Shown: positions 1 to 64,000 of the stretch, in pieces
How positions within the stretch are numbered: the stretch's first letter is position 1
Layout of the letters: every line of letters begins with the position of its first letter
DNA from: Patescibacteria group bacterium
Lineage (GTDB): Bacteria; Patescibacteriota; Minisyncoccia; Phycocordibacterales; UBA9973
Assembly: GCA_038061925.1 (NCBI GenBank)
Contig: JBBTYD010000005.1
Location: 13,477-77,476 of the forward strand
Length of the DNA: 64,000 nucleotides
Direction of reading: 5' to 3'
The notes under the pieces: model-generated
The model's input: the letters and a program-made list of their open reading frames with translations, nothing else
Database searches by the model: none
Told to the model about the DNA's origin: nothing
Made by a program: the position numbers and the translations under genes

Positions 1-320
1 AGGGATTATATTTAGGACAAGATTTTGGTAAGTTAGGTAAAGTGGTTAAAACTACGCCAGGAGAGCTAAAAAGCTTTACAAACATTGTTACAAAAGACCC
101 TTATCATGGCTTAAACCAAGCAATTTCCAGAGGGATTTCTCCCCAACTCATACAAGATACAGTAAAAAATCCTCTGATTAAATTACAACAAGACAGCAAC
201 TCCGTTTATCTTAATAAACAAGCTGGAGTTGTTCTTGATAAATTGGGCGGTTTAATTACTACGTATCATAGTAGTGAATTTAAGGTCCATATATCAAATG
301 TATTAAAAAGTATTAAATAA
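1..320 (+). CDS. 3'-terminal fragment of a protein that starts upstream of the window. Possibly the C-terminal toxin tip of a polymorphic toxin or TcC-like protein.
   Basis: The reading frame is open from nt 3 with no stop, so the ORF enters from upstream and ends at TAA 318-320. No recognisable catalytic motif. Its position directly before a small ORF and an Rhs-type shell gene suggests a toxin C-terminal domain. Confidence 0.35.
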   Translation, partial: GLYLGQDFGKLGKVVKTTPGELKSFTNIVTKDPYHGLNQAISRGISPQLIQDTVKNPLIKLQQDSNSVYLNKQAGVVLDKLGGLITTYHSSEFKVHISNVLKSIK

Positions 321-326
321 AAATTT

Positions 327-602
327 ATGAAAAAAAATGTAATAAATAATTCAATTAAAAAAATTGATAATTATATCCATGAAAGTGACCCATTAGGATT
401 AGGTGGAGCTTCCGGTGAATATTCGGATGTTGTATTTAACCTCTATAGAGTAGCAAAAGAAGGAATGGGTAAAATTACTAACAACCAAATTAAAAACGCT
501 TTTAAAAATATATTTGGCAATCTATCAGACACTTTAAATGTAGAAGACTTGAATCTTATCAAAAGTTTTATTGAAGAAACGATAATTTTAGAAAATGACT
601 GA
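327..602 (+). CDS. Small hypothetical protein (91 aa). Candidate immunity or accessory protein of the toxin locus.
   Basis: Starts 7 nt after the upstream stop and overlaps the start of the large RHS gene by 8 nt, implying translational coupling. No signal peptide. The immunity role is inferred from position only. Confidence 0.3.
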   Translation: MKKNVINNSIKKIDNYIHESDPLGLGGASGEYSDVVFNLYRVAKEGMGKITNNQIKNAFKNIFGNLSDTLNVEDLNLIKSFIEETIILEND

Positions 603-3600
603 AGAAAATAAATTTATGATAGAAAAAAAACAAAAAATAATTTCTTTAGTCACTCTACTGTTCTTGGTCTTTCAACCGCTCTCTTTTATTTTAGCTAATA
701 ACAAGACAACGCTACCTCCCACGCTTGCGCCGATAGACAACAGCTCCCCGGTGGATGACGCTCCATCCGTTCCTCTTTTAAAATCAGACCCCGCCGTGGC
801 CAGTTCTCTGCCACCAACATCGGAGGCGCCTTTAGATCTTTCTCCTGCGCCGGCAACCGACAAACTTACAGACAAGAAATCTTTAAGCAGTGTTCAGACT
901 AGCTCCGTCACTTCAGGAACGACACAGTCATACAGCCCCTCCGGCGCTCAAAAAACTTTGCAACCGAAAACAGATTTAAATACCGGGGCTTTGACCTTTG
1001 ATTATCCAATCTCTGCGCCTCCGGGCAGAAATGGTCTAACGCCAGATTTGAAACTTCAATATAACAGCAAGAACAATTTTAACAATAGTATGTTTGGTTA
1101 CGGCTGGACAGATAATATCCCGTATATTGAAAGAATAAACAAAGATGGAACAGACAAGCTTTATGCAGAAAATTATTTCTATTCTTCCACGGACGGAGAG
1201 TTGGTGTCTCAAGGCAACGGAAAATTCACACCCAAAACAGAGTCGGGAAGCTTTTCCAGTTATAATTTTGGAAGTGATCAGTGGCTCGTAACCGACAAAC
1301 AAGGAACGACCTATAAATTCGGTTACAATTCATCTGCCAGACAAGATGACCCAAATGACACTTCGCATATATATAAATGGATGCTGGAAGAAACAAGAGA
1401 CACAAATGATAACTACATCCAATACACCTATAACAAAGACGCGGGACAGATTTATCCGTCCGCTATAAATTATTCTGGCATCTTTGAAATTGAGTTTTTG
1501 AGAGAGTCCAGGGTGGATATAAATAAATCTTATGCCACGACGTTTCTGGTCGCGAGCAATTATCGGATTAGTGAAATACAAATAAAAATAAATAATGTCT
1601 GGGTGAAAAAATACAGTTTAGCTTATACGACGGGAGATAATGGAGTTCGTTCGTTACTCGAAAGTGTTACTGAATCGGGACAGGATGTGAATTCTGTCAT
1701 TACAACTTTACCCACAATTTTTTTTGATTATTATAAAAGCACTCCTGGTTGGAAACTTGATACTAAGACATACACTGCGCCTGTTTCATTTAACGGGTAT
1801 CAAAGTATGCTTGATGTTAACGGTGATGCTTTACCTGATATTGTCGAGTCATACAAATGGAATTGTAATCCAAACCAAGGAATAGTTAAAAACACATATA
1901 TAAATAATACACATAATGCTTGGAGTGAAAATAGTTCATTACAACCTCCAATTTTGTTTAGTCACTGTGATGCGCGTGGAAAGGAATATGGATATGGGTA
2001 TGGATGGAATCGGGGAGTGCGTACGGGAGATGTGAATGGAGATCTTTTGCCCGATATTATAAAGTCAGATGATCACACTCCCTATATTCTAAACGCAAAT
2101 GAATATGATACGTATATAAATACAAACGGTTCATCTTGGGTTCAAAATAAAGCTTGGCTTCCTACAATCACTTTCAATGGTGATGATGATAATGTTGATT
2201 GGAGTTCTTATTTTATTGATCTTAATGCGGATGGGTTGAATGACATTATACGGAACGGAGGAGGAGGAAACGAAAGAACTGGAACTCAAATAAATATAGG
2301 TACAAGTTTTAGTACGTCTACACAAAATTGGAATACCCCCGTTTCTTTAGCAACCTCACAAGATCTTAGTGTCCAATTTGTTGATATAAATAGTGATGGT
2401 CTCCCCGATATCTTATATCAATTTGATAGTTCTATTCCTAGTCGATCTGAAAAATCAATATATCTGAATAAAGGAGATGGAAAGTGGGTACTGGATAATT
2501 CATTTCTTTCAGATGAAATATACTTTGGTAATATTTATCAAGGCAATAGAATTGTCTTTTTTGATGTAAACAATGATGGACTTGTCGACGCAGTGCCAGG
2601 GAGCACCCTTGTGGATAGAAATTTTAACACATATTTAAATACTGGAACAGGCTGGGTGAAATCTCCGACCTGGAATGTACCAGGGAATCCTTGGAATCCT
2701 TGGATTAATTTTACAACATGGCCTTTTTTAAATATTGTTGATATTAATACTGACGGTTCCTTGGATTTTTTTATGACACAAAATTCAACTACCAATGCTT
2801 GGCTAAACAATACAAAAATTCCCACAGATACTCTCAAAAAAATAACTTCCTCAACAGAAGGTAACACTGATATTACTTATAAAAAATCAACACAATATTA
2901 TGATAATTCAAACAATCTTCTCAATCCAAATCTGCCTTTAAATCTAACAACTGTTTCCCAAATCACCATAAATGACGGCAACGGCAACAGCGAAACAACC
3001 TCTTATAGTTACGAAGGCGGTTCTTACTTTTTCAATACGGCTCTCGACCGCAAGTTCGCCGGTTTCAATAAAGTCAGCGAAACAGATTCGGTCGGCAACA
3101 CCACCACCACCTTTTATCATCAAGGCAACCCTTCGACCAGCTCAGGGCAAACACTTCTTGGAGAATATAACGATGACGAATGGAAAATAGGAAAACCGTA
3201 TCGAGTAGAAACGGCAGACAGTTCTGGTAATATCTATTCCAAAGCCATAAACAAGTGGGATGATTCTGATTTGGGCAATGGTAGTAAATTCGTGAAACTG
3301 GCGCAAACTATTGATTCCACTTACGATGGCGACTCAACGCACAAAGACAAAGCGGAAGGGTATGTATATGACAATTTAAACGGCAATCTTCTCCAAAAAA
3401 CAGAATATGGCGAAGTCGTGGGCAACGATAACGGCAGTTTCAGCGATATTGGCAACGACAGTTTTACCACAAATTACACTTATGCAATAGAAAGCGCGAA
3501 ATCTAAAGTAGCCAGTCAAAATACTGTAGACCAAAATTCAAACAAAGTTAAAGAGTCTCTCTATTATTATGACAACTTGCCATTAGGCCAGCTCTCGAAA

Positions 3601-5622
3601 GGCAACCAGACAAAAGAAGAAAAATGGAAAAATGGAAATACATATGTCAATATCCAAAAATCTTACAGAGGTTATGGCTTAGTGAAGGAAAGCGTTGACG
3701 CCAATGGCAATCCAACTAACTATGCTTACGACAATTTTAATTTATATCCCGCCACCATCACGAACGCCCTCAATCAAACCGTGAATCTGGCTTACGATTA
3801 TTCCACCGGTCAAGTCAAGCAAAAGATTGATCCGAATCATCGAGTCTTTCAATATGCTTATGACGGTTTAGGAAGACTTCTCTCGGAAAAACAACCAGAT
3901 CTCGTTGATCCTTCGTCTCTAGTCGTTAGAACCTCATACATATATACCGATACTCCCAACAATGTCGCAACGCAAAAGACTGATTATTTAGACGATTCAA
4001 CTAGCATTGACACATACACATACTTTGATGGTCTGGGCAGAAAAATACAAGAAAAAAAAGAAGCGGAAGATGGATATTCCGTCAAAGATTATGTGTATAA
4101 CAATCGTGGATTGCTGGACAAAGAATCATTGCCTTACAATAGTTCTGGCTCGGCCAGAACTGCCCCGACGACGACATCGGAGCTTTATACTAATTACACT
4201 TATGACCCAGCGCAAAGAGTAACTGCTTCTGTAAATAATCTAGGCACTATCACCAATACCTACAATGATTGGAAACTGACGATCACCAATGCCAATGGCA
4301 AAACAAAAGATCTATCCAAAGACGCTTATAATAATTTAATCCAAGTTGATGAACACCCTTCGATCAGCTCAGGACCGGCAACCACTTATTACTCCTACGA
4401 TTATCTCGGAGATTTGACAAAAATCACGGATGCTTTGGGCAACATCCGGAATTTTACTTACGATGGTTTGGGACGCCGATTGACAGCCCAGGATTTACAC
4501 GCGCCGGGCGACCTTACTTTTGGCGCTTATGTTTATACCTACGATAATAATGGAAATTTAATTAAAATTGTGGACCCCAATGGTTCGAGAAGCTCACCAC
4601 CTACGGCAATCAATTATACCTACGACGTCTTGAATCGGCAGTTAACTGAAGATTACACAAGAAACACCGGAGTGGAAGTAACTTACACCTACGACCGTGG
4701 CGCCGAGGGCCTAGGACGTCTCACAGGCATTGCCACCCGAGCGCTTGCTCAAACTAACACCTACAACGCAGTGGGCGAACTGAAAAGCGAATCAAAAATT
4801 ATTAACGGAGCGACTTATCGGACCAGTTATGATTATGACCGACTGGGCAATCAGATTACAATCACCAATCCAGATTCAGCCATCGTAAAATACAACTACA
4901 ATTCAGCCGGATTGCTGGAATCAGTTCAAAAGAAAGAAGCAAATGATACGGAATACACTGCGGTCGTTAGCAACTTCGATTATTCTCCAACTGAACAACC
5001 TGCCACCATTGTCTATCAGAATGGCGCAACCACCACCAACACTTACGATTCCACCAAACTTTACAGGTTGACTGCTAAAATCACGACCCTCCCCGGATCT
5101 CTCCATCTTCAAGATCTTACTTACACCTATGACGCAGTCGGCAACATTCTCCAAATAGTCGATGCCTCGGCAACGGACACTTCCAAAACAGCCCATTATA
5201 TTTATGATGATTTAGATCGCCTAATGGAAGCCGTGATAACCAATGTCGCGCCGGGTCAAAATGCCTATACCCAAACTTACACCTACAACGCAATTGGTAA
5301 TCTTTTGACCAAATCCGACTTTTCTGGAATTTATATTTACGGAGGTACGAATTATGCCAATCCGCACGCGGTCACATCTATTGGATCAACCCCGCTAACT
5401 TACGACCGCAATGGTAATGAACTAACTAAAGGTTCCGACTTAACCAATACCTGGGATTACAATAACAGGCTAAGTCAAGCCACGGCCGGTTCTAAGACCA
5501 ACGTTTACACTTATGATCCAAGCGGACAAAGAATCGTATCCGCCAATACTGCCTACACTATCACCGCCAGTCCAACGTCTCTACCCATTAAAAATCCAAT
5601 GCCTGCGCCACCAATAGAATGA
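595..5622 (+). CDS. TcB/Rhs-family shell protein (1675 aa). It has a signal/TM anchor, a Pro-rich linker, an SpvB-type N-terminal domain, an FG-GAP/VCBS beta-propeller, a mid region and many YD/RHS repeats. It ends without an RHS core or toxin tip.
   Basis: The N-terminal hydrophobic segment LVTLLFLVFQPLSFILA is followed by a P/S/T-rich linker. The SpvB/TcdB N-terminal pattern is LTFDYPISAPPGRNGLTPDLKLQYNS...FGYGWTDNIPYIERINKDG. There are at least 10 DxNxDGxxD FG-GAP-like repeats such as DVNGDALPDI, DINSDGLPDI and DVNNDGLVDA. More than 25 YD repeats follow, including YTYDxxGN, YAYDGLGRL, YTYDGLGRR and YDRNGN. The conserved RHS-core segment and C-terminal toxin are absent before TGA 5620-5622. 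Confidence 0.8.
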   Translation: MTEENKFMIEKKQKIISLVTLLFLVFQPLSFILANNKTTLPPTLAPIDNSSPVDDAPSVPLLKSDPAVASSLPPTSEAPLDLSPAPATDKLTDKKSLSSVQTSSVTSGTTQSYSPSGAQKTLQPKTDLNTGALTFDYPISAPPGRNGLTPDLKLQYNSKNNFNNSMFGYGWTDNIPYIERINKDGTDKLYAENYFYSSTDGELVSQGNGKFTPKTESGSFSSYNFGSDQWLVTDKQGTTYKFGYNSSARQDDPNDTSHIYKWMLEETRDTNDNYIQYTYNKDAGQIYPSAINYSGIFEIEFLRESRVDINKSYATTFLVASNYRISEIQIKINNVWVKKYSLAYTTGDNGVRSLLESVTESGQDVNSVITTLPTIFFDYYKSTPGWKLDTKTYTAPVSFNGYQSMLDVNGDALPDIVESYKWNCNPNQGIVKNTYINNTHNAWSENSSLQPPILFSHCDARGKEYGYGYGWNRGVRTGDVNGDLLPDIIKSDDHTPYILNANEYDTYINTNGSSWVQNKAWLPTITFNGDDDNVDWSSYFIDLNADGLNDIIRNGGGGNERTGTQINIGTSFSTSTQNWNTPVSLATSQDLSVQFVDINSDGLPDILYQFDSSIPSRSEKSIYLNKGDGKWVLDNSFLSDEIYFGNIYQGNRIVFFDVNNDGLVDAVPGSTLVDRNFNTYLNTGTGWVKSPTWNVPGNPWNPWINFTTWPFLNIVDINTDGSLDFFMTQNSTTNAWLNNTKIPTDTLKKITSSTEGNTDITYKKSTQYYDNSNNLLNPNLPLNLTTVSQITINDGNGNSETTSYSYEGGSYFFNTALDRKFAGFNKVSETDSVGNTTTTFYHQGNPSTSSGQTLLGEYNDDEWKIGKPYRVETADSSGNIYSKAINKWDDSDLGNGSKFVKLAQTIDSTYDGDSTHKDKAEGYVYDNLNGNLLQKTEYGEVVGNDNGSFSDIGNDSFTTNYTYAIESAKSKVASQNTVDQNSNKVKESLYYYDNLPLGQLSKGNQTKEEKWKNGNTYVNIQKSYRGYGLVKESVDANGNPTNYAYDNFNLYPATITNALNQTVNLAYDYSTGQVKQKIDPNHRVFQYAYDGLGRLLSEKQPDLVDPSSLVVRTSYIYTDTPNNVATQKTDYLDDSTSIDTYTYFDGLGRKIQEKKEAEDGYSVKDYVYNNRGLLDKESLPYNSSGSARTAPTTTSELYTNYTYDPAQRVTASVNNLGTITNTYNDWKLTITNANGKTKDLSKDAYNNLIQVDEHPSISSGPATTYYSYDYLGDLTKITDALGNIRNFTYDGLGRRLTAQDLHAPGDLTFGAYVYTYDNNGNLIKIVDPNGSRSSPPTAINYTYDVLNRQLTEDYTRNTGVEVTYTYDRGAEGLGRLTGIATRALAQTNTYNAVGELKSESKIINGATYRTSYDYDRLGNQITITNPDSAIVKYNYNSAGLLESVQKKEANDTEYTAVVSNFDYSPTEQPATIVYQNGATTTNTYDSTKLYRLTAKITTLPGSLHLQDLTYTYDAVGNILQIVDASATDTSKTAHYIYDDLDRLMEAVITNVAPGQNAYTQTYTYNAIGNLLTKSDFSGIYIYGGTNYANPHAVTSIGSTPLTYDRNGNELTKGSDLTNTWDYNNRLSQATAGSKTNVYTYDPSGQRIVSANTAYTITASPTSLPIKNPMPAPPIE

Positions 5623-5760
5623 TTAGAAAGAATATTTATTCAACCAAATAACCAGCATAAGCATTATCATAGGCCTTGACAATGATGCTGTAGGCAAAGG
5701 CGGAACTTATTAATGTTAAGATAAGAAAATACACTAATGTTTTATTAATTCTGTACATTG

Positions 5761-5833
5761 TGCGCCCGGTTGGGATCGAACCAACGACCTTATCCTTAAA
5801 AGGGATCTGCTCTACCAACTGAGCTACGGGCGC
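5761..5833 (-). tRNA. tRNA-Lys (anticodon UUU)
   Basis: The reverse complement folds as a cloverleaf: acceptor GCGCCCG/CGGGCGC, D-arm GCUC-AGUUGGUA-GAGC, anticodon loop CUUUUAA, T-arm GUUGG-UUCGAUC-CCAAC, discriminator A. CCA is not encoded. Confidence 0.85.
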
Positions 5834-5894
5834 ATAATCTCATTCAAACATAAAATATATACGAAATAAGCCTAAAAATCAAGATAAAATACAA

Positions 5895-6551
5895 CTAAAA
5901 AACTTTTAGTAAAAACTGTTCGAAAACCGCTTCCGCTTCAATTCCAACTTTGCGAGCTTCAGGCAAAAGGTAACTTAATTTGGAAATTAAATTTTTAAGT
6001 TCGGATGCGGAGAATTTGCGAAAATTTTTTTTTATTATCAGATCTTTTATTTTCCAAAAAAGAACGCCAATGAGCTCTTCCATTCCTACACCCTTATCCA
6101 TCGCCTGCCGAAAATAAATCCACATATTTAACTTGTCTTTCTTTTCAAAAGCGTTCGCGATTAAAAAATTATCAAATTTCTCTCTTTTTTCTTTGGGTAA
6201 TTCAAATATATTAAGCTGAAGTCTCTGGGGAGTAATTTTTTTAAAAACATCTAATATAGGTTTATTCAACTTGCCTTCTAGAAATATAAAAGAATTAACT
6301 GATTCGGCCATTAATTTTAACTTATCTAGAACAAAATCCCTTGTTTCCTCAAATTCCAAAATATTTTGAAAAACCACTCTGGATAACGGAGAAAAAAGAC
6401 TGGCGCCGGAATAAAAGCTTTCAATCTGAATCAGATTAAAATCATTCCTATTTATAAAAAAAAATTCCGCGCCGGCTGGAGCAGACTTTATGAATTTCTC
6501 ATAAGAGAGAAGTTTATTGTTAGCGTCATCGCCACTAAAAAGATATAACAT
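5895..6551 (-). CDS. Hypothetical protein, weakly DNA polymerase III delta (HolA)-like
   Basis: The N-terminus MLYLFSGDD resembles the HolA start, but the protein is only 218 aa and there is no strong motif support. Confidence 0.3.
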   Translation of the reverse strand: MLYLFSGDDANNKLLSYEKFIKSAPAGAEFFFINRNDFNLIQIESFYSGASLFSPLSRVVFQNILEFEETRDFVLDKLKLMAESVNSFIFLEGKLNKPILDVFKKITPQRLQLNIFELPKEKREKFDNFLIANAFEKKDKLNMWIYFRQAMDKGVGMEELIGVLFWKIKDLIIKKNFRKFSASELKNLISKLSYLLPEARKVGIEAEAVFEQFLLKVF

Positions 6552-6562
6552 AAATTTTTAAA

Positions 6563-7054
6563 TCAAAGCTTGACTTGCTTTTTATATTCTAAATAAGGGG
6601 TGCCGTATTTCTCGGTCAGGATTCTTTCCTGCTCGTTTAAAAACACAAACTTAGCAATAATAAAAGCAACCAGAACAAACAAAATCACAAAAAGAGCATT
6701 GGCGATGATCCCAAATCCTAGCATTAAGAAAAAAAGACCCCAATGCGTCGGACTGCGAGTATAACAATATGGTCCTTGGCAGAAAGTTTCTTTGCTTATA
6801 TTTTTTGTTTTTAAATCTCGCGAAGTCTTTTGCGCCCAAAGAATCAGAAAACTGGCAAGTACCAATAAAATAATACCTATTGGTGTCATAATGGAGTTTG
6901 AAAAAATTTTAAATTTAAAAATACTATCAAGATAGACACCGATTAAGAATAAAATAAAGCACAGAGTATACGAATGCGCTAAAATCTTATGCACTTTGCT
7001 TTTAGGGAGGTTTTCTTTATCTGAAACCTGTTTTATTTCATTATAAGTTTCCAT
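6563..7054 (-). CDS. Isoprenylcysteine carboxyl methyltransferase / phospholipid methyltransferase family membrane protein
   Basis: Multiple TM helices. The C-terminal segment RSPTHWGLFF...EQERILTEKYGTPYLEY matches the ICMT/PEMT signature RHPxY...EE..L...FG..Y..Y. Confidence 0.6.
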   Translation of the reverse strand: METYNEIKQVSDKENLPKSKVHKILAHSYTLCFILFLIGVYLDSIFKFKIFSNSIMTPIGIILLVLASFLILWAQKTSRDLKTKNISKETFCQGPYCYTRSPTHWGLFFLMLGFGIIANALFVILFVLVAFIIAKFVFLNEQERILTEKYGTPYLEYKKQVKL

Positions 7055-7079
7055 CCTTCATATTATACTACAAAATACC

Positions 7080-9515
7080 CTATTTCACTTCTCCGAAATT
7101 GTCTCCGGAGCCGGAGTGAACTTCTAGAGGAATTTCGGTTTTGTGGTGTAAATATGACCTAGAAAGCACATTCTGCATAGCGTTTTTTATTATTTTATCA
7201 GCTTCCAATAGGATAGTTTCTTCCACTTCATATACCAGCTCATCGTGGATTTGTAGCACCAGATGAACCTTGTCTAAGAGGCCTGCTTTTTTTAAATCTT
7301 CTTCGGCATACCTAATGGCCAGCTTGATAATGTCCGCCGTGGCTGTGCCTTGAATCGGCGCATTCGTCGCAGTCCGTTGCGCCATATTTCTTAAAAAAGG
7401 AATTTTAGAATCAATGTTTGGAAAATACCGGCGGCGACCAAATAAAGTCTCGGTAAAATAATTTTTTAAGGCAAACTTTTTTACTTCTTCTAAATAATCC
7501 CGCACCCCGGAAAATTGATTAAAATAATTATCATAAAATTTTTGCGCTTCTTCTCGCGTACCTCCTAGATTTTTACGTAAAGCGGAGACTCCCATCCCGT
7601 AAAGAATGCCAAAGTTTATCACTTTGGCTTGTCGACGCATCTCGCTATTCACTTCTAGAATAGGCACGCTAAAAATAAAAGACGCCACTCCAGAGTGAAT
7701 ATCTTTTTTCTCGCGAAAAATTTGGGTCATTTTTTTATCCCCGGAGAGTATGGCCGCCACTCGCAATTCAATCTGGCTGTAATCAAAAGCGCAAAGTTTA
7801 GAACCCTCTAGCGCGATAAACCCACCTCGAATTCTTTTTCCAAGTTCTGTTTTTATCGGCAGATTTTGCAAATTGGGATCTTGAGAAGAAAATCTCCCGG
7901 TGGTCGTGCCATTTTGCAAAAACTTCGCATGCAACCTTCCGTCGTCTCCAACCATTTTCGGAATTACATCAATATAAGTAGAAAGCAATTTCTGCAACTC
8001 TCGATAAGCTAATATTTCTTTGATTATCGGATGGGCTTCTTCAAGCTCCTCCAGGATTGAGACCTTGGTGGAAAAAGAACCGCTCATATTTTTCTTTTTG
8101 CCAGATTTTAGACCGAGCTTTCCAAAAAGCACTTCCCCCATTTGCTTGGGCGAGTTTATATTGAATTCTGCGCCAGCCATTTTATATACTTTTTTCGTAA
8201 GTTTGTCTAATTCTTTATGATATTCGACCGATAAATCTTCAAAATACTTTTTATCTATCAAAATTCCATAATCCTCCATTTTTTTCACTATCGGCATTAT
8301 TGGACGCTCTATTTCTTCATACACCCCAACCTGATTTTTTTCTTTCAATTGTTCAAAAATATATTCATAGGCAGTTTGAAAAGAATTAGTGTTGGCGAAT
8401 AGTAAAATATCATCTAACTGCGGATTGGAGATATTAGAATTTATAAGCCAAAGAGCGACACTTGCTTCTTGAAGCTTTAGGGAGTCTATGGTTGACAAAG
8501 AATCCCCCTGCAAAGAATTTTCAGAAACGTGGGTCCCCTGTCCTATGTCTCCGAGGGCGAAGTTTCTAAAATTCTTTGCGGGGGAGTTCTTCATATTAAA
8601 AAAGCCTTGCAAGCGCCCAAACAAGCTCCGAAATTCAAACAAGACAAAAACTTTTTCTATCTTTTTTAAATCCGCATTTTTCCAAAAGGTTTTTTCGGGC
8701 AAAATAAATTCAATCGGCGCATCCGTTCTAATCTTGGCTAAAGTTTTCGAGAATAAAGCTTCTTCCTCATTGTCTTTAATTAATTTTATCATTCTCTCGC
8801 TTAGACCCGCTTTCAAAAAAATTTCTTCACTTTTTTTTATTTTTTCGTAAATTTCTTCCAGAGAGCCAAAGGTGGTGATTAAAATAGTTGCAGTTTTCTC
8901 TCCAATACCTTTAATGCCGATAATATTATCCGACGGATCGCCACGTAATCCCTTATAGTCTGGCAAAAGTTCCGGTTTAAATCCAAAACGATTTAGAACC
9001 GCGTCTTCATCATACAAAATAGTTTCATTAATTCCTTTCTTGAGGGTATAAACTTGCACTTTTTTATCATCCACTAATTGCATCGTGTCCATATCGCCGG
9101 ATGCAATAATTATATTTATTCCACCCGCGGGCGGATTTTTCTTCATTTGTTTGACGATCGTTCCCAACACATCATCCGCCTCAAAACCCGGGCTATCGTA
9201 CATCGAAATGCCAAAAGCTTCAAATATAGAACGTGAGTTTTTTAGCTGGGTTATAAGCGCATCGTCAGCTTTTGTTCTACCCGCTTTATATGCGTCATAG
9301 GCAATATGCCGGAATGTTTTTCCCGGTAAATCATAACAGGCCGCAATATAATCCGGCTTTAGATCAGCAACTATTTTCATCAACATGGAGGAGAGTCCAT
9401 ATAACGCTCCAGTCGGCTCGCCCTTGGACGATAAAAACTCTGGCAACGCATGATAAGCGCGATGGATTATGGCGTGAGCATCTAACAATACCAAGGTCTT
9501 AGTGTTTGGGGACAT
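7080..9515 (-). CDS. polA: DNA polymerase I
   Basis: An N-terminal 5'-3' exonuclease domain (LVLLDAHAIIHRAYHA) is followed by Pol A motifs: motif A DYSQIELR, motif B RRQAKVINFGILYGM and motif C LQIHDELV. The likely start is ATG at 9515 (MSPNTKTLVLL). The ORF-track start at 9638 adds 41 hydrophobic residues and is probably spurious. Confidence 0.9.
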   Translation of the reverse strand: MSPNTKTLVLLDAHAIIHRAYHALPEFLSSKGEPTGALYGLSSMLMKIVADLKPDYIAACYDLPGKTFRHIAYDAYKAGRTKADDALITQLKNSRSIFEAFGISMYDSPGFEADDVLGTIVKQMKKNPPAGGINIIIASGDMDTMQLVDDKKVQVYTLKKGINETILYDEDAVLNRFGFKPELLPDYKGLRGDPSDNIIGIKGIGEKTATILITTFGSLEEIYEKIKKSEEIFLKAGLSERMIKLIKDNEEEALFSKTLAKIRTDAPIEFILPEKTFWKNADLKKIEKVFVLFEFRSLFGRLQGFFNMKNSPAKNFRNFALGDIGQGTHVSENSLQGDSLSTIDSLKLQEASVALWLINSNISNPQLDDILLFANTNSFQTAYEYIFEQLKEKNQVGVYEEIERPIMPIVKKMEDYGILIDKKYFEDLSVEYHKELDKLTKKVYKMAGAEFNINSPKQMGEVLFGKLGLKSGKKKNMSGSFSTKVSILEELEEAHPIIKEILAYRELQKLLSTYIDVIPKMVGDDGRLHAKFLQNGTTTGRFSSQDPNLQNLPIKTELGKRIRGGFIALEGSKLCAFDYSQIELRVAAILSGDKKMTQIFREKKDIHSGVASFIFSVPILEVNSEMRRQAKVINFGILYGMGVSALRKNLGGTREEAQKFYDNYFNQFSGVRDYLEEVKKFALKNYFTETLFGRRRYFPNIDSKIPFLRNMAQRTATNAPIQGTATADIIKLAIRYAEEDLKKAGLLDKVHLVLQIHDELVYEVEETILLEADKIIKNAMQNVLSRSYLHHKTEIPLEVHSGSGDNFGEVK

Positions 9516-9569
9516 TATGAAAATTATACCATTTAATATATACTTTATACATAATATCGTAATATATAA

Positions 9570-11267
9570 ATGGCGACTTTTGACGAAGAAAAACAAAATA
9601 AACAACTGGATGACTTGCATAAACAGGAAGAAGAACAACTGGTGGCAAGTTTGGCGGAATCAAAGTATGGTCTTCCTTATATTAACCTGTATCGTCTAGA
9701 CATAGACAACGAAGCGCTCAGGGCGATATCGCATAAAGAGGCGATGGAAATGAAAGTCGCGCCTTTTAAACTTTTTGGGAAAAATATTTTCATCGCGGTG
9801 CGTTTGCCAACGGACGATCTTTTTAAAACGCTAAAAGACGCAATGGGAAGAAAAAACTTAATTCCGGTCTTTTATATGGCTTCGATCGCAAGCCTAAATA
9901 AAGTCTGGGACAGATACAAGGAAATTTCAATGGCGGAAAGCTCAAAAATCGGGGGATTGGATATTTCTCCTGAGGTTTTGAGAGAAACGGCAAAAAATAT
10001 TGAGCATATGCAAGATATTGAGGGACTGGTGATAGAAGCGCTAGAAGGAAACAAAATTCATAAAATTTCTCGTCTGCTTGAAATAATACTGGCTGGAGCA
10101 ATTGCGATCAAGGCTTCGGATATACACATTGAACCAGAAAAGGACCGAGGACGATTGCGACTGCGTCTCGATGGAGTGCTCCAAGATATAAATTTTTTTG
10201 GACTGGATGTGTATCGGCTGCTTAATCCACGCATTAAACTCCTCTCTGGTATGAAGTTAAATTCAAAAATCGCGCAAGACGGACGTTTTAGCATTATGGA
10301 AGAGAAAGAAGAAATAAACATTCGCACCTCGCTGATCCCGGGCGCCTATGGTGAATCAATAGTCATGCGTATTTTGGACCCAAAATCAATCCAAGTAAAA
10401 CTGGAAGAGTTGGGAATAGAACCTTATCTCTTTTCTATAATCGAAAAAGAAATCGCAAAACCAAACGGACTTATTTTAGTCACCGGTCCGACTGGTTCCG
10501 GAAAAACAACCACTCTTTACGCATTTTTACAAAAAATTTATTCTCCAGAAATAAAAATAATAACTATTGAGGACCCGATAGAATATCATTTGACGGGCGT
10601 AACTCAAACCCAAACAAATGATGAAAAAGGTTACACCTTTGCGGAAGGATTGCGTTCAGCCTTGCGCCAAGACCCAGATGTGATAATGGTTGGTGAAATA
10701 CGAGATAAAGAAACAGCGGAAATTGCCGTGCAATCAGCTCTTACTGGGCATATAGTCTTCTCCACCCTTCATACCAACAATGCCGCCGGAGTTATCCCCC
10801 GCCTAATTGATCTTGAGGTAAATCCAAAGATTTTGGTTTCGGCCTTGTCTCTTTCTATTGCTCAACGTTTAGTTCGCAAACTCTGCAAGTCTTGCAAGAA
10901 AGAAAATGATCCAACTGAAAAAGAATCTCAAACTATAAAATTAGTCTTGGACAGCCTAAAGGAAGAAGGCAAAGATTTTTCAAGATATAATTTAAAAGCT
11001 GATCAATCTTTTAAAATTTTCTCTCCGGTCGGCTGCGAAAAATGCAATAAAATTGGCTATACTGGACGAATAGGCATTTTTGAAGCAATTAAAACCGATG
11101 AAGCCATAGAGAAAATAATGCCAGAAAATCCAAGCGAACATGAAATCAAAAAAGTGGCGCACAGTCAGGGAATACTTTCTATGCGCCAAGACGGTATTGT
11201 AAAAATTTTAAACGGCATTACCTCACTCGCCGAAGTGCAAAACGTGGTGGACTTAAGTGAGGAATAG
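9570..11267 (+). CDS. pilB: Type II secretion / type IV pilus assembly ATPase (GspE/PilB family)
   Basis: A GspE N-terminal domain is followed by Walker A GPTGSGKTT, the Asp/His boxes and a C-terminal CxxC...CxxC zinc knuckle (CKSCKK...CEKCN). Confidence 0.85.
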   Translation: MATFDEEKQNKQLDDLHKQEEEQLVASLAESKYGLPYINLYRLDIDNEALRAISHKEAMEMKVAPFKLFGKNIFIAVRLPTDDLFKTLKDAMGRKNLIPVFYMASIASLNKVWDRYKEISMAESSKIGGLDISPEVLRETAKNIEHMQDIEGLVIEALEGNKIHKISRLLEIILAGAIAIKASDIHIEPEKDRGRLRLRLDGVLQDINFFGLDVYRLLNPRIKLLSGMKLNSKIAQDGRFSIMEEKEEINIRTSLIPGAYGESIVMRILDPKSIQVKLEELGIEPYLFSIIEKEIAKPNGLILVTGPTGSGKTTTLYAFLQKIYSPEIKIITIEDPIEYHLTGVTQTQTNDEKGYTFAEGLRSALRQDPDVIMVGEIRDKETAEIAVQSALTGHIVFSTLHTNNAAGVIPRLIDLEVNPKILVSALSLSIAQRLVRKLCKSCKKENDPTEKESQTIKLVLDSLKEEGKDFSRYNLKADQSFKIFSPVGCEKCNKIGYTGRIGIFEAIKTDEAIEKIMPENPSEHEIKKVAHSQGILSMRQDGIVKILNGITSLAEVQNVVDLSEE

Positions 11268-11364
11268 AAGAAGTAAGTTTAAATGAAATTGCCCAATTTA
11301 ATTAATTTAGTATTAGTGTACGACCGTTTCTTATTGCTAAAAACAAAATTTCGCAATTTTTGTT

Positions 11365-12165
11365 TTATTTCATCTCTCCACTGAACATACAGACCGCCCC
11401 TCCACGCAGAATAATTTGTCCTTCGCGATTTTCGGAAAGATAAAGATTTCCACCCGGAAATTCTAATGTTATTTCATCTGGCGTTAGGCAAGGCCTAACG
11501 CCATCTTTTATAACTATTGCATACACTGCGCAAGCGCCAGTACCACAAGCGAGAGTGGCCCCGCAACCACGTTCCCAAACTTTCACCTTGAAACGATTAT
11601 CGGCGACTTTTTCCACCAACTCCATATTTATTTTATTTGGGAAATGAGAATCATTTTCAATTTTTGAGCCAATTGGGGAGATGTCAATTGTAGATATATT
11701 TTTTACAAATCCGACAGCGTGCGGATTTCCCATTGAGACAAATTTAAATGTGATATCTTCAAAGACAAGAGATTTTCCGGGAAAATCAACATGAGAAAAC
11801 ACCGGGATTCCCATATTCACAGAAAGACTTCCATCTTTATTTATTATTACCTTCTTTATTCCGGCTCTCGTGTCAATCGATAATTCTTTTAAGTTGGATT
11901 TTGTATGTTCTATAAAAAATAGAGCCACGCATCTAATTCCATTTCCACACATTTCCGCCAAAGTCCCATCAGCATTGTAATAATTCATAAAACAATCTGC
12001 CTTATTGGAAGATTCAACCAGGATGAGACCATCTGCGCCAATGCCAAAATGGCGATCGCATAAAAGTCTAATGTTTTCTGCATCTTTTATATCAAAATTC
12101 TTATCACGATTATCGATCATAATAAAATCATTTCCCGTACCGTGATATTTGTAAAATTTAAGCAT
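11365..12165 (-). CDS. dapF: Diaminopimelate epimerase
   Basis: The N-terminus YHGTGNDFIMID and the catalytic Cys motifs CGNGIRC and CGTGACA are present. Confidence 0.85.
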   Translation of the reverse strand: MLKFYKYHGTGNDFIMIDNRDKNFDIKDAENIRLLCDRHFGIGADGLILVESSNKADCFMNYYNADGTLAEMCGNGIRCVALFFIEHTKSNLKELSIDTRAGIKKVIINKDGSLSVNMGIPVFSHVDFPGKSLVFEDITFKFVSMGNPHAVGFVKNISTIDISPIGSKIENDSHFPNKINMELVEKVADNRFKVKVWERGCGATLACGTGACAVYAIVIKDGVRPCLTPDEITLEFPGGNLYLSENREGQIILRGGAVCMFSGEMK

Positions 12166-12838
12166 ATCTGCTATTTTTCTTTATTAATGAAAGAAATTTC
12201 ATTGTATCAATATTTTTACCTAAAGATTTGCGAGGAATCACGATATCCGCATATTTGGCATATAAGCGACTGCGTTTAGTAAGCAACTTTTGATAACATC
12301 TTCGCAAGCTTTGTTTATGAGTCTCTCCATTTTTAGGTCTAAAAATATTTCCAAACACCACAGGTTTTGGATCTTTAATGTAACTTCTAAACATATCTTC
12401 CCTCAGATAATCAGTGGCTTCAAGATAAATCACTAAAGTATGTTTCTTCAACAAAGAACAAATACTACTACCTAAATGCACCACACTGCCGGTGGTGTCA
12501 ATAACAATATTGTTTTTTCTAATATTTTTTAGCTTGGCAAGAATATTTTTTATTATCTCCGCTTCAAGCTCTAAAAATTTTTGTTGATTTTCAGAAAATC
12601 TTTTATTATAAGGTTGACCCATCCAACGTGAGACATCTTTGATGCCAGAATATCCGCGCGCCCGAAGAAGAGGCGCAAGTTTAGTTTCAATCAAATCATC
12701 ACAATTAAAATGCTGAAAATTTAATTCAGCCAGTTTTTTTGACCAATAGGTTTTCCCAATATTAGACATGCCAATCAAACTTAAAACTAATTTATTTTGT
12801 TGCAACAGATGTTTAAACTGTTTTTGGGATATTTTCAT
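12158..12838 (-). CDS. P-loop kinase with a shikimate-kinase-like fold, specific function unknown
   Basis: Walker A GMSNIGKT followed by FNCDDLIE (the F.D.D..IE motif of the shikimate/gluconate kinase fold). Overlaps dapL (4 nt) and dapF (8 nt), so it is translationally coupled inside the DAP operon. Confidence 0.5.
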   Translation of the reverse strand: MKISQKQFKHLLQQNKLVLSLIGMSNIGKTYWSKKLAELNFQHFNCDDLIETKLAPLLRARGYSGIKDVSRWMGQPYNKRFSENQQKFLELEAEIIKNILAKLKNIRKNNIVIDTTGSVVHLGSSICSLLKKHTLVIYLEATDYLREDMFRSYIKDPKPVVFGNIFRPKNGETHKQSLRRCYQKLLTKRSRLYAKYADIVIPRKSLGKNIDTMKFLSLIKKNSRYA

Positions 12839-14058
12839 AATTTTAAATTCTTTTCAATGCTTTCCAGCGCTTTAATTGTTTCTTGTTTATCTCCAAAGGC
12901 GCTTAAGCGAACATAGCCTTCTCCTTCCGACCCAAACCCAGAACCCGGAATTACGACAACCTGTGTTTCTTCCAAGAGTTTATCGAAAAATTCCCAAGAA
13001 CTTAAATTAGCGGGATTTTTTAACCAAATATATGGAGCCTGTTCTCCGCCAAAAACTTTAAAACCGAATTTAGAAAGACTTTTTTTTATTATGATCGCAT
13101 TGTTCATATAGTAAGCGATTAATTTCTGGCTTTCTTTTTGGCCAGCGGTCGAGAGAGCCGCTAAAGCGCCTTCTTCAGAGATATTAGATGCTCCATTAAA
13201 CATCGTGCTCTGGCGTCTATTCCAAAGACTGTTAACCTTACCCCTTTTTGTTTCTTCAACAATTAAATCCATCGGCACGACAGTCCAACCAAGACGGACG
13301 CCGGTAAACCCCGCCCATTTCGAAAAACTATTAATTTCGATAGCGCATTTTTTAGCCCCCTCTATCTCATAAATGCTCTTGGGCAAAGATTCATCAGAGA
13401 TATACTCAGCATAGGCAGCATCAAAGATAATAACCGCTTTGTTTTTTAAGGCATAATCAATAAAAAGTTTCAGCTGTTTTTTTGTGGCGACAGACCCCGT
13501 GGGATTATTTGGATTGCAAAGATAAATTATATCCACTTTTTGTTTGGGCGGAGTTGGCACAAAACCGTTTTTCTCATTGCCCTCCAGATAGACCAAACCT
13601 CCATATTTTCCATTCTTATATTCCCCCGTTCTTCCAGCCAGGACATTGCTGTCCAAATATACTGTATAAACAGGATCCGAAATTGCCACAATATTATTTA
13701 ATCCAAAAATTGATTGGATATTTGCCAAATCTGATTTCGCTCCATCGTTGATAAAAATTTCTGGCAGTTCTAAATCAATATTTCTTTTTTTGTAAAAATC
13801 AATCAAAGCAGACCGAAGTCTCTGGTCGCCCTGCGCGTCTTCATAACCTTTGTATGTTTCAACCTTGGCAAGTTTTTTCACTCCCTCTTTTAATCCTTTG
13901 ATAACAGTCGGGGTTAAGGGTCTGGTCGTATCCCCGATGCCGAGTCGCATAATTTCCACATCTGGATTCTTTTCTCTAAAATTATTCACGCGTTTGGCAA
14001 TCTCTTTAAACAAATACTCCCCCGACAGTTTATCGTAATTTTTATTAATGGTAGCCAT
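12835..14058 (-). CDS. dapL: LL-diaminopimelate aminotransferase (PLP-dependent, DapL type)
   Basis: The N-terminus MATINKNYDKLSGEYLFKEIAKRVNNFREKNPDVEIMRLGIGDTTRPL is typical of DapL. The aminotransferase class I fold and PLP-lysine region (SFSKWAGFTGVRLGW) are present. Confidence 0.8.
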   Translation of the reverse strand: MATINKNYDKLSGEYLFKEIAKRVNNFREKNPDVEIMRLGIGDTTRPLTPTVIKGLKEGVKKLAKVETYKGYEDAQGDQRLRSALIDFYKKRNIDLELPEIFINDGAKSDLANIQSIFGLNNIVAISDPVYTVYLDSNVLAGRTGEYKNGKYGGLVYLEGNEKNGFVPTPPKQKVDIIYLCNPNNPTGSVATKKQLKLFIDYALKNKAVIIFDAAYAEYISDESLPKSIYEIEGAKKCAIEINSFSKWAGFTGVRLGWTVVPMDLIVEETKRGKVNSLWNRRQSTMFNGASNISEEGALAALSTAGQKESQKLIAYYMNNAIIIKKSLSKFGFKVFGGEQAPYIWLKNPANLSSWEFFDKLLEETQVVVIPGSGFGSEGEGYVRLSAFGDKQETIKALESIEKNLKL

Positions 14059-14075
14059 TTCTGATTATATTTAAT

Positions 14076-14978
14076 TCAAATCAACTTTAATTCTTGCAAG
14101 GTCTTTTCCACCAGAGCTCTATTTTTTTCTTCAATAAAAGTGAGTGGAAGTCTGAGACTCTCTTCAATAAATCCCATCATCGACATAGCTGTTTTGACGG
14201 GAATCGGGTTAGATTCAATAAAATTAACATTCATCAGTTTGAGCATCAGATAGTGCAATCTTCGGGCTTCCTTTAAATTGTCTTCGAGCGCAAAATGAAT
14301 CATATCAGAAAATAATTTCGGGACTTCATTGCAAACAACAGAAATACAGCCCTTCCCGCCAAGGGCGATAAGGGGCAAAGCCAGGGCATCATCACCAGCT
14401 AACACGCTAAAATCTTTTGGACCGTTTCTGGCCACTTCATCTATAATTTCCATCATTTGATTCAAAGAACCGGAAGCTTCTTTGACAGCCACGACGGCCG
14501 GCACTTCTCTCCCAATTCGCGCAATAACTTGGGGTAAAACATTAGATCCAGTTCGGCCTGGAACATTGTAAATGATGATGGGCATATTTACCGCTTTGGC
14601 AATTTCTTTAAAATGCAGAACCAAACCATTTGGAGTCGGTTTATTATAATAAGGAGTCACCTGAAGCAAGGCATCAGCTCCAGCCGATTTAGCCAGACGT
14701 GAAAAATGAATCGCTTTTTTAGTATCATTTGAACCTGCTCCGGCGATTACTGGAATTTTACCGGAAACTTTTTTTACCACTGTTTTTATGATAGTAACGT
14801 ATTCCTCATCGTTTAAGGTGGCCGCTTCCCCCGTCGAACCAGCCACAACGATCGCATCCACTCCCCCTTCCAGCTGATACAAGACTAGTTTCTCCAGCGC
14901 TGGTAAATCTAAATCTCCATTTTTTTTAAAGGGTGTGATAATGGCTGGGATAGAACCGAAAAATTTTATGTTTTTCAT
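14076..14978 (-). CDS. dapA: 4-hydroxy-tetrahydrodipicolinate synthase
   Basis: GSIPAIITPF...GVDAIVVAGSTGE and the catalytic Lys region, matching the DapA/NAL family. Confidence 0.85.
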   Translation of the reverse strand: MKNIKFFGSIPAIITPFKKNGDLDLPALEKLVLYQLEGGVDAIVVAGSTGEAATLNDEEYVTIIKTVVKKVSGKIPVIAGAGSNDTKKAIHFSRLAKSAGADALLQVTPYYNKPTPNGLVLHFKEIAKAVNMPIIIYNVPGRTGSNVLPQVIARIGREVPAVVAVKEASGSLNQMMEIIDEVARNGPKDFSVLAGDDALALPLIALGGKGCISVVCNEVPKLFSDMIHFALEDNLKEARRLHYLMLKLMNVNFIESNPIPVKTAMSMMGFIEESLRLPLTFIEEKNRALVEKTLQELKLI

Positions 14979-15010
14979 TTTGTTTGATCTGGTAAAATCA
15001 ACTTGTTATC

Positions 15011-15748
15011 TTAATTAAAGATATCTTCAAAAGAATAAAACCCTTTTTTATTTTTAATAAAATTGGCCGCTAGAAGAGCCCCTTTAGCAAACCCGACCCT
15101 ATTATACGCTTGATGAGACAAAGTTATACCATCGGCATTGCTGTCAAACACAACTTCGTGCAAACCGGGGTTTCTCCCGGCTCGAAGCGAAGCAAAATGC
15201 AGTTCGCTAGGTTTAATTTGACCATCTGATTTTTCAGTTAAAATTGATTTTTTGGAAGGAAAATTTTTAATAATTTCACTCGCAATTTTCAAAGCGGTGC
15301 CGGAAGGACTGTCTAATTTTCTCTTATGATGGACTTCCAATCCATATACGTCGTAATCAGAAAATTTGGAAAAAAGCTTAGAAGAAAAAGCTGTTATTTT
15401 AAAAAATATGTTCGCTCCAATTGAAAAATTGGGACTATAGATTAGACCGATTTTATATTTAGCAACTAACGCTTTCACTTTATCGAATTCATCATACCAT
15501 CCAGTCGTGCCAATAATTAAATTTTTACGAAGTTTCGCAACCTCTTTTATATTTTCTAACACAGCGTCTTTGGACGTAAAATCTATCGCCACATCCGCTT
15601 TTCTAATACCTTTTAAATCCAGTTTATCATCTTTATTTTTAAAACTGATTGAAACCACTTCAAAAACTTCCGACCCGCGACAGAGCGCGTTAATTTCTTG
15701 ACCCATCTTGCCAAAACCAAGCAAGGCGATTTTTATTTTATTTTTCAT
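15011..15748 (-). CDS. dapB: 4-hydroxy-tetrahydrodipicolinate reductase
   Basis: Rossmann motif IALLGFGKMGQ and DapB signature EVHHKRKLDSPSGTA. Confidence 0.85.
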   Translation of the reverse strand: MKNKIKIALLGFGKMGQEINALCRGSEVFEVVSISFKNKDDKLDLKGIRKADVAIDFTSKDAVLENIKEVAKLRKNLIIGTTGWYDEFDKVKALVAKYKIGLIYSPNFSIGANIFFKITAFSSKLFSKFSDYDVYGLEVHHKRKLDSPSGTALKIASEIIKNFPSKKSILTEKSDGQIKPSELHFASLRAGRNPGLHEVVFDSNADGITLSHQAYNRVGFAKGALLAANFIKNKKGFYSFEDIFN

Positions 15749-16124
15749 ATGATTTTCAAAATCACGCTAGGCGCAATAATTTTATTATATATTTAGAGAA
15801 TAGCAAAAATAAATAAAAAAAGCACTAATCTCTAAACAATCCTTTTGAAGCTGGGCTCCAAGAGTAACAAATTATTAGAGGATAGACCCAGCAAAAATAA
15901 ATCTTTGCCAGAACGTCCTATACAAATTCGTATAACCGATGGCTGATTGCTTAGAGATTAATGCCTTCTTCGTCCGCCAAAGCCTTGGCGAAAGCAAACT
16001 TGTTAAAAACCTCTGAAACTATTTTACTATAAAGAAAACCAATCAAATGCTATAATGTGTATAGCTATGTTGATACTGTGTTAATAAACTCGCTACCTGA
16101 GCAGTATAGCATATTGTTAAACCA

Positions 16125-17192
16125 ATGTCAATCACTAAAACGAAAAACTCTCGCCTCGGCGGAGCCGGCAAAACTGAAGATGTTGTTTTAGACCAGACTC
16201 TGCGCCCTACTCGCTGGGATGAATATATTGGCCAAAAACACATAAAAGACAACGTTAAAATCTTGCTTCGAGCCGCCGAAGAACGCGGACATATTCCCGA
16301 ACATATTCTCTTTTATGGACCTCCGGGGTTAGGTAAAACCACCCTCGCGCACCTTATCGCCAAGGAAACTGGCAGACAAATGAAAATAACTTCTGGACCA
16401 GCCATTGAAAAAGTGGGCGACTTGGCCTCAATTCTCACCAATCTGGCGCCTGGCGACATTCTTTTTATAGATGAAATCCACAGATTGAACAAGATGGTGG
16501 AAGAAATACTCTATCCGGCTATGGAGTCTGGCGTTTTGGACATCATAATCGGCAAAGGTCCATCGGCGCGCACTATTCAGCTCGACCTTCCGCCTTTCAC
16601 ACTCATCGCGGCCACCACTCGGGTCGCCTTAATTTCTTCGCCCCTCCGCTCGCGATTTTCAGGCGGAGTCTTTAGATTGGAATTTTATTCAAATGAAGAA
16701 ATTGAAAAAATAATCGAAAGATCAAGCAAGCTTCTTGATATTACGCTTGAAGAAAGCGCTTTAAGAGAAATTGCAAAAAGAAGTCGATTCACCCCTCGCA
16801 CCGCAAATTATTTTTTAAAACGCTGTCGGGATTTTGCCCAAGTCAATAAAAAAAGTGAGCAAAAAAACAAAGAAGCCGACCAGCAAAAAAACTTAGATCA
16901 AAAAATAGTCAAAGAGGCGCTGAATATGCTCGCCGTTGATGATATCGGACTTAATCCTTCCGATCGAAAATTTTTAGAAATATTAATTGAAAAATTTAAT
17001 GGCCGGCCGGTGGGACTAAAAACCATCGGAGCGGCGATGTCGGAAGAGGAAGCAACAATAGAGGAAGTAATAGAGCCCTACTTGATTCAGCTCGGCTTGC
17101 TTGAACGGACCGCCCGCGGGCGAGTCGCCACTCGGAAAGCGTACGAACATTTGGGGTTTGATTTTAAAGAAAAGCAAGACAAGCTTTTATAA
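16125..17192 (+). CDS. ruvB: Holliday junction branch migration helicase RuvB
   Basis: Walker A GPPGLGKTT, Walker B LFIDEIHRL, sensor region and the C-terminal winged helix RTPRTANYFLKRCRDFA. Carries a K/Q-rich low-complexity insertion (KKSEQKNKEADQQKNLDQK). Confidence 0.9.
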   Translation: MSITKTKNSRLGGAGKTEDVVLDQTLRPTRWDEYIGQKHIKDNVKILLRAAEERGHIPEHILFYGPPGLGKTTLAHLIAKETGRQMKITSGPAIEKVGDLASILTNLAPGDILFIDEIHRLNKMVEEILYPAMESGVLDIIIGKGPSARTIQLDLPPFTLIAATTRVALISSPLRSRFSGGVFRLEFYSNEEIEKIIERSSKLLDITLEESALREIAKRSRFTPRTANYFLKRCRDFAQVNKKSEQKNKEADQQKNLDQKIVKEALNMLAVDDIGLNPSDRKFLEILIEKFNGRPVGLKTIGAAMSEEEATIEEVIEPYLIQLGLLERTARGRVATRKAYEHLGFDFKEKQDKLL

Positions 17193-17204
17193 TAAATTTC
17201 ATAA

Positions 17205-17226
17205 GATTTCCGCATATGCGGAAATC
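17205..17226 (+). terminator. Perfect 22-nt palindrome downstream of ruvB, candidate intrinsic terminator
   Basis: gatttccgcatatgcggaaatc lies 13 nt after the ruvB stop and is followed by a T-rich stretch (tagatttttaattttt). Confidence 0.45.
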
Positions 17227-17582
17227 TTAGGTAGATTTTTAATTTTTAGGTAAAAAGGAAATGAAAAAGCCGTTGGTGCTCTTTCTTTTGGAAAGTCCTA
17301 ACGGGCTTTAGATTATTAGCCGGGGCGGTTTCTGTGACCGCCCCGACGTTCTTTACTGTTTGGGACTGTCCTGACGTTGGCCGTTGGCGAATCAATGGTT
17401 GGAGTTGTTTATGGTATTCATAGGCGGAAAACACAGCTCTCTGCATCTAGATTCAACACAGGTTGATATCACGTCAAAGAGCTATACTACTTTCAATAAT
17501 AATGATATATGTATATATGTATATATGTCAATTCTGCCTGTGGATAACCAAAATCATTTTAAAAATGATAAAATCATCTATT

Positions 17583-18104
17583 ATGAGAATTTTAGGAATT
17601 GACCCTGGATTTGAAAGATTGGGCATTGCTGTATTAGAAAAAGCGGACAAGACCATTTTCGTTTCCTCCTTCGCTCAAGGCTCCGGCGCGCCAAAGAAAG
17701 AACAGGTGATTTTTTCTGAATGTTTCAAGACTTCGGCCAAGTTGGAATTTTCGGAACGGTTGAATTTAATCGGTCGAGAGGTGAGAAAAATAATAAAAGA
17801 ATACAAACCGGAAGTCTTGGCGATTGAAACTTTGTTTTTAAATACCAACCAGAAAACGGTAATGCGCGTCGCGGAAGCGCGGGGAGTGGTAACTTATGAA
17901 GCATCCCTGGCCGGACTTCGGATCTTTGAAGCTTCGCCACCCCAAATAAAAATAGCCACGACTGGCGATGGCCGAGCGAATAAAACACAAATGATGAAAA
18001 TGGTTAAAATACTGGTCAAAATGGACAAAACTAAAACGTCCGATGATGAGATGGACGCTATTGCGATAGCTTTAACCGCTTTCGCGCATTTGAAATTATC
18101 CTAA
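17583..18104 (+). CDS. ruvC: Crossover junction endodeoxyribonuclease RuvC
   Basis: MRILGIDPGFERLGIAVLE (catalytic Asp), ...AIETLF... (Glu) and the C-terminal DEMDAIAIAL (Asp/His). The ORF-track start at 17463 adds 40 residues without homology. Confidence 0.8.
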   Translation: MRILGIDPGFERLGIAVLEKADKTIFVSSFAQGSGAPKKEQVIFSECFKTSAKLEFSERLNLIGREVRKIIKEYKPEVLAIETLFLNTNQKTVMRVAEARGVVTYEASLAGLRIFEASPPQIKIATTGDGRANKTQMMKMVKILVKMDKTKTSDDEMDAIAIALTAFAHLKLS

Positions 18105-18229
18105 GTGAGTAAGTTATCCACATATTCTATTGCCAAGCTTTTTAGATTTTGGTACAAAGTAGGAAATCCAGCTAAAGACTAGTCCGCCCAGAGCGGAAAA
18201 TAAAAATTATCAATTAATTACTAAAAAAT

Positions 18230-18370
18230 ATGAGTCACGACGAAGATGAAGAAACAGAAAGCGGTTTTAAAGTGGGCGTTGATAATGATGAACTGGAAGA
18301 ACCGTTAGATGCGCCGGAAGAAATTTCTGATTTTGGATTAGATGAAGAAGATCCGGATAAAGACAGATAA
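18230..18370 (+). CDS. Small highly acidic hypothetical protein (46 aa)
   Basis: ATG...TAA ORF encoding MSHDEDEETESGFKVGVDNDELEEPLDAPEEISDFGLDEEDPDKDR. It ends exactly at a strong bidirectional terminator. Too short to appear in the ORF track. Confidence 0.25.
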   Translation: MSHDEDEETESGFKVGVDNDELEEPLDAPEEISDFGLDEEDPDKDR

Positions 18371-18404
18371 AAAACGCTCCCTGGGGGCGTTTTTTATCTG
18401 TCTA
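18361..18404. terminator. Bidirectional intrinsic terminator (long perfect inverted repeat)
   Basis: agacagataaaaaacgctccctgggggcgttttttatctgtct has a GC stem (CGCUCC/GGGGCG) flanked by an A-run and a U-run. It sits between the convergent small ORF (+) and tyrS (-). Confidence 0.6.
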
Positions 18405-19593
18405 AAATTTTTACAAATCTTTTTTTGCCTATTTTAAATTTTTGTCCAATCTCTGGTATAAAATTTACATCCACTATTTTTTCATTAGTATCTAGGTTCG
18501 TAATTGCTACTCCGTTAACTAGTCTTCGAAAATCTCCCTTAGAAAAAACTATTTTCCCTTGCACTAACAAATCCATTAAGGTTTCTTTTTCTCGACTCAA
18601 TTTTAATTCTATCATTTTTTCTGGAATTTCTTTCTTTTGAAACGTATTAGAAAAATTTTCCTCAGCTTCCCGAGCTTTCTTTTCTCCATGATAAAAAGAA
18701 ACTATTTCTTTGGCTAATCTTTTTTTAAAGATCATTGGATTCTGTCCTGACTGTACTTTATTTTTCATCTCTTCTATTTCACTCATAGGTACGCGCGTCA
18801 CAAGTTCAAAGTAATCAAAAATTACATCATCGATTATAGACATTATTTGTCCGTACATTTCATTTGATTTACCTGAAATAGGTATAAAGTTTTTTAAACT
18901 TTTTCCCATTGGTCGTCCATCAGAACCAACCAAGAGCTTTAGAACAACCGCGCATTGAGGTATAAGGTCGAAAGAAGACATTAAACGTCGTCCAGCCAGA
19001 AGGTTAAATGTTTGGTCAGTTCCTCCAAGTTCAACATCACAATCAAGCGCGACAGAATCATATCCTTGCATAAGAGGATATAAAAATTCATCTAGGCCAA
19101 TAGGTTTGCCAGATTTGTAACGAAACATAAAAGTTTCACGATCAAGCATTTGAGAAACCGTAAATTTTTTAGTTAAATTTATAATATCATTAAAATTTAG
19201 ACCTTTTAACCACTCTGAATTATGTCTTATTTCGGTTTGGCTTTTTATGACAGTTTTAAAAAATTGATCTTTATATGTTTTTTCCATTTTTTTTACATTT
19301 TTAAGATTTATTTCCCGGCGCATATCAATTTTATCTGAATGATCACCTACTAAAGTGGTAAAATCGCCTATTATAAGCGTAACTTTATGCCCAAGTTCTT
19401 GAAAATCACGAAGCTTTCTATGAATTACTGAATGCCCAAGATGCAAAAATGATCCGGTTACATCAGTCCCAAGTTTAAAATGTAATTGCTTGCCACTTAA
19501 AAGTTTCTTTTTAAATTCTTCCCTGGTAAAAATTTCATGAACCCCACGGTTAAGTAATTCATCTATTTTATTTTCATCTGTTATCACTTTCAT
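18394..19593 (-). CDS. tyrS: Tyrosyl-tRNA synthetase (class I)
   Basis: HIGH motif as LHLGH inside G.DVTGSFLHLGHSV, a KMSKS-like PMGKS motif and a C-terminal S4-like domain. Confidence 0.7.
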   Translation of the reverse strand: MKVITDENKIDELLNRGVHEIFTREEFKKKLLSGKQLHFKLGTDVTGSFLHLGHSVIHRKLRDFQELGHKVTLIIGDFTTLVGDHSDKIDMRREINLKNVKKMEKTYKDQFFKTVIKSQTEIRHNSEWLKGLNFNDIINLTKKFTVSQMLDRETFMFRYKSGKPIGLDEFLYPLMQGYDSVALDCDVELGGTDQTFNLLAGRRLMSSFDLIPQCAVVLKLLVGSDGRPMGKSLKNFIPISGKSNEMYGQIMSIIDDVIFDYFELVTRVPMSEIEEMKNKVQSGQNPMIFKKRLAKEIVSFYHGEKKAREAEENFSNTFQKKEIPEKMIELKLSREKETLMDLLVQGKIVFSKGDFRRLVNGVAITNLDTNEKIVDVNFIPEIGQKFKIGKKRFVKILDR

Positions 19594-19629
19594 TATTCGG
19601 ATAATAACATACTTTTTGATATAATTCTA

Positions 19630-22149
19630 TTGATGAAAAAATTGATCAAGAACCGGAGACTTTGGAAAAATATAATACTACTTACGGCTGGTGTCTTTAT
19701 CTTAATGACTGGAATAATCATTATTTGGCTCTCTTCTATTAAAATTCCCGATTTTCGTTCTTTTGACGATAGAAAAATTAAAAATTCCACTAAAATATAT
19801 GATCGGACCGGAAAAATCCTGCTTTATGATATACACCAAGACATAAAAAGGACAGACATACCGGGAGAGGCGATGGGGGTAAATATCAAAAACGCCACCG
19901 TCGCTATTGAAGATGCCGAATTTTATAATCACGGTGGAATAAAAATCAGTTCTATCGTTCGCGCTATATTATCGAATATCTTTGGCGCCGGTCGCACTCA
20001 AGGAGGTTCAACCATCACTCAACAATTGGTAAAAAACACTCTTCTAACTTCGAAAAAATCTTATACCCGAAAAATAAAAGAGTGGGTCTTGGCGATTAAA
20101 ATAGACAACTCTGTCCCGAAAGATAAAATTCTGGAATATTACTTAAATGAAGCCCCTTATGGCGGAAATATGTACGGAATAGAACAGGCAAGCAAGACTT
20201 ATTTTGACAAGAATGTGGCGGATTTGACGTTGGCCGAAGCCGCGTATTTAGCGTCGATTCCACAATCCCCCACGACCCTCTCGCCTTATGGAAAAAACAA
20301 AGATAAATTAAACGCTAGAAAAAATTTAGTGCTTTCGAGAATGCTGGAGCTCCATTTTATAAAAAAAGAAGAATATGATAAAGCAAAAAAAGAAGTGGTA
20401 ACTTTTGTTCCACAAGTAACAACTGGAATAAAAGCGCCTCATTTTGTTTTTTTTATTAAAGATTATCTGGAGCAAAAATACGGCAACGAAAGGATAGAAA
20501 AAGGCGGACTCAAAGTTACCACGACGCTTGATTATGATTTGCAATCAAAAGGAGAACAAATAGTGAAAGAGGGTTCTTTGCAAAACGAAAAAAATTGGAA
20601 TGGGAAAAATGCCAGTCTGGTGGCAATCGATCCAAAAACTGGACAAATTTTAACAATGATCGGTTCCCGAGATTATTTTGATAAAGAAATAGATGGAAAT
20701 TTTAATGTGACAACCGCTTCCAGACAACCCGGTTCATCCTTTAAGCCGTTTATTTACGCCACCGCCTTCAATAAGGGCTTTACCCCAGATACAATCCTCT
20801 TTGACCTGCCGACGGAATTCCAAACAACCTGTGATGCTTATGGCAAGGCGTTGCCAAAACATAATCAAAAAGACTGTTATATGCCAAACAATTATGATGA
20901 AAAATATCGCGGGCCGATGATGTTGCGAGACGCCCTGGCGCAATCAATCAACATTCCAGCGGTAAAACTTTTTTATTTAGCCGGACTGCCTGATTCATTA
21001 AAAACAGCGCAAGATATGGGTATAAGCACTCTAGGCGAGAGCGGTTTATATGGACTGACGCTTGTAATCGGAGGCGGAGAAGTGTCTTTACTTGATCTAA
21101 CCTCGGCTTATGGAGTTTTTGCAAATGATGGTTTAAGAAACCCATATACTGGAATTTTAAAAGTTGAAGACGGAAGTGGAAAAATTTTAGAAGAATTTAA
21201 TCCAAAGACGGAAGAAGTTTTACCTAAAAACACTGCGTTGACAATAACGGATATTTTATCTGATGAAAAAGCTCGCGAGCCGACCTTTGGAATAAATTCG
21301 GTTCTTTATATTCCTGGCAAAGAGGTAGCGGTAAAAACTGGAACAACAAATAATAATAAAGACGCTTGGACTATTGGCTACACCCCGTCTATGGTGATAG
21401 GTGTTTGGGCCGGCAATAATGATAATGTTCCGATGAAAAAGGGCGGCGCGGCTGTCGCCGGACCCATCTGGAATAAATTTATAAATGAAGTGTTAAAAAC
21501 CTTGCCGAATGAAAAATTTGAAAAACCAAATTTAGATATTGATCCTAAAATGGTAAAACCGGCGCTCCGTGGAATTTGGCAAGGAAACGAAAACTTTTTC
21601 ATAGACAGAATTTCTCAAAAACTAGCGGGTCCAAATACTCCTAAAGAAACTACGCAAGAGAAAGTGATAACAAATGTGCACTCGATTCTTTATTGGGTGA
21701 ATAAAAATAATATAACCGGAGTGCCGCCAACAGACCCGTCTAGCGATTCGCAATTTAACCATTGGGAAATACCCGTCCAAAATTGGTGGACGCAAAATAG
21801 GGAAAGATATAGAATAACAACTGAGAATGACAAACCCAATATGATAGACGATGCGCACACCGACGCGTCAAAACCAATCGTTTCAATCATTGAACCAAAC
21901 ATAAATACAACATATTCGCCCAATCAAAAAATAAATTTGAGAATTTCAAGTTCCGGCCCGTATCCTCTTCTTAAAATTGAGATCTTTATAAATGACACAT
22001 ATTTGGGAACCTCTCAAGCCCCTTTTATTTTTTCTTTCACTCCTTCTGAATTAAAAAACTTGCAAACAGATAACGAACTAAAGATAATCTCTTATGACAG
22101 CATATATGATAATAACGAAACAACTTTAATGTTTAAAGTGGAGCAGTAG
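19630..22149 (+). CDS. Class A penicillin-binding protein (bifunctional glycosyltransferase/transpeptidase, PBP1A type)
   Basis: N-terminal TM anchor. GT51 motifs EDAEFYNHGG and GGSTITQQLVKN. Transpeptidase motifs SRQPGSSFKP (SxxK), SIN and KTGTT. About 190 aa of C-terminal extension. Confidence 0.85.
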   Translation: MMKKLIKNRRLWKNIILLTAGVFILMTGIIIIWLSSIKIPDFRSFDDRKIKNSTKIYDRTGKILLYDIHQDIKRTDIPGEAMGVNIKNATVAIEDAEFYNHGGIKISSIVRAILSNIFGAGRTQGGSTITQQLVKNTLLTSKKSYTRKIKEWVLAIKIDNSVPKDKILEYYLNEAPYGGNMYGIEQASKTYFDKNVADLTLAEAAYLASIPQSPTTLSPYGKNKDKLNARKNLVLSRMLELHFIKKEEYDKAKKEVVTFVPQVTTGIKAPHFVFFIKDYLEQKYGNERIEKGGLKVTTTLDYDLQSKGEQIVKEGSLQNEKNWNGKNASLVAIDPKTGQILTMIGSRDYFDKEIDGNFNVTTASRQPGSSFKPFIYATAFNKGFTPDTILFDLPTEFQTTCDAYGKALPKHNQKDCYMPNNYDEKYRGPMMLRDALAQSINIPAVKLFYLAGLPDSLKTAQDMGISTLGESGLYGLTLVIGGGEVSLLDLTSAYGVFANDGLRNPYTGILKVEDGSGKILEEFNPKTEEVLPKNTALTITDILSDEKAREPTFGINSVLYIPGKEVAVKTGTTNNNKDAWTIGYTPSMVIGVWAGNNDNVPMKKGGAAVAGPIWNKFINEVLKTLPNEKFEKPNLDIDPKMVKPALRGIWQGNENFFIDRISQKLAGPNTPKETTQEKVITNVHSILYWVNKNNITGVPPTDPSSDSQFNHWEIPVQNWWTQNRERYRITTENDKPNMIDDAHTDASKPIVSIIEPNINTTYSPNQKINLRISSSGPYPLLKIEIFINDTYLGTSQAPFIFSFTPSELKNLQTDNELKIISYDSIYDNNETTLMFKVEQ

Positions 22150-22157
22150 TAATTATC

Positions 22158-23255
22158 TCACCTATTCATCGGCATAATGAGATAAATAAATGACGAATCA
22201 GAAACTGGAGATATGACTAACGGGCTCGATGCCCCGGAAAATCTGATGGACATACTATCGGTGGTGATTGACTGGAAACAATCTAAAAAATATTTATAAT
22301 TAAAACCAAGCTCAATATTTTCTCCTGTTAGAGCCGCATCCAAATATGTTTTATTTTCTCCAATATCATTATTAGCAGATGATAGTTCAAAAATTTTTTC
22401 GGGTGGAGTAATTTTTAAATTGACTTGGTTAAATTTATCAGAAAAGATATTAGAAATTTTAAGCGCATTTAGTAAATCTTGCTTGAGCACTACAGCATTA
22501 GTCTCCGAGGTTTTGGGAATAATCTGACGATAATCGGGGAAAACTCCATCAATTACCCGGGAAGTCAGATAAACATTATTGGATGAAAAAGAAATTTGGT
22601 TTTTATTAAAACATACTTTTAAGATGGACGAAGACTCCCCAAAAACTTTCAGTATTTCTGAGATATTTTTAAAGGGGATAAGGATCCTGAGAGTTTCAGG
22701 AAGTCCTTTTATTTTAATTTTTTTCTCCGCTAACCTAAAGGAATCAGTAGAAACAAATACTAAATTGTCTTCGTGGGCATACATAAAAACACTTGAAATT
22801 TCGGGCTTTATATTAGATGGAGAGGAGCTGTAATAAACCGATTTTATGCCATCTATTAATTTTTTTGATTCTATTTCAAAATTCATTCCAGAAACTATCG
22901 GAATTGTCGGAAAATCATCATATGGCTGACCTTTTAATTTTATCTTGCTTTTTTTTGTTTGGATAATTAGATTACCATCAGCGCTTTCAAGATAAACATT
23001 TTCATTTTGAAAAACATTAGAAAAAACACCATTTAACACACTTCCAGAAATAGCCAGGATTCCTTCTTTTTCTATTTTGGCGGGAATTTCAACTTCAATC
23101 CCAAGACTTAAATTTGTAGATCGAAGTTTTAAAGACTTACCAGAAGCAACTAAAAGAATTGAACTTAAAACAGGCAGGGTTAAATTCTTACCTGTAATTC
23201 TTTCAACTTGGAAAATTTTGTTTTTTATCTCTTCAATTTTGCATTCTAATTTCAT
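22158..23255 (-). CDS. dnaN: DNA polymerase III beta sliding clamp
   Basis: 365 aa with the DnaN N-terminus MKLECKIEEIKNKIFQVERITGKNLTLPVLSSILLVA and a three-domain length. Immediately downstream of dnaA. Confidence 0.85.
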   Translation of the reverse strand: MKLECKIEEIKNKIFQVERITGKNLTLPVLSSILLVASGKSLKLRSTNLSLGIEVEIPAKIEKEGILAISGSVLNGVFSNVFQNENVYLESADGNLIIQTKKSKIKLKGQPYDDFPTIPIVSGMNFEIESKKLIDGIKSVYYSSSPSNIKPEISSVFMYAHEDNLVFVSTDSFRLAEKKIKIKGLPETLRILIPFKNISEILKVFGESSSILKVCFNKNQISFSSNNVYLTSRVIDGVFPDYRQIIPKTSETNAVVLKQDLLNALKISNIFSDKFNQVNLKITPPEKIFELSSANNDIGENKTYLDAALTGENIELGFNYKYFLDCFQSITTDSMSIRFSGASSPLVISPVSDSSFIYLIMPMNR

Positions 23256-23301
23256 ATATGTTTATATCTCTTATATATAATCTATTATTATTATTATACA
23301 G

Positions 23302-23429
23302 GTGGATAAGTGGATAAGTGGATTTAATTATTATAACATATGTTTATTTTTAATGATTTTAATTTAATTAAATGGTAATAAAACATTACTTATCCACTTT
23401 GTTTAATTTTTTAATATTTTTTATCCACA
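23302..23429. promoter_or_regulatory. DnaA-box cluster between dnaA and dnaN (oriC region)
   Basis: Tandem GTGGATAAG at 23302-23310 and 23310-23318 (reverse complement CTTATCCAC), TTATCCACT at 23390-23398 and a perfect TTATCCACA at 23421-23429, in an AT-rich 196-bp intergenic region. Confidence 0.6.
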
Positions 23430-23451
23430 ATTTTTTTTAACTTATTAGTAG

Positions 23452-24792
23452 TCATTTGAACATAATTCTTATCTGTTCTAGTTCTTGGGATAATTGTGGG
23501 TCATTTTTCAGGTCTGCTTTGATTTTTAAACATGAATGAATAACGGTGGTATGATCCTTCCCGCCAAGTTTTTGTCCAATTAAAGGATAGGACACATTAA
23601 AATCTTCTCGTAGCAGATACATCACTATTTGTCTTGCCTTCACTATTTCTTTTTTTCTAGTTTTCTCGTAAATCGAAGACTCGGCCAGCTGATAATGTTC
23701 ACTTACCACCTTTACAACATCTTTTATAGCGATACTTTTCTTTGGTTTCAGGTTATTCTTTAATAAATTTTTAACTTCAAAAAGCGTTAAAGGTCTATTT
23801 TTTAAACGGTATTGACAAACTATAATATTTAAACTTCCTTCCAGTTCTCGGATATTGCCATCTACCAATCCGGCAATATATTCCAATAAATTTTCTTCTA
23901 AATCAACATTAAGCTCTTGTAATTTCACTTTCAAAATCGCCAGACGAGATTCATACTCTGGTTCAGATATATCTACTATCATACCAGCGGCAAAACGAGA
24001 TTTTAAACGGTCGGCTAGTTCTGGGATATAGTTGGGATGTTTATCAGAAGAAAAGATAATCTGTTTATTGTTTTCATGAAAAGTGTTAAAAGTATGGAAA
24101 AGTTCTTCTTGAATTTTTTCCATTTTGCCAATGAATTGAATATCATCAATGATTAAAAGATCATATTTTCGATATTTTTCTTTAAAAGAATTTGCTTTAT
24201 TATTTTGCATTGAATTGACAAAATCATTGGCAAATTTTTCCAAAGTCATATAATGCACCTTTTTATTTGGATATTTCTCTTTGATGGAATTTCCCACTGC
24301 TTGAATCAGATGGGTTTTGCCGAGTCCCGTTCCCCCATAAATAAAAAAAGGGTTATATTTAGTGCCCGGACTGTCTATGATTGCTTGAGAAGCGGCATAG
24401 GCGAGTTCATTAAAAGATCCCACAATAAAGGAGTTAAAATGATAACGTGGGTTTAAGTTATCTTCGGGATTTATATAAAGATCTTTTAGAGGAAGTTCCT
24501 TATTTACATAGGTTTCGTTTTTTACTATCTCTTCCTTGTTATTTTCTATTTTAACAATAGTATATTCTACTGCGCGCATATTTTCATAGGCATCGGCTAT
24601 AGTTTTGGTGATCAGTTTATGATATTTATTTATAAGCCAATCACGAACAAATTCATTTGGCACACCGATATAAATAATACCCGTGTCTTCTTTAATGATC
24701 GATGTATTTTTAAACCAAGTGCTGAAATTTGCCTTAGATATACCCGTCTCGATTTCAACCAAACAATTTTTCCAAAGTTGCTTTGTATTCAT
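23452..24792 (-). CDS. dnaA: Chromosomal replication initiator protein DnaA
   Basis: AAA+ Walker A GGTGLGKTHL, Walker B LLIIDDIQF, and the C-terminal DNA-binding signature GQKLGGKDHTTVIHSCLKI. Confidence 0.9.
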   Translation of the reverse strand: MNTKQLWKNCLVEIETGISKANFSTWFKNTSIIKEDTGIIYIGVPNEFVRDWLINKYHKLITKTIADAYENMRAVEYTIVKIENNKEEIVKNETYVNKELPLKDLYINPEDNLNPRYHFNSFIVGSFNELAYAASQAIIDSPGTKYNPFFIYGGTGLGKTHLIQAVGNSIKEKYPNKKVHYMTLEKFANDFVNSMQNNKANSFKEKYRKYDLLIIDDIQFIGKMEKIQEELFHTFNTFHENNKQIIFSSDKHPNYIPELADRLKSRFAAGMIVDISEPEYESRLAILKVKLQELNVDLEENLLEYIAGLVDGNIRELEGSLNIIVCQYRLKNRPLTLFEVKNLLKNNLKPKKSIAIKDVVKVVSEHYQLAESSIYEKTRKKEIVKARQIVMYLLREDFNVSYPLIGQKLGGKDHTTVIHSCLKIKADLKNDPQLSQELEQIRIMFK

Positions 24793-24849
24793 TGGTTTTA
24801 TACTATACTATTTACAGAGTGTTTGGTACTTGCTAAAAGTTATTAAACT

Positions 24850-24869
24850 TGTTGATAAGCTGTTGATAA
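24850..24869. promoter_or_regulatory. Two direct DnaA-box-like 9-mers upstream of dnaA
   Basis: TGTTGATAA at 24850-24858 and 24861-24869 (reverse complement TTATCAACA, one mismatch to consensus), in the divergent dnaA / rpmH promoter region. Confidence 0.45.
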
Positions 24870-24887
24870 TGTTATATACTCCATATT

Positions 24888-25022
24888 ATGTCATTTACAT
24901 ATAAACCTAAAAAAAGGAAAAGAGCTAGAAGTCATGGGTTTTTAGTCCGATCTAGAACTAAAACTGGCCAAAGGGTACTCTTGCGAAGACGCCAAAAAGG
25001 CAGAAAAAGATTGTCTGTTTAA
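24888..25022 (+). CDS. rpmH: 50S ribosomal protein L34
   Basis: 44-aa [47 protein letters not shown], the canonical L34 sequence. Missed by the ORF track (<60 aa). Confidence 0.85.
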
Positions 25023-25035
25023 CATTCTTTTTGGT

Positions 25036-25377
25036 ATGCTCCCAAAAAAGAACAGAGTAAATAAAAAAGAGGTGGATTTTCTTTTTAAGAAAGGCAGATC
25101 TGTTGCCTTCCCAGATTTAACCTTTAAGTTTTTTATGGCGCGCGGGTCTGAAAGTTTAAAATTTTTAAGCCCGCGCGTTTCCGTCATTGTTCCCAAAGCG
25201 ATTGCCAAATTGGCTGTTAAAAGAAATTTATTAAGAAGACTTGGATATAGTATTTTAGAGAAACACATTAAAGAGTTTCCGGCTTCGCTTCTGGGTGTTT
25301 TTATTTTTAAAAAATATCAAGACGATGTTTTAACACTTGAACATGAAATTAAAAACATACTCGATAAAATTAATTGA
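25036..25377 (+). CDS. rnpA: Ribonuclease P protein component
   Basis: LPKKNRVNKKEVDFLFKKGRSV...VSVIVPKAIAKLAVKRNLLRR matches the RnpA RNR motif. Follows rpmH in the conserved order. Confidence 0.8.
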   Translation: MLPKKNRVNKKEVDFLFKKGRSVAFPDLTFKFFMARGSESLKFLSPRVSVIVPKAIAKLAVKRNLLRRLGYSILEKHIKEFPASLLGVFIFKKYQDDVLTLEHEIKNILDKIN

Positions 25378-25558
25378 TTTCTATCAAAAAAATATTTCTA
25401 TTTTTAAAAAACGAAGCTGTGTTTTTTATCCTATTTGTTCAGAATACGCAAAACAGGCCATAGAGAAATATGGCGTGTTTAGGGGTTTTTGTTTGGGATT
25501 TTTAAGAATTTTACGTTGTCATCCATGGCAGAAAAAGCATATCGATCCCATTCCTTAG
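25337..25558 (+). CDS. yidD: Membrane protein insertion efficiency factor YidD
   Basis: LIDFYQKNISIFKKRSCVFYPICSEYAKQAIEKYGVFRG...LRILRCHPW matches the YidD signature. Overlaps the rnpA 3' end. The start is 25337 or 25343. Confidence 0.7.
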   Translation: MNMKLKTYSIKLIDFYQKNISIFKKRSCVFYPICSEYAKQAIEKYGVFRGFCLGFLRILRCHPWQKKHIDPIP

Positions 25559-25617
25559 TTTCTCTCTTTTTTCTTGGTTTTCTGGCGTTTTTCTGTATTT
25601 TCATATAGAATGGAATT

Positions 25618-26367
25618 ATGATTTATAATGTCTGGAACGTTCTTTTATATGAGCCATTAATAAACGCGTTGGCTTTTTTAGTTTCAATTATACCTGGTGG
25701 AGATGTTGGTGTGGCGGTTATAGTTCTTACTATTTTAGTCAAATTATTGCTTTTTCCTTTTTCTCAAAAATCCATTAAAAATCAGGTCGCCATGACCATC
25801 CTTGCCCCAGAACTTGAAAAAATCAAAAAAAGTGGAGTCAGCAAAGAAGAACAAGCGCGTCTGACATTTAAACTTTACAAAAAACATAAGACTAATCCTT
25901 TTTCTGGATGTTTTTTAGTTTTAATCCAGATCCCTATTATTTTTGCTCTCTATTATGTTTTCTTTAAAGGTATAAATTTTGAGAGTGGGCTGCTTTATTC
26001 TTTTATCCATATTCCCGTAAAAATAAATATGATTTTTCTGGGGATAATCGATCTCAGCAAGAAAAGTCTTTTTTTAGCGATTTTAGCTGGAATATCGCAA
26101 TATCTTCAGGCGCATTTTATGCCCAAGCTAAACACTAATACTTTTACCTCAGGTTCTTTAGGAGAAAGCTTTGGTAAAAGTATGCAAATGCAGATGAAGT
26201 ATATCTTTCCTTTTCTGGTTACTTGGATTGCTTACAGTATTTCTGGCGCAGTTGCATTATATTGGATTACGAGTAATATCTTTGCGGTGGGTCAGCAGAT
26301 TTATGTGAAGAAAACAGAAAAAATGGTGTTGGATGAAGAAGTAAAGATTTTAATTTCTGAAAAGTAA
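25618..26367 (+). CDS. yidC: Membrane protein insertase YidC (short Oxa1-like form)
   Basis: 249 aa with 5 TM helices and the conserved N-terminus LYEPLINALAFLVSIIPGGDVGVAVIVLTILVKLLLFP. Sits between yidD and jag. Confidence 0.75.
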   Translation: MIYNVWNVLLYEPLINALAFLVSIIPGGDVGVAVIVLTILVKLLLFPFSQKSIKNQVAMTILAPELEKIKKSGVSKEEQARLTFKLYKKHKTNPFSGCFLVLIQIPIIFALYYVFFKGINFESGLLYSFIHIPVKINMIFLGIIDLSKKSLFLAILAGISQYLQAHFMPKLNTNTFTSGSLGESFGKSMQMQMKYIFPFLVTWIAYSISGAVALYWITSNIFAVGQQIYVKKTEKMVLDEEVKILISEK

Positions 26368-26369
26368 AT

Positions 26370-26858
26370 ATGGATAAACAAGAAATACAAAATTTGATAA
26401 AAAACTTGATTGAAAAAACTGGAATTGTTGTGATAAAAATTACTGTGGCGGAAGATAATGGAGCGAGCACTTGGTTTTCAGTTGAAGTAAACGAACCTCA
26501 TTTTTTTATAGGACATGACGGTGAGGCGCTTTATTCACTGAATCATCTTGTGCGTCGAATTATTGAAGCGAAAGACTCTGCCTCTCTCAAAGAAAAAGTT
26601 AGAGAAGGGTCGGAGATGTCAATTTTGGTTGATATTAACGGTTTTCAAAAAAAACGGGTGGAAAATATCCGCGCCATAGCTTATATGATGGGAGAACGAG
26701 CCAGATATTTTAAATCAAACATAGAAGTTGATCCGATGTCCGCTTTTGAACGTCGGGTGGTGCATGAATTTTTATCCCAGGCTACTGATTTAAAAACGGA
26801 GTCAACAGGCTTTGGTTCTTCTCGCCGAGTGATAATTAAATATATTGGAAATTTATAA
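26370..26858 (+). CDS. jag: Jag/KhpB-type RNA-binding protein (KH + R3H domains)
   Basis: The C-terminal R3H motif FERRVVHEFLSQATDLKTESTGFGSSRRVII is present. Follows yidC in the conserved order. Confidence 0.75.
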   Translation: MDKQEIQNLIKNLIEKTGIVVIKITVAEDNGASTWFSVEVNEPHFFIGHDGEALYSLNHLVRRIIEAKDSASLKEKVREGSEMSILVDINGFQKKRVENIRAIAYMMGERARYFKSNIEVDPMSAFERRVVHEFLSQATDLKTESTGFGSSRRVIIKYIGNL

Positions 26859-26876
26859 AAAAAGACGGTAACTTTT

Positions 26877-28223
26877 TTATTTGAGTTCTAATTTCCAAAG
26901 AAAAGAATCTTTTTTATTTATAAAAAATAAATAGTTTTCACTTTCATCTAAAGAAAGTTTTACACCATCAACCTCTTCCCCTCCTGGAATGGCCACTGGA
27001 TCGGCGAGCATTGTTCCATTTCCAGTTTTAACATCTATCTTCCAAAGTTGATCGCTAAAAGACACTTCTCCTTGATACCAAGTATCTGGATATAGACCTA
27101 CATCAACTGACTTTGGCGTAGCGCAATAGACAGTATCGCTCCCGCGCGCCCAAACACATTTTTCGGGTAGAGTTTTTATTCCCAACACATCTGAATTTCT
27201 CGTATCTAGGTGATAAACGCCAAGGGATAAATTATTCGATGCATTATTTCCACCATAAAGAATTAGTTTTCCATTGGGACTTTCGAGAGTGGTTAATCCA
27301 TTTATATTACCAAAAATTTTACTTAAATTTTTTCCAGCAGAGTCCATTGTGTACATATGCCCGGGAATACCCGCAGAAGGTTTAGTAGAAAGAGTGATTG
27401 TGTTACTATTCGGCCAAAATGATAGCCATTCAGTAAAAGGAGAATCCAGTATCTGTGTTTTTTTATTATTTAGAAAGTTTAAAATTATTCCAATCATATC
27501 ATTTCCACTGTCAAACAAGTAAAATACTTTTGAAGTATCGGGGGATATGCTTATATCTTTAACATTATTGGGCAAGAAAGATCCCTTAATTTCATTATTT
27601 TCGGTTGTATCTCCTCCTAATAATTCCTTCGGAAGAGTTCCGATAAAAGTTTCTATTGTTTGGTTGTCGGATTTTAAATATCGCATAATCACTGATTCCC
27701 CGTGGTTGCCAAAATAGCTATCGTATACTTTTGGGATTAGTGTGCTTGAGAACTTCCTTTCTTCTATCTTATCTGCGAAAGTTTGGTAAATATTTCCAGT
27801 GGCTTTATCCACATATCTCAAAGCGGGCTTAAATTCGGTTGGTGGCCGAGTCGGTTTTACGGTCTGTTTTTTAATATTTGCCGCAGGAGGGGTGGTGGTT
27901 GGCGTGGCGACCGGTATTTCCATTTCCTTCAGTCTTTCTTTTGCAAAAACCGTAAATCCCGCTATGGGCATAGTTGAAACTTTCGTTAATTTGACAGCTG
28001 GTGTTTCTGTTGCGGGAAGAGGTATATTTGATATATTAATTGGAGGTTTTACAGAGGCAGGTGTTAATTTCGCCCCAAATGGATTAAATTGCGAGAGAAA
28101 ATTTATGCCTGTTTCGTTGTCAACGGGCACCATTGTCCCCGGTCGGAAATATAAAAATCCAAAAATCGCAATTACTGTTAAAATCAAGATTATTATTAAA
28201 AGTATAAAATTTCTTTTGGACAT
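26877..28223 (-). CDS. Membrane-anchored extracytoplasmic protein with a Pro/Thr-rich linker and a predicted beta-propeller-like domain
   Basis: N-terminal TM (ILLIIILILTVIAIFGFLYF), then a P/T-rich spacer, then a beta-rich domain with PD40/TolB-like strands. No catalytic motif seen. Confidence 0.4.
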   Translation of the reverse strand: MSKRNFILLIIILILTVIAIFGFLYFRPGTMVPVDNETGINFLSQFNPFGAKLTPASVKPPINISNIPLPATETPAVKLTKVSTMPIAGFTVFAKERLKEMEIPVATPTTTPPAANIKKQTVKPTRPPTEFKPALRYVDKATGNIYQTFADKIEERKFSSTLIPKVYDSYFGNHGESVIMRYLKSDNQTIETFIGTLPKELLGGDTTENNEIKGSFLPNNVKDISISPDTSKVFYLFDSGNDMIGIILNFLNNKKTQILDSPFTEWLSFWPNSNTITLSTKPSAGIPGHMYTMDSAGKNLSKIFGNINGLTTLESPNGKLILYGGNNASNNLSLGVYHLDTRNSDVLGIKTLPEKCVWARGSDTVYCATPKSVDVGLYPDTWYQGEVSFSDQLWKIDVKTGNGTMLADPVAIPGGEEVDGVKLSLDESENYLFFINKKDSFLWKLELK

Positions 28224-28231
28224 AAATTTTA

Positions 28232-28723
28232 TTATGGAAAGGGTGATGTAATTTTATTTGTATTTGAACCAGAATTAGGTACTTGGAATGGAGCAACTGT
28301 AGGCGGAGTTGAAGTGGTTGGAGTGGAAAGAAGCGGTTCAATATCACTCCTAAGCAAGTCTGGATTTATTGTAAAAAGAAGCGCATAAGCACCAAGGGCG
28401 ATAAGAAGTCCCAAGATTGCCCCCATAATCCTTTTTTTGCCAGCTTCTTTATTCCCCGGTAATTCGCTTGTCATATATTCTAATCCACCCACCACAATCA
28501 TTACCACCGACAAAACCGCGCATAGGCCGATAAATAGTTTTATCATTGGGTTCAAATAAGCGCCTAGGCCACTCATGGTATCAACATTGCCTTGGCTATC
28601 GCCAACAGCAGGCAGTGGAGCCAAAAGATGATAGTTTGAAGTTTCCGCGTTTATTTCCAACATTGGACCAAAAAGTCCGATTAGAATGATGATTATTAAA
28701 ATATATTTTTTGTATTTCATCAT
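28232..28723 (-). CDS. VirB2/TrbC-like type IV secretion pilin candidate
   Basis: A signal peptide is followed by two hydrophobic helices (MIKLFIGLCAVLSVVMIVVGGLEYM and IMGAILGLLIALGAYALLF) separated by a short charged loop. This is the VirB2/TrbC topology. A P/T-rich tail follows. Confidence 0.4.
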   Translation of the reverse strand: MMKYKKYILIIIILIGLFGPMLEINAETSNYHLLAPLPAVGDSQGNVDTMSGLGAYLNPMIKLFIGLCAVLSVVMIVVGGLEYMTSELPGNKEAGKKRIMGAILGLLIALGAYALLFTINPDLLRSDIEPLLSTPTTSTPPTVAPFQVPNSGSNTNKITSPFP

Positions 28724-28731
28724 ATATTAAA

Positions 28732-29727
28732 TTAAAATTCTATGTTTATTTCTTTGCTTGTCGTCTCAAAAATTTTGTTTTGATTGTCAATCTGCAATTT
28801 TAAGACAGATGTTCCGGAAGCTCCCTCTGGCGCTTTAAGCGGCATTAAATTTTTTTTAAAGCCCGTTAAATTTACCAAACTGTCGTTAATGAACCAGCTC
28901 CAGATTAAGGTCGGATTTAATATTTCTTTTGGTGAAATAAAATAAGGTATTGCCTCTATTATCTCACTGCCTTGTATTTTATAAGAATTAGTCAGTGTTT
29001 TCTCCCAAATTGTTCCAAAGGAATTGTCGTTTTTATAAAATAATATTTTCGGCTCGGTCATTCCGATGTCGATACTTGCTTGACTTGAATATTTTTGGTC
29101 CACCGTTCTGGCGGTCACTGATATATTATTGGAATTTTCCAAATAGTCATTTGTGAAGATAAAGAAATTTTTACTATAACCTGAATTGTCTTGCGAATTG
29201 GTATAATCTTTCTTCCAGGCATAAATCATATTTTTGGGATCAGCCAGCGTATTGTTATTAGGAGAACCAGTTCTTATTTCCGGCATAGTCACCACTTTTA
29301 CTTCACTATCGGGTGTGGGCAAGGCTTTGCCGCGGTAAAACGGCGGGACATAAGAATCATTCGCTTGCCAAAGCAGTGTCATCACAGAAGGTCTGATTGT
29401 TATTTTTTCGTCTATCGCGCCGTCTGGTAGAGATATTGTGGCTATTACACTTGTTTCTTCACCAGCCGCCGGTGCGGTGGTTAAAAATGACTTTTTACTA
29501 ATTCCAGATAGAACAGTTTTGCCATTTACCGACCAAGATATTAAAACACTATCCAAGTTATAGACATAACTTTTTAAATTAATAGTTGTATTTTCGTATG
29601 GAGCTGGATTGGGAGGAACTATATTTACCAATATACTGTTGGACGAGTCCGCATTTACCTTTAGCGCGAGACTTCCGAATATCAGAACTATTATGATTAA
29701 ATATAACGATAAGAATTTAAATCTCAT
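28732..29727 (-). CDS. Secreted hypothetical protein (signal peptide), part of the T4SS-like cluster
   Basis: N-terminal signal peptide with ...LKVNA|DSS. Beta-rich with no recognisable enzymatic motif. Confidence 0.4.
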   Translation of the reverse strand: MRFKFLSLYLIIIVLIFGSLALKVNADSSNSILVNIVPPNPAPYENTTINLKSYVYNLDSVLISWSVNGKTVLSGISKKSFLTTAPAAGEETSVIATISLPDGAIDEKITIRPSVMTLLWQANDSYVPPFYRGKALPTPDSEVKVVTMPEIRTGSPNNNTLADPKNMIYAWKKDYTNSQDNSGYSKNFFIFTNDYLENSNNISVTARTVDQKYSSQASIDIGMTEPKILFYKNDNSFGTIWEKTLTNSYKIQGSEIIEAIPYFISPKEILNPTLIWSWFINDSLVNLTGFKKNLMPLKAPEGASGTSVLKLQIDNQNKIFETTSKEINIEF

Positions 29728-29778
29728 AGTTTAATTGTACCATATCCGCTTTATAAACTTACCAATTTTTTTTGTTTT

Positions 29779-31641
29779 TCACTTTGCGACTATTTCTCCT
29801 GCCTCTTGCTCTTCTTTTGCTTTTCTGTTTGATAGTATTTGGGAAGGATCGCTAGTGATAATTTGGTCTTCGGTATACGAAGAAATAATTTTTATGGCAA
29901 CATGTTTTAATCCTGCAAAGAATATGCCCTCCCCCACACTTGATTCTAAAAGAAGATATTTTTCTTCATCCGTAAGATTGAAAGTTTTTTGCAAGATATC
30001 AATTGTCGTGGGTGATTGTTTCAGCAAGAGCTGGATAGAAGAGTTCGTGATTATTGGCACACCATAGGGAGATTTCATAAAATCTGCCGCGTCTTGAGTG
30101 ATCGTGGAAAGACCTAAATAATATTTTCTGCTTCTTTTGGCGATCGAATAGAGAAAAGAAGCGGTATCTTCAGATTTCATCATCCACCAAGCTTCGTCGA
30201 TAACTAGTAAGCGTTTTTTCAAGTTTTTGCGTATCGCGTTCCATATATAATGCATAATTATATACATGGCGATCGGTTTAAGTTCATCTTCCATATCCCG
30301 AACAGAAAAAACAACAAACTTTTTATTTATATCCACGTTACTTGGTCTGTTTAAAAATGTTGCCCAAGAACCCCTGGTGTATTTTACCAATCTCTGCACG
30401 ACGGAATCGCTTCCATCCATTCCCGAGAGCACCATTTCAAAATCTGAAAGCAGAGGAGGCTCAATATTTGAAAAGTCTGATTCCGGAGTGATGTCTTTCA
30501 TGGCATAAGTTTCGGAAATGGCTCGATCAACCATCGAATCTTCTTCAGGGGTGAGTCCTCCCAACATCAATCGGAAAAGTCCGACCAGATTAATGATGTT
30601 TGAACGCAAAACATCTTCGGCTGTTTCATCTTCGCGCGGGATTGGCAAATCAAAAGGGTTTATATGATGGTCGGAAGAAAGAGAAATATTAAAATATCGT
30701 CCACCCACTGCACCCGCCAAGAATTCATATTCTCGTTCCGGGTCTATGACTATCACATCAACCTCAAACATTAAAGATCTTAAAATTTCCAATTTTGTCG
30801 CATAAGATTTTCCAGAGCCTGATTTGGCAAAAGTTACCGAGTTGTAATTTTCTAGAGAAAATCTGTCAAAGATAACCAAGCTTGAATTATGTCTATTGAT
30901 GCCATAAAGCACGCCTTTATTATCGGTCAAGTCGAAAGAGATGAACGGAAAAACACTGGAAAGTGGTTCGGAGTTTAATTTTTGATGAATATTCAGCAAA
31001 TCATTATTTGTCGGGATGACACTTTTAAAACCAGCTTCTTGTTGGAAAAGCGCTGGTTTGATGTAGATTAGTTTTGATTCAAGCATCGATTTTATTTCAT
31101 TTTCAATTTTAAAAAGCTCTAAATCATTATCAGCATAAATTGTGATATAAATACCCACATCAAACATTTTTTCCTGCGCTTGAATTAGACTGTCGCGTAA
31201 CCCCTCGAGATCTTGATAAGCAGTGTCCAGCACCGGGTCGCGCACCATACCTTTGGTTGCGCGCGCGCTTATTTGACTTTGCACTTCCGCAACTTTTTTC
31301 TGGAATTGTCGCAATATCAGCGAGGTGTCTATCGGGTGAATAAAGATTGAAATATCAAAAACTTTATCCAAATTGATTATCGGGGAAAACCAATTGTCCG
31401 TTAAAAATCTAGGGTAAGATATTATGAAAAACGTGCGGGCGATTTTATCGCCTAGGTTTAAGGATTTTGACTCAATTTTGAGCGCCGATGGCGCAATGAC
31501 ATCTTGGAGTTCCAGACTGGCTGACTCGTATATTTCTTCTGGCGTTATCGCCAAAATGGAAGCTTGCGTCTCATTAGGATAAGCGTTTTCCTTATTTGAC
31601 TGCGTATTTTTTTTTCCAAATAATTTATTTAAAATTCCCAT
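29779..31641 (-). CDS. VirB4/TraE/TrsE-family type IV secretion ATPase
   Basis: VirB4 N-domain pattern (LGDKIARTFFIISYPRFLTDNWFSPIINLDKVFDISIFIHPID), Walker A FAKSGSGKSY, Walker B region VIVIDPEREY and a C-terminal conserved block. Confidence 0.8.
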   Translation of the reverse strand: MGILNKLFGKKNTQSNKENAYPNETQASILAITPEEIYESASLELQDVIAPSALKIESKSLNLGDKIARTFFIISYPRFLTDNWFSPIINLDKVFDISIFIHPIDTSLILRQFQKKVAEVQSQISARATKGMVRDPVLDTAYQDLEGLRDSLIQAQEKMFDVGIYITIYADNDLELFKIENEIKSMLESKLIYIKPALFQQEAGFKSVIPTNNDLLNIHQKLNSEPLSSVFPFISFDLTDNKGVLYGINRHNSSLVIFDRFSLENYNSVTFAKSGSGKSYATKLEILRSLMFEVDVIVIDPEREYEFLAGAVGGRYFNISLSSDHHINPFDLPIPREDETAEDVLRSNIINLVGLFRLMLGGLTPEEDSMVDRAISETYAMKDITPESDFSNIEPPLLSDFEMVLSGMDGSDSVVQRLVKYTRGSWATFLNRPSNVDINKKFVVFSVRDMEDELKPIAMYIIMHYIWNAIRKNLKKRLLVIDEAWWMMKSEDTASFLYSIAKRSRKYYLGLSTITQDAADFMKSPYGVPIITNSSIQLLLKQSPTTIDILQKTFNLTDEEKYLLLESSVGEGIFFAGLKHVAIKIISSYTEDQIITSDPSQILSNRKAKEEQEAGEIVAK

Positions 31642-31645
31642 AATA

Positions 31646-32296
31646 TTATTCCAATTTTATCTTTCCTTCCACTTCTCCCGGATTGAAAACTTTATAAAAT
31701 ACTTCCACAATCTCTTCGGTGCCCAATTGAGCTGATTTTATGCCACAGCGACTAAGTCCTTGTTGAATTACGCTCACTCTTTCTTCCAGTTGAGATCTCT
31801 TTTCCTCAAAGTCTTCTTGATTGGCTATCTTTGCCTCGGCTTTATTTTTTCTCTTGAATAAATTTTTGAATATCCCGGGAAATATCCCGGAATCTGATTT
31901 TAAAACAGTATGGGTATAAGGAACCACGACAAAAAAGCTTTTTGTCATTATACTCACTGACTCGGTAAAATTCCTAATAAATTCTATATATTCTTTTGTC
32001 TGTAATTTAAGCAAAGGTTCGTTTTGCACTTTGGCTCTATCTTCTAAAAGCAAAATATAAGGTCGGATGTCGAGCCTTCTACTTTGCACTGATATTTGAA
32101 TAGTAAAATCCAAAGTATTGAGAAAACTTTGGAATTGAAGAATAGTCGCTTTTTGTTCATCGTCGGACTTTAAAGACAGGTTGACTGAGTTGGCGAGCAC
32201 GATTGCTCGCAATCCGCCGTCTTTCAGCACGATTACTCCATCGCGAACCTCCTTGATGGGAACAAATTCTTGAGTTGCTTTTGCGTTTAATGCCAT
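31646..32296 (-). CDS. Detached VirB4-N-terminal-like protein (216 aa) immediately upstream of the VirB4 ATPase gene
   Basis: ATQEFVPIKEVRDGVIVLKDGGLRAIVLANSVNLSLKSDDEQ resembles the extreme N-terminal segment of long Gram-positive VirB4/TrsE proteins. Its stop lies 4 nt before the ATG of the 620-aa VirB4 ORF. Confidence 0.45.
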   Translation of the reverse strand: MALNAKATQEFVPIKEVRDGVIVLKDGGLRAIVLANSVNLSLKSDDEQKATILQFQSFLNTLDFTIQISVQSRRLDIRPYILLLEDRAKVQNEPLLKLQTKEYIEFIRNFTESVSIMTKSFFVVVPYTHTVLKSDSGIFPGIFKNLFKRKNKAEAKIANQEDFEEKRSQLEERVSVIQQGLSRCGIKSAQLGTEEIVEVFYKVFNPGEVEGKIKLE

Positions 32297-32307
32297 ATTA
32301 TTTGATA

Positions 32308-32739
32308 TTATTTACCGTCCATGTGCTTGTTTAAATCTAATATGTCCAAGCTCCAAGCCAGATCCCGCAACTTATTTCCGCCCAGCCTGGCTTGATTTTC
32401 CAGCATTTCTCTTTTATTGTTTTCATTTGAAATTTTTAATTCTTCATTTTTGATTGTATTTTTGCGTCTTTTCCAAATATAAAGCTTGCTCTGTAAAATG
32501 TAATTAAATCCCGCTTCAATCATATTGATAAAAGGTTTATTATTTGGTCGATAACGAGCCAGGGCTATCGCCATACCCGCCACCGCTAAAATTGGGATCG
32601 CGCCAAAGAAGAGTCCTAGCAGTTTATAAAGTACAAAGCATAAGCCGGCTCCACCCGCCAAATAGACAAACTCTTTGAAAGTGAATGGGCCAAAAATTTT
32701 GTCTTCTATATCTAAAAATTGTGGTACTTTGAATTGCAT
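32308..32739 (-). CDS. PrgI/VirB3-like small membrane protein
   Basis: MQFKVPQFLDIEDKIFGPFTFKEFVYLAGG with two TM helices. It sits directly upstream of VirB4, as PrgI/VirB3 does. Confidence 0.45.
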   Translation of the reverse strand: MQFKVPQFLDIEDKIFGPFTFKEFVYLAGGAGLCFVLYKLLGLFFGAIPILAVAGMAIALARYRPNNKPFINMIEAGFNYILQSKLYIWKRRKNTIKNEELKISNENNKREMLENQARLGGNKLRDLAWSLDILDLNKHMDGK

Positions 32740-32751
32740 ATTTATTATTTT

Positions 32752-33426
32752 TTACTCGTCTGGTGATAGACGATACGGATCTCTCTTGGGCGGGTAGGAA
32801 GATGGCGGGGTTGTTTTTGTGATATTTTCCAGAGAATGTTCTGTTTTGACTATCGGAATTTGAACAGAAGCGGATAATTTTTGCGTTAAAATGGTGTCTG
32901 GTTTTTCTATTTTTTTTAGCATTTCTTCTCTACTTACATCAAAAGGAACACCGGCTGGCATAATTTCTGGAAACAGTTCTCTCTTCTCAACAATCTCAAT
33001 GCCGGCTTTATTTAGAATAGCTAGATCGCTTTTTGTTTGGGTGGCGGAATCCTCTTTAGGTGTTTGGATGTCTGAATCTCTTTGAAATATTTTTTTTCTT
33101 TCAATATTTTTAACTAATTCTTCTCGTATCTTTTTAAAAACCAGATCATTCATTTCATTTATTAATTCATTTACCGCTACTCCGGAAATTTTCATCCGTT
33201 TTTCTAATTCCCCTGGATAATTTTCTGGGCTAACAAGCCCAGAGAGCAATAACTCCGTTTCAAGCTCGAGGTCGCCTAATTGCTCAAAGGTATATCCCTT
33301 TTTTTCTCGCAGTCCCAAGATAGCCATTTTCCAATCAACCGCGTCAATCGCATTAACGGTTTCCAGCGAAAGTCCCCTTTTTGCTTTTTCTATTTTTATT
33401 TTTAACGAATCTACTGTATCATCCAT
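32752..33426 (-). CDS. Acidic hypothetical protein, paralogous to the next ORF
   Basis: Shares the block AI..(V/F)DW..MA...G.......E...(L/F)..ET.L.L.GL......L.......A.KI.GEVN..IF with ORF 33436-33924. Confidence 0.4.
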   Translation of the reverse strand: MDDTVDSLKIKIEKAKRGLSLETVNAIDAVDWKMAILGLREKKGYTFEQLGDLELETELLLSGLVSPENYPGELEKRMKISGVAVNELINEMNDLVFKKIREELVKNIERKKIFQRDSDIQTPKEDSATQTKSDLAILNKAGIEIVEKRELFPEIMPAGVPFDVSREEMLKKIEKPDTILTQKLSASVQIPIVKTEHSLENITKTTPPSSYPPKRDPYRLSPDE

Positions 33427-33435
33427 AATTTTTAA

Positions 33436-33924
33436 TTATATTACTAAATTGTCTTTTATGCTTTTGGGAGTTGGTAAATTCGTGGACGTTTCTGAGGTTT
33501 CGAATGGTTGATTCTCGCTTTCTTCTATAAAAGCGGAGTAATTTCCACCCGAAAGAATGAAATTAAGCGTTTGTTCCGGGCTTGGATTTTTATTTTTTAG
33601 ATTTTTCTTAATATTTTCTTCTATAAGGTTGCTTATTGGAGTAAATATTTTTTGATTAACTTCTCCAGTAATTTTAATTGCTTCGTCCTTACTGGTTCCC
33701 ACATTATTTTCTATATTTAGCGCGTATAAATTTCCATCTTCTAGACCTACTAGAACTAGCAGAGTTTCCACTTGAAAATCATTTATTTCACTTTCCGAAA
33801 GTAAATATTTTTTTCCTATCTCTTCCGCCATACTTCCCCAATCAAAAGTATTGATTGCCTCTTGCGTTTCTTTGGGCAATTTCAGCACTTCTTCTTTAAT
33901 TGTTTGTTGCAATTTTTCGGTCAT
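33436..33924 (-). CDS. Acidic hypothetical protein (paralog of 32752-33426)
   Basis: Same conserved block as the neighbouring ORF (FDW...ETLLVLVGLEDG...KITGEVNQKIF). No signal peptide. Confidence 0.4.
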   Translation of the reverse strand: MTEKLQQTIKEEVLKLPKETQEAINTFDWGSMAEEIGKKYLLSESEINDFQVETLLVLVGLEDGNLYALNIENNVGTSKDEAIKITGEVNQKIFTPISNLIEENIKKNLKNKNPSPEQTLNFILSGGNYSAFIEESENQPFETSETSTNLPTPKSIKDNLVI

Positions 33925-33936
33925 ATTTTTTAATTT

Positions 33937-36024
33937 TTAATGTCTTTCTTCTTTTGTTCCACTATCTAATTTTGCCTCCATTCTTATTTTTTGAGATGCT
34001 TCTCTTCTTTCTCTAGCGCCGAAACTATAATTATAACTTTTTCCTTTAAATTTAAATCCAATTTTACCCCCCTTTTCTATTCTTTCAGCATAAGCCCATT
34101 TTCTTTCCCTATTTTCTTTTACCACTTCATTTTTCGTATATGGAATTACCTCATTTTGCATTTCCTTTATAGTTTTTCCATTATTTACACCCCCTACTAC
34201 TGTTATTCCCGTTACTCCTGTTTTAATCTTATTTTTTTCGTCGTTTAGTGCTTTAATTTTAGCTATTGCTGTTGCTTCTTCTGGTGAACCGGATTTAGTA
34301 TCGAGTTTTTCTTGCCTTGCGCCGATTAAGTCTTTGTCTATTCTTTCAAAATCTTTTGCAACTTTATTTAATAATCCTTGCAAGTCTTGTTCTGCAGTGT
34401 TTACTGCTTGTTTTAACGGCTCATCCTCTCTCACCTCAAGCTCTTTGGCTCTCGCTTGTCGCTTTTTAACTTTATCAGCTCTGGCCTTTTCATATCCGCC
34501 TTCTTTAACTCCTAATCCAATTGCTTTTGATGATTCCAAGTTTAATCCACCCGCTTTAGCCAAAGCTCCAACGCCTTTTATGTTTCTCATGTCAAAAGAA
34601 GCCTTGGAACCATAATCTGCCGTTCTAAGAGCCATTCTGCCGGCAATTCCTTTTAATCCAGTTTCTTTTGCCGCATCCTGTAATCCCTTGCTACTTGCCG
34701 CCTTGGAGGCTAATCCTCCAATTCCAGAGGTCAAAGCTAATGCCGTTCCACCTGTTGCCGCGCCCAAGGCGAGACCTCCCGCCATCTTTGCGCCCTTCAT
34801 TATCATCTCTCCAAACTGACCCCCTCCCTTTTTGGCGAACTCAGTTGCCTTAAGAAGTAGAGCCATTATTACTATTGCCGGTATTAAGATACCCAAAATA
34901 GTCCCTAATATTGTTTCTGTATTTCCTCTGCTAAAGCTGGATATGTGTGGCAATATTTTAAATATTAGAAAGATAAAGAACATAAAAATCGACGCCATAA
35001 ATGACGTTGAAATTAAACGCTTAAACCAAGCATCCCATCCCAAATATTCGACACCGGCCAGTTTTGGCACAGTCCAGGACATAAAAGCAAAAGGAGAGAA
35101 TATAATTAATACCCACAGCTCAATCAATCTTCCTATAAACATAAGGCCGGCGATAAAAAACGCGTAAGCGGCCCAAAGCATAATTGCTCCGGCAATTATC
35201 ATTATTCCAAGTGTTAAGGAAAAAGGAAGCCGGTCCTCTTTTACAGTTTTACCTTCAATTGTTGTTGTTTTTAGCAGTTTTATAGTTTCTAACGTCATTA
35301 ATTTAGTGGCATCAAAATTTTTCCACATCGCGCCAGCTATATCTTTTCCATCTTTGAGTGCTGGATCTTTTGGCCTAGATGTTCCATCTGCATTTTTTGT
35401 GTTGACATCCAGGTTATTATAAAAAATTAACGCTAAGATGTTGGAAGAATCAATTACCACCTTAGTAAAAAACATAGAAAAGTTTATGAGCAAAGCTATA
35501 ATTACCACTCGAACTATTATTTTTTTTGTCTCGTGGCCCAGTCCCAAAATTGTTTGAATGGCTACATAAAGCAAAATAAGTATAAAGAAAATATTAGAAA
35601 AATCACGAACGACTCCCCAAGCGGCGGGAATAAAATCTGAGGCGCTTGTCACAGAGCTGTCTATTCCAAGATCGATCATAACATCAAAAAACTGCGCTGA
35701 TAGCCAAAGCACCCAACTAGGAAGCTGAAAAGTAGTGTAATAAAAAACCAATAACAAGCATCCATTAAACCAAGTCCAAGGCGATACACCGCAACCATCA
35801 ATAATCTCCTTTTTAAAGGGATCATTTCCCAAGGTGGCGGCAGCGGATGCCGCCTCTTTTTCTGCCGCCGCTTTATCCGCCACTTTATCCGCCGCTTTTT
35901 GTTCTGTTGTTCTTGTGTCTACTCCATATCCTATCTGCGCATTCACTCTTAACATCGGACTAAAAAGCCCGACCAAGATAATCAGTATCAAGAAATATGG
36001 AATTATTTTTTTTATTTTTTTCAT
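33937..36024 (-). CDS. VirB6/TrbL-like polytopic membrane protein with a long Gly/Ala-rich, coiled-coil C-terminal region
   Basis: Signal peptide, a large extracytoplasmic loop, at least 6 TM helices, then G/A-rich repeats and a charged coiled coil. Confidence 0.45.
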   Translation of the reverse strand: MKKIKKIIPYFLILIILVGLFSPMLRVNAQIGYGVDTRTTEQKAADKVADKAAAEKEAASAAATLGNDPFKKEIIDGCGVSPWTWFNGCLLLVFYYTTFQLPSWVLWLSAQFFDVMIDLGIDSSVTSASDFIPAAWGVVRDFSNIFFILILLYVAIQTILGLGHETKKIIVRVVIIALLINFSMFFTKVVIDSSNILALIFYNNLDVNTKNADGTSRPKDPALKDGKDIAGAMWKNFDATKLMTLETIKLLKTTTIEGKTVKEDRLPFSLTLGIMIIAGAIMLWAAYAFFIAGLMFIGRLIELWVLIIFSPFAFMSWTVPKLAGVEYLGWDAWFKRLISTSFMASIFMFFIFLIFKILPHISSFSRGNTETILGTILGILIPAIVIMALLLKATEFAKKGGGQFGEMIMKGAKMAGGLALGAATGGTALALTSGIGGLASKAASSKGLQDAAKETGLKGIAGRMALRTADYGSKASFDMRNIKGVGALAKAGGLNLESSKAIGLGVKEGGYEKARADKVKKRQARAKELEVREDEPLKQAVNTAEQDLQGLLNKVAKDFERIDKDLIGARQEKLDTKSGSPEEATAIAKIKALNDEKNKIKTGVTGITVVGGVNNGKTIKEMQNEVIPYTKNEVVKENRERKWAYAERIEKGGKIGFKFKGKSYNYSFGARERREASQKIRMEAKLDSGTKEERH

Positions 36025-36039
36025 TGATAATTAATATCC

Positions 36040-38295
36040 TCAGTATCCATTTACTGTAATCGGAATGGTGAGGATTGTTGGGGATGGTGACGAATCTTTG
36101 ACTACAACTTTAGTAGTTCCATACGCAACGCCTGTGACTGTGATGATGTCGAGCTTAAGGCCGGTAATTGTGGCGGTTGCCACGTTGGTATCCAGTTGAG
36201 AAGGAGTTTTAATGGTATAAGGCGCTACTCCGCCATAGGCGCCACCAGTTATGAGCGTATTGATCGTTTGTCCAACACCGACTGATAACGAGACAGGCGA
36301 TGTTATTGTAATGTTAGTGCTAACAATTGCCGCTGATGACGAATCTTTGATCAAAATTGCCGATTGACCTTCGGTGAGACCGGTGATTTGGAGAATATCA
36401 TCAACAATTTTGCTTGTTATCATTGCGGTATTCAACTCTTCTTTAATACTGTAGGGTTTTACACCGCCCGCTATAGGCACATTGATTGTTTGTCCGACCC
36501 TGACTGAAACATTTTGTGGAATGGTTAAGTCTTTGGGACCAATTACGATGATCTCGATCCTGACAGTTTTTACTGGATTGGAAGAATCATTTATTTCTAC
36601 ATAAGTCGAACCCGACGCGACACCGATAATAACCAAGCTTGTGTCGGAAAAGGCTACCACCGCTTTTGTTTCATCGGGACCTGTTTTCATACTATAGTTC
36701 CCTGCACCGCCGGATATGGTTACAGTCTTTGACTGGCTAACACCAATTGACATATTTAGCAGATGGGTAGCTCCATTAGCCAACAATGCTCCTATTTCAT
36801 TTACTGTGACACTGACAGTGACAGTTTTTGCGGGTATCGATGAATCGTAAACCGTGACTGTGACCGGAGTGGTGGTTGGCGTGTTAAGGGCAGTGATTAC
36901 GAGTTTTGGACCAGAAGAGTTAGAAACATCAATCGTGGCAATCGCTTTTGTTTTTGACGCGTCTGATTGGATTATATAGTAAGGCGCTTTGCCGCCAGAT
37001 ATATTTGTACTAGTTCCTTGTTGGACCCTGACTGAAACATTTTGCGGAATATTCAAAACTCCGTCTCCGCCTGCGGTAGTAGCGCCAGATAACGTAGTTG
37101 AACTGTTAAGAGTAACACTGCCGTTATAGCTCCAATTGTTGTTTTCTGAGGCTGATGGATTTACGGTGCTTGCGAGCGCATTCAAACCTTTATTCAAAAA
37201 GTTATTTATTAGTGCGTCAAAAATAGCAGAAAGACTATTACCCAGTGCTGCGCCTAGCTCCGTTTGTCTTAAATTGGATCCTAACGCGTCCATTATTTGA
37301 TTTCCCACTACTGTTCCGGGAGTTGTACTCACTAAACCGCCCGGACAAACATTGGGGCCGGTTGGATTACTCCAGGCGGCTCGCGCGGCCTCCTTATCAG
37401 CGTTATATTTGTTATTATAGGCGTCTATGCCTTTATCGTCAGTCACGGCTGGTTGCGGGTTAGCGGCATCCCAGGTTTTATCATTAAATTTAAAACTTGG
37501 TTTTAAAAATTCATTTATGCCATTGTTATAATTCGGATTGCTTGGACAAATTTGGGGAGACAAGAAACCCATACTTTGTTGAAGCAGGGATTGTATTTTC
37601 TGTGCTGGCGCCATTAATGTTCCTTCTAGCCGGCTTGCCAGATTCTGCTGGATAATCATATTAAATCCGAGATAATTATTTTGTGGATATTGCGTATTGA
37701 TTAAAAATCCGTTCCACCCTCCGTAGTTAAAATCATTTCTAAAGCGGACAAGCAAGCGAGGATCATTTATTACCTTAGACAAACTGTATTGCGCATTATA
37801 TGCGAGCTGACTTTTATAACTAGATATTACATTGAGTGCGGTTTGTGGACCGAAAGGAAATCTAAAAGTATCATAGCCGATCATATCCACTAATCTCCTA
37901 ATTTCAGATTTGGCGATATCCCTAAAGAAAGATTCCGGATTTTCTATAAAGAGAGGTGAACCGTGGAAATCGGAATTAATCCAATTAATAGTGGCTTGAG
38001 TTATTCTCGCTAAGACTGATTTTGCGATTGTCATAAGAATTTGACGAAGGAGAAAGTTTGCAAAATCTTTTAAATGGAGACTCGTGTTTACTACCGTTGA
38101 TGGTACACCTATTGCGTGGAAAGCTTTAGATATCCAGTTTCCGATTGAGTTAATCGTGCTTACATTAGTATTAGCCACATCAGTAACTGGTAGTTGCGCT
38201 CGCGCTCTTTCTGGTATAGATAACAAAACAGAAGGCAATACTATTAAAACAATCAAGAGAGCGGAGATGAATTTTATTGTTTTGTTGTTAACCAT
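36040..38295 (-). CDS. Large secreted surface protein (751 aa) with four C-terminal Ig-like repeats
   Basis: Signal peptide (ISALLIVLIVLPSVLLS). The N-terminal alpha/beta domain has no known catalytic motif. Four repeats of about 90 aa each carry the motif (I/P)xGG.xPY.I(K/Q) ... (V/I)TG(L/V). Confidence 0.45.
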   Translation of the reverse strand: MVNNKTIKFISALLIVLIVLPSVLLSIPERARAQLPVTDVANTNVSTINSIGNWISKAFHAIGVPSTVVNTSLHLKDFANFLLRQILMTIAKSVLARITQATINWINSDFHGSPLFIENPESFFRDIAKSEIRRLVDMIGYDTFRFPFGPQTALNVISSYKSQLAYNAQYSLSKVINDPRLLVRFRNDFNYGGWNGFLINTQYPQNNYLGFNMIIQQNLASRLEGTLMAPAQKIQSLLQQSMGFLSPQICPSNPNYNNGINEFLKPSFKFNDKTWDAANPQPAVTDDKGIDAYNNKYNADKEAARAAWSNPTGPNVCPGGLVSTTPGTVVGNQIMDALGSNLRQTELGAALGNSLSAIFDALINNFLNKGLNALASTVNPSASENNNWSYNGSVTLNSSTTLSGATTAGGDGVLNIPQNVSVRVQQGTSTNISGGKAPYYIIQSDASKTKAIATIDVSNSSGPKLVITALNTPTTTPVTVTVYDSSIPAKTVTVSVTVNEIGALLANGATHLLNMSIGVSQSKTVTISGGAGNYSMKTGPDETKAVVAFSDTSLVIIGVASGSTYVEINDSSNPVKTVRIEIIVIGPKDLTIPQNVSVRVGQTINVPIAGGVKPYSIKEELNTAMITSKIVDDILQITGLTEGQSAILIKDSSSAAIVSTNITITSPVSLSVGVGQTINTLITGGAYGGVAPYTIKTPSQLDTNVATATITGLKLDIITVTGVAYGTTKVVVKDSSPSPTILTIPITVNGY

Positions 38296-38347
38296 AAATT
38301 TGTAACATTATTATAACCTGTATTAGCCCTAGAGGGGAGTCCTGCTC

Positions 38348-39271
38348 CTACTGCTGGGATAATAATTTTTGGTTGATTGCGCTCATAAGATTGTCAACTT
38401 CTGAATCTAATTTGGTCATGTTTTCTTCGTATTTACTTATGCCGCCCAAAGCCATAATAGTGTCGCTGTCATAAAGTTTTATATCGCTTATATTTTCTAC
38501 TAATCTCTCTAACGAGTTTACAACATTTAAATGCAAGGTTGAAACAGATTGTGGCACAGTCATTTTAACCATGCCCTCTACCACTTTTTTCGTTTGTTCG
38601 ATAATTGGATCAAGTTTTACAAGCACGCTGGAATCGACAGTATTTTCATCAACCATAAATTTTTGCAGTACATCCAATACCGTATAATCCATTGCCGGAT
38701 ATTTTTTTTGAAGGCTGTTGAAGGTATTGATATAATTTGTGAAAGTTTTAACGCTGTCGTCACTTGTTGTTTTTATTTCGGAAATTAAAAACACTTTTCT
38801 TGGCGGAGAATTTTGAATCTTGTCTGCCAAAGAAGCGCTCAGTGCGTCTATCGTTGCTTGATCCATAGGCCCATTTTGGCTGGCGGCTGCTACAGTCGCG
38901 AAAAGTTCTCTAGAAAATTTGTCTGTCTGTGTCAAGTTTTCTTTCCCCTGATTATCTCTATTTTCCAGCAAGGGTAGTCCTTGCTGGTTCTGTTCTGTTT
39001 TTGATTTTAATTTACCTATGGCGACATTGTCCGGTGTCCCGGGAGCTGTTTCTTTCTTAGTCGGATCGAGTCCATATAAACCTTCTTCCCAATCCGGTAT
39101 TCCATCGCCATCGGTATCTTTATTTACTAAATCTTTTATTGTCACATTATCATAAGTTAAGCTATTTTCTTGATTAACCGATTGATATGTTTCCTTATTT
39201 TTAAATACGGAAGTTGTTTTTAGAAGAAAAAGCGCGACAACAAAAACCACCGCCAAAACGATCCAAAACAT
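38348..39271 (-). CDS. Membrane-anchored protein with a calcium-binding-like DTDGDGIPDWEE motif
   Basis: N-terminal TM, a DxDxDGxxDxxE motif (thrombospondin-type-3 / dockerin-like), then an alpha-helical domain. Confidence 0.4.
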   Translation of the reverse strand: MFWIVLAVVFVVALFLLKTTSVFKNKETYQSVNQENSLTYDNVTIKDLVNKDTDGDGIPDWEEGLYGLDPTKKETAPGTPDNVAIGKLKSKTEQNQQGLPLLENRDNQGKENLTQTDKFSRELFATVAAASQNGPMDQATIDALSASLADKIQNSPPRKVFLISEIKTTSDDSVKTFTNYINTFNSLQKKYPAMDYTVLDVLQKFMVDENTVDSSVLVKLDPIIEQTKKVVEGMVKMTVPQSVSTLHLNVVNSLERLVENISDIKLYDSDTIMALGGISKYEENMTKLDSEVDNLMSAINQKLLSQQ

Positions 39272-39335
39272 CCTTTTGTATTTTAACCAAATCTTTTTAA
39301 TTATGGATTAATTGTAACACTTTTCAAAAAAGAAA

Positions 39336-40169
39336 CTAGTTTTTTGAGTTTATAGTATCATTTCCTGGATAAAAATTCAGTTTAGCCAGCCCAATCCAGT
39401 CTTGAAGTGATAAATTCTCCGCTCTTTTGTTTCCCAAAGATGTCAAAGTGTCTCTTTGACATACCTCTCTTAGATTAGATGAGAGCTTTTTTCTTTTGTG
39501 CGCAAAACCTGTTTTTACTATTTTCCAAAACTCTTTTTCGTTTATCTTATTGTTTTCAAAAATCCCCCGAGAAATATTTTTTATGGCAATTATGGCCGAA
39601 TTTACCTTTGGCGCCGGAGAGAAATATCTTTTATCAACCTTGGCAACCATTTTTGGCTTTCCATATGCCTTGACGGAAATAGATAAAAGGCTCTCTTTAT
39701 CATCGCGCGCGAGTATTCTTATTGCCACTTCGTGTTGGATCATTAACACCATAAGTTCTGGCTGATGTTTTTCTGTCAGGAACTTTTTCAAAATCCCGCC
39801 AGTAATATTGTAAGGAATATTAGCGATAATTTTATAGGTTCTAGTTTCTAGGTTAGGAGCACTAATATTGAATTTCAAAATATCATCGTGTATTAGCACA
39901 AGAGAACGTTTCTTTATTTCTCTTTCAAATTTAATTTTTAAAAATTCAAAAAGCTCGCGGTCTTTTTCTACAGCTATTACTAGCCCTTGTTTTGCCCCGG
40001 CGAAATGAATGTTTTCTAAAAGCTTGGATGTCAGCGCGCCTTTTCCTGGTCCAATTTCTAAAATTATATCATCGGGTTTTATTTCTCCCGCTTCAATTAT
40101 TTTTCGGAGAACAATTTCCGATTTTAAAAAATTTTGCCCAAGTGATTTTTTCGGTCTCATATGGGTCAT
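39336..40169 (-). CDS. ksgA: 16S rRNA (adenine1518/1519-N6)-dimethyltransferase
   Basis: KKSLGQNFL, the SAM motif EIGPGKGALT and NIPYNI. Confidence 0.85.
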   Translation of the reverse strand: MTHMRPKKSLGQNFLKSEIVLRKIIEAGEIKPDDIILEIGPGKGALTSKLLENIHFAGAKQGLVIAVEKDRELFEFLKIKFEREIKKRSLVLIHDDILKFNISAPNLETRTYKIIANIPYNITGGILKKFLTEKHQPELMVLMIQHEVAIRILARDDKESLLSISVKAYGKPKMVAKVDKRYFSPAPKVNSAIIAIKNISRGIFENNKINEKEFWKIVKTGFAHKRKKLSSNLREVCQRDTLTSLGNKRAENLSLQDWIGLAKLNFYPGNDTINSKN

Positions 40170-42250
40170 ATATAAATGGTTTTTATTCTATATTTTTCGC
40201 CTTCTTTTTCTAATAAATCCGCTCTTATATCCGAAATAAATTCTGCTGGAGCATTTATCTGACGTGCCCCAAAGATGGTGCGAAAATTCGCGAACGATAA
40301 AAATAATTTTTCTTTAGCCCGAGTGACGGCTACATAAAAAAGCCTGCGTTCTTCTTCTCTGTCAATCTCCCCTTCTTCATCATATTTTTGGTGCGGAAAA
40401 AGTCCATCTTCCAATCCTGTTATAAAAATATATTTGAATTCAAGTCCTTTAGAGGCGTGAACAGTCATTAATTTTACTGTTCCAGTTTTCTGGTTCCCTT
40501 TTTTTGTCTCGTCGAAGTCTGGAGTGGAGGCGGATTGATTAATCATTAGTGAATCTTGATCTGATGCGAGTGAGGCGTCTTCTAAAAGCTTTTCTACGCC
40601 CCGACCATTCTCTAGATTATCATATTTGAGCGCTAGAGTTGCGAGTTCTTTTATGTTTTCGAGTCTTTCCATATCTTCGGGAGTACCGAATGAAAGTTCT
40701 TCTTCAATTCCGGATTTTTTTACCACAAATTTTATCACTTCGCTTGTTTTTAAATGATGGATTTTTTCTTTTATCTCTTCTAACGTTTTGTAAAAATTAT
40801 CAATTTTAATTTTCATTTTTATCGGCAAATTTTCTAGATCATTCCCAAAAATTTTAACCAAAGTAACCTTACCAATACCACGCGCCGGAAAATTTATTAT
40901 TCTTTTTATATCCGAAAAACTATCTCTATTTAAAGCTGCGCGCAAATATGCCAAAGTGTCTTTTATTTCTTTTCTTTCAAAAAATTTAACGCCCAAAACT
41001 TGATATGGGATATTGTATCGGAGCATTGCTTCTTCCAGCGCTCTAGATTGGAAATTAGCGCGGTAAAGAATAGCGATTTCAGATAACAACGAAACGGAGT
41101 CGGAGAAAGTTTTAGAATGGTCTGGCCTCGCGGGGCGAGGAGAACCGAAGACCTGAGAAAACTTTTCTCCGATTTCGTTTCGGTCCAAGATCTCCAAAAT
41201 TTTTGTTGCGACAAAGTCCGCTTCGTCATTTTCGTCCAGAGCTTCATAAAGACCTATTTTTTCGCCGGTTTTATTTTTTGTGAATAAATTTTTATCTGGC
41301 CGGTATTTATTTTTTTTAATTATAATATTGGCGGCTTCTAAAATATTTTTTGTCGATCGGTAATTTTCCTCGAGCAATATTATCTTTGTTTTCGGATAAT
41401 CTTTCTCGAAGCTTAAAATATTTTTTAAATTTGCTCCGCGCCAGGAGTAAATGTTTTGATCCGCGTCTCCCACCGCGCAAATATTTTTTTTATCTTCAGC
41501 CAGCAGGCGAGACATTAAATACTGCACTTCATTTGTGTCTTGATATTCATCGATGTGGATATATTCCCATTTTTCTTGATAAATTTTTCTAATTTCCAGA
41601 TTGTCTTTTAATAATTTTGTCGCTTTAAAAAGCAAATCGTCAAAATCCAGCGAATTTTCTTTCGTTTTTCGTTTTTCATATAAATTCCAAACTTGCGCCA
41701 CGATTTTTGAGAGAGGATTCGCTCCAGCATTTTCTTTTTCCGCATAATCCGCCAAATTTATGAATTTTCCCTTTTCGCGCGAGATGATGTTTTTTATTTT
41801 TTTAGGGTCAAACTGTTTTGGGTCTATTCCGAGTTCTTTCAATATTTCTTTTATCAGTGTTGTCGCATCTCCTTCGTCTAAAATTGTGAAATATTTTGTT
41901 AATCCCAACAATCGAGCATTCTCTTTTATGATATAAACTCCCAAAGAATGAAAAGTGCTGACAAACGGAATAGTGTTTTGACCTTTTGCGTTTTTTTCAA
42001 TTTCTAAAATAATTCTTTCGCGCATTTCCTTGGCTGCTTTATTGGTGAAGGTGACAGCCAAAATACGCTCCGGAGCCACTCCCCTTTTTATTAAATTCAC
42101 TATTCGGTGCGTTATTGTTTTGGTTTTTCCCGCGCCGGCTCCGGCCACAATAAGAAGCGGACCGCTCAAATGAGTGGCCGCTTCTCTTTGTTTTTTATTT
42201 AGTCCCGACAGATGTTCTGTGTCTGTAGTCACTCCTGAAATATAACACAA
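40166..42250 (-). CDS. pcrA: ATP-dependent DNA helicase, UvrD/PcrA/Rep family (SF1)
   Basis: Motif I GAGAGKTKT, the Q-motif, the DEYQDTN box and later SF1 motifs. Overlaps ksgA by 4 nt. Confidence 0.85.
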   Translation of the reverse strand: MCYISGVTTDTEHLSGLNKKQREAATHLSGPLLIVAGAGAGKTKTITHRIVNLIKRGVAPERILAVTFTNKAAKEMRERIILEIEKNAKGQNTIPFVSTFHSLGVYIIKENARLLGLTKYFTILDEGDATTLIKEILKELGIDPKQFDPKKIKNIISREKGKFINLADYAEKENAGANPLSKIVAQVWNLYEKRKTKENSLDFDDLLFKATKLLKDNLEIRKIYQEKWEYIHIDEYQDTNEVQYLMSRLLAEDKKNICAVGDADQNIYSWRGANLKNILSFEKDYPKTKIILLEENYRSTKNILEAANIIIKKNKYRPDKNLFTKNKTGEKIGLYEALDENDEADFVATKILEILDRNEIGEKFSQVFGSPRPARPDHSKTFSDSVSLLSEIAILYRANFQSRALEEAMLRYNIPYQVLGVKFFERKEIKDTLAYLRAALNRDSFSDIKRIINFPARGIGKVTLVKIFGNDLENLPIKMKIKIDNFYKTLEEIKEKIHHLKTSEVIKFVVKKSGIEEELSFGTPEDMERLENIKELATLALKYDNLENGRGVEKLLEDASLASDQDSLMINQSASTPDFDETKKGNQKTGTVKLMTVHASKGLEFKYIFITGLEDGLFPHQKYDEEGEIDREEERRLFYVAVTRAKEKLFLSFANFRTIFGARQINAPAEFISDIRADLLEKEGEKYRIKTIYI

Positions 42251-42286
42251 ACTTTTATTTATTCTTACTTTTGGAGTCCCTCAGGA

Positions 42287-43075
42287 TCAGTTGGTACGAA
42301 TTATATTGAATCCGTCTTCGCCTTCCCCAGTGATCTTTGTTCCTTTTTGTTTTTGCAGTTTCTCTTTTCGTGCTTTTTTCTCTGTTTCCAATCTTTCCTT
42401 ATTTTCCTTTTGTATTTCCATATTAGCTTTAGGACGAAGGTTTTGAATGTGAACATTATGAATTGACGCTTCATCGGCTGTTATTGGTTCTCCTTTTGTT
42501 AATTTTGCCTCTATTCCTGCGATGATTTCTTCATAAGTCTCCACTCTAGTTTTTGGTGGAATAGTAGGCGCGGAATTTGTTGCTTTGAATTCCGCTAATT
42601 GATTACTAAAGGCTGTTTCTTTTTCCGCTAATTTTTTTTCATATTCTGATTGCAATTTAGCTCTTATTTGTTCAACAGTCAGAGGTTCATTAGCTAATTT
42701 TTTTGCTTCTGCAGATAAATTTGTTGCCGGAGATGTGTAAGTGCCTGTTTTTTTATTAACGTCAACTTTCTGCTCAATTTTTTTTCCTGTCGGAGTATGG
42801 CTGTCCCACCAACCCAATTTTTTTCCACCTTTATAACCGCCAAAGATTCCAAGTCCAGCCGCCAATGCTCCGATTGTGGCTCGGACTCTATTTTTTGTAA
42901 AAAAGGATGATCCATTATAAGTTTTTTCAAATGATTTTTGGGCTTCACTTGTATGAGAGTTAGGAACATCAATCGGGATTAGATACCCTTCTCTATCCCT
43001 GCGCTCTGGCGGTGTTGGTGGTAAAGGTATTTTTATTGTTTCTTTTTTGGGATTTTGTGACGGTTGTGATTCCAT
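42287..43075 (-). CDS. Hypothetical protein with one TM and a K/E-rich coiled coil
   Basis: TM ATIGALAAGLGIFGGY. The remainder is low complexity and charged. Confidence 0.35.
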   Translation of the reverse strand: MESQPSQNPKKETIKIPLPPTPPERRDREGYLIPIDVPNSHTSEAQKSFEKTYNGSSFFTKNRVRATIGALAAGLGIFGGYKGGKKLGWWDSHTPTGKKIEQKVDVNKKTGTYTSPATNLSAEAKKLANEPLTVEQIRAKLQSEYEKKLAEKETAFSNQLAEFKATNSAPTIPPKTRVETYEEIIAGIEAKLTKGEPITADEASIHNVHIQNLRPKANMEIQKENKERLETEKKARKEKLQKQKGTKITGEGEDGFNIIRTN

Positions 43076-43155
43076 ATTGCTTTAATTATATGTTTTTGGG
43101 TTCAATTTAGCAATACTTGGGTCTATTTAGTTATCCACACTATTATTGACTTTTG

Positions 43156-43184
43156 ACCTATTTTGGGATACATTAAGAATGTAG
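43156..43184 (+). promoter_or_regulatory. Sigma-70-like promoter for the LysM-M23 peptidase gene
   Basis: TTGACT (43156-61), a 17-nt spacer, then TACATT (43179-84). A perfect DnaA box TTATCCACA lies just upstream at 43141-49. Confidence 0.35.
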
Positions 43185-43426
43185 TTCTGAGTAGAGGTGT
43201 TGTACTAAATGGCTGAACGACAGAGATGATAGTAACCATTGCGAGAATCTTTTGTTTGCAGTACTATTTTGGTCGTCCTGTAATTCTACCTTTATTTTGT
43301 AATGTTTAACATAAAGGTCGGAAAGGAATTCTTGCGATATCCATTTGTTTTATAAAACCACTATTTAAAATATTCAACTCTTTTTCGGTCTTTTTCCTGC
43401 TGTCCGGGGCGTTTTTTTTGTCGTCT

Positions 43427-44500
43427 ATGCCTCTGCCGGCGCAAGCGGGATTTTTCTCTTCAATTTTTGGCGATGATGCTTACGCGCAGGCAGATAAAGC
43501 GAATTCGACTTCACCCAGTAAGAATTCACAGACTATGGATCTCCTTCAGGCCAACGTCTCCTCTGCTTCAGTCTTGCAAGATAAGAACAATAATAAAGAC
43601 GATAAACAGAAAGACGCCAAGCAAGACAACTTAATTGACACAAATGTAAATGTGAACATAGTCTCAGATAATGCCATTCTTTCCGCAAGTGGCCCCTTGG
43701 GCGTATCCGATGGCGCGAATGCCCCAGATTCTTCTTCTCTTCAAACAAGCGTATATGTGGTAAAAAAGGGAGATTCTATCTCCCAAATAGCTCAAATGTT
43801 TGGTGTCTCTGTAAACACTATTCTCTGGGCCAACGATATGAAAAAAAGGGACAAACTCAAAGAGGGGGATGTCCTTTTTATTTTGCCTGTTTCTGGACTG
43901 GAACACACTGTTACTAAAGGTCAAACTCTACAAAGTATCGCAAAACTTTATAAAGTGGATGTAAATGACATTATTCAAAATAATAATATTACGGAAGACG
44001 CTAAACTTGCTATTGGTGACACGCTTATTATTCAAAATGCTGAAAAATCTGAAGAAAGTGATAAACCAATTAAGAATCTAAGCGCCAGTATTGCAAAAGA
44101 TAAACTTTATTACGAGCAATATCCTACCCAGAATCTGGCGGGATATTTTATTAACCCTGTGCCTGGGTATAGATTGAGCCAGGGTATTCATGGTAAAAAC
44201 GGGGTGGATCTCGCGATAGCCAAAGGCACTCCGATTCGTGTAGCTGCGAGTGGTCGGGTTATTCTCGCCAGAAATGGGTACAATGGCGGTTTTGGAAATA
44301 TGGTGATTGTTTCTCATCCGAATGGCACAGAAACTCTATACGCTCATCAATCTAAAATAGCCACTTCTGCTGGCGCAGATGTCTCTCAGGGCCAAGTAAT
44401 CGGTTACGTGGGTTCTACTGGACGTTCCACTGGTCCGCACTTGCATTTTGAAGTTCATGGAGCGAGAAATCCCGGAGCGGACGGATCTTGGGCAAATTAA
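43427..44500 (+). CDS. Secreted peptidoglycan hydrolase: two LysM domains plus an M23 (LytM-type) metallopeptidase domain
   Basis: LysM repeats YVVKKGDSISQIAQMFGVSVNTILWAN and HTVTKGQTLQSIAKLYKVDVNDIIQNN. M23 motifs HGKNGVDLA and GSTGRSTGPHLHFEV. The start is uncertain: the ATG at 43427 gives no signal peptide, and the frame is open upstream to 43310. Confidence 0.8.
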   Translation: MPLPAQAGFFSSIFGDDAYAQADKANSTSPSKNSQTMDLLQANVSSASVLQDKNNNKDDKQKDAKQDNLIDTNVNVNIVSDNAILSASGPLGVSDGANAPDSSSLQTSVYVVKKGDSISQIAQMFGVSVNTILWANDMKKRDKLKEGDVLFILPVSGLEHTVTKGQTLQSIAKLYKVDVNDIIQNNNITEDAKLAIGDTLIIQNAEKSEESDKPIKNLSASIAKDKLYYEQYPTQNLAGYFINPVPGYRLSQGIHGKNGVDLAIAKGTPIRVAASGRVILARNGYNGGFGNMVIVSHPNGTETLYAHQSKIATSAGADVSQGQVIGYVGSTGRSTGPHLHFEVHGARNPGADGSWAN

Positions 44501-44535
44501 AAATTTAAAAAATTCTTCGGAACGCAACAGTAATT

Positions 44536-45312
44536 TTATACTCCTCTAAAATGAATTGCCCCGTATAAAACTGCAATACCCAAGACGGTGGCAAAAGTAG
44601 TCCAGGCGGTAGGATGACTATGATGGCTCTCTGGCAATAAGTCCGACGCTCCGATATATAAGAAAAATCCGGCAAATGCAGCCAGAATTATTCCTAGGAT
44701 TGATTCAGGCACGGAAAAAAATAAAGTGGAGATAACGCCCAAAACTGGAGCGAGTGCGTCTACGAGCAACCACTTGAACGCTTGCGCGCGAGTACCAGAA
44801 TTTTTTAGAATCAAGTTCACAGTATTTATACCATCAGAGAAATCATGCACCAAGACTGCTACTGCGACTATAGACCCGACTGCTATCGATACCTGAAACG
44901 CCAGTCCTATTGCTGCTCCATCCAAAAAACTATGCACCGAGAGACTTCCTGCTCCTAATATTCCCCGGTTATTTACATGTTGCGCAATTTCTTCGCCATG
45001 TTTATGTTCATCTTCGCCATGTGAGTGAAAAAAAACAAATCTGTCTAAAATAGTATAGACGATGAATCCAAGCGCCGTGATTGAAGTGATAAAAGAAATT
45101 TCATAATTTTTACTGCCTAATTCTATCGCTTCTGGTAATAAGTCAAAAAATGCCACGCCGATAATTGCGCCAGCCGAAAATCCCAAGACCAAATGTAATT
45201 TATCTTTAAATTTTAAAGCAAAAACACCACCCAAAAAGGTGGACACCATTGCTCCTAAACTTATTAGTATAATCATAACTTCTTTATTGTAACAAATCGA
45301 AGCTATTTTCAA
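44536..45312 (-). CDS. ZIP-family metal (zinc) transporter
   Basis: 8 TM helices, metal-binding HSFLDGAAIGLAF and HDFSDG, and a His-rich loop HSHGEDEHKHGEEIAQH. Confidence 0.75.
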   Translation of the reverse strand: MKIASICYNKEVMIILISLGAMVSTFLGGVFALKFKDKLHLVLGFSAGAIIGVAFFDLLPEAIELGSKNYEISFITSITALGFIVYTILDRFVFFHSHGEDEHKHGEEIAQHVNNRGILGAGSLSVHSFLDGAAIGLAFQVSIAVGSIVAVAVLVHDFSDGINTVNLILKNSGTRAQAFKWLLVDALAPVLGVISTLFFSVPESILGIILAAFAGFFLYIGASDLLPESHHSHPTAWTTFATVLGIAVLYGAIHFRGV

Positions 45313-45317
45313 AAGAA

Positions 45318-47492
45318 TTACTTTCGAGTGGCAATAATGGTTTCCGCCACATTATTAGGCACGACATCATAACGGAAAAATTCCATCGTAAAACTTGCCC
45401 GGCCTTCGGTCATCGAACGAAGTCCGGTCATATATCCAAACATTTCAGAAAGAGGCACGAGGGCGCGAATAACTTTATTCATTCCTCTATCTTCCATTCC
45501 TTCAATCAGCGCTCTCTTAGAAGAAAGATTCCCGGTGACGTCTCCCATAAATTTATCCGGAGTGATCACTTCCACTTTCATCATCGGCTCGAGGATCACC
45601 GGATTGGCTCTGCGACATGCGTCTTGCACCGCCATCGATGAGGCAATTTTGAACGCCATTTCGTTTGAGTCAACTTCATGATAACTTCCATCCCAAAGCT
45701 CCACTGAGACATTTACTATTTTAAATCCAGCCAACACTCCCCTGTCTAATCCTTCCTTGAATCCTTTTTCACAAGGTGCGATATATTCTTGCGGAATTAC
45801 CCCTCCTTTAATAGTGTTCACAAACTCAAATCCGGTAGATCTCTTGGTATTTTTAGGCAAGTCTTCCAACTCTTCTTTCGTTAACACTTCCATCGGTTTG
45901 ACTCTTATTTTCACGTGTCCGTAGTTTCCGCGTCCGCCCGACTGCTTGATATATTTTCCTTCTGCTTCTGCGTTGCCACTAATCGTCTCTCGATAAGCCA
46001 CTTGGGGCTTGCCGACATTTGCTTCCACGGTAAATTCACGTTTCATTCGGTCCACAATAATTTCCAAATGTAATTCTCCCATACCAGCGATGATCGTTTC
46101 CCCTGTTTCTTGATCGGTGCTTACTTTAAAAGTAGGGTCTTCTTGAGCAAGCCTATTTAAAGCCATTCCCATTTTTTCTTGATCCGCTTTTGTCTTTGGT
46201 TCGATGCGAAGCGATATAACTGGTTCCGGAAAAACAATTCTGTCTAGAATGATTGGATTGTTTTCGTCGCAAATAGTGTCTGAAGTTATTGTGTCCTTCA
46301 GACCCACCGCAGCGGCTATTTCTCCGGCAAAAACTTTCTTTACTTCTTCTCGGTCGTTCGCATGCATTCTCAAAATTCGGCCAATGCGTTCTTTGTTGCG
46401 CGTGCGCGGATTATAGATATAACTGCCAGCGGTCAATGTTCCAGAATAGACGCGGAAGAAAATAAGTTGACCAACAAACGGGTCGGTTGCGACCTTGAAA
46501 GCAAGCGCGGAAAAAGGTTCAACGTCCGAGGCGTTTCGAGTAATCACTGCATCATCATTGTTCGGATCAATGCCTGAGATTGCGCGAATATCGGTGGGAG
46601 CTGGCAGATAGTCTATGACTGCGTCGAGCACTAGCTGAACGCCTTTATTTTTTAAAGCAGAACCGGCAAAAACTGGAAAAATTTTATTTGCGATAACGGC
46701 CTGACGAAGAATTTTCTTTAACACCTCAAAACTAGGGATCATTCCTTCCAGGTATTCTGTCATTATAATTTCGTCTGTTTCAACTATTTTTTCAATTAAT
46801 TTGGAATGGTATTTCTTTGCATCAGCCAACAAACTTTCAGGGATCTCTTTTTCAATAACTTGATTACCCATTTCTCCCTCAAAATAGTATGCCTTCATCC
46901 GAAGCAAATCGATAACTCCTTCAAACTTTTCTTCCAAACCGATGGGGATTTGCGCTCGCACAGCCTTCTTGCTCAGTCTATCTAAAATAGTCGTGTATGA
47001 ATGTTCAAAATCAGCGCCAGTTCTGTCTAATTTGTTTATAAAACAAATCCGAGGAACTTTCGCCTCATCCGCATAACGCCAGTTTGTTTCAGACTGAGGT
47101 TCCACGCCAGCCACTCCATCAAAAACAACCACGGCGCCATCCAAAACACGCAAAGAGCGTTTTACTTCTACTGTAAAATCAATGTGCCCAGGAGTATCTA
47201 TAATATTAAAACGGTGCTTGAACTTGGATTTTGCATCCGCCTTCGCTAAGGCTTCGGCGGACACGTAGGTGGGTGTCCAAAAACATGTCACTGCGGCGGC
47301 GGTAATTGTAATTCCACGTTCTTTCTCTTGCTCCATCCAGTCCGTCGTTGTGTTTCCTTCATGCACTTCACCAATTTTATGTGATACCCCGGTATAAAAA
47401 AGAACCCGTTCAGTGGTGGTCGTTTTACCTGCGTCAATATGCGCGATAATTCCAAAATTTCTAACTTTTTCCAGAGGATAATCTCGTTCCAT
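45318..47492 (-). CDS. fusA: Elongation factor G
   Basis: G1 [14 protein letters not shown]3 DTPGH, G4 NKLD and five-domain length. Downstream of rpsG. Confidence 0.9.
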
Positions 47493-47501
47493 ATAATTTT
47501 T

Positions 47502-47972
47502 CTACCAAGCAAAATGGGCAAAAGCTTTATTAGCCTCGGCCATTTTGTGTGTATCTTCTTTCTTTTTTATGGCGGAACCTTCGTTCTTGGAAGCAGCGAT
47601 CAATTCATCAGCGAGTTTCAAGTGCATCGGCTTGCCCTTACCGCCGCGAGCGGCATCCCGAATCCAGCGCATAGCCAAAGCGAGTCTTCTTTCCGGTCGC
47701 ACTTCAATAGGTATCTGATAGTTGGCGCCTCCGATACGCTTTGAACGGACTTCGGTTGAAGGGCCGGCGTTTTTCATCGCTAAATCAAAAATCTCCAGCG
47801 GATTTGGATTGCCTGTTTTTTCTTTAATCACATCAAAAGTCGCATACATAACCTTTCGAGCAGTTTCTTTTTTTCCAGACCACATAATGTAATTAATAAA
47901 CTTCTCTAATTTTTGAGAATTGTAAATAAAATCAGGCTGGACTATATTTCTTTTTTTAACTTTTCTTCGCAT
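47502..47972 (-). CDS. rpsG: 30S ribosomal protein S7
   Basis: 156 aa with a typical S7 N-terminus and conserved core. Confidence 0.9.
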   Translation of the reverse strand: MRRKVKKRNIVQPDFIYNSQKLEKFINYIMWSGKKETARKVMYATFDVIKEKTGNPNPLEIFDLAMKNAGPSTEVRSKRIGGANYQIPIEVRPERRLALAMRWIRDAARGGKGKPMHLKLADELIAASKNEGSAIKKKEDTHKMAEANKAFAHFAW

Positions 47973-48006
47973 TTTACTTTAGGAACTTTTTAATTTTATA
48001 AACTTT

Positions 48007-48432
48007 TTACTTTTTTGCTTCTTTTGGTTTCTTATTTCCATAAAGCGATCTGCCCTGTTTCCTCTTTTCAACCCCCTGGGTGTCTAAAACTCCCCGCACA
48101 ATATGATACCTTACTCCAATTAGGTCTTTCACTCGTCCCCCGCGAATCAGAACCACCGAGTGTTCTTGCAAATTATGTCCCTCGCCGGGAATATAAGCCG
48201 TAACTTCCATGCCGTTCGTTAATCTAACTCTCGCAATTTTTCGAAGAGCCGAGTTTGGCTTCTTTGGAGTGGTGGTGGAAACTTTTGTGCAAACACCGCG
48301 CTTAAAAGGACTGGAAAAAAATATGGGTCTATTTTTCAGAACGTTAAATCCTCGCGTCAAAGCAACCGTCTTGTCTTTGGGATGGGCTTTAACTCTATTC
48401 TTTTTAATTAATTGGTTGATTGTTGGCATCAA
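48007..48432 (-). CDS. rpsL: 30S ribosomal protein S12
   Basis: [10 protein letters not shown]...[17 protein letters not shown], the canonical S12 sequence. Confidence 0.9.
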
Positions 48433-48505
48433 ACTTGATTCAAATTTAACTATCCAAATAAAATAGCACCCAATAAGACATAGGCACTATGAGCATAATA
48501 TACTA

Positions 48506-49135
48506 TTAAATAAAGTAAAACGCAAGACCCGTAAGAAGATGAAAAAGAAATATCAATATAGGCGTTAAATAGCTGGAAAAGAAAACAATAAAAATTAATA
48601 GTAAAATTAGCGAGTATTGCTCATAAGCGAGAATAAAAGAAAAAGCTGATTTGGGTAAAAAAGAAAAAAGTATTTTAGAACCATCCAGAGGCGGGATTGG
48701 AATCAGGTTGAATATTCCCAAAGCAAGATTTACCATAACGATTATAGAGGTTATAAAATAAAAACCAGTTGGCAAAGAGAGACCGGAAGTAAAACGAATG
48801 ATGATTCCAAATATAATAGCTATTCCTATATTCGCTAGAATTCCAGCCGAGGCCACGGCTATCGTTCCTCGCTTTTTATCACTCAAATTATTCGGATTAT
48901 ACGGCACTGGTTTTGCCCAACCAAACAAAAAAGGAGAATGTGTTAAAACCAAAAGTATCGGCAAAAGAACCGAGCCGAAAAAATCTAGGTGCGCCAGCGG
49001 GTTCAGAGTCAGACGACCGGCGTGACGCGCAGTTTTGTCGCCGAAACGTTCAGCCACAAAACCGTGTGAAATTTCGTGAATCACGACGGACATAATTAAT
49101 ATGACTATATAGAAAACAGCGTCTTTTGCTTGCAT
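48506..49135 (-). CDS. M50-family (site-2 protease-like) zinc metalloprotease, membrane-embedded
   Basis: HEISH zinc motif in the first TM, a later LDG motif and multiple TM helices. Confidence 0.65.
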   Translation of the reverse strand: MQAKDAVFYIVILIMSVVIHEISHGFVAERFGDKTARHAGRLTLNPLAHLDFFGSVLLPILLVLTHSPFLFGWAKPVPYNPNNLSDKKRGTIAVASAGILANIGIAIIFGIIIRFTSGLSLPTGFYFITSIIVMVNLALGIFNLIPIPPLDGSKILFSFLPKSAFSFILAYEQYSLILLLIFIVFFSSYLTPILIFLFHLLTGLAFYFI

Positions 49136-49167
49136 AATGTTGTCTGTAATGATAGCATAAAAAAATC

Positions 49168-49416
49168 ATGACGAAAATATGCGCGATAACAAAAAAAGGT
49201 TCAATTATGGGAGGCGGATATTCCAACCGAACTCGCGCCACCCAATTCAATCCGACTGGCAAAGTGCGAAAACATCTCAATCTTCAAAAGAAGAGAATTT
49301 TTATTCCGGAAATCAACAAATTTTTAAACATAGAAGTTTCTGTGCAAGGTATGCGCACAATGAAAAAGAATGGCGTCTATGCCACTCTACTTAAAGCTGG
49401 ATTAATAAAATCCTAA
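49168..49416 (+). CDS. rpmB: 50S ribosomal protein L28
   Basis: C..TKK....G...S......F.PN and VSVQGMRTMKKNG match the L28 family. Confidence 0.75.
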   Translation: MTKICAITKKGSIMGGGYSNRTRATQFNPTGKVRKHLNLQKKRIFIPEINKFLNIEVSVQGMRTMKKNGVYATLLKAGLIKS

Positions 49417-50486
49417 GCTGGAATAAAAGTGAGTGCGGTGCCTTTCTTGCCGGAACGGCCGGTTCGGCCGATGCGGTGCACATAGGTGTCGTAAGTTTGT
49501 GGCACATCATAATTTATAACGTGCGTAACATCTGGAATGTCTAATCCCCTGGCGGCCACATCGGTTGCAATTAATATCATGATGTGATCTTTTTTAAATG
49601 ATTCGAGTATCCGAATGCGTTCTCGGCTTCTCTTGTTGCCATGAATGCCGCCGACTTTAAATCCGAGCGCGTGCAATTCTTTAGCCAAAGAGTCCACACT
49701 GTGTTTCATCTCGCGGAAAATTAAAATTTTATTTGAACCATCTTTTTTTAAAACTTCACGTAGTTTTTCTAATTTTTCTTCCTTGTTCCTTACCCGAATC
49801 ACGTCTTGGTCAATATTTTTTGCCGTCTCTCCGGAGATTACCGAAATGAAAACCGGTTCTTTTAAATATTGCTCTGTTAATTTCTTGATATCGGGAGAAA
49901 GAGTCGCAGAGAAGAAAAGCGTCTGGCGTTTTTTGGGAGTTTTACCAATTATATAAATCATATCATCTCGAAATCCCATATCCAACATACGATCCGCCTC
50001 ATCTAGGACTACACTTTGACAGGCAGACAAATCTAAAACTTTTCGATCAATAAGATCTCGAAGGCGTCCGGGTGTGCCGATAACAAACGATACCCCGAGT
50101 TTTATTTCTCTGATTTGTTTCATTATCGGCAGTCCTCCTACGCAAGCCACAGAAAACATTCCGAATCCAAAAGCCAGATTTTTAAAATCGCTTTCTATCT
50201 GGAGCGCAAGTTCTCTGGTCGGCGCCATTATTAAAACCGTTTCTCTTTTAGCTTGCCCTTTAGTTTTTGAAATTTTTTCAATCAGAGGCAAAAGAAAAGC
50301 CGCCGTCTTGCCAGTACCGGTATTAGCCATACCAAAAATATCCTTGCCCAAAAGGATTGTCGGTATGGCTTGATCTTGAATGGGTCTAGGATTTTCAAAT
50401 CCAACCCTTTTGATATTTTTGTGAAGTTGTGGGCTAAAAGGAAAATCCGCAAAGCGATGTCTGGATATGTAGGGTTTTTCCTCCAC
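49413..50486 (-). CDS. DEAD-box ATP-dependent RNA helicase
   Basis: Q motif, motif [22 protein letters not shown] ([10 protein letters not shown]), SAT and HRIGRTGR. Confidence 0.85.
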
Positions 50487-50705
50487 CTGAATACCCTTTT
50501 TGATAAAACGAGAAAAATCAATCCGTTCACCTCTTCGGACTGGTTTTTTAAAGTTCCTATTTCTTTTTCGTGCAAAACTTTGTGCAAAGCGAGAATGAGA
50601 ACTTTTATTGAGTTTTCTGTAAACGTAAGTTATAATTTAAGTATAGCATTTTGTAAAAAGTTTGTCAATGTTTTATTAATCTTCCAAAAAACATATAATG
50701 AAAAT

Positions 50706-51686
50706 ATGGATAAAAAACTTACTGGTAAACACGCAGACGAATCATACTTAGACCTATTGGAGCATATAATGAAAAATGGCGCAACCAAGACCGATCGCAC
50801 CGGGACAGGAACAAAAAGCATATTTGGATATCAAATGAGATTCAATCTTGCCGACGGTTTCCCTCTTTTGACCACCAAAAAAATGCCAATTAAATCTCTA
50901 ATTCATGAACTCTTATGGTTCATGCGAGGTGATACTAATTTGAAATATTTAGCAGATAATAACGTCCATCTTTGGGATGAATGGCCATATAAAGCATATT
51001 TAATAAGGAATAAAATTAAGGTGCCAAAAACTAATTCTGAAGAATGGAGTACTGGTATCAAAGAATTCGTAGAAAAAATAAAAACTGAAAAAAATTTTGC
51101 GAAAGATTATGGAAATTTGGGACCGATTTATGGATATCAGTGGCGGAGTTGGCCCGCTTACGCTGAAGCTTCGGCGGGTCAGCCAGCTCACAAATATTAT
51201 ATTGATCAATTAAAAAACGTGATAGAGGAAATTAAAAAAAATCCAGATTCGCGCCGGCTGATTGTTTCGGCTTGGAACGTAGCGGATATAGAAGAGATGG
51301 CGAAAGCCGGACTGCCTCCCTGCCATTCCTTATTTCAGTTTTATGTCATTAATAAAAAGTTATCTTGTCAACTTTATCAGCGTTCTGGTGATACGTTTTT
51401 AGGTGTCCCCCTCAATATCGCTTCTTATTCTTTGCTGACTATGATTATCGCGCAAATTTGCGGACTGGAATTGGGAGAATTCGTCTGGACTGGCGGTGAT
51501 GTGCATTTATATTTAAATCATTTAGAACAAGCAAAATTACAACTTTCTCGACGTAATGATATTCGCCCATTGCCGAAAATAAAAATAAATCCTCAAAAAA
51601 ATAAATTGGAAGATTTCACGATAGAAGATTTTGAATTAATTGATTATCATCCGCAGGAAGCCATAAAAGCGCCCATTGCCGTATAA
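50706..51686 (+). CDS. thyA: Thymidylate synthase (ThyA, long form with insertion)
   Basis: [33 protein letters not shown]...FPLLTTKK and the catalytic LPPCH. The start was reassigned to ATG at 50706. The ORF-track start at 50370 adds 112 residues of non-homologous sequence overlapping the DEAD helicase gene. Confidence 0.85.
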
Positions 51687-51696
51687 TAATGATATT

Positions 51697-52185
51697 ATGA
51701 TTTCACTAATAGCGGCCATTGGTAAAAATAATGAACTCGGAAAAGGCAATGCTTTACTCTGGCATATGCCGGCCGATCTGAAACATTTTAGGAAGGTTAC
51801 TTTATTACATCCGGTGGTGATGGGCAGAAAAACTTTCGAAAGTATTGGAAAACCATTACCTAATAGGAGAAATATCGTGATTACCCGAGATGCAAATTAC
51901 AAAAAAGCGGGAGTTGAAATCGTTCATTCTTTAGCTGGAGCGCTTGATTTATTTTCTGACAAAAATGAAGAGATTTTTATAATTGGTGGGGCGGAAATAT
52001 ACAAACAAACTATGCCGATTGCTGACAAACTCTATATAACTCACATCGAAGCTGAAGACAAAAAGGCAGATGCCTTTTTCCCGAAAATTAATGAGAACGA
52101 ATGGCGAGAAACTTCACACGAAGAACATCAATCAAATGAAAAAAATATTTTCTCGTATATTTTTTCGATTTACGAAAAAATCTAA
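51697..52185 (+). CDS. folA: Dihydrofolate reductase
   Basis: MISLIAAIGKNNELG...LPW...DL..F...T....VVMGRKTFESIG.PLPNRRNIV. The start is 51697 or 51676. Overlaps the thyA end. Confidence 0.8.
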   Translation: MISLIAAIGKNNELGKGNALLWHMPADLKHFRKVTLLHPVVMGRKTFESIGKPLPNRRNIVITRDANYKKAGVEIVHSLAGALDLFSDKNEEIFIIGGAEIYKQTMPIADKLYITHIEAEDKKADAFFPKINENEWRETSHEEHQSNEKNIFSYIFSIYEKI

Positions 52186-52538
52186 GGATCCTTATCGGTT
52201 TTAATACGAATAAAAATATCTTTACCCTCGGGGGATTTTTCTTTTTTATATTTTCTATTTTTATTTTTTTCTATCTTTTCGATTAGTTCCTTTTCCAAAT
52301 TAAAACCCATTTTTTCGCACATCCCAAGAATAAATATCATCACATCCGCAAATTCTTCAGCCACCCCAGGCCGATTTCTGTTGTGTTTAGAAAACGCTTC
52401 AGAAAGTTCTTCATACGCCCGACAAAACTCCAGCGCGATATCAGTCGTGTTAAAACCTTTTTCCAGTTTATTTCTCATCACCTCTTTTTGCAATTTTTTC
52501 AAATCCACCATAAAATTATTGGTCTTTATACGATTCAA
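52182..52538 (-). CDS. MazG-like nucleoside triphosphate pyrophosphohydrolase
   Basis: All-alpha NTP-PPase motif: EL.EA......EEFADVMIFILGMCEKMGFNLE. Confidence 0.6.
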   Translation of the reverse strand: MNRIKTNNFMVDLKKLQKEVMRNKLEKGFNTTDIALEFCRAYEELSEAFSKHNRNRPGVAEEFADVMIFILGMCEKMGFNLEKELIEKIEKNKNRKYKKEKSPEGKDIFIRIKTDKDP

Positions 52539-53010
52539 TTTTCTTATTTACAACTTCTAACTCTACTCCGGCTTTTTTAAAAACTATTTTTGATTGTTGG
52601 GTTGCGTGATAATCTTTCAAAGCAACCACTCTTTTGATGCCCGCGTTTATAATTGTTTTGGCGCAAGTATAACAAGGAACCATTTTACAATAAAGTGTTG
52701 ATTGACTAATCGCCACCCCGCAACGCGCGGCATTGGCGATGGCATTTAATTCCGCGTGAGCGGTCCTCAGACAATGACGAGAGATTGTTCCATCATCTCC
52801 GGTGACAGTATGCATTTCATGTCCAACATCGTCGCAATGCGGTAAACCTATAGGCGAACCCACATATCCAGTCGCCAGGATTCGCTTGTCTTTAACCAAA
52901 ATTGCGCCTGAACGGCCACGTTCGCAAGTGCCACGCGAACCAATTATATCAATCATTTGAACAAAATATTCATCCCAGGATAACCTTTTATGTTTTGTAA
53001 CTTTTTTCAT
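52516..53010 (-). CDS. dCMP deaminase (cytidine/deoxycytidylate deaminase family)
   Basis: Zinc motifs HAELNAI and PCYTCAKTIINAGI. Length and context fit dCMP deaminase. Confidence 0.75.
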   Translation of the reverse strand: MKKVTKHKRLSWDEYFVQMIDIIGSRGTCERGRSGAILVKDKRILATGYVGSPIGLPHCDDVGHEMHTVTGDDGTISRHCLRTAHAELNAIANAARCGVAISQSTLYCKMVPCYTCAKTIINAGIKRVVALKDYHATQQSKIVFKKAGVELEVVNKKIESYKDQ

Positions 53011-53041
53011 TTCTTTAATATACTCCCAAGAATCTAAAAAT

Positions 53042-54058
53042 TCAATCCGCGTCTTTTTTCCCGAGCGCTTGGAGAACTTTCAAATACATTGCTTCAACAA
53101 TCTTCTGCTGTTTTCTACCCGTCGTTACATAGTGATCTAGCCCGGGCGCAGAGTTGATTTCAATAATATAATAGTCGCAACTTTTCGGGTCTTTTTTAAT
53201 ATTCCCTTCTGTTACCATGATATCCACTCCAGAAATACGTAGCCCCATATCTCTAGTGAGGTCTATGGCAATTTTTTTAAAGTTGGGATGAATAGTATTG
53301 GTGACGTCGGAAGAATCGCCGCCAGCAGACAAATTAGCATTATCCAGCAAATAGATTTTTTTATCTTTTGGTAAAATGCTGTTTAAAGTATAACCAGTAT
53401 GTTTTAATTTTAATTTAATTTTCTTGTCTTTAAAATTTATTTTTGTATCGCGCCCCGATATAATAAAAAACTTCTGTTTTTGTTTTAGCAGTGTTCGGAT
53501 AGATTGTCGTCCGTCGCCTGTTACCGAAAGAGGTGAGCGTTCATAAGCGGAAATAACTTCTTTATCTAAAACTACAATTCGATAATCACGTCCCGGCAGA
53601 TATCGCTCCATAATAGCTACTTTATCTTCCTTGAAAATTTCTCGCAGATTCAGAATTAACTCTTTTTTATTCCACGCCAGACATACTCCGAAACCCTGAC
53701 TCTTGCTATTTGGTTTCACAATCACCGGATAGCCTAAGCGTTTGGCATAATTTAGCGCATAAGGAATCTTCCGATTGCTTTTAACTATCTTGGCCCAACT
53801 ATCTTTAAAAACTGTCTTACCTTCTGCGACTGGATAACCTCTCTTCTGCATAAAGAATTTAGCATAATCTTTATCCCGAGCGATATCGGAAGAAGCGATA
53901 TGATTGAGATCTAATGAATACATTCGAAGTGACCGCACCACGCCATTTTTATAAATTATCTGCGCGGCAATACTCCACTCTTTTTCCACAACAACTCTGG
54001 CACCAACCTTGGGGGCAAGTTTCATAACAAGTTTAGTTAAATATGGAAGCTTGTTCAT
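53042..54058 (-). CDS. ATP-grasp ligase (RimK/CofF/MptN-like or cyanophycin-synthetase-like amino-acid ligase)
   Basis: ATP-grasp fold features: KPNSKSQGFGV, ...LDNANLSAGGDSSDVT... and IIEINSAPGL. Overlaps the upstream CofE-like gene by 4 nt. Confidence 0.55.
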   Translation of the reverse strand: MNKLPYLTKLVMKLAPKVGARVVVEKEWSIAAQIIYKNGVVRSLRMYSLDLNHIASSDIARDKDYAKFFMQKRGYPVAEGKTVFKDSWAKIVKSNRKIPYALNYAKRLGYPVIVKPNSKSQGFGVCLAWNKKELILNLREIFKEDKVAIMERYLPGRDYRIVVLDKEVISAYERSPLSVTGDGRQSIRTLLKQKQKFFIISGRDTKINFKDKKIKLKLKHTGYTLNSILPKDKKIYLLDNANLSAGGDSSDVTNTIHPNFKKIAIDLTRDMGLRISGVDIMVTEGNIKKDPKSCDYYIIEINSAPGLDHYVTTGRKQQKIVEAMYLKVLQALGKKDAD

Positions 54059-54783
54059 TTTTTTCTTTTTAAGTTGGCAAAAAGCGGAGCGTAAATATCC
54101 TTTTTAGGGTCAATGATAAGTTCATTTCGCTTTATTTTATTGGTGAAAACAATTGGCGCTTCTCTTATTAAAGCGAGTGGTTGTCTTTCTTGACCTTCTC
54201 CCATGCAGAGCACCGCCGAAGTGGCGAGACTGTCCGCAATATTGGTTTTGGACATTCTTAATACTTTTCCAAAAATATCTTTTTGACCTATATAATTCTT
54301 AATGCCCCGAAAACCGGCATACCCCAGCGCTATCCCTAACGCTCCAGCGCGCAGGGGCATTAATCGCGAGTCGGTTATAATAATTCCCAAATTTTTCAGC
54401 CGGTAATTATGCATCAGTTTTTTTCGCAGAATTTCCGCGCGTTTCCAACTATTTTTTGGCAAGAGAATGAGTTTGCCATTTGCATTTGATTCATCAATGC
54501 CGGCCGAGGCGAGCATCATGCCATCTTTAATAGTCATCCAGACGATTTTAGTTTTTAGCGCAAAATCGCTTTCCTTCTTTAGGAGTTTAATTTTTTGGTT
54601 TATTCTTTCTCTGGTTTTTGCGTTTTTTTTATACTCTGAAGTCCTGCCTTCAGACAGAGATACTATTTTTGAAGTGATGACTAGAACAGATTTTTCGGGA
54701 AGTTTTTTTATATGTTTTAAAATAAATGAGAGCAAGTCTTCATTTTCTCGAAATATTCCAGTTTTTATAGCTTTAATTCGCAT
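54055..54783 (-). CDS. CofE-family gamma-glutamyl ligase (F420-0:gamma-glutamyl ligase-like, FolC2-like)
   Basis: Matches CofE blocks: VLVITSKIVSLSEGR, SAGIDESN, IIITDSRLMPLRAGALGIALGYAG, YIGQKDIFGKVL and IADSLATSAVLCMGEG. Confidence 0.75.
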   Translation of the reverse strand: MRIKAIKTGIFRENEDLLSFILKHIKKLPEKSVLVITSKIVSLSEGRTSEYKKNAKTRERINQKIKLLKKESDFALKTKIVWMTIKDGMMLASAGIDESNANGKLILLPKNSWKRAEILRKKLMHNYRLKNLGIIITDSRLMPLRAGALGIALGYAGFRGIKNYIGQKDIFGKVLRMSKTNIADSLATSAVLCMGEGQERQPLALIREAPIVFTNKIKRNELIIDPKKDIYAPLFANLKRKK

Positions 54784-55297
54784 TTTTATATTGTAATAAA
54801 ATAGTGCCTTGTTTATTAAGCTTCTTGATTGATTTTAAAACAAATTTGTGTTTTTTGAAAATAGCGCCAAAAAACATTGGAACACCAGTGGTAAAAACAT
54901 ACGGTTCAATAGTTACGAAAAGTTCATCCAACATTTTATTCAGGAGACAAAAATTATAAACCTTGGATCCGCCCAAGACTGCCACATTTTTATATTTTTT
55001 CTTTTGTAAAAATTTCTCTAAATTAGACTTTTGGGGGTTAAAGAAAATTACTGAGCCAACGGAAGAAAATTTCTGGACTTTAGAAGTTAAAACTATCGTG
55101 TCTCTCTTTTTAAGACGCGTTTCGGCTAATTTATAAGTATTGCGCCCGACAATTACAGCCTCCATTTTAGTTAGCGATTTTTGAAAAAAATTCCAGTCTG
55201 CCAGACTCGTCCAATTTGTCCCAGATTGACTATTTTGCGCTATGCGCCCGTCGATGCTGGAAGCGACAAAAGCCGTATACTTAATTTTTGTTGCCAT
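54773..55297 (-). CDS. RibD C-terminal domain / DHFR-like reductase family protein
   Basis: AFVASSIDGRIA...WTS..D..F......EAVIVGRNTY....L..R..IVLT and VAVLGGSKVY, the RibD_C pattern. Confidence 0.6.
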   Translation of the reverse strand: MATKIKYTAFVASSIDGRIAQNSQSGTNWTSLADWNFFQKSLTKMEAVIVGRNTYKLAETRLKKRDTIVLTSKVQKFSSVGSVIFFNPQKSNLEKFLQKKKYKNVAVLGGSKVYNFCLLNKMLDELFVTIEPYVFTTGVPMFFGAIFKKHKFVLKSIKKLNKQGTILLQYKNAN

Positions 55298-55928
55298 ATT
55301 TTCTTAAAATATGAATTCCTAAATATGAAAGAGGCGTGTAAAAAATTCCCATCACTACCTTATAAATCCACCATGGGATTATAATTAACAGTATTGTTTT
55401 TATGGGATAAACACCAATAAAAGCAATAGACATAAAGACAACTGTATCAAATAACTGGGACCAAATATTAGACAAATTGGAACGTAACCAAAAATACTTT
55501 TCACCAATATGTTTTTTAAAAAAGAAAAAAGAAAGAACATCTTGATATTCAGCAATAACAAAAGCAACGAGTGATGCTATGGCGAAACGTGCAGAAAGTC
55601 CGAAAATTTGGTTATAGCCGTTTTTTACCCAAAGGCCTTCGTGCGCCCAGGGCATAGCCGTAGAGATAAAAGAGTAAAGTAAAAAAAGCACGATACTTAA
55701 AAAACCAGCCATAACGAAATTGTTTGCCATCCGCTTACCATAAACTTCTCCAATCACATCCGTCATGATAAAAACTATTGGAAAAGAAAAAACCGCCACT
55801 GAAAGGTGCGTGCCAAAAAGAAAAGGCATTAGTTTTATCCCCAAAGTATTCGCGGCAAAAAGCGAACTGATATAAAGAGTCAAACAAATAAGAATTTTCT
55901 TATAATCTCGTTCAGTCAGTGTTTGCAT
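55281..55928 (-). CDS. YhhQ/VUT-family transporter (queuosine-precursor transporter-like)
   Basis: 6 TM helices. The motif FPIVFIMTDVIGEVYGKRMA is typical of the YhhQ (DUF165) family. Confidence 0.55.
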   Translation of the reverse strand: MQTLTERDYKKILICLTLYISSLFAANTLGIKLMPFLFGTHLSVAVFSFPIVFIMTDVIGEVYGKRMANNFVMAGFLSIVLFLLYSFISTAMPWAHEGLWVKNGYNQIFGLSARFAIASLVAFVIAEYQDVLSFFFFKKHIGEKYFWLRSNLSNIWSQLFDTVVFMSIAFIGVYPIKTILLIIIPWWIYKVVMGIFYTPLSYLGIHILRKYGNKN

Positions 55929-55978
55929 TTTTTTTATTTTTATTCTTTAACCTCTACTCCTTACAGGAATAGAAGCGC

Positions 55979-56401
55979 TTAGCGCACATCTATGCCCATT
56001 GACCGAGCCGAACCAACGATGATCCGGATTGCTCCTTCGTCATCCTTAGCGTTCAAATCTGGCATTTTTTTCTTCGCTATTTCCAGAGCTTGTATGCGAG
56101 TTATCTTTCCAGCCTTAGTAATGGTATTCTTACCTGAACCTTTCTCTATTCCTGCCGCTTTCAAGATAAGCCCGCTGACTGGAGGAGTTTTTACGACGAA
56201 ATCATAACTGCGATCTTCATAGACCGTAATTAAAACTCCAACTTTATCTCCTGCCATTTTAGCTGTTTGGGCGTTGAACTTAGTGACAAAGTCTCCGATA
56301 TTGATTCCCGCCTGACCGAGCGCTGGTCCCAAAGGAGGCGCCGGAGTAGCCTTCGCAGCCTGAATTTGGAGTTTTATTTTTTTTGTTATTTTTTTTGCCA
56401 T
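55979..56401 (-). CDS. rplK: 50S ribosomal protein L11
   Basis: [27 protein letters not shown], the canonical L11 sequence. Confidence 0.9.
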
Positions 56402-56423
56402 ATATTTATTAGGTTAGATTAAC

Positions 56424-64000: not shown

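Follow-up and report, generated by a model that had tools for sequence, protein, structure and literature searches.

A candidate Rhs toxin/immunity locus of a groundwater Patescibacteria bacterium, with the shell and the Rhs core encoded by separate genes

The cocoons solved so far consist either of one chain (Rhs effectors, teneurins and TcB-TcC fusion constructs) or of two chains joined in the cytoplasm (native TcB plus TcC), and assembly of the known TcB-TcC cocoons takes place in the cytoplasm and not after export. For Rhs and Tc toxins alike, the loading of cargo into the cage is still an open question. Proteins in which SpvB, FG-GAP, RHS, core and toxin regions are fused correspond to the 'TcdB/TcaC-type' polymorphic toxins of Zhang et al. 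2012 (PMC3482391), and a fused example of 2487 aa was described in a Saccharibacterium (PMC6031116). In type VI-secreted Rhs effectors (RhsA, Tse5, Tse15, RhsP), a YD cocoon is closed by a conserved C-terminal plug and autocleavage occurs at a PxxxxDPxG motif (PMC8765631).

Fused homologues of ca. 2000 aa are common in Patescibacteria. The locus described here occurs in a groundwater bacterium with a tiny genome, labelled at NCBI as a Patescibacteria MAG, and was analysed within a DNA stretch of 64 kb (hereafter the window); it contains two genes that add up to one such fused homologue.

The locus and its three products

Three genes follow each other on the + strand in the order 384-aa plug-toxin gene, 91-aa ORF and 1675-aa shell gene. 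The sequence check placed all three ORFs where a previous sequence-only reading had located them. The features are as follows (positions in the window):

1..320, + strand: 3' end of the plug-toxin gene (residues 280-384); the frame enters from upstream, the visible portion is the toxin tip and the stop codon is at 318-320
327..602, + strand: 91-aa ORF, candidate immunity protein, from ATG 327 to TGA 602, devoid of a signal peptide
595..5622, + strand: shell gene, 1675 aa, from ATG 595 to a stop codon ending at 5622
595..699, + strand: shell residues 1-35, signal peptide or N-terminal membrane anchor (MTEENKFMIEKKQK + IISLVTLLFLVFQPLSFILA + NNK)
700..969, + strand: shell residues 36-125, Pro/Ser/Thr-rich stalk with 14 Pro, 17 Ser and 11 Thr in 90 residues (42 in total)
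970..1794, + strand: shell residues 126-400, SpvB/TcaC-type N-terminal domain (Pfam SpvB)
1795..2859, + strand: shell residues 401-755, FG-GAP (integrin-like) beta-propeller (Pfam FG-GAP_3, six DxNxDxxxD motifs)
2860..5541, + strand: shell residues 756-1649, YD/RHS-repeat cocoon wall (Pfam RHS_repeat x7, TIGR01643)
5542..5622, + strand: shell residues 1650-1675 and stop, a tail in place of the plug, with a copy of the junction strand (ANTAYTIT) and a short Pro-rich end

The plug-toxin gene starts 834 nt upstream of the window (L001:8572), the missing upstream sequence having been taken from public contigs that carry the same shell gene. A gap of 6 nt separates its stop codon from ATG 327, while the 91-aa ORF and the shell gene overlap by 8 nt (AATGACTGA). 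The best promoter-like site (10/12 matches) lies 14 nt before the plug-toxin ATG, and the three genes, which are tightly packed, are probably transcribed from one promoter. An IS200/IS605 transposase ORF is found 4.8 kb upstream of the plug-toxin gene and, on the other side, the shell gene is followed after 137 nt by a tRNA-Lys gene on the opposite strand. Nine contigs with the shell protein were read for look-up; the identical 1675-aa protein with the same gene order occurs in at least six contigs from separate public assemblies and several samples, and the locus is therefore not an assembly artefact.

In the shell protein, profile searches detected Pfam RHS_repeat (E 5.2e-25, 7 stretches), SpvB (E 2.3e-18) and FG-GAP_3 (E 5e-10) together with NCBIfam YD_repeat_2x (TIGR01643, E 1.3e-15), but neither the Rhs core TIGR03696 nor a toxin was found in its 1675 aa with Pfam and NCBIfam. 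These results agree with the shell lacking core and tip that had been deduced from the sequence, as do the N-terminus, in which a basic n-region precedes a hydrophobic stretch of 20 residues, and the stalk composition listed above, both of which had been noticed as a signal/TM anchor and a Pro-rich stalk (the signal peptides of this and of the plug-toxin protein were judged by eye from the sequence). The previous reading was right about the presence of FG-GAP and YD repeats and overestimated their numbers, since strict motifs give six DxNxDxxxD (residues 407, 479, 542, 597, 657 and 716) instead of at least 10 and 17 YxY[DN] instead of more than 25. In Rhs/YD-repeat encapsulating toxins the core resides on the same polypeptide as the repeats; here it is carried by the separate 384-aa protein.

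Conservation differs along the shell. Residues 1-100, stalk included, share just 15-24% identity with relatives, and the DNA coding for residues 1-35 matches, at 76.6% identity across 64 nt, the part of the plug-toxin gene that encodes the signal peptide in a relative, L007. The SpvB region matched the N-terminal regions of SpvB, TcdB1 and YenB in the PDB, with 70-73% identity at residues 101-300 to P0002, a shell-only relative. The propeller is the most divergent part, residues 401-700 being 25-39% identical to P0002 versus 56-76% in the wall. In an AF2 model of residues 476-1675 (mean pLDDT 84.4, pTM 0.73), the propeller is all-beta (pLDDT ca. 50-85) and the wall is nearly all beta-strand (pLDDT of 10-residue blocks mostly 84-96), while the last 13 residues fall below 50. 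With Foldseek, the best match was the TcdB2-TccC3 fusion (E 1e-46, TM 0.75) and several T6SS Rhs cocoons were retrieved at E 1e-30 or better (TM 0.37-0.47), so that residues 476-1675 are modelled as a beta-cocoon, in keeping with the shell that had been suggested. TcB alone gave a TM of 0.39-0.45 and this large difference with TcdB2-TccC3 indicates that the gene spans both the TcB portion and the repeats of TcC, the plug alone being elsewhere; the proposal of a TcB-like half-shell was abandoned. The same applies to the GC argument for a horizontal acquisition: the GC content (0.404) and GC3 (0.373) of the shell gene lie within the spread of the other window genes (0.374 +/- 0.034 and 0.336 +/- 0.048), the small rise in its 3' half (GC 0.427, GC3 0.418) stays inside their range, and the excess is mostly found at codon position 2 and thus reflects amino-acid content.

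The plug-toxin protein is composed of a signal peptide, ca. 45 aa of shell-wall strands, an Rhs core, a hydrophobic, glycine-rich linker and a 105-aa tip. Its core matches the full TIGR03696 model (63.2 bits, cutoff 32.5), ends with DPSGK (motif NNPITNSDPSGK) and has both Asp positions of the aspartyl autoprotease (QDP, DPSGK). Residues 77-228 align to the plug regions of type VI-secreted Rhs effectors; P1 of the cleavage motif is usually Leu, Trp or Phe (PMC8765631) and is Lys in this core. The partner of the shell had been sought in this upstream gene, which does encode an Rhs core and a toxin; at 384 aa, with no match to Pfam RHS_repeat, it is neither a TcC with its own share of the shell nor a large RHS protein. 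The small proteins of this lineage retain wall strands with residues that are conserved in fused proteins (YP.K.YN...TKHI.A). The tip itself has no Pfam match at E up to 10, and DUF4258 (PF14076) gave weak matches in 15/40 tip relatives (best E 1.5e-4). It models confidently as a RelE/colicin-E5-like (BECR) RNase fold, with N-terminal helices packed on a four-stranded antiparallel sheet, and H35 and R43 of the tip (protein residues 314 and 322) are nearly invariant among the 40 relatives. Based on this model, the tip is predicted to be an RNase toxin.

The 91-aa ORF, for which no Pfam or NCBIfam family was matched, sits where an immunity gene is expected and resembles a 90-aa ORF located after P0041, a fused Rhs protein that carries the same tip family as the plug-toxin protein (shared N-terminal SDP(L/I)GL, pairwise E 7e-4). 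Its position and this one weak similarity make it a likely immunity protein, as had been suggested.

Position and age of the break

Fused relatives read ...YDPGGQRIKVVNENITTYYPNKYYNIDSNGKVTKEIYANG where the shell stops at ...YDPSGQRIVSANTAYTIT and the small protein picks up at VSATTVITTYPSKYYNIDSNGKVTKHIFANG; in the alignment with the fused protein P0003, the break falls after ...YDPSGQRI. The two products are thus exactly complementary, and the break is located just before the plug and not at the TcB/TcC boundary. Such a situation is rare: among the matches listed, ca. 104 of 120 homologues are fused with core and tip according to a motif test (YxPFG and/or PxxxxDPxG), most of the remaining ones have unrelated toxin-like C-termini that are also consistent with a fused form, and only two are shell-only proteins. 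Of the related metagenome loci, ca. 72 allowed a judgement and none of these shows such a split.

The shell-only relative P0002 (1710 aa) is 55% identical to the shell, breaks at the same residue and ends with a homologous tail (AS..S..PI..PM..P.I), from which it follows that the split is old. Both are intact 5-kb ORFs. Located 27 nt after P0002 is a gene for a 387-aa protein with a signal peptide, a core and a toxin, so that both lineages in which shell-only genes were found have one next to a small core-toxin gene, in a different order and at a different genomic site; the order lid, immunity, cage found here is permuted relative to L007.

A second plug-toxin gene, P0124, occurs elsewhere in the same MAG; only binning and an equal coverage, seen in two samples, link it to this genome. 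Its product is 63% identical to the 384-aa protein through the signal peptide and the core down to DP(S/K)G(K/E)FA and is unrelated beyond, with a different tip. At the DNA level, 79.5% identity extends from 43 nt before the ATG to near residue 194, within the core and ca. 17 residues before the cleavage motif, which protein similarity does reach. The ORF after P0124, likewise a candidate antidote gene, is unrelated to the 91-aa ORF, and GC3 is 0.20-0.28 in the tip and immunity genes, down from 0.41. The association of a variable, predicted toxin with a candidate immunity gene is seen on the small gene, where the paralogues part right after DPxG and are followed by unrelated ORFs. In another family member, Colicin_E5 is followed by Imm40.

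Proposed working of the locus and alternative explanations

The explanation that we favour, and to which we give about an even chance, is a Sec-type Rhs polymorphic toxin/immunity system whose usual single protein of 2000 aa has been split into two genes. The shell gene would encode the cage, with an anchor or signal peptide, a stalk, the SpvB domain, a variable propeller whose face probably binds the target, and all of the YD-repeat wall. The 384-aa protein would be the lid and the cargo, bringing the last wall strands, the plug/aspartyl autoprotease, the linker and the RNase-like toxin, while the 91-aa ORF would encode the immunity protein of the tip. Both large proteins may be exported unfolded, the cage folding on the cell surface; the plug-toxin protein would then dock at the open end of the cage by strand pairing, thread the toxin inside and cleave after DPSGK, closing the cage. 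Upon contact with another cell, the toxin would be freed, enter with the help of the linker and cut RNA. The P0124 product could use the same cage, one 5-kb gene then serving several 1.2-kb cartridges; as a precedent, one TcB can package TcC proteins from separate loci (PMC11067744). That the cage and the plug-plus-toxin are exported separately and assembled outside the cytoplasm, with interchangeable and scattered cartridges, and that a modular TcB/TcC-like design has evolved independently, with another break point, in an episymbiotic Patescibacterium, is put forward more tentatively, at somewhat below an even chance.

Small core-toxin proteins that have no shell gene nearby, or that lie beside a plugged fused Rhs, may work alone, and it is conceivable, though rather unlikely, that the two genes are independent. 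The small proteins would then be self-sufficient secreted toxins with the core as a self-cleaving pro-domain and the linker carrying the toxin in, the shell would be an empty, teneurin-like adhesin of the cell surface or a leftover retained for adhesion, and the whole would amount to an ordinary polymorphic toxin locus plus an unusual leftover gene. Proteins with a signal peptide, core and toxin are indeed frequent in Patescibacteria (ca. 20/120 homologues among the matches listed), one MAG having at least three, and most of them are encoded far from any shell gene, usually by more than 10 kb (L008, L010, L014, L016, L017, L020). Some adjoin fused Rhs genes that already own a plug and are unable to accept them (L060, L099, L110, L128), and in the L099 and L128 variants the wall strands are missing and the core begins directly after the signal peptide. 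Teneurins further provide a precedent for empty, uncleaved YD shells (PMC8765631). Independence nevertheless fits poorly with the adjacency of the two genes in both shell-only lineages despite another order and site, with a precisely complementary break and a conserved shell tail, and with the ca. 45 conserved wall-strand residues kept by the small proteins of this lineage. Moreover, no function is known to us for an Rhs plug that is not part of a shell.

It is improbable that the locus is the product of decay, in which a fused Rhs gene was disrupted by rearrangement or deletion, leaving non-functional remnants, with the immunity gene alone retained against kin toxins. The rarity of the split form, the gene order permuted relative to L007, the signal-peptide coding segments that look swapped between the two genes, the tRNA-Lys gene next to the shell gene end (a common rearrangement site) and the upstream transposase ORF would all suit this scenario, but P0002, at no more than 55% identity, is broken at the same point and carries a homologous tail, neither 5-kb ORF is disrupted and the wall is conserved between them, the small gene lacks nothing of its signal peptide or core and keeps the two catalytic Asp positions, and the paralogue resembles it in promoter region, signal peptide and core; moreover, unused 5-kb genes would be unlikely to persist in a reduced genome. 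Membership of a genuine Tc (ABC) toxin, as a BC part docking via its propeller onto a TcA encoded elsewhere, is very improbable. It draws on the SpvB, propeller and RHS architecture and on a best structural match that comes from Tc holotoxins, against which stand the Sec-type N-termini and membrane-proximal stalk, a propeller that is the most variable region and not a conserved docking face, a split point other than the TcB/TcC boundary, and a linked, tentative immunity gene that points to bacterial, kin-related targets. An ORF survey detected no TcA-sized gene in the 64-kb window and 9.4 kb upstream, the largest other ORF encoding an 846-aa polymerase I; of the Tc-toxin or polymorphic-toxin locus initially considered, only the second term can be retained.

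Should the cage and its cargo be separate secreted partners, cage loading would become directly testable by mixing two proteins, an Rhs cocoon could be loaded and sealed in trans after folding, and the small, swappable cartridge may be of use for protein-delivery engineering. The locus adds a candidate contact weapon to Patescibacteria, whose interactions with hosts and competitors are poorly understood, and illustrates a possible way for a reduced genome to economise on a 5-kb gene.

Comparison with known systems

The closest relatives are the fused Patescibacteria proteins, which are 42-55% identical along almost all of the shell and have N-terminal signals of the same style, the same core, the same tip family in some (P0041) and an immunity-sized ORF after the toxin gene. 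These form one chain of ca. 1900-2800 aa, whereas here the chain is broken just before the plug and the lid/cargo half, equipped with a separate signal peptide, is encoded upstream of the cage gene. Reportedly (Koskiniemi et al. 2013, PNAS), WapA of Bacillus subtilis and other Sec-dependent Rhs toxins of Gram-positive bacteria mediate contact-dependent competition without a type VI system. WapA resembles this locus by its signal peptide, RHS repeats, core, C-terminal nuclease-type toxin and downstream immunity gene but is a single polypeptide with cell-wall-binding repeats, devoid of SpvB, propeller and separate plug.

With the TcB-TcC cocoon (Photorhabdus TcdB2-TccC3; Yersinia entomophaga YenB with YenC1, YenC2 and YenC3), the locus shares two genes, TcB-type SpvB, propeller and RHS wall, and an aspartyl-protease plug that precedes the toxin. 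About one third of the cocoon wall comes from TcC, while the second gene here gives only ca. 45 wall residues plus the plug. Both proteins have Sec-type N-termini, so that assembly would take place outside the cytoplasm, and, unlike in TcB-TcC, there are a candidate immunity gene and an RNase-like cargo of bacterial type; no TcA gene accompanies them in the region surveyed. One Tc shell can serve several cargo genes, one of them at a separate locus (PMC11067744), as proposed here. From the TcdB/TcaC-type definition (PMC3482391), the signal peptide, SpvB, propeller and RHS are all present and the toxin is on another protein.

Type VI Rhs effectors likewise combine a YD cocoon with a conserved C-terminal plug and a PxxxxDPxG-type motif, but each is synthesised as a single chain, with a PAAR/VgrG-linked N-terminus, and yields fragments only by proteolysis after folding. 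Finally, the conserved core DNA, divergent tip, immunity gene and compositional break at the junction recall orphan rhs/cdi toxin-immunity cassettes, a classic example of which is present in L007. Classic orphans are recombination donors with neither start codon nor export signal, whereas a promoter-like site, a start codon and an entire signal peptide are present in the genes described here.

Layout and base composition of the locus

The ORF coordinates proposed by the sequence-only reading hold, and the locus, in which the shell (or cage) follows the end of a small plug-toxin ("lid") gene, is organised as follows.

Window 1-320, plus strand: 3' end of the lid gene, reading frame entering from upstream, stop at 320
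Window 327-602, plus strand: 91-aa ORF (ORF reading)
Window 595-5622, plus strand: 1675-aa shell ORF (ORF reading)
Window 5760-5833, minus strand: tRNA-Lys(ttt) gene, 137 nt past the shell stop

The lid stop and the start of the 91-aa ORF are 6 nt apart, and the latter overlaps the shell gene by 8 nt. The exact 1675-aa protein is present on nine contigs in public data, including the MAG GCA_964367135.1; most of them come from well H43 (Hainich groundwater), with an identical gene order in the six places shown, which come from separate assemblies. Since the arrangement is the same on at least six contigs assembled separately and no continuation of the shell occurs 3' of its stop in any frame up to the tRNA, a frameshift or an assembly error is ruled out as the origin of the split.

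The locus is flanked by housekeeping genes, the shell locus being placed between tRNA-Lys and a SpoU methylase gene. An uncalled hydrophobic ORF of 40 aa (MYRINKTLVYFLILTLISSAFAYS..., window 5636-5757, minus strand) occupies the gap between the shell stop and tRNA-Lys. Upstream of the window, an IS200/IS605-type Y1 transposase ORF (225 aa, L001:3097-3774 on the public contig that extends the locus) lies 4.8 kb before the lid gene, and five tRNA genes are clustered near the 3' end of the window (61531-62888; His, Gly-tcc, Pro and Arg on the minus strand, Gly-gcc on the plus strand). No additional copy of the small protein, the shell or the 91-aa ORF was detected by tblastn in the 64-kb window.

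Table. Base composition of the shell gene and of the other ORFs of the window
Shell, whole: GC 0.404; GC3 0.373
Shell, 3' half: GC 0.427; GC3 0.418
37 other window ORFs, mean +/- SD: GC 0.374 +/- 0.034; GC3 0.336 +/- 0.048

The GC rise first noticed in the 3' half of the shell gene is real (1.6-1.7 SD high), yet it stays inside the observed range, and the shell excess falls mainly at codon position 2 (GC2 of 0.41 vs 0.34 in the other ORFs), which reflects amino-acid content. With GC and GC3 of the whole gene within about 1 SD of the window genes, there is thus no case for the recent horizontal acquisition of the shell that this rise had suggested. The compositional outliers are the AT-rich tip and candidate immunity genes.

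Domains and predicted folds

As anticipated, the shell combines SpvB (Pfam, E 2e-18), FG-GAP_3 (Pfam, E 5e-10) and RHS_repeat (Pfam, E 5e-25, in seven stretches) with an NCBIfam YD_repeat_2x match, and the Rhs core model TIGR03696 has no match in its 1675 aa. Strict motif counts of six DxNxDxxxD and 17 YxY[DN] are lower than the at least 10 and more than 25 initially reported. At the N-terminus, a basic segment and a hydrophobic run of 20 residues precede a Pro-, Ser- and Thr-rich stalk of 90 residues. Residues 476-1675, modelled with 58 homologues, gave a pLDDT of 84.4 and a pTM of 0.73; the YD region is predicted as beta-strand nearly throughout (pLDDT mostly 84-96) and the final 13 residues as disordered.

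Table. Foldseek comparison of the shell model (query-normalised TM-scores)
TcdB2-TccC3 fusion: TM 0.74-0.76, E 1e-46
TcB alone: TM 0.36-0.45
TcC alone: TM 0.29-0.30
T6SS Rhs cocoons: TM 0.23-0.47
Teneurins: TM about 0.2-0.3

These scores, far higher for the fusion than for either component, indicate that the shell gene would correspond to TcB together with the TcC repeats, with a predicted break point that differs from the TcB/TcC boundary. The proposal of a TcB-like half-shell with an upstream partner is only partly retained: the upstream gene does carry a core and a toxin, and the shell extends over the TcC repeats as well. Because the plug is missing, the C-terminal end of the shell is probably open.

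The upstream gene, read from public contigs, encodes only 384 aa (L001:8572-9726; window position equals L001 position minus 9406), arranged as follows.

Residues 1-45: signal peptide, MKSLQIYRSTIKSLQSNIDRASFRLIAVLLAFLFILTPFTPVFA/SK
About 45 residues of beta-strand: wall strands, TTYPSKYYNIDSNGKVTKHIFANG...
Residues 122-211: complete Rhs core (TIGR03696), ending NNPITNSDPSGK/F
About 65 residues: hydrophobic, glycine-rich linker
105 residues: tip, seen in the window

The core matches TIGR03696 with an E-value of 2.4e-17 (63 bits vs a cutoff of 32.5). Residues 77-228 align to the plug at the C-terminus of Rhs proteins and teneurins of solved structure, and the positions of the aspartyl autoprotease dyad described in RhsA (PMC8765631), here D171 and D208, are invariant in 18 such proteins.

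Neither the tip nor the 91-aa ORF gave a useful match to Pfam, NCBIfam or PDB sequences, and DUF4258 is matched weakly by 15 of 40 tip relatives. The tip family comprises 292 cluster representatives; in all but one of the 150 listed, which are proteins of 79-2957 aa, the match lies at the C-terminus or at most about 10 residues from it. The AF2 model of the tip is a confident one (pLDDT 95.4, pTM 0.88), in which a four-stranded antiparallel sheet carries two helices and a further helix lies at the C-terminus. In P0041, a fused Rhs relative, a tip of the same family is followed by a 90-aa ORF having an N-terminal SDP(L/I)GL motif in common with the 91-aa ORF (pairwise E 7e-4), which makes the assignment of the latter as a putative immunity protein reasonable, if weakly supported.

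Split genes within a fused family

More than 300 shell homologues were found and those with a source name are mostly labelled Patescibacteria. According to a motif test (YxPFG and/or PxxxxDPxG), core and tip belong to the same chain in about 104 of the 120 listed, as fused proteins of 1830-2860 aa, and most of the others have unrelated toxin-like C-termini consistent with the same fused architecture. The family is not new, since this architecture is the TcdB/TcaC type of polymorphic toxin already defined by Zhang et al. 2012 (PMC3482391) and a 2487-aa fused example has been noted in a Saccharibacterium (PMC6031116). The junction reads ...YDPGGQRIKVVNENITTYYPNKYYNIDSNGKVTKEIYANG... in the fused relative P0003, while the shell ends in ...YDPSGQRIVSANTAYTIT followed by a 17-residue Pro-rich tail, and in the small protein the sequence picks up again, past the signal peptide, with VSATTVITTYPSKYYNIDSNGKVTKHIFANG; a copy of the junction strand is present in both. 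Aligned in this way, the shell and the small gene together make up one ordinary fused family member. Two homologues bear archaeal labels, the fused P0038 ('Candidatus Methanoperedens nitratireducens') and, on L019, a core-toxin fragment of an 'uncultured archaeon' MAG; both could result from transfer or binning error.

Shell-only genes are rare, with two occurrences among the 120 listed shell homologues. Among 79 metagenome loci related to the shell C-terminal end, none is split as here: 70-71 carry fused genes, 7 are interrupted by a contig end and 1 is truncated at another point. A profile of this end and its tail, aimed at further shell-only genes, retrieved only fragments of 95-262 aa from 5.8 billion proteins, a search in which the two query proteins themselves were not recovered. 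One candidate for a second split type, P0089 on contig L101 (2517 aa, cut after TKHIF), was not retained, as no ORF continues it and the adjoining sequence is GC-rich and unrelated.

One shell-only relative, P0002 (1710 aa), shares 55% identity with the shell; the break falls at the same residue and the two tails are homologous. On its contig, L007, the gene for P0167, a protein of 387 aa comprising signal peptide, core and toxin, begins 27 nt past the shell gene; next come a membrane ORF of 152 aa, a fragment of the classic orphan-toxin kind and a further small membrane ORF. A shell-only gene thus adjoins a small plug-toxin gene in both lineages, in the order shell, lid in L007 vs lid, immunity, shell here, and the genomic neighbourhoods differ. 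These sequence comparisons show the split to be old. The two shells are 70-73% identical over the SpvB domain and 56-76% over the wall, the propeller (window 1795-2859, residues 401-755) being by far the most divergent region with 25-39% over residues 401-700. This fits a conserved cage bearing what may be a fast-evolving recognition surface; such divergence would be expected of a target-recognition surface and is the opposite of that of a conserved TcA-docking face.

Further features of L007 were recorded. Its locus occupies another genomic site than the present one, and the orphan cassette (L007:14696-15789), downstream of the lid/immunity pair, comprises a 216-aa ORF beginning inside the core end (NSYSYARNNPIAYVDPDGE) and a 145-aa multi-pass membrane ORF. 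Signal-peptide coding segments are seemingly swapped between lineages: that of the shell here (window 633-694) resembles that of the L007 lid (L007:12978-13039; 76.6% over 64 nt), and that of the lid here (L001:8653-8688) resembles that of the L007 shell (L007:7882-7920; 82% over 39 nt). No simple path by a single recombination from the L007 order to the permuted one fits this apparent swap.

Small proteins with signal peptide, core and toxin form a real class, this layout being found in about 20 of 120 listed homologues of the small protein. Representative genomes carry them singly or in pairs, with at least three in one MAG. One member has a Colicin_E5 tip and is followed by an Imm40 gene. 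Other small arrangements were also observed: a class with signal peptide, a domain of about 200 aa with a conserved IPIYFF... motif, junction strands, core and tip (L084:9799-11601, L108:795-2534, L100:2422-3849, L115:1514-3079; proteins P0205 and P0210), and genes in which the signal peptide is fused straight onto the core start (L099:3388-4482, L128:15264-16373). An FtsH-like gene (AAA and Peptidase_M41) with an intein carrying a LAGLIDADG endonuclease domain was encountered at L010:9915-11323 (GCA_040960315.1).

A second small protein with signal peptide, Rhs core and toxin in the MAG that holds the shell, P0124 (417 aa), is encoded on another contig among housekeeping genes (with the following ORF, L008:10001-11580 = L011:1001-2580; GCA_964367135.1 contig CAYIWK010000002.1), with no shell gene within 10 kb. 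Coverage of this contig equals that of the shell contig in two samples (8x and 6x). P0124 and the lid are 63% identical from Met1 to DP(S/K)G(K/E)FA and unrelated beyond, as are the ORFs that follow them (104 and 91 aa); the tip of P0124 is similar to the one in P0167. The two genes share 79.5% DNA identity from 43 nt upstream of the ATG, where the locus has its best promoter-like site, to near residue 194, inside the core and about 17 residues short of the cleavage motif. The conserved part has a GC3 of about 0.41, which drops to 0.20-0.28 over the tips and the ORFs next to them. This pattern is a polymorphic-toxin signature.

A proposed separable cage and its comparison with known toxins

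We consider it very probable that the locus encodes a polymorphic toxin and immunity system of the Rhs type with the cage and the lid-plus-cargo on separate genes. As to how these would operate, we prefer, and give an even chance to, a scheme in which the shell and the plug-toxin protein are exported separately and then assemble at the cell surface, one cage being usable by either cartridge (the lid or P0124). In fused Sec-exported members the cage would likewise emerge and fold ahead of plug and toxin, so that a cut just before the plug may be the least disruptive place. In the main rival scheme, possible if somewhat doubtful, each small protein would be a secreted toxin acting on its own and the shell-only protein would have another role; the best support for this is that small proteins usually occur without a shell gene within 10 kb and that some adjoin fused Rhs genes.

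That the locus is simply decaying is unlikely, because the same break is kept in P0002 despite an identity of only 55%. A true Tc toxin is highly improbable: no TcA candidate gene was found in the 64-kb window or the 9.4 kb upstream, and the tightly linked candidate immunity gene conflicts with such a role.

The kind of system is already known, from Rhs and TcBC encapsulated toxins and from the TcdB/TcaC-type family in Patescibacteria. What characterises the variant is the break immediately ahead of the plug, the presence of signal peptides on both halves, the permuted gene order and a second cartridge elsewhere in the genome. No description of such a split was found in the searchable literature, which omits most subscription journals and hence provides weak evidence of novelty. 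The closest precedent is that of Yersinia entomophaga, in which one shell, YenB, serves several separately encoded TcC, packaging three TcC proteins of which one comes from an orphan locus (PMC11067744).

Follow-up and report, generated by a model that had tools for sequence, protein, structure and literature searches.

A core-less Rhs shell gene and a separate plug-toxin gene beside tRNA-Lys in a Patescibacteria-type bacterium: possibly a split polymorphic toxin

In a groundwater bacterium of the Patescibacteria type, an Rhs/TcB-like shell gene stops within its RHS/YD repeats, and the part that its full-length homologues carry beyond this point is encoded by a small gene two genes upstream. 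My reading is that the gene encodes the shell half of a split, two-gene polymorphic toxin of the Rhs type, and that its stop codon at 5620-5622 of the analysed stretch of 64,000 nucleotides (the window) is a natural and conserved end; I give this reading even odds (probability about 0.5). An earlier note on the same DNA had taken the stop as a possible truncation or island boundary. The features of the locus are as follows, with positions in the window unless stated otherwise.

8572-9726 of locus L001, plus strand: small (plug-toxin) gene, 384 aa, two genes upstream of the shell gene, its start 835 bp before the window
1-320, plus strand: 3' part of the small gene inside the window (last 105 codons at 3-317, stop codon at 318-320)
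Small protein, residues ~46-120: last shell strands
Small protein, residues 122-211: Rhs-associated core (TIGR03696, E 2.4e-17), present in this protein only and not in the shell protein
Small protein, remaining parts: N-terminal signal peptide, hydrophobic pre-toxin segment, 105-aa C-terminal toxin domain
327-602, plus strand: 91-aa open reading frame where an immunity gene would be expected, starting 6 nt past the stop of the small gene
595-5622, plus strand: shell gene, encoding a core-less Rhs/TcB-like shell protein of 1675 aa (signal peptide, S/T/P linker, SpvB domain, FG-GAP propeller, RHS/YD repeats)
5506-5535, plus strand: last YD repeat, YTYDPSGQRI, beyond which contiguous Rhs proteins match the small protein instead of the shell protein
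5536-5622, plus strand: 28-residue S/T/P-rich tail and TGA, homologous to the longer tails of the proteins P0122 and P0005
5623-5635, no strand: 13-nt spacer that holds the right-hand edge of a 6.6-kb insertion
5636-5758, minus strand: conserved mini-ORF of 40 codons (MYRINKTLVYFLILTLISSAFAYSIIVKAYDNAYAGYLVE), TM/signal-like, convergent with the shell gene
5760-5833, minus strand: tRNA-Lys(UUU) found by ARAGORN, ancestral flank, its 3' end facing the locus

The end of the shell gene and its complement

Profile searches of the shell protein find an SpvB domain (E 2e-18) and FG-GAP_3 (E 5e-10) in its N-terminal part, followed by multiple RHS/YD repeats (PF05593, E 5e-25; TIGR01643, E 1e-15) that reach the end of the protein. 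As in TcB proteins, SpvB, a beta-propeller and a partial RHS shell are thus combined in one chain that terminates inside the repeats; the Rhs-associated core (TIGR03696) is absent even at E<=10. The earlier note was right about the abrupt stop and about the alternative frames: in the open reading frame at 595-5622, exactly 28 residues (VSANTAYTITASPTSLPIKNPMPAPPIE) separate YTYDPSGQRI from the TGA at 5620-5622, and no repeat-like sequence lies downstream in the other frames of either strand. Compared with about 118 full-length homologues, 320-390 C-terminal residues are missing. The abrupt end is thus real and no reading error.

The small protein accounts for the shortfall. Among the homologues, 42 shorter and about 118 full-length ones, similarity to the shell protein stops at its residues 1647-1663; mostly, similarity to the small protein sets in at its residue ~46-60, after 0-10 intervening residues, and a minority carries extra sequence between the two matches. 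Fused homologues are typically 1900-2100 aa long, roughly 1675 plus about 330. The two proteins align as exactly complementary parts of one canonical protein of ~2000 aa, and the Rhs C-terminus, which the earlier note had suggested might be lost or never present, is found as a separate gene. Before its core, the small protein contributes only about 70 residues of shell. The core, ending in ...NNPITNSDPSGK, would form the plug and an aspartyl autoprotease. Fold comparison suggests that the C-terminal domain is a putative RelE/colicin-like (BECR-fold) toxin of RNase type; its similarity to the RelE/ParE, colicin E5/D, CdiA-CT and DUF4258 toxins stays below Pfam thresholds, and Pfam, NCBIfam and PDB sequence searches found nothing significant for the toxin domain or for the 91-aa frame. 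DUF4258 is reached with a sub-threshold best E of 0.005 in 4 of 15 relatives, though not in the copy in the window.

The nearest relative of the shell protein, P0122 (locus L007; 1710 aa, 55% identity), shares both its architecture and its end: it is split at the same residue and carries a homologous Pro-rich tail (RIVSANTAYTIT..PIKNPMPAPP aligned with RIVSAHTSYTVT..PIMTPMSEPKIPAPEP). A 387-aa gene lies 27 nt behind it, with a signal peptide that directly joins TTTTIYPSKYYNIDSSGKVTKHIFANG. L007 belongs to an independent genome and has the reverse gene order (shell gene, then small gene) in another genomic context, in which there is no tRNA. Between the two shell genes, synonymous sites are saturated (pS 0.76-0.78), and pN is 0.16-0.46, lowest (0.16) in the last RHS part; a pS of ~0.77 against such pN values argues for purifying selection on the shell gene. 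Split point and tail are thus kept in an orthologue of 55% identity and subject to this selection, and an end shared in this way, homologous tail included, is what the earlier note had named as a refutation of the truncation.

Complete core-less shells are rare, with these two known and one additional fragment, P0005. The latter has a tail homologous to that in the window and supports the split weakly, as it comes from a short contig, its open reading frame runs off the end and its N-terminus seems chimeric. No further clusters that end like the shell protein were found among 1.84 billion representatives, and a degenerate DNA pattern did not recover the tail motif elsewhere in the metagenome collection. 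Three candidates for further examples (P0380, P0393 and P0461) end early but have no tail, and look like fragments.

The operon has the order small gene, 91-aa frame, shell gene, with junctions of 6 nt and -8 nt and a promoter-like site 5' of the small gene; the 91-aa frame overlaps the ATG of the shell gene by 8 nt. Judging from these junctions, translation of the shell gene is probably coupled to that of the two genes before it. The same order is found in L012/L014 and in L017, where the shell genes of L012 and L017 are cut off by contig ends. Although the 91-aa frame has no family match, a small open reading frame lies downstream of every small gene examined, one of them being Imm40 beside a colicin-E5 toxin, and by position the 91-aa product is presumed to be the immunity protein.

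It is possible, though I would hold this view only tentatively, that the locus has decayed. The shell gene would then be a deletion derivative that has lost core, toxin and immunity and is either inert or has taken on another role, for instance as a surface protein or adhesin, the small gene would be an autonomous secreted 'mini-Rhs' toxin with an immunity gene of its own, and the two would be neighbours only because rhs loci accumulate cassettes. The rarity of core-less shells fits this view, L007 resembles a main gene that has had its core, toxin and immunity deleted and has a small gene behind it, and true truncations do exist in the family, such as P0209, which is cut by a Tn3 transposase. 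However, a decayed gene would hardly be expected to keep frames of 1675 and 1710 aa open since a divergence that saturates synonymous sites, nor to show its lowest pN in the last RHS part, and the identical split point, the homologous tails, the probable translational coupling and a gene order recurring in three loci also count against decay.

Insertion site and assembly

The earlier note had placed the end of the shell gene about 140 bp from the 3' end of tRNA-Lys on the minus strand, and the distance is indeed 137 bp by ARAGORN. The gene order common to relatives is PilB-PolA-PEMT-p218-tRNA-Lys-SpoU-Fpg-RuvA, with tRNA-Lys at the same syntenic place in most of them, in either orientation; in the closest relatives tRNA-Lys and SpoU are adjacent, 23-214 bp apart. 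None of 80 related loci has Rhs sequence at this site. Homology to the syntenic loci L044, L046 and L054 resumes at the mini-ORF at 5636-5758, which has 76% nucleotide identity to L044 and tblastn matches, C-terminus included, in 17 of the 80 related loci. By this homology the mini-ORF belongs to the ancestral flank, outside the toxin locus, and comparison with the relatives delimits the three-gene operon as a lineage-specific insertion of ~6.6 kb between SpoU and the mini-ORF, beside tRNA-Lys.

Of the proposed island at tRNA-Lys, the insertion beside the tRNA and its absence from 80 relatives stand, while an integrase and a repeat of the tRNA are lacking. The insertion is not directly at the tRNA either, as the conserved mini-ORF separates the two. 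The search suggested at that time gave neither of the expected marks: the 3' end of tRNA-Lys has no directly repeated copy with <=3 mismatches in the window or in the 10 kb upstream of it, and no integrase gene is present in the insert or in those 10 kb. The genes upstream are housekeeping genes (SpoU, Fpg, RuvA, S20, CspA), and a gene for an IS200-like Y1 transposase is 5 kb away. A general repeat search across the locus gave only YD-repeat families and inverted repeats at chance level, and a 19-nt pair of 79% identity at both edges of the insert was discarded, being no better than dozens of other pairs. The GC content is 0.42 at 3-6 kb against about 0.37 nearby, but other parts of the window reach the same value, and RHS repeats skew the composition. 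A hot spot for islands between tRNA-Lys and SpoU was also considered and dropped, since the blocks of 6-8 kb found there in some relatives are uvrB-uvrA-uvrC.

That an integrative element targeted tRNA-Lys and its distal Rhs gene lost the C-terminus at the boundary is, on these observations, very unlikely. The locus does lie on the 3' side of tRNA-Lys, it is missing at the same place in the 80 relatives, and the tail in the window is shorter than that of P0122. Besides the missing integrase and repeat and the intervening mini-ORF, however, the insert consists of the three toxin genes only, the C-terminal part persists as a separate gene, and the orthologue ends alike in a context that has no tRNA.

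Rhs genes often break assemblies, and the shell genes of L012 and L017 stop at contig ends; a single ordinary rhs gene could have been misassembled through its repeats, in circularly permuted form. I give this almost no credence. Six places in separate assemblies or sequencing runs, drawn from ENA, Logan and NCBI and including at least five from Hainich H43 samples, have the identical gene with its flanks, and the window is 100% identical over 15.6 kb to a GenBank MAG contig, so that all give the same structure. Moreover, the sequence at the two outer junctions is unique, each of the halves comes with a leader and a start of its own, and the independent genome with L007 is split alike in another gene order.

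Small genes at other loci

The small gene has its own ATG and a signal-peptide-like leader and lies upstream of the shell gene; the signal peptides of both proteins were judged by eye. In at least 14 small proteins the leader is joined straight to ..YPSKYYN... P0479, assigned by its accession series to the same MAG and encoded elsewhere, has 93% identity to the small protein up to DPVFW, i.e. over the strands-plus-core part, and 31% beyond. The same MAG or population has genes of this type at one or two more loci, apart from the shell gene, and those of other loci carry colicin E5 (with an adjacent Imm40), alpha/beta-hydrolase or CHAP toxins. The small genes form a polymorphic class, with a conserved strands-plus-core part and unrelated toxins. 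A part that has to fit a partner would be expected to stay conserved in this way while toxins are swapped, and the pattern argues against decay.

Other placements point the opposite way. Leader-bearing small genes stand alone in L008, L011 and L117, far from shells, and in L032 and L034 they follow complete fused Rhs genes, the classical place of an orphan, so small genes may be able to work without any shell, as a decayed locus would have it.

Alternatively, the small genes could be stored cassettes, like Rhs orphan toxins, that become active only when recombination with a shell gene re-creates a full-length fusion in part of the population, which I consider improbable. A conserved core followed by variable toxins is a substrate of orphan-cassette exchange (PMC11067744). 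Two leader types, A and B, are swapped between shell and small genes across loci, which indicates recombination at the 5' ends, and type A is the normal leader of fused homologues. Silent orphans, however, lack a start codon of their own, a signal peptide with an AxA-like site and a fixed junction of leader and strand; the small genes have these, the junction in at least 14 proteins. Shell and small genes also share no DNA similarity at the junction: a duplication scar between the shell tail and the small N-terminus was sought and rejected for want of a DNA match, and the protein alignment scores at shuffle level (1208 of 2000 shuffles equally good). Finally, the small gene is upstream on the same strand, where a simple deletion cannot fuse the two.

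Proposed model and known systems

If the split is functional, both proteins would be exported by Sec, as their signal peptides suggest. The shell protein would form nearly the whole YD shell, with a short Pro-rich tail where fused homologues have the core, and the strands and core of the small protein would complete and plug this shell in trans, in the way that TcC completes TcB. The toxin would then be freed within the shell by autoproteolysis, and one shell could be loaded with alternative cartridges, as YenB with YenC1-3. It is more doubtful whether the single-chain Rhs cocoon has in Patescibacteria become a binary, Sec-exported weapon, its shell completed outside the cytoplasm by any of several plug-toxin proteins from dispersed loci, all of which bring a signal peptide and an immunity gene, so that the toxin would be chosen by protein assembly and not by DNA recombination. 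Assembly in trans outside the cytoplasm has no known precedent, and TcB-TcC assembles in the cytoplasm and requires co-expression; the rarity of core-less shells and the small genes found without shells also count against the two-gene reading as such.

Enclosure of the toxin in Rhs, Tc and teneurin cocoons is attributed to the joint folding of shell and cargo. If true, a natural arrangement in which plug and toxin travel on an exported protein of their own would put loading and closing of a near-complete shell in trans to the test, and could serve as a minimal system for the design of cargo that can be exchanged. In Patescibacteria, where little is known of how hosts or competitors are attacked, it would further be a candidate weapon acting by contact or secretion. 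For annotation, core-less SpvB/RHS genes should not automatically be taken as fragments or pseudogenes, and the same caution applies to the many 'RHS repeat-associated core domain' proteins of ~400 aa in these genomes.

My literature search on Rhs in Patescibacteria/CPR and on split Rhs proteins returned nothing directly relevant. The closest known arrangement is the Tc pair TcB-TcC (YenB/YenC1-3, TcdB2-TccC3), in which SpvB, propeller and RHS shell are likewise in one protein and a second adds what is left of the shell, the core autoprotease and a variable toxin, and toxin-bearing subunits from distant loci can share a shell partner, for which YenB with YenC1-3 is a precedent (PMC11067744). 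The present locus differs in that the split falls directly ahead of the last strands and plug and not mid-shell. Its C-like subunit has about 385 aa against about 950 and, unlike TcC, which brings about half of the shell along with core and hypervariable toxin, adds only about 70 shell residues before its core. Both subunits bear Sec-type signal peptides (by eye), the order is C-like gene, immunity-like gene, B-like gene, and the host is a groundwater bacterium of the Patescibacteria type. The immunity-like gene following the toxin suggests bacterial targets. No TcA gene is present in the 6.6-kb insert, and the called genes in the 10 kb to the left and to the right are of housekeeping type or without a family match.

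The single-chain Rhs/YD toxins of Patescibacteria (P0123-P0240; SpvB-FG-GAP-RHS-core-toxin, ~2000 aa) have 42-55% identity across the whole shell protein and share leader type, core motif and variable C-terminal toxins with the locus, which is in contrast divided after the last full YD repeat, with a leader on each part and a Pro-rich tail at the end of the shell part. With orphan Rhs/CdiA cassettes the small genes have in common a core fragment, a variable toxin and an immunity gene, in several copies per genome and, in L032 and L034, downstream of the main rhs gene; they differ in their start codons, signal peptides and fixed N-terminal junction, and here in lying upstream of the shell gene. 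Whereas in Rhs polymorphic toxins the core is part of the same polypeptide as the repeats, it is here in the separate small protein; a variable C-terminal toxin after a conserved region, another hallmark of the class, is seen between the small protein and P0479.

The shell gene and its conserved end

The RHS-repeat gene encodes a 1675-aa shell protein with an SpvB N-terminal domain, FG-GAP repeats and RHS/YD repeats (Pfam and NCBIfam), and no Rhs-associated core (the plug/autoprotease) was found in it with either collection, even at E <= 10. It ends as abruptly as the earlier note had described: 28 residues (VSANTAYTITASPTSLPIKNPMPAPPIE) separate its last YD repeat from the TGA at 5620-5622, no other frame past the gene shows a repeat-like continuation, and the tRNA-Lys(UUU) 3' end does face the gene, 137 bp away. 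As the window begins just 594 bp 5' of the shell gene, the genes upstream were read from L001, a longer contig covering the window start (window position 1 = L001 9407).

Features of the locus (window positions unless L001 is stated)
L001 8572-9726, same strand as the shell gene: plug-toxin gene, 384 aa; window 3-317 holds its last 105 codons
327-602, plus: 91-aa gene, between plug-toxin and shell genes
595-5622, plus: shell gene, 1675 aa
5506-5535, plus: YTYDPSGQRI, last YD repeat
5636-5758, minus: mini-ORF, 40 codons (MYRINKTLVYFLILTLISSAFAYSIIVKAYDNAYAGYLVE), intact, one hydrophobic helix, adjoining tRNA-Lys
5760-5833, minus: tRNA-Lys(UUU), 3' end 137 bp from the shell gene stop

An assembly accident is ruled out as the source of this structure, since the same gene and flanks were recovered at six places, each from its own assembly or run (in ENA, Logan and NCBI), with Hainich H43 groundwater as the source of at least five; one of the six is the GenBank MAG contig, identical to the window across 15.6 kb. 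The reading of the gene end as a truncation at an island boundary is rejected as well. The closest relative of the shell protein, P0122 (1710 aa, 55% identity; contig L007 of a different assembly), also lacks the core and shares the end together with a conserved tail, its ..YDPNGQRIVSAHTSYTVT..SKSPIMTPMSEPKIPAPEP.. aligning with ..YDPSGQRIVSANTAYTIT..SLPIKNPMPAPP.. of the window, and a third sequence, P0005, runs through ..QRIVSTN.. into an S/T/P-rich tail, though on a short contig and with a chimeric-looking N-terminus. By this comparison the end is a conserved one and not a recent truncation. Between the shell gene and that of P0122 synonymous sites are saturated (pS 0.76-0.78), and pN rises from 0.16 in the last RHS part to 0.21 in both the SpvB and the N-terminal RHS parts and reaches 0.46 in the propeller; that two 5-kb frames stayed open over this distance, while the C-terminal repeats changed least, indicates purifying selection on the core-less shell. 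In contrast, P0209 (2513 aa, L013 4456-15049) shows what an Rhs gene truly cut short by a transposon looks like: it stops soon after ..TKHIF, a little past the end point of the shell protein, and has no S/T/P-rich tail, and a transposase of the Tn3 family and a resolvase come directly 3' of it.

The plug-toxin gene and its relatives

Two further genes lie upstream of the shell gene on the same strand. The 384-aa plug-toxin protein starts with a signal-peptide-like leader (..LLAFLFILTPFTPVFA, followed by SK..), continues with some 70 residues that form strands of the YD shell (..TTYPSKYYNIDSNGKVTKHIFANG..) and carries the Rhs-associated core TIGR03696 at residues 122-211 (E 2.4e-17), which terminates in ..RYYDGKKGQFISQDPVFW...NSYSYAGNNPITNSDPSGK, the usual Rhs core ending. 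Behind the core follow a hydrophobic segment and a 105-aa C-terminal domain. With a promoter-like site immediately 5' of the plug-toxin gene, a gap of 6 nt to the 91-aa gene and an overlap of 8 nt between the latter and the shell gene, the three look like one operon.

The earlier note proposed that the Rhs C-terminus was lost or never present. Alignment with full-length homologues shows instead that shell and plug-toxin protein are, by sequence, complementary halves of one canonical protein. The C-terminal part is not missing from the genome but is encoded by a separate gene, here upstream. About 118 of 120 homologues of the full-length shell protein extend 320-390 or more residues further. 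In most, this extension aligns to the plug-toxin protein beginning near residue 54, and the two matches are 0-10 residues apart; a minority have additional sequence at this joint. In the 42 shorter homologues with both regions, the match to the shell stops at residues 1647-1663, and that to the plug-toxin protein starts in most at about residues 46-60. The fused proteins, mostly from Patescibacteria and with a leader of the same kind, typically measure 1900-2100 aa, close to the sum of 1675 and the ~330 residues of the mature plug-toxin protein.

The same split recurs. On L007, a 387-aa gene lies 27 nt 3' of the P0122 gene, its own leader joined straight to TTTTIYPSKYYNIDSSGKVTKHIFANG, at a post-leader start point matching that of the window's plug-toxin protein. 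The MAG GCA_964554645.1 has two loci in the window's gene order, both with the shell gene cut by a contig end: L012/L014, where two pairs of plug-toxin gene and putative immunity gene precede it, and L017, with one pair. In 14 or more small proteins of 350-450 aa the leader is joined straight to ..YPSKYYN.., and a second class retains one extra YD repeat. Their C-termini vary (colicin E5 with an Imm40 neighbour, alpha/beta-hydrolase, CHAP), and the small genes at several loci are shown by their sequences to be polymorphic. Between core and toxin, relatives with unrelated toxins share a hydrophobic 'pre-toxin' module of ~65 residues (..YAPQITSF.QSL.TPLGQ.G.SQA..DA.KGNYGMA..G..TAGE..; residues 212-277 in the window's plug-toxin protein, L001 9205-9400, just 5' of the window), which could serve in membrane entry. 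Two plug-toxin genes of GCA_040960315.1 lie near a gene (L011 9915-11323) for an FtsH-like AAA protease with matches to intein and LAGLIDADG.

The last 105 residues of the plug-toxin protein belong to a family that fused Rhs proteins can also carry as their C-terminus, with His35, Asn56-Pro57, Gln63, Thr86 and Tyr88 among its invariant residues and Arg43 nearly invariant. An AlphaFold2 model from 15 sequences reached pLDDT 93.9; Foldseek ranked colicin D first, without significance, and four of the 15 relatives gave weak matches to Pfam DUF4258. The best reading, with moderate confidence, is an RNase-type (BECR-fold) toxin. The 91-aa ORF yielded no match; its gene position suggests a putative immunity protein.

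A proposed split Rhs toxin

I interpret the locus as a naturally split Rhs with a predicted separately exported plug-toxin subunit, a variant of the Rhs/Tc polymorphic toxins. Both proteins would leave the cell via Sec, the strands of the small one lengthening the shell and its core plugging it in trans, whereupon autoproteolysis would free the toxin within; one shell might serve several cartridges, that is, small proteins of strands, core and exchangeable toxin. The nearest precedent is the TcB-TcC pair. YenB of Yersinia entomophaga packages YenC1, YenC2 and YenC3, the YenC3 gene being ~900 kb distant (PMC11067744). However, the split here lies just before the plug, both parts have signal peptides, an immunity-like gene is present, the gene order is reversed, and the locus has no TcA.

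The main rival is that the small protein is an autonomous secreted mini-Rhs, and the shell an independent or decaying protein. In its favour, many small genes have no shell nearby or adjoin complete fused genes, as in other genomes where leader-bearing small genes lie 3' of such genes (L032, L034), the classical orphan position. In the window's own MAG, a second small gene (P0243/P0479, placed by accession series MEK7539138/140/610) follows infC-rpmI-rplT, precedes a 95-aa gene and has no shell gene in its neighbourhood. A third small gene, P0244, found in the same samples with similar coverage, is solitary with a 104-aa gene; it has the unusual leader start MKSLQIYRSTI in common and shows 74% identity over strands plus core. 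However, P0243/P0479 matches the window's plug-toxin protein at 93% identity over the stretch that begins with the first strand and ends at DPVFW, and has no relation to it beyond. This conservation of the shell-fitting part, the selection on the shell, the conserved split point and the translational coupling speak against the rival.

The leaders fall into types A (..LLAFLFILTP..VFA) and B (..FLVFQPLSF.LA), whose similarity across shell and small genes of different loci is far above that of shuffles (0/2000; window 595-720, L001 8572-8710, L007 7797-7970 and 12957-13050). In the window and L012 the shell has type B and the gene immediately upstream type A, with the reverse on L007; such swapping points to recombination at the leaders. 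As type A is also the customary leader of fused proteins, the small genes look like a full-length gene minus everything between leader and last strands.

Insertion beside tRNA-Lys

The 80 related loci, collected via PolA relatives in a metagenome collection, share the conserved order PilB-PolA-PEMT-p218-tRNA-Lys-SpoU-Fpg-RuvA, and Rhs-like sequence occurs in none of them. The closest with the same tRNA orientation (L044/45/46/54) have tRNA-Lys, a 42-codon ORF, ~35 bp and SpoU, and the mini-ORF protein is conserved, C-terminus included, in 17 of the 80 (tblastn). Since this ancestral mini-ORF is intact in the window, the insert can be bounded to L001 ~8460-15041, holding only the three genes and ~110 bp of upstream sequence, with its right edge inside window 5623-5635. 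The locus is thus a lineage-specific insertion near tRNA-Lys, and to that extent the island proposed earlier is partly supported; a tRNA-att island is rejected, as neither an integrase (insert and 10 kb upstream) nor a repeat derived from the tRNA (window and 10 kb upstream) turned up, and no repeat at the boundaries was significant. Base composition is no guide here: GC is 0.42 over 3-6 kb and about 0.37 nearby, but equal values recur elsewhere in the window, and RHS repeats bias composition. An imperfect inverted repeat of 19 nt (79%; L001 8441-8459 and 15042-15060) marks the insert edges at the SpoU start and mini-ORF end, and is neither longer nor better than many chance pairs of the region. 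In some relatives a larger block, uvrB-uvrA-uvrC, separates tRNA-Lys and SpoU.

The syntenic position of tRNA-Lys (window 5760-5833), between p218 and SpoU, is preserved among the relatives (L037-L116), but its orientation varies. The mini-ORF is unlisted among gene calls on record for related contigs. IS200-like Y1 transposase genes (L001 3097-3774, L117 10168-10836) lie ~5 kb from two plug-toxin loci of the population. The PolA ORF (7080-9638, minus) measures 852 aa from its first TTG against 811 aa in the public gene call; the true start is probably downstream, because the 852-aa version runs into the start of the divergently oriented PilB gene (9570). Five tRNA genes (His, Gly, Pro, Arg, Gly) cluster at 61531-62888, the far end of the window.

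What the first reader, a model, noticed from the sequence alone, without database searches (positions are those of the whole stretch)
11365..15748. Aminotransferase-type DAP/lysine operon (dapB-dapA-dapL-X-dapF) with an embedded shikimate-kinase-like P-loop kinase
Five overlapping or near-abutting minus-strand genes encode DapB, DapA, the DapL-type LL-DAP aminotransferase and DapF. The DapL shortcut explains the absence of dapD, dapC and dapE.

Between dapL and dapF, and overlapping both, is a 226-aa P-loop kinase with GMSNIGKT...FNCDDLIE, the shikimate/gluconate-kinase fold. It has no known role in DAP synthesis.

The only kinase of the pathway (aspartokinase) belongs to a different fold, and lysC and asd are not in the operon. 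The embedded kinase may be a non-orthologous replacement or a regulatory addition.
Basis: partly seen in the sequence, partly recalled or inferred. Interest (0 to 1): 0.5.

Follow-up and report, generated by a model that had tools for sequence, protein, structure and literature searches.

The report
Misnamed homoserine kinase inside DAP operon
The five-gene operon is real, but the "shikimate-kinase-like" gene in it most likely makes phosphohomoserine for threonine synthesis: it belongs to a widespread, unrecognised family that sits in the thrB slot of threonine operons in other bacteria, and in this lineage it has moved into the diaminopimelate operon.

Summary
Window 11365-15748 (minus strand) holds dapB, dapA, DapL-type dapL, a 226-aa shikimate-kinase-fold kinase and dapF. 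The kinase is translationally coupled to both neighbours. All four dap genes pass curated cut-offs.

The kinase is not a DAP-pathway enzyme or an aspartokinase substitute. It belongs to a conserved family of about 223 aa (389 clusters at 50% identity) found in CPR/Patescibacteria, Acidobacteriota, Chloroflexota and others. Databases call it "shikimate kinase" or "hypothetical".

In 79 species-level genomes:
- 45 have thrC directly adjacent to the kinase.
- 53 have some threonine-pathway gene adjacent.
- 19 show (AK/HSD/Asd)-kinase-thrC.
- None has dap genes or a GHMP thrB nearby.

It is also fused to aspartokinase-homoserine dehydrogenase in two different domain orders. I conclude it is a non-orthologous homoserine kinase. 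The precedent is Desulfovibrio DvMF_0971, but this clade is separate and more divergent.

Close relatives with the same backbone gene order carry kinase-thrC. In this genome an RHS toxin cassette replaces that block and the kinase sits in the dap operon. Only one other lineage shares that placement.

I could not determine whether this genome still has thrC.

The parts
16103..16131 (-). Promoter-like site for the operon (TTGACA, 17-nt spacer, TG-extended TATACT). It overlaps the divergent ruvB start.
   Evidence: 11 of 12 matches, the best in the region. This is a consensus match only; function is not shown.
15749..16096 (-). Structured 5' leader of about 350 nt before dapB. A long helix is followed by a U-rich run about 60 nt upstream of the dapB ATG.
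   Evidence: MFE -96.3 vs shuffles -70.2 +/- 4.7 kcal/mol (z = -5.5); no Rfam family at E <= 1. No comparative data are available.
15011..15748 (-). dapB, 4-hydroxy-tetrahydrodipicolinate reductase (245 aa)
   Evidence: DapB_N and DapB_C domains; TIGR00036 155.9 bits, above the cut-off of 122.
14076..14978 (-). dapA, 4-hydroxy-tetrahydrodipicolinate synthase (300 aa)
   Evidence: DHDPS 297 bits; TIGR00674 340.1 bits, above the cut-off of 206.
12835..14058 (-). dapL, LL-diaminopimelate aminotransferase of the plant/Chlamydia type (407 aa)
   Evidence: TIGR03542 548.2 bits, above the cut-off of 364.7.
12158..12838 (-). Shikimate-kinase-fold kinase, inferred to be a homoserine kinase (non-orthologous ThrB), 226 aa. 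Its start overlaps the dapL stop and its end overlaps the dapF start.
   Evidence: Fold. Family context and fusions. Orthology to thrC-linked kinases. Motifs.
11365..12165 (-). dapF, diaminopimelate epimerase (266 aa)
   Evidence: two DAP_epimerase domains; TIGR00652 257.9 bits, above the cut-off of 114.7.

Best explanation
The operon encodes the four enzymes of the DapL (aminotransferase) route from aspartate semialdehyde to meso-DAP, plus a fifth enzyme from the other branch that consumes aspartate semialdehyde. The embedded 226-aa protein is an ATP-dependent small-molecule kinase of the shikimate-kinase fold. It most likely phosphorylates L-homoserine to O-phospho-L-homoserine, the substrate of threonine synthase, so it is a non-orthologous replacement of GHMP-type ThrB. 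It keeps the phosphoryl-transfer core of shikimate kinases: Walker-A K29/T30, Asp47 (aligned to AroK Asp34), LID Lys158 and Arg189. It replaces the shikimate-specific parts: the GGG loop has become D114-T-T-G-S118, and the Arg58 segment is replaced by an insertion of about 35 residues with invariant W72-x-G74-Q-P-Y. In most genomes the gene lies in the thrB position (thrA/hom-asd-K-thrC) or is fused to ThrA. In the window's lineage the ancestral K-thrC site was lost to an RHS toxin cassette, and K now sits between dapL and dapF, coupled to both, so the two branches that draw on aspartate semialdehyde are co-expressed.

Shown: the gene identities, the fold, the motif pattern, family-wide synteny and fusions, orthology, and the relocation.

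Inferred: the substrate (no assay was possible), and that thrC and hom exist elsewhere in this genome.
For: (1) Synteny in 79 species-representative genomes: thrC is directly adjacent on the same strand in 45. AK/HSD/Asd is adjacent or fused in 27. Any thr-pathway gene is adjacent in 53. Nineteen loci are flanked on both sides as (AK/HSD/Asd)-K-thrC. Extra examples are L004, L006, L089, L090, L091 and L095.
(2) In operons such as thrA-asd-K-thrC (L006, L091), K is the only unassigned gene and homoserine kinase is the only unassigned step. E. coli GHMP ThrB finds no homologue in any of about 100 loci, whereas E. coli ThrA finds 34 loci and ThrC finds 61.
(3) Rosetta-stone fusions occur in two different orders: AK-ACT-HSD-K (L018, L019, L021, L023, L028, P0359) and K-AK-ACT-HSD (P0424).
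(4) The window kinase is an ortholog, not a diverged paralog. It is 69-70% identical to the thrC-linked kinases of L089 and L090. Their backbone (RuvC, RuvB, T2SSE, PolA, PEMT, hyp) is colinear with the window at 60-84% identity. In an NJ tree, window plus L087 are sisters in 100 of 100 bootstraps, and they nest with L089 and L090 in 99 of 100, with no branch lengthening. It keeps all residues that are invariant in the family.
[quoted passage not shown] The evidence is threonine-rescued mutants and complementation of E. coli thrB- (PMC5764234).
(6) The fold and motifs fit a kinase with an altered substrate site.
Against: There is no biochemical or genetic test of any member of this clade. I could not find thrC, hom, lysC or asd of the window's own genome. 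None lies in the 64-kb window or within 10 kb beyond either edge. The three candidate ThrC proteins I traced belong to other genomes. The match to the curated Desulfovibrio homoserine-kinase model is far below its cut-off (41.8 vs 197 bits). Canonical shikimate kinases score higher on that model than this family does, so homology to the validated enzyme adds little beyond the shared fold. Twenty-four of the 79 loci show no thr-pathway gene nearby. The tight coupling to dapL and dapF, kept in two lineages, could reflect a DAP-linked role.
Confidence: 0.75

Rival explanations
1. In this lineage the kinase has been recruited to a new job tied to DAP or peptidoglycan synthesis, for example acting on a different hydroxy-amino acid or controlling flux. 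On this view thrC was lost when the ancestral kinase-thrC block was replaced.
For: The kinase-thrC-uvrBAC block of relative L089 is replaced by an RHS/YD cassette in this genome. No thrC lies in about 84 kb around the operon. No ThrC from this genome turned up among the traced NCBI-sourced relatives at 66-70% identity. The overlapping junctions with dapL and dapF are conserved in a second lineage at 74% identity.
Against: The branch is short and every family-invariant residue is kept, so there is no sign of a change in function. uvrABC went missing from the same site and is unlikely to have been lost, so the block was probably moved rather than deleted. No DAP-pathway step needs a kinase of this kind (established pathway knowledge). 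Failing to find thrC is weak evidence, because the full MAG could not be searched.
Confidence: 0.1
2. It is a true but divergent shikimate kinase (AroK/AroL), as NCBI and JGI annotate it, and its position next to dap or thr genes is coincidental.
For: Pfam SKI is above its gathering score (36.9 vs 22.1). The top structural matches are all shikimate kinases. Asp47 and Arg189 align to shikimate-binding residues of AroK.
Against: Scores against every curated shikimate-kinase equivalog are far below cut-off (at most 25.4 vs 161-204). The GGG loop and the Arg58 segment are replaced. The thr-operon context and ThrA fusions are conserved across phyla. No aro genes are in the window. A canonical shikimate kinase coexists with family members (L083 passes the AroL cut-off; L055 and L006 are near it).
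Confidence: 0.04
3. It is a non-orthologous aspartokinase that supplies aspartyl phosphate to the DAP pathway.
For: lysC and asd are absent from the operon and the window.
Against: The family is fused to, or adjacent to, proteins that already carry a complete AA_kinase aspartokinase domain, which would make it redundant. The shikimate-kinase fold phosphorylates hydroxyl groups, not carboxylates (established knowledge of the fold). Its conserved partner is thrC, not asd alone.
Confidence: 0.03
4. It is a homoserine kinase, but its product O-phosphohomoserine feeds something other than threonine in this organism, for example a plant-like methionine route that depends on O-phosphohomoserine.
For: In L020 a Cys/Met-metabolism PLP enzyme abuts the kinase in place of thrC.
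Against: This is a single locus out of 79. No such gene is in the window. The closest relatives have thrC.
Confidence: 0.05

Closest known systems
DvMF_0971-type homoserine kinase of Desulfovibrio vulgaris (NCBIfam NF040667 'hom_kin_desulfo'; Price et al. 2018, PMC5764234)
   Same: It has the shikimate-kinase fold, fills the missing ThrB step, was originally annotated as shikimate kinase, and coexists with a true shikimate kinase.
   Different: The window protein scores 41.8 bits against a cut-off of 197, and the best E-value among 75 family members is 1.5e-15. It is about 60 residues longer than the 163-position model. It carries an insertion of about 35 residues with a WxGQPY motif, and D-T-T-G-S in place of the GGG loop. 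Canonical shikimate kinases are closer to NF040667 than this family is, so this is a separate clade and possibly an independent recruitment. It has not been tested experimentally.
Shikimate kinase AroK/AroL (Pfam PF01202; PDB 1kag, 2iyz, 4y0a)
   Same: Same fold (Foldseek TM about 0.7 normalised to the target). Shared features are the Walker A motif, an Asp after strand 2, a basic LID residue and a C-terminal Arg.
   Different: Identity is 15-21%. The protein is about 50 residues longer. The GGG loop and Arg58 region are not conserved. Scores are below all curated cut-offs. The genomic context is threonine genes, not aromatic amino acid genes.
Canonical homoserine kinase ThrB (GHMP superfamily, E. 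coli b0003)
   Same: Same inferred reaction and the same operon position between thrA/asd and thrC.
   Different: The fold is unrelated. The relationship is analogous, not homologous. No GHMP ThrB is found in any family locus.
TIGR02535 / BT2402 putative alternative homoserine kinase (phosphoglycerate-mutase-like; GapMind paper PMC7311316)
   Same: It is another proposed filler of the 'missing ThrB' gap, also inferred from adjacency to thr genes.
   Different: It has a different fold and a different proposed phosphoryl donor, and it failed to complement E. coli thrB-.
DapL-type DAP operons (Chlamydia, cyanobacteria, plants, Bacteroidota)
   Same: dapB, dapA, DapL (TIGR03542) and dapF give the four-step aminotransferase route without dapD, dapC or dapE.
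   Different: Here a threonine-branch kinase is inserted between dapL and dapF and is translationally coupled to both.

Membership tests
Shikimate kinase (AroK/AroL, EC 2.7.1.71) | Scores above the curated equivalog cut-off of an NCBIfam shikimate kinase model | tested here: not met
   NF010553 25.4 vs 204; NF002988 20.8 vs 161; NF003456 20.5 vs 195. The broad Pfam domain SKI is met (36.9 vs 22.1), which shows the fold only.
Shikimate kinase (AroK/AroL, EC 2.7.1.71) | Shikimate-binding residues: Asp34, Arg58, Gly79-Gly80-Gly81 and Arg136 (M. tuberculosis numbering; the residue roles come from my own knowledge of the solved complexes) | tested here: not met
   profile alignment to 1kag. The Asp (D47) and the C-terminal Arg (R189) are kept. 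GGG is replaced by T116-G117-S118 after an invariant D114. The Arg58 segment has no counterpart and is replaced by the W72-G74-Q75-P76-Y77 insertion.
Shikimate kinase (AroK/AroL, EC 2.7.1.71) | Shikimate-kinase / NMP-kinase-like three-dimensional fold with a P-loop | tested here: met
   model pLDDT 92.8; the top 35 PDB matches are all shikimate kinases.
Shikimate kinase (AroK/AroL, EC 2.7.1.71) | Genomic association with chorismate-pathway genes, or being the only candidate aroK in the genome | tested here: not met
   There are no aro genes in the window. The family context is thr genes. Separate canonical shikimate kinases lie in L083 (166 vs 161) and, near cut-off, in L055 and L006. The rest of this genome could not be searched.
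Desulfovibrio-type homoserine kinase (NF040667) | Scores above the curated cut-off (197 bits) | tested here: not met
   41.8 bits; all 75 family members hit the model, but the best E-value is 1.5e-15; canonical shikimate kinases score 99-119 bits on the same model.
Desulfovibrio-type homoserine kinase (NF040667) | Homoserine kinase activity (rescue of E. coli thrB-; threonine auxotrophy of mutants) | not testable with these tools
   This is known only for DvMF_0971 (PMC5764234).
Functional class 'homoserine kinase' (any fold) | Occupies the thrB position in thr operons, or is fused to homoserine dehydrogenase, in genomes or loci that lack another homoserine kinase | tested here: met
   Family level: thrC adjacent in 45 of 79; flanked on both sides in 19 of 79; two fusion architectures; 0 GHMP ThrB. 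In the window itself the gene is not next to thr genes.
Functional class 'homoserine kinase' (any fold) | The same genome encodes homoserine dehydrogenase and threonine synthase | tested here: inconclusive
   They are absent from the window and from 10 kb beyond each edge. They are present in the close relatives L089 and L090.
GHMP homoserine kinase ThrB | GHMP kinase domains, or homology to E. coli ThrB | tested here: not met
   One search gives no GHMP hit. One search gives no similarity to E. coli ThrB.
Aspartokinase (AA_kinase, PF00696) | Amino acid kinase fold | tested here: not met
   One search gives no AA_kinase hit. One search shows a P-loop shikimate-kinase fold instead.
DapL-pathway DAP biosynthesis operon | dapA, dapB, DapL-type aminotransferase and dapF each pass the equivalog cut-off | tested here: met
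   TIGR00674, TIGR00036, TIGR03542 and TIGR00652 are all above their cut-offs.

The most novel reading that the evidence does not exclude
When the ancestral kinase-thrC block was replaced by a toxin cassette, this CPR lineage lost threonine synthase but kept the kinase by wiring it, translationally coupled, into the DAP operon. If so, the enzyme would have a new role linked to DAP or to the cell wall, such as phosphorylating a different substrate or gating flux from aspartate semialdehyde, rather than making threonine.
Probability: 0.1. Interest if true: 0.7.

Novelty: new variant of a known kind. Interest (0 to 1): 0.42.

Why it matters
Homoserine kinase is one of the most commonly "missing" steps when amino-acid biosynthesis is predicted from genomes. 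In the GapMind study it was low-confidence in 29 of 148 prototrophs, and 14 of those had no candidate at all (PMC7311316). This family comprises 389 clusters at 50% identity. It occurs in Patescibacteria, Acidobacteriota, Chloroflexota, SAR324, Bdellovibrionales and some Alphaproteobacteria. It is uniformly labelled "shikimate kinase" or "hypothetical protein".

Reassigning it would have three effects:
- It would close threonine-pathway gaps.
- It would remove false shikimate-pathway calls in CPR genomes.
- It would show that some CPR bacteria keep a complete route from aspartate to threonine.

A single complementation experiment can test it. For this locus in particular, the result explains an apparent oddity (a kinase in a DAP operon) as a relocation within the aspartate-family pathway, not as new DAP chemistry.

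Tried and rejected
(1) Finding thrC in the window's own genome. tblastn of ThrC, ThrA, Asd and LysA from relatives against the window found nothing. Walking 10 kb beyond both window edges found nothing. I searched with the closest relative's ThrC and traced three candidates, P0133, P0131 and P0148. All belong to other assemblies, and two of them carry their own thr operon with a family kinase. The genome-collection scan did not contain this species (best hit 59%). Result: undetermined.

(2) Using NF040667 as evidence of sisterhood to the validated Desulfovibrio enzyme. I rejected this after a control showed that canonical shikimate kinases score higher on that model than this family does.

(3) A metagenome scan with the window kinase, meant to find more dap-context relatives, returned only two loci and nothing new.

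(4) Direct sequence search of the PDB with the single protein gave no significant hit. A family profile was needed.

(5) A known riboswitch in the dapB leader: no Rfam hit.

(6) An AlphaFold-database fold search for UniProt names: the library was not available.

(7) A functional link for the 218-aa hypothetical and the PEMT-like gene that precede kinase-thrC in relatives: no informative Pfam hit.

(8) A literature search found no paper describing this clade. Only the Desulfovibrio precedent came up.
Full report
**1. What is there**

Window 11365-15748 carries five minus-strand ORFs exactly as described. Four of them pass NCBI's curated equivalog cut-offs:

| Gene | Model | Score (bits) | Cut-off (bits) |
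|---|---|---|---|
| dapB | TIGR00036 | 155.9 | 122 |
| dapA | TIGR00674 | 340.1 | 206 |
| dapL (plant/Chlamydia type) | TIGR03542 | 548.2 | 364.7 |
| dapF | TIGR00652 | 257.9 | 114.7 |

The fifth ORF (12158-12838, 226 aa) has a Walker A motif (GMSNIGKT). It matches Pfam SKI at 36.9 bits, above the gathering score of 22.1.

The dapL stop overlaps the kinase start (ATGA). The kinase's end overlaps the dapF start by 8 nt (ATGCTTAA). The kinase is therefore translationally coupled to both neighbours.

A strong promoter-like site lies at 16131-16103 on the minus strand. It would give a leader of about 350 nt.

The organism is a Patescibacteria (CPR) MAG from Hainich groundwater. NCBI calls the protein MEK7539146.1 "shikimate kinase".

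The rest of the window is housekeeping: DnaA, DnaN, YidC, PBP1, RuvB, RuvC, PolA, EF-G and ThyA. It has no lysC, asd, hom, thrC, lysA or aro genes.

**2. The kinase belongs to a large, conserved, unrecognised family**

A sequence search gave 907 relatives. Most are about 223 aa and come mainly from CPR. A profile search of 1.84 billion representatives found 389 clusters at 50% identity with E <= 1e-30. Wherever a source names these proteins, the name is "shikimate kinase" or "hypothetical protein", never "homoserine kinase". The searchable literature does not describe the clade.

**3. The family's conserved partners are threonine genes, not dap genes**

I fetched 79 loci from species-representative genomes. 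They cover CPR, Acidobacteriota, Chloroflexota, SAR324, Bdellovibrionales, Alphaproteobacteria and others. I labelled the neighbouring genes with reference proteins and checked divergent threonine synthases against TIGR00260.

| Context of the kinase | Loci (of 79) |
|---|---|
| thrC directly adjacent, same strand | 45 |
| Aspartokinase, homoserine dehydrogenase or asd adjacent or fused | 27 |
| Any threonine-pathway gene adjacent | 53 |
| Flanked on both sides, (AK/HSD/Asd)-K-thrC | 19 |
| dapA, dapB, dapF or a true DapL within 10 kb | 0 |
| GHMP-type thrB within 10 kb | 0 |

In operons such as thrA-asd-K-thrC (L006, L091) or lysC-hom-asd-K-thrC (L095), K is the only unassigned gene. Homoserine kinase is the only step from aspartate to threonine that has no gene assigned.

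**4. Gene fusions**

Five species-level genomes encode a single polypeptide of about 1,040 aa with the order aspartokinase, homoserine dehydrogenase, kinase. thrC follows within 1 kb in four of the five; the fifth locus (L021) shows no thrC on its contig. The representative library holds the same architecture (P0359). It also holds the opposite order, kinase-aspartokinase-ACT-homoserine dehydrogenase (P0424). Two different domain orders imply at least two independent fusions to ThrA. These fusions also exclude the aspartokinase-replacement idea, because the partner already has a full aspartokinase domain.

**5. Fold and active site**

The AlphaFold model is confident (pLDDT 92.8, pTM 0.89). 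Its best PDB matches are all shikimate kinases (TM about 0.7 normalised to the target, 15-21% identity). A family-profile alignment to E. coli AroK shows the following.

Kept (phosphoryl-transfer core):
- Walker A.
- D47, aligned to AroK Asp34.
- The P157-K158-P159 segment, aligned to the LID.
- R189, aligned to the C-terminal Arg.

Changed (shikimate-specific parts):
- The GGG loop has become D114-T-T-G-S118 (D114, T115, G117 and S118 are invariant in 75 sequences).
- The Arg58 segment is replaced by an insertion of about 35 residues with invariant W72 and G74 and near-invariant P76.

This pattern fits the same chemistry acting on a different hydroxyl substrate.

**6. Relation to the known shikimate-kinase-like homoserine kinase**

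Price et al. showed that DvMF_0971 of Desulfovibrio vulgaris, first annotated as a shikimate kinase, is the organism's homoserine kinase. The evidence was threonine-rescued mutants and complementation of E. coli thrB- (PMC5764234). NCBIfam NF040667 models that enzyme.

NF040667 is the top NCBIfam hit for the window protein and for all 75 family members tested. The scores are only about 42-55 bits against a cut-off of 197. As a control, canonical shikimate kinases score 99-119 bits on the same model. The hit therefore does not show a special relationship.

I treat the Desulfovibrio enzyme as a functional precedent. The present family is a separate, more divergent clade of the same fold.

**7. 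Why the gene is in a dap operon here**

The close relative L089 shares the window's backbone order: TyrRS, RuvC, RuvB ... T2SSE, PolA, PEMT, hypothetical. Protein identities are 60-84%, and its kinase is 69% identical. Two things differ in L089:
- The kinase lies with thrC right after PEMT-hypothetical, followed by uvrB, uvrA, uvrC, SpoU, Fpg and RuvA.
- lysA occupies the site between RuvB and T2SSE, where the window has the dap operon.

L090 shows the same kinase-thrC pair.

Walking left of the window (L100) shows RuvA, Fpg, SpoU, then a YD-shell gene and the 1,675-aa RHS/SpvB gene (window 595-5622), then the hypothetical and PEMT. The kinase-thrC-uvrBAC block has been replaced by a toxin cassette at that site.

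In an NJ tree the two dap-context kinases (window and L087) are sisters in 100 of 100 bootstraps. They nest with the thrC-linked L089 and L090 in 99 of 100, with short branches. L087/L088 (74% identical) also has dapL-K-dapF with overlapping junctions.

The dap placement is therefore a derived relocation of an ordinary ortholog that has been stable across at least two lineages. Both DapA and homoserine dehydrogenase draw on aspartate semialdehyde. Co-transcribing a threonine-branch enzyme with the DAP branch is a plausible way to coordinate the two. That last step is my inference.

**8. What remains open**

I could not establish that this genome still has thrC and hom. They are not in the window or within 10 kb of either edge. 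Three candidate ThrC proteins that I traced belong to other genomes. The species is not in the genome collection I could scan.

uvrABC vanished from the same site and is unlikely to have been lost. A move of the whole block elsewhere is therefore more likely than deletion, but this is not shown.

If thrC is really absent, the kinase's conserved coupling to dapL and dapF would call for another explanation. I give that reading about 10%.

**9. Verdict**

The family-level inference of homoserine kinase rests on strong, independent context evidence (synteny across phyla, two fusion architectures, no alternative ThrB nearby) and on a functional precedent. It lacks any experiment.

I rate it a new variant of a known kind (shikimate-kinase-fold homoserine kinase). 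Interest is moderate. It is not very surprising given the Desulfovibrio case. It is useful, though, because it would fix a widespread misannotation and fill a recurrent pathway gap, and one complementation experiment would test it.

Noticed in passing
window 15749-16096 (minus strand): The leader of about 350 nt between the promoter-like site and dapB folds much better than shuffled controls (z = -5.5). It ends in a long helix followed by a U-rich run about 60 nt before the start codon, which looks like an attenuator. No Rfam family matches, so it is not a known lysine riboswitch. It could be an unrecognised regulatory RNA of the aspartate-family operon.
   Followed up: partly
window 595-5622 (+), with upstream genes seen in L100 8572-10008: A 1,675-aa SpvB/RHS-repeat toxin gene, preceded by a YD-shell gene and a 91-aa ORF, occupies the exact site where the close relative L089 has kinase-thrC-uvrB-uvrA-uvrC. 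A polymorphic-toxin cassette has replaced a housekeeping block in a CPR genome.
   Followed up: partly
L089 3005-4183 compared with window 11365-15748: Between RuvB and T2SSE the relative carries lysA (TIGR01048, 393 bits), where the window carries dapB-dapA-dapL-K-dapF. This intergenic slot seems to be a variable site for aspartate-family genes. The window has no lysA.
   Followed up: partly
L020 8873-9988: In one Saccharibacteria-labelled genome a Cys/Met-metabolism PLP enzyme (similar to cystathionine beta-lyase or gamma-synthase, below all equivalog cut-offs) abuts the family kinase in place of thrC. This hints at a sulfur amino-acid route that depends on O-phosphohomoserine.
   Followed up: partly
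P0409, P0412, P0416, P0423, P0429, P0430, P0436, P0448 (280-300 aa); P0431, P0442, P0494 (358-387 aa): Many family members carry N-terminal extensions of about 60-160 residues. Those checked by Pfam (P0409, P0431, P0436, P0442, P0494) show no domain in the extension. Their function is unknown.
   Followed up: partly
window 26877-38295 (minus strand): A block of about eleven co-directional ORFs contains a TraG-like P-loop ATPase (29779-31641). Six of the larger ORFs were scanned and none has a Pfam hit, including proteins of 695 and 751 aa. The smaller ORFs were not scanned. This may be a type IV secretion or conjugation-like system, or a pilus system.
   Followed up: no
window 50370-51686 (+): The thymidylate synthase ORF is 438 aa. 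The ThyA domain starts only at residue 125, which leaves an N-terminal extension of about 124 residues with no annotation. The cause could also be a start codon called too far upstream.
   Followed up: no
L055 19245-19760; L083 12143-12727; L050 17787-18326: Canonical shikimate kinases score 99-119 bits on NCBIfam NF040667 ('homoserine kinase', cut-off 197). The model is close to ordinary shikimate kinases, so sub-threshold hits to it should not be read as evidence for homoserine kinase.
   Followed up: yes

Follow-up and report, generated by a model that had tools for sequence, protein, structure and literature searches.

A putative minus-strand small transcription unit between ruvB and ruvC in a Patescibacteria group bacterium and its relatives

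The 390-nt spacer that separates ruvB from ruvC in the window (the whole 64,000-nt stretch of contig JBBTYD010000005.1 analysed here, to which all coordinates refer) is best read as a compound region, the core of which (approximately 17250-17550) would be a self-contained transcription unit on the minus strand, convergent to ruvB and divergent from ruvC. The likeliest product of this unit is an RNA of about 240 nt, and the reading as a whole is given a probability of roughly 0.55. The anatomy of the unit, its conservation, its strand and its membership of a family are apparent from the sequences compared, and we infer its transcription, its start and end points and its function from agreement with consensus sequences and from conservation. 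By sequence, the unit is a member of an undescribed family in Nomurabacteria/Paceibacteria, which has no entry in Rfam 15 and was not found in the literature searched. The features on which the argument draws are the following.

16125-17192, plus strand: ruvB (355 aa; Pfam RuvB_N, AAA_lid_4 and RuvB_C), the left border of the spacer
17202-17229, plus strand: perfect palindrome of 28 nt forming a 12-bp stem and a 4-nt loop, with a T-rich tail after it, putative intrinsic terminator of ruvB
17253-17310, minus strand: T module, a long sequence-conserved terminator hairpin AAAGCCCGUU...AACGGCUUU with an inner CUUUC/GAAAG stem and a U-tract, the putative 3' end of the unit
17321-17345, minus strand: Ha, a GC-clamp hairpin CGGGGCGGU-loop-ACCGCCCCG just upstream of T
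17346-17431, minus strand: variable body, A/C-rich, U-poor and mostly unpaired in the predicted fold, unalignable even to the closest relative (L204)
17392-17421, minus strand: vestigial micro-ORF MNTINNSNH (nine codons, no Shine-Dalgarno sequence) with an in-frame TGA followed by 12 further sense codons
17432-17486, minus strand: 5' stem-loop UAUAGCUCUUUG...CAGAGAGCUGUG (predicted fold), beginning approximately 10 nt past the inferred transcription start
17502-17531, minus strand: predicted sigma-70-type promoter with -35 TTGACA (17531-17526), an 18-nt spacer and -10 TATCAT (17507-17502), agreeing with the consensus at 11 of 12 positions
17539-17547, minus strand: perfect DnaA-box consensus TTATCCACA, 7 nt upstream of the -35, flanked by the unit's promoter and the divergent one of ruvC
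17566-17574, plus strand: predicted extended -10 promoter of ruvC, TGATAAAAT, ending 8 nt before the ATG
17583-18104, plus strand: ruvC (173 aa; Pfam RuvC), the right border of the spacer
60289-60466, minus strand: second copy of the unit (5' stem-loop 60393-60466, GC hairpin 60354-60390, T module 60289-60346), between a Sua5/YrdC-type gene and murB

These features divide among a terminator of ruvB, the minus-strand unit and the promoter region of ruvC, and the original prediction, which had assembled them into a single RNA, does not stand in that form. Its description of the spacer itself was borne out: both borders of the unusually long gap are confirmed by Pfam with no ruvA between them, the core is GC-rich (0.46-0.54 across approximately 17250-17450, compared to 0.22-0.34 in both flanks), and the region looks non-coding. 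The two spacer ORFs, one of 66 aa on the minus strand (17246-17446), which extends across the terminator hairpins, and one of 72 aa on the plus strand, had no Pfam match, and in blastp searches among loci the spacer ORFs other than yebC matched no spacer ORF of another locus. The comparison set consisted of about 110 related loci, among which the gap between ruvB and ruvC is a variable slot where the genes may overlap or may be separated by yebC, by the minus-strand unit or by an IS200-like transposase. The source organism of the window is a tiny groundwater bacterium.

The two ends of the spacer probably serve the flanking genes. With its hairpin and T-rich tail on the plus strand, the palindrome at 17202-17229 has the form of an intrinsic terminator and is, as far as can be predicted, ruvB's own; because it is perfectly palindromic, it could also halt read-through on the minus strand. 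The perfect 22-nt palindrome noted earlier at 17205-17226 is real and is the core of this longer one. The palindrome occurs once in the window and is missing in relatives, where the T module adjoins the ruvB stop. A 12-nt match between the palindrome and the start of the micro-ORF (17207-17218 and 17419-17430) is at chance level by a rough estimate and was set aside. At the other end, a TGNTAAAAT-like sequence lies close upstream of the ruvC ATG in most spacer-bearing relatives, and ruvC is therefore predicted to have its own promoter; since the extended -10 ends only 8 nt before the ATG, its mRNA appears to be leaderless or nearly so.

Read 5' to 3' on the minus strand, the unit would open with the DnaA-box-type site TTATCCACA, followed after 7 nt by the near-consensus sigma-70 promoter, from which transcription would start near 17495. 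The 5' stem-loop would head the transcript, an A/C-rich, mostly single-stranded body of approximately 85 nt would follow, and the GC-clamp hairpin and a long, U·G-rich intrinsic terminator with its U-tract would close it. Stem-loops of this kind protect 5' ends in other bacteria. The product may act as a small regulatory or protein-binding RNA, with the exposed A/C-rich stretch as its working part; an RNA is the favoured product because the ORF in the window has only nine codons and lacks a ribosome-binding site.

The promoter prediction rests on two good hexamers, on a spacing within the usual 16-18 nt and on position, as at least 13 relatives keep a promoter at the same place and the same distance ahead of the 5' hairpin. 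Across relatives the spacing between the -35 and the -10 is 14, 16, 18 or 20 nt, set by the length of a (TA)n tract, and two relatives (L126 and L128) differ by one TA unit between otherwise identical flanks. The same pair was considered as proof of a cassette swap and dropped, because one homologous-recombination breakpoint would explain it equally well. In the window, the (ATATATGT)x3 microsatellite makes up the -35/-10 spacer; the repeat had been correctly noticed earlier, and its position is 17505-17528 rather than 17503-17526. In Haemophilus influenzae, the hifA/hifB promoter reportedly phase-varies through (TA)n between the -35 and the -10. The unit shares with it a TA-repeat tract as promoter spacer, with length changes in 2-nt steps across relatives, and a position back to back with a divergent gene; unlike hifA/hifB, the tract in the window is interrupted (18 nt), the length variation is seen between relatives, and the divergent ruvC promoter does not overlap the repeat. 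In most relatives that retain the promoter, the TTATCCACA box precedes the -35 by 7-8 nt, and the same arrangement of box and promoter is also found at 18114 and 43131 in the window. An origin of replication was considered for the spacer and rejected, as only a single DnaA box is present there and the real cluster lies in the dnaA-dnaN gap (23256-23451).

Conservation of the hairpins in relatives, the comparison by which the original prediction could be judged, came out in favour of a structured RNA. The 5' hairpin is anchored on YUCUUU in 10 units, in which U·G pairs are frequent and one position is C-G in five, U-A in four and U-G in one; these C-G to U-A swaps are compensatory changes as predicted from the aligned sequences. 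At the other end of the unit, the GC-rich GGGGCGGU hairpin reported earlier is present as Ha. Perfect GC-rich hairpins of this strength occur only five times in the 64 kb, and two of the five sit in the two copies of the unit. Of the 30 related units that were folded, most likewise place a strong hairpin 0-14 nt upstream of T, though its sequence differs.

The T module, which scores 60.3 bits (E = 4e-10) with covariance model R1 in the window, points to the minus strand. Its hairpin is followed by UUUUUCAUUUCCUUUUU, as expected of an intrinsic terminator, and the U-tract lies 3' of the hairpin in the minus sense only. In an alignment of 27 sequences, 93.6% of the cells in the hairpin pair when read as minus-strand RNA (27% of cells being G·U); the plus-strand reading reaches 68.1% and slid controls 41-60%, and conserved pairs turn into A·C mismatches on the plus strand. 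In one relative (L006), the R1 score falls from 58 bits on the minus strand to 24 bits on the plus. Covariation within T is sparse: column pair 11-49 is GC in 22 sequences, CG in three, AU in one and UG in one, double changes occur in just two of the 14 pairs, and one shuffle measure was non-significant (122/500). The scarcity of double changes is attributable to the strong conservation of T in sequence.

Of 80 related ruvB-ruvC spacers, 11 contain T, in each case on the minus strand, and the rest of the 473 kb of related sequence has no further copy. Beyond these spacers and the second copy in the window, metagenomes supplied about 20 more units in varied contexts; approximately 60% of the matches in the metagenome scan belonged to an unrelated human-gut repeat and were discarded. 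Among units from Nomurabacteria-like contigs, about 30 have T together with the 5' stem-loop, with a cargo that is either an ORF of 25-122 aa or no ORF at all. T stands behind an 88-aa ORF in one locus (L101), in a second (L144) it follows a different structured RNA that occupies the same ruvC site, and a third (L105) has, in tandem and with T units, a 122-aa secreted Cys-rich protein, a 63-aa ORF and an ORF-less RNA of approximately 230 nt. The second copy in the window was detected by nhmmer (E = 1.3e-5) and by R1 (50.8 bits) and has a folding z-score of -6.5; it contains neither body nor ORF, has no Rfam match and no consensus promoter, and may be a mere structured 3' UTR of the upstream gene. 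As judged by sequence, what members of the family have in common is the 5' stem-loop and most of all the 3' module (GC hairpin, CAAUC-like linker and sequence-conserved terminator), and the cargo is GC-rich and fast-changing.

The body is where the family varies most, with no conservation even at 83% RuvC identity. Eleven unit bodies average 31% A, 30% C, 23% G and 16% U, and their GC content of 0.53 (0.46 for the body in the window), in genomes with a GC content of 0.37, together with their A/C-richness, suggests that they are not neutral junk. No k-mers are common to the unit bodies, the widely shared 8-mers coming from the promoter and terminator alone; three bodies do share a 9-mer, TTCGCCAAC, but not in a common reading frame. 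Against the start regions of the 79 window ORFs that reach 90 aa or more, the best duplex of the body was no better than those formed by shuffled bodies, and thus neither a conserved seed nor target complementarity of the kind expected of a trans-acting sRNA was found within the window and the unit bodies.

Modular trans-acting and dual-function sRNAs, among them the Hfq-type sRNAs, SgrS/SgrT, RNAIII/hld and SR1/SR1P, offer the closest comparison for such an arrangement. Like them, the unit has its own putative promoter, a 5' stem-loop, an exposed single strand and a Rho-independent terminator that possibly doubles as a protein-binding 3' module, and some family members, like dual-function sRNAs, carry a short ORF. 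Unlike them, its 3' module is conserved in sequence across unrelated bodies and also stands behind ordinary small protein genes, its body is unconserved even between close species, and the family is absent from Rfam 15.

The main rival to an RNA product is a decaying small gene. According to this explanation, the family is a small-protein gene cassette, and the copy in the window is a decaying or non-functional remnant (a nonsense TGA, the ribosome-binding site lost) consisting of a 5' UTR, nine codons and terminators, which is retained for its use to ruvB and ruvC. The micro-ORF is the only ORF beginning after the 5' hairpin, and beyond its TGA the in-frame sense codons go on with C-rich third positions. 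A comparable nine-codon ORF (MNINNRTQN) is found in L126, and the corresponding position in other relatives holds ORFs of 21-54 aa, several of them preceded at 7-9 nt by GGAG or AAGGAG and some called as genes by NCBI annotators; in the closest relative (L204), a 34-aa ORF with a ribosome-binding site is called as a gene. Pooled codons of these ORFs have a purine at position 1 in 71% and G+C at position 3 in 68% of cases, but this period-3 signal fits the opposite strand equally well. The peptides belong to no Pfam or NCBIfam family, and a peptide profile searched against 5.8 billion proteins matched the query peptides alone, which leaves them without a detectable common family. The window copy accordingly lacks the marks of a small-protein gene, having nine codons, no ribosome-binding site and no conserved protein family. 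A type I toxin-antitoxin system was rejected, since the peptides, which are polar and enriched in G, A, T, N and H, contain no transmembrane stretch, and since no antisense promoter was seen. Against decay, the window copy has an undamaged promoter, 5' hairpin, GC hairpin and T, and ORF-less members (L049, L154, L186 and the second copy) keep every RNA feature. In addition, a neutral remnant in an AT-rich, deletion-prone genome would be expected to lose both GC and length, compared to a body that still has the GC content given above. Because several relatives combine a good ribosome-binding site with an ORF of coding-like period-3, the ancestral product may be a peptide and the copy in the window a dying gene; this is unlikely for the window on balance, and if the unit were a decaying small gene only, the finding would be an ordinary one.

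It is improbable that the spacer gives rise to no discrete transcript at all and is simply a stack of terminators for ruvB combined with a promoter and regulatory region for ruvC, which is the outcome that the original prediction had named as its own refutation. Both the palindrome and T are able to form on the plus strand, ruvC has its own predicted promoter in the spacer, and the TTATCCACA box lies near the ruvC promoter, in either orientation, in several relatives. However, the minus-strand -35 and -10 and the 5' hairpin would have no role in such an arrangement, yet they are conserved and covarying, and where other DNA parts the box from ruvC (L006, L013, L018, L024 and L067), it keeps its place beside the minus-strand promoter. 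Approximately 250 extra nucleotides are also unnecessary for a terminator and a promoter, because ruvB and ruvC overlap or lie at most 4 nt apart in at least 17 related loci and others have spacers of just 38-100 nt with the ruvC promoter already inside. It does weigh against the minus-strand unit that T, the GC hairpin and the box could owe part of their persistence to a use in terminating ruvB and regulating ruvC.

A non-autonomous mobile element of the MITE, REP or BIME type, with end hairpins moved by a transposase and an interior of passenger DNA, is quite improbable. Such an element would fit the patchy presence in related spacers, the copies in unrelated contexts and the combination of conserved ends with a variable interior, and an IS200-like Y1 transposase gene with a flanking palindrome of 21-23 nt is found in the same spacer of L006, L011 and L039. 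However, that palindrome differs from T, and the window contains neither it nor the transposase. We saw neither terminal inverted repeats nor target duplications, the ends of the unit bear no relation to each other, the orientation relative to ruvC is constant, and the copy number is low (two in 64 kb, and none outside the spacer in the 473 kb), so that terminal repeats or a REP head, target duplications and many copies, the hallmarks of MITEs and REPs, are all missing. Searches of the T consensus and the unit against phage records, of the spacer against plasmid records, and of a body segment and the T pattern against IMG/VR gave no match. REP/BIME and ERIC sequences are enterobacterial repetitive extragenic palindromes with terminator activity. 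Like these, T is a sequence-conserved imperfect palindrome of approximately 55 nt at the 3' ends of different genes, present more than once per genome and predicted to be transcribed and terminating; unlike REP/BIME, it is very low in copy number, is coupled to an upstream GC hairpin in most units and has no GTAG-type head, and the REP-like palindrome flanking Y1 in relatives is a different sequence.

The original prediction was of a structured ncRNA, possibly 6S-like, a reduced RNase P RNA or a tmRNA. The spacer very likely does encode a small structured transcript with hairpins kept in relatives, but neither the classes proposed nor a plus-strand reading was upheld. An RNA of one of these classes on the plus strand, or a structured ruvB 3' UTR or ruvC leader there, is very improbable. 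The folding z-score of the spacer is lower on the plus strand (-9.4) than on the minus strand (-5.1), with 0 of 100 shuffles equally stable; however, complementarity to an A/C-rich body makes the plus strand G/U-rich, and such a composition would give numerous G·U pairs by chance. Evidence for the minus strand comes from the promoter, the U-tract and the many U·G pairs, as well as from the pairing and R1 scores of T. Rfam 15 was searched on both strands with the whole window at the gathering score, with 17100-17700 at E up to 10, with the second copy and with ten related loci, and returned only tRNAs and sub-threshold matches to terminator hairpins, those in the spacer being weak and all confined to the palindrome at 17202-17229. 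RNase P RNA (RF00010 and RF00011), 6S RNA (RF00013) and SRP RNA were thus each rejected for want of an Rfam match, and tmRNA also because ARAGORN found none in 16900-17900. The likeness to RNase P, 6S and tmRNA consists of the small-RNA size range, a GC content that is high for the genome, and the 9-mer GGAAAGUCC on the plus strand, which we take to resemble RNase P CR-I, a part of P4; the 9-mer is instead the complement of one arm of the conserved terminator. The GGAAAGTCC motif reported earlier is present at 17290-17298 on the plus strand rather than at 17286-17294, lies within the complement of T and pairs locally inside the terminator. Unlike RNase P and 6S RNAs, the fold consists of three independent hairpins and an unpaired body with unpaired ends, with no P1-P4 core and no 6S rod (about 180 nt, termini paired) with a central bubble. 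Nor is the structured core a ruvC leader, as it lies upstream of the ruvC promoter.

A decayed yebC pseudogene is hardly tenable, since neither tblastn nor a profile HMM of 22 YebC ORFs from related loci found anything in six frames of the spacer and the whole window, although an intact yebC of 179 aa lies between ruvB and ruvC in 21 related loci, the most distant ones included, and L030 retains a 16-codon stub. One locus (L052) carries both yebC and a T-like module, which makes the unit an addition beside ruvC and no replacement of yebC. Escherichia coli has a yebC-ruvC operon, and the relatives resemble it in having a YebC/TACO1-family gene directly upstream of ruvC in the same slot; unlike that operon, the slot in the window has no yebC or recognisable remnant, and ruvC has its own predicted promoter.

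The minus-strand unit could be part of something larger. It is conceivable, if distinctly doubtful, that it is a locus of lineage-specific hypervariable cassettes, in which fixed handles (box and promoter, 5' stem-loop, GC hairpin and terminator) would surround rapidly replaced GC-rich cargo (an RNA, a micro-peptide or a small secreted protein) that is turned on and off as slippage of (TA)n or of the 8-mer alters the -35/-10 spacing. Such a locus would be situated in ultra-small, probably host-attached bacteria. If true, a hypervariable cassette with a slippage switch would be a contingency locus of a kind not described for Candidate Phyla Radiation bacteria.

The genomes of the Candidate Phyla Radiation are tiny and tightly packed, and their non-coding RNAs and gene-expression signals are, to our knowledge, almost uncharacterised. 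If the reading of the spacer as a minus-strand unit holds, it would correct the annotation of this region, with the ruvB-ruvC gap as a variable slot and ruvC as an apparently leaderless gene with its own promoter, and would provide a hint of repeat-controlled promoter spacing. It would also provide a concrete small transcription unit, the parts of which are recognisable by sequence and further copies of which can be found with R1, and in which a sequence-conserved 5' stem-loop and terminator module would be reused around very different, fast-evolving cargo.

The window is part of a groundwater genome assembly (Hainich) assigned to Candidatus Nomurabacteria (Patescibacteria/CPR), and its closest ruvC relatives are Nomurabacteria/Paceibacteria MAGs. 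The gap from ruvB to ruvC is 390 nt, and an identical RuvB and an identical spacer are found together on three public contigs. All four features listed for the spacer in the original prediction are present, although the palindrome is longer than proposed (a perfect 28-mer at 17202-17229), and GGAAAGTCC and the (ATATATGT)x3 repeat were placed 4 and 2 nt away from their actual positions (17290-17298 and 17505-17528, respectively); the GC hairpin lies at 17321-17345. The spacer core is indeed GC-rich (0.46-0.54 versus 0.22-0.34 in the flanks), folding beats shuffled sequences on either strand (z = -9.4 plus, -5.1 minus), and perfect GC-rich hairpins of comparable strength are rare (five in 64 kb). 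Known RNA classes were excluded for the spacer by Rfam 15, which returned only tRNAs at gathering score across the whole window, and by ARAGORN, which identified no tmRNA. An Rfam scan of the kind originally suggested found no RNA family on either strand of the spacer, where even at E up to 10 just sub-threshold matches to the ruvB-proximal hairpin appeared, on both strands. The longest spacer ORFs (66 aa minus; 72 aa plus) have no Pfam family.

Using nhmmer and blastn, parts of the window spacer were aligned with the spacers of related loci (L006, L013, L017, L018, L020, L024, L026 and L049). The resulting minus-strand unit and its surroundings are as follows:

16125-17192, plus: ruvB (Pfam)
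17253-17310, minus: T, a terminator module of long hairpin and U-tract, conserved in sequence (60.3 bits with R1, its covariance model)
between 5' stem-loop and GC hairpin, minus: variable body, placed by the order of blocks
upstream of the body, minus: 5' stem-loop, a conserved block anchored on YUCUUU
17531-17502, minus: predicted promoter, TTGACA and TATCAT (-10), with 11/12 consensus positions
17539-17547, minus: TTATCCACA box, a conserved block 7-8 nt upstream of TTGACA
17566-17574: extended -10 TGATAAAAT, downstream of the TTATCCACA box and stopping 8 nt short of the ruvC ATG
17583-18104, plus: ruvC (Pfam)

Pairing in T was assessed with RNAalifold and a pair count across 27 sequences, in which 93.6% of cells are paired (versus 41-60% with slid partners) and both sides have changed in two pairs. 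Because 27% of the cells are G·U, the other strand is only 68% paired. In L006, R1 gives 58 bits for the minus strand versus 24 bits for the plus strand. U·G pairs are also common in the 5' stem-loop, where, at one pair position, five units have C-G, four have U-A and a single one has U-G. The GC hairpin occurs in most units, yet its sequence differs at every locus. Together, the promoter orientation, the U-tract and the wobble pairs point to the minus strand as the source of the unit RNA, while the plus strand probably folds well, judging from composition, because it is G/U-rich, being complementary to an A/C-rich body. The original interpretation is half right: the spacer likely does yield a small structured transcript, but from the opposite strand and of no known class.

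Several of the listed features can be reassigned within this arrangement. GGAAAGTCC is the complement of one T arm, the GC clamp corresponds to the GGGGCGGU hairpin, and the repeat described as a microsatellite is the spacer between the -35 and -10 hexamers. The palindrome, unique to the window genome, is the terminator of ruvB itself; in relatives, T abuts the ruvB stop. One half of the palindrome (17207-17218) also matches the surroundings of the micro-ORF AUG (17419-17430; UUUCCGCCUAUG) over 12 nt (11/12), which by a rough estimate is at chance level and could matter only with minus-strand read-through into the palindrome.

TTGACA and the -10 lie 16 nt apart in eight loci, 14 in L049 and L128, 18 in the window and 20 in L018, and this distance follows the length of the (TA)n tract across loci. 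L126 and L128 are one TA unit apart in flanks otherwise identical for >250 nt; they also differ in a single base beside the -35 and, farther upstream, by an indel of 31 nt. It is possible that the (TA)n tract permits slippage-driven promoter switching. Phase variation of a promoter spacer occurs at hif in H. influenzae, which the (TA)n spacing of the unit resembles, although the differences seen here are known between loci.

The main rival to an RNA product in the window is a decaying small gene. A peptide reading draws on ten ruvC-site units in which an AUG after the 5' hairpin starts an ORF of 9-54 codons, several of them with a properly spaced GGAG or AAGGAG; on a coding-like pooled ORF composition (purine 71% at position 1, G+C 68% at position 3); and on L204, the closest long-contig relative (RuvC 83% identical), where an ORF of 34 aa has been called as a gene. 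However, the period-3 signal fits the opposite strand just as well, ORF lengths among units run from zero to 54 codons, and ORF-less members retain every RNA feature. The relatives' peptides have no Pfam or NCBIfam match, a profile run against 5.8 billion proteins returned the inputs alone, and the bodies, unalignable between the window and L204, share no common k-mer, all of which speaks against a protein family. Given this evidence and the short window ORF (MNTINNSNH*), which lacks a ribosome-binding site and resembles that of L126 (MNINNRTQN*), an RNA product is favoured in the window. Neutral decay of the bodies is in turn argued against by their composition, since all are A/C-rich and U-poor with a GC of 0.53, compared to 0.37 in the genomes. 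No antisense target within the window scored better than shuffled controls.

Among 80 related loci fetched via RuvC, the ruvB-ruvC junction is a variable slot, ranging from a 20-nt overlap up to 2.6 kb; the genes overlap or lie <=4 nt apart in at least 17 loci, at least 10 of these being overlaps. In 21 loci the spacer is occupied by an intact, short YebC/TACO1 gene of 179 aa, a 16-codon YebC stub is left in L030, and L052 contains both yebC and a T match; no YebC remnant was found in any frame of the window spacer. An IS200-like Y1 transposase with a flanking palindrome lies in the spacer of three loci (L006, 2030-2751; L011, 1425-2533; L039, 1666-2265), and the transposase also occurs in L148, L165 and L060. 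This gene (Pfam Y1_Tnp, motif YCLMPNHFHLL) and the TGTCAAGGTTGAACCTTGACA copies on its flanks form what looks like a REP/RAYT arrangement, which is absent from the window. Short GC-rich hairpin repeats (e.g., CCCCTGATAAGGGGG and TTCCCCTCTTGAGGGGTGG), some of them tandem, lie near the ruvC promoter or the ruvB end in L126, L128, L013, L024, L066, L115 and L206.

Because the extended -10 lies just before its ATG, ruvC is apparently transcribed from a promoter of its own into a leaderless mRNA; TGNTAAAAT-like sequences occur a few nt 5' of the ruvC ATG in most spacer-bearing relatives (L004-L083). In spacer-less relatives, ruvB and ruvC share an ATGA overlap. A very acidic, conserved 46-aa ORF (MSHDEDEETESGFKVG...; 18230-18370, plus) lies 3' of ruvC, followed by a 17-bp hairpin (18361-18403); it has no Pfam family, and L204, L205 and L206 have a called gene of 44-46 aa in the corresponding position. 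The layout RGTTATCCACA, then 7 nt on TTGNCN (-35), precedes the unit (box at 17539-17547, minus), a small acidic ORF after ruvC (box at 18114-18122, plus) and a gene near 43.3 kb (box at 43131-43139, plus), recurs in units of relatives, and may mark a gene set under the control of DnaA or another factor. Perfect TTATCCACA sites number six in the window, where we estimate from simple 9-mer odds well under one. The gap (23256-23451) between dnaA (23452-24792, minus) and dnaN (22158-23255, minus), about 5.7 kb from the unit, is AT-rich and has a DnaA-box cluster, which makes it the probable oriC.

The unit is a member of a small family rather than a single locus. Both R1 and nhmmer identified a second T in the window (60289-60346, minus), flanked by a Sua5/YrdC gene and murB; a GC hairpin and a 5' stem-loop lie ahead of it, the latter sharing the UUCUUUGA arm. 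This second copy (60289-60466, minus) contains no ORF, folds into three hairpins (z = -6.5), and may be a structured 3' UTR, since no consensus promoter was found for it. Within 473 kb of relatives' flanks, T was confined to ruvB-ruvC spacers, on the minus strand every time. A metagenome pattern scan yielded ~20 further true units after removal of an unrelated, highly conserved human-gut repeat (AAGTCGCTTAAGACTTCCTTRTTTTAGTTAAANAGRCTTTT; L084, L086, L089 and some 60 further metagenome loci). At the ruvC site, L144 has a structured body of another kind. The GC-hairpin and T module stands behind an inserted 88-aa ORF with housekeeping genes on either side in L101 and after the C-terminal ends of GC-rich ORFs in L147, L159 and L181. 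L105, a 1.97-kb contig (1-1973; 52% GC) from the same groundwater site, holds small units head-to-tail, including three complete cargo units that each end in a GC hairpin and terminator module; their cargo includes a secreted protein of 122 aa that is rich in Cys and follows the same GAGCUCUUUGGCG 5' hairpin, as well as a ~230-nt RNA with no ORF and an ORF of 63 aa. By our own reading, extended -10-like sequences precede at least four units on this contig. The metagenome-derived units had no Rfam match, the T consensus and the unit were both absent from phage records, plasmid records did not contain the spacer, and IMG/VR contained neither a T pattern nor a body segment; among the papers searched on small RNAs, terminators, structured RNAs and intergenic regions in Patescibacteria/CPR/Nomurabacteria, none was found to describe such an element. 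The unit is built of ordinary parts, namely a promoter, 5' stem-loop, GC clamp and terminator. What is unusual is, first, that a small family reuses sequence-conserved parts to frame cargo that is unrelated and changes fast and, second, that a simple repeat serves as the promoter spacer.
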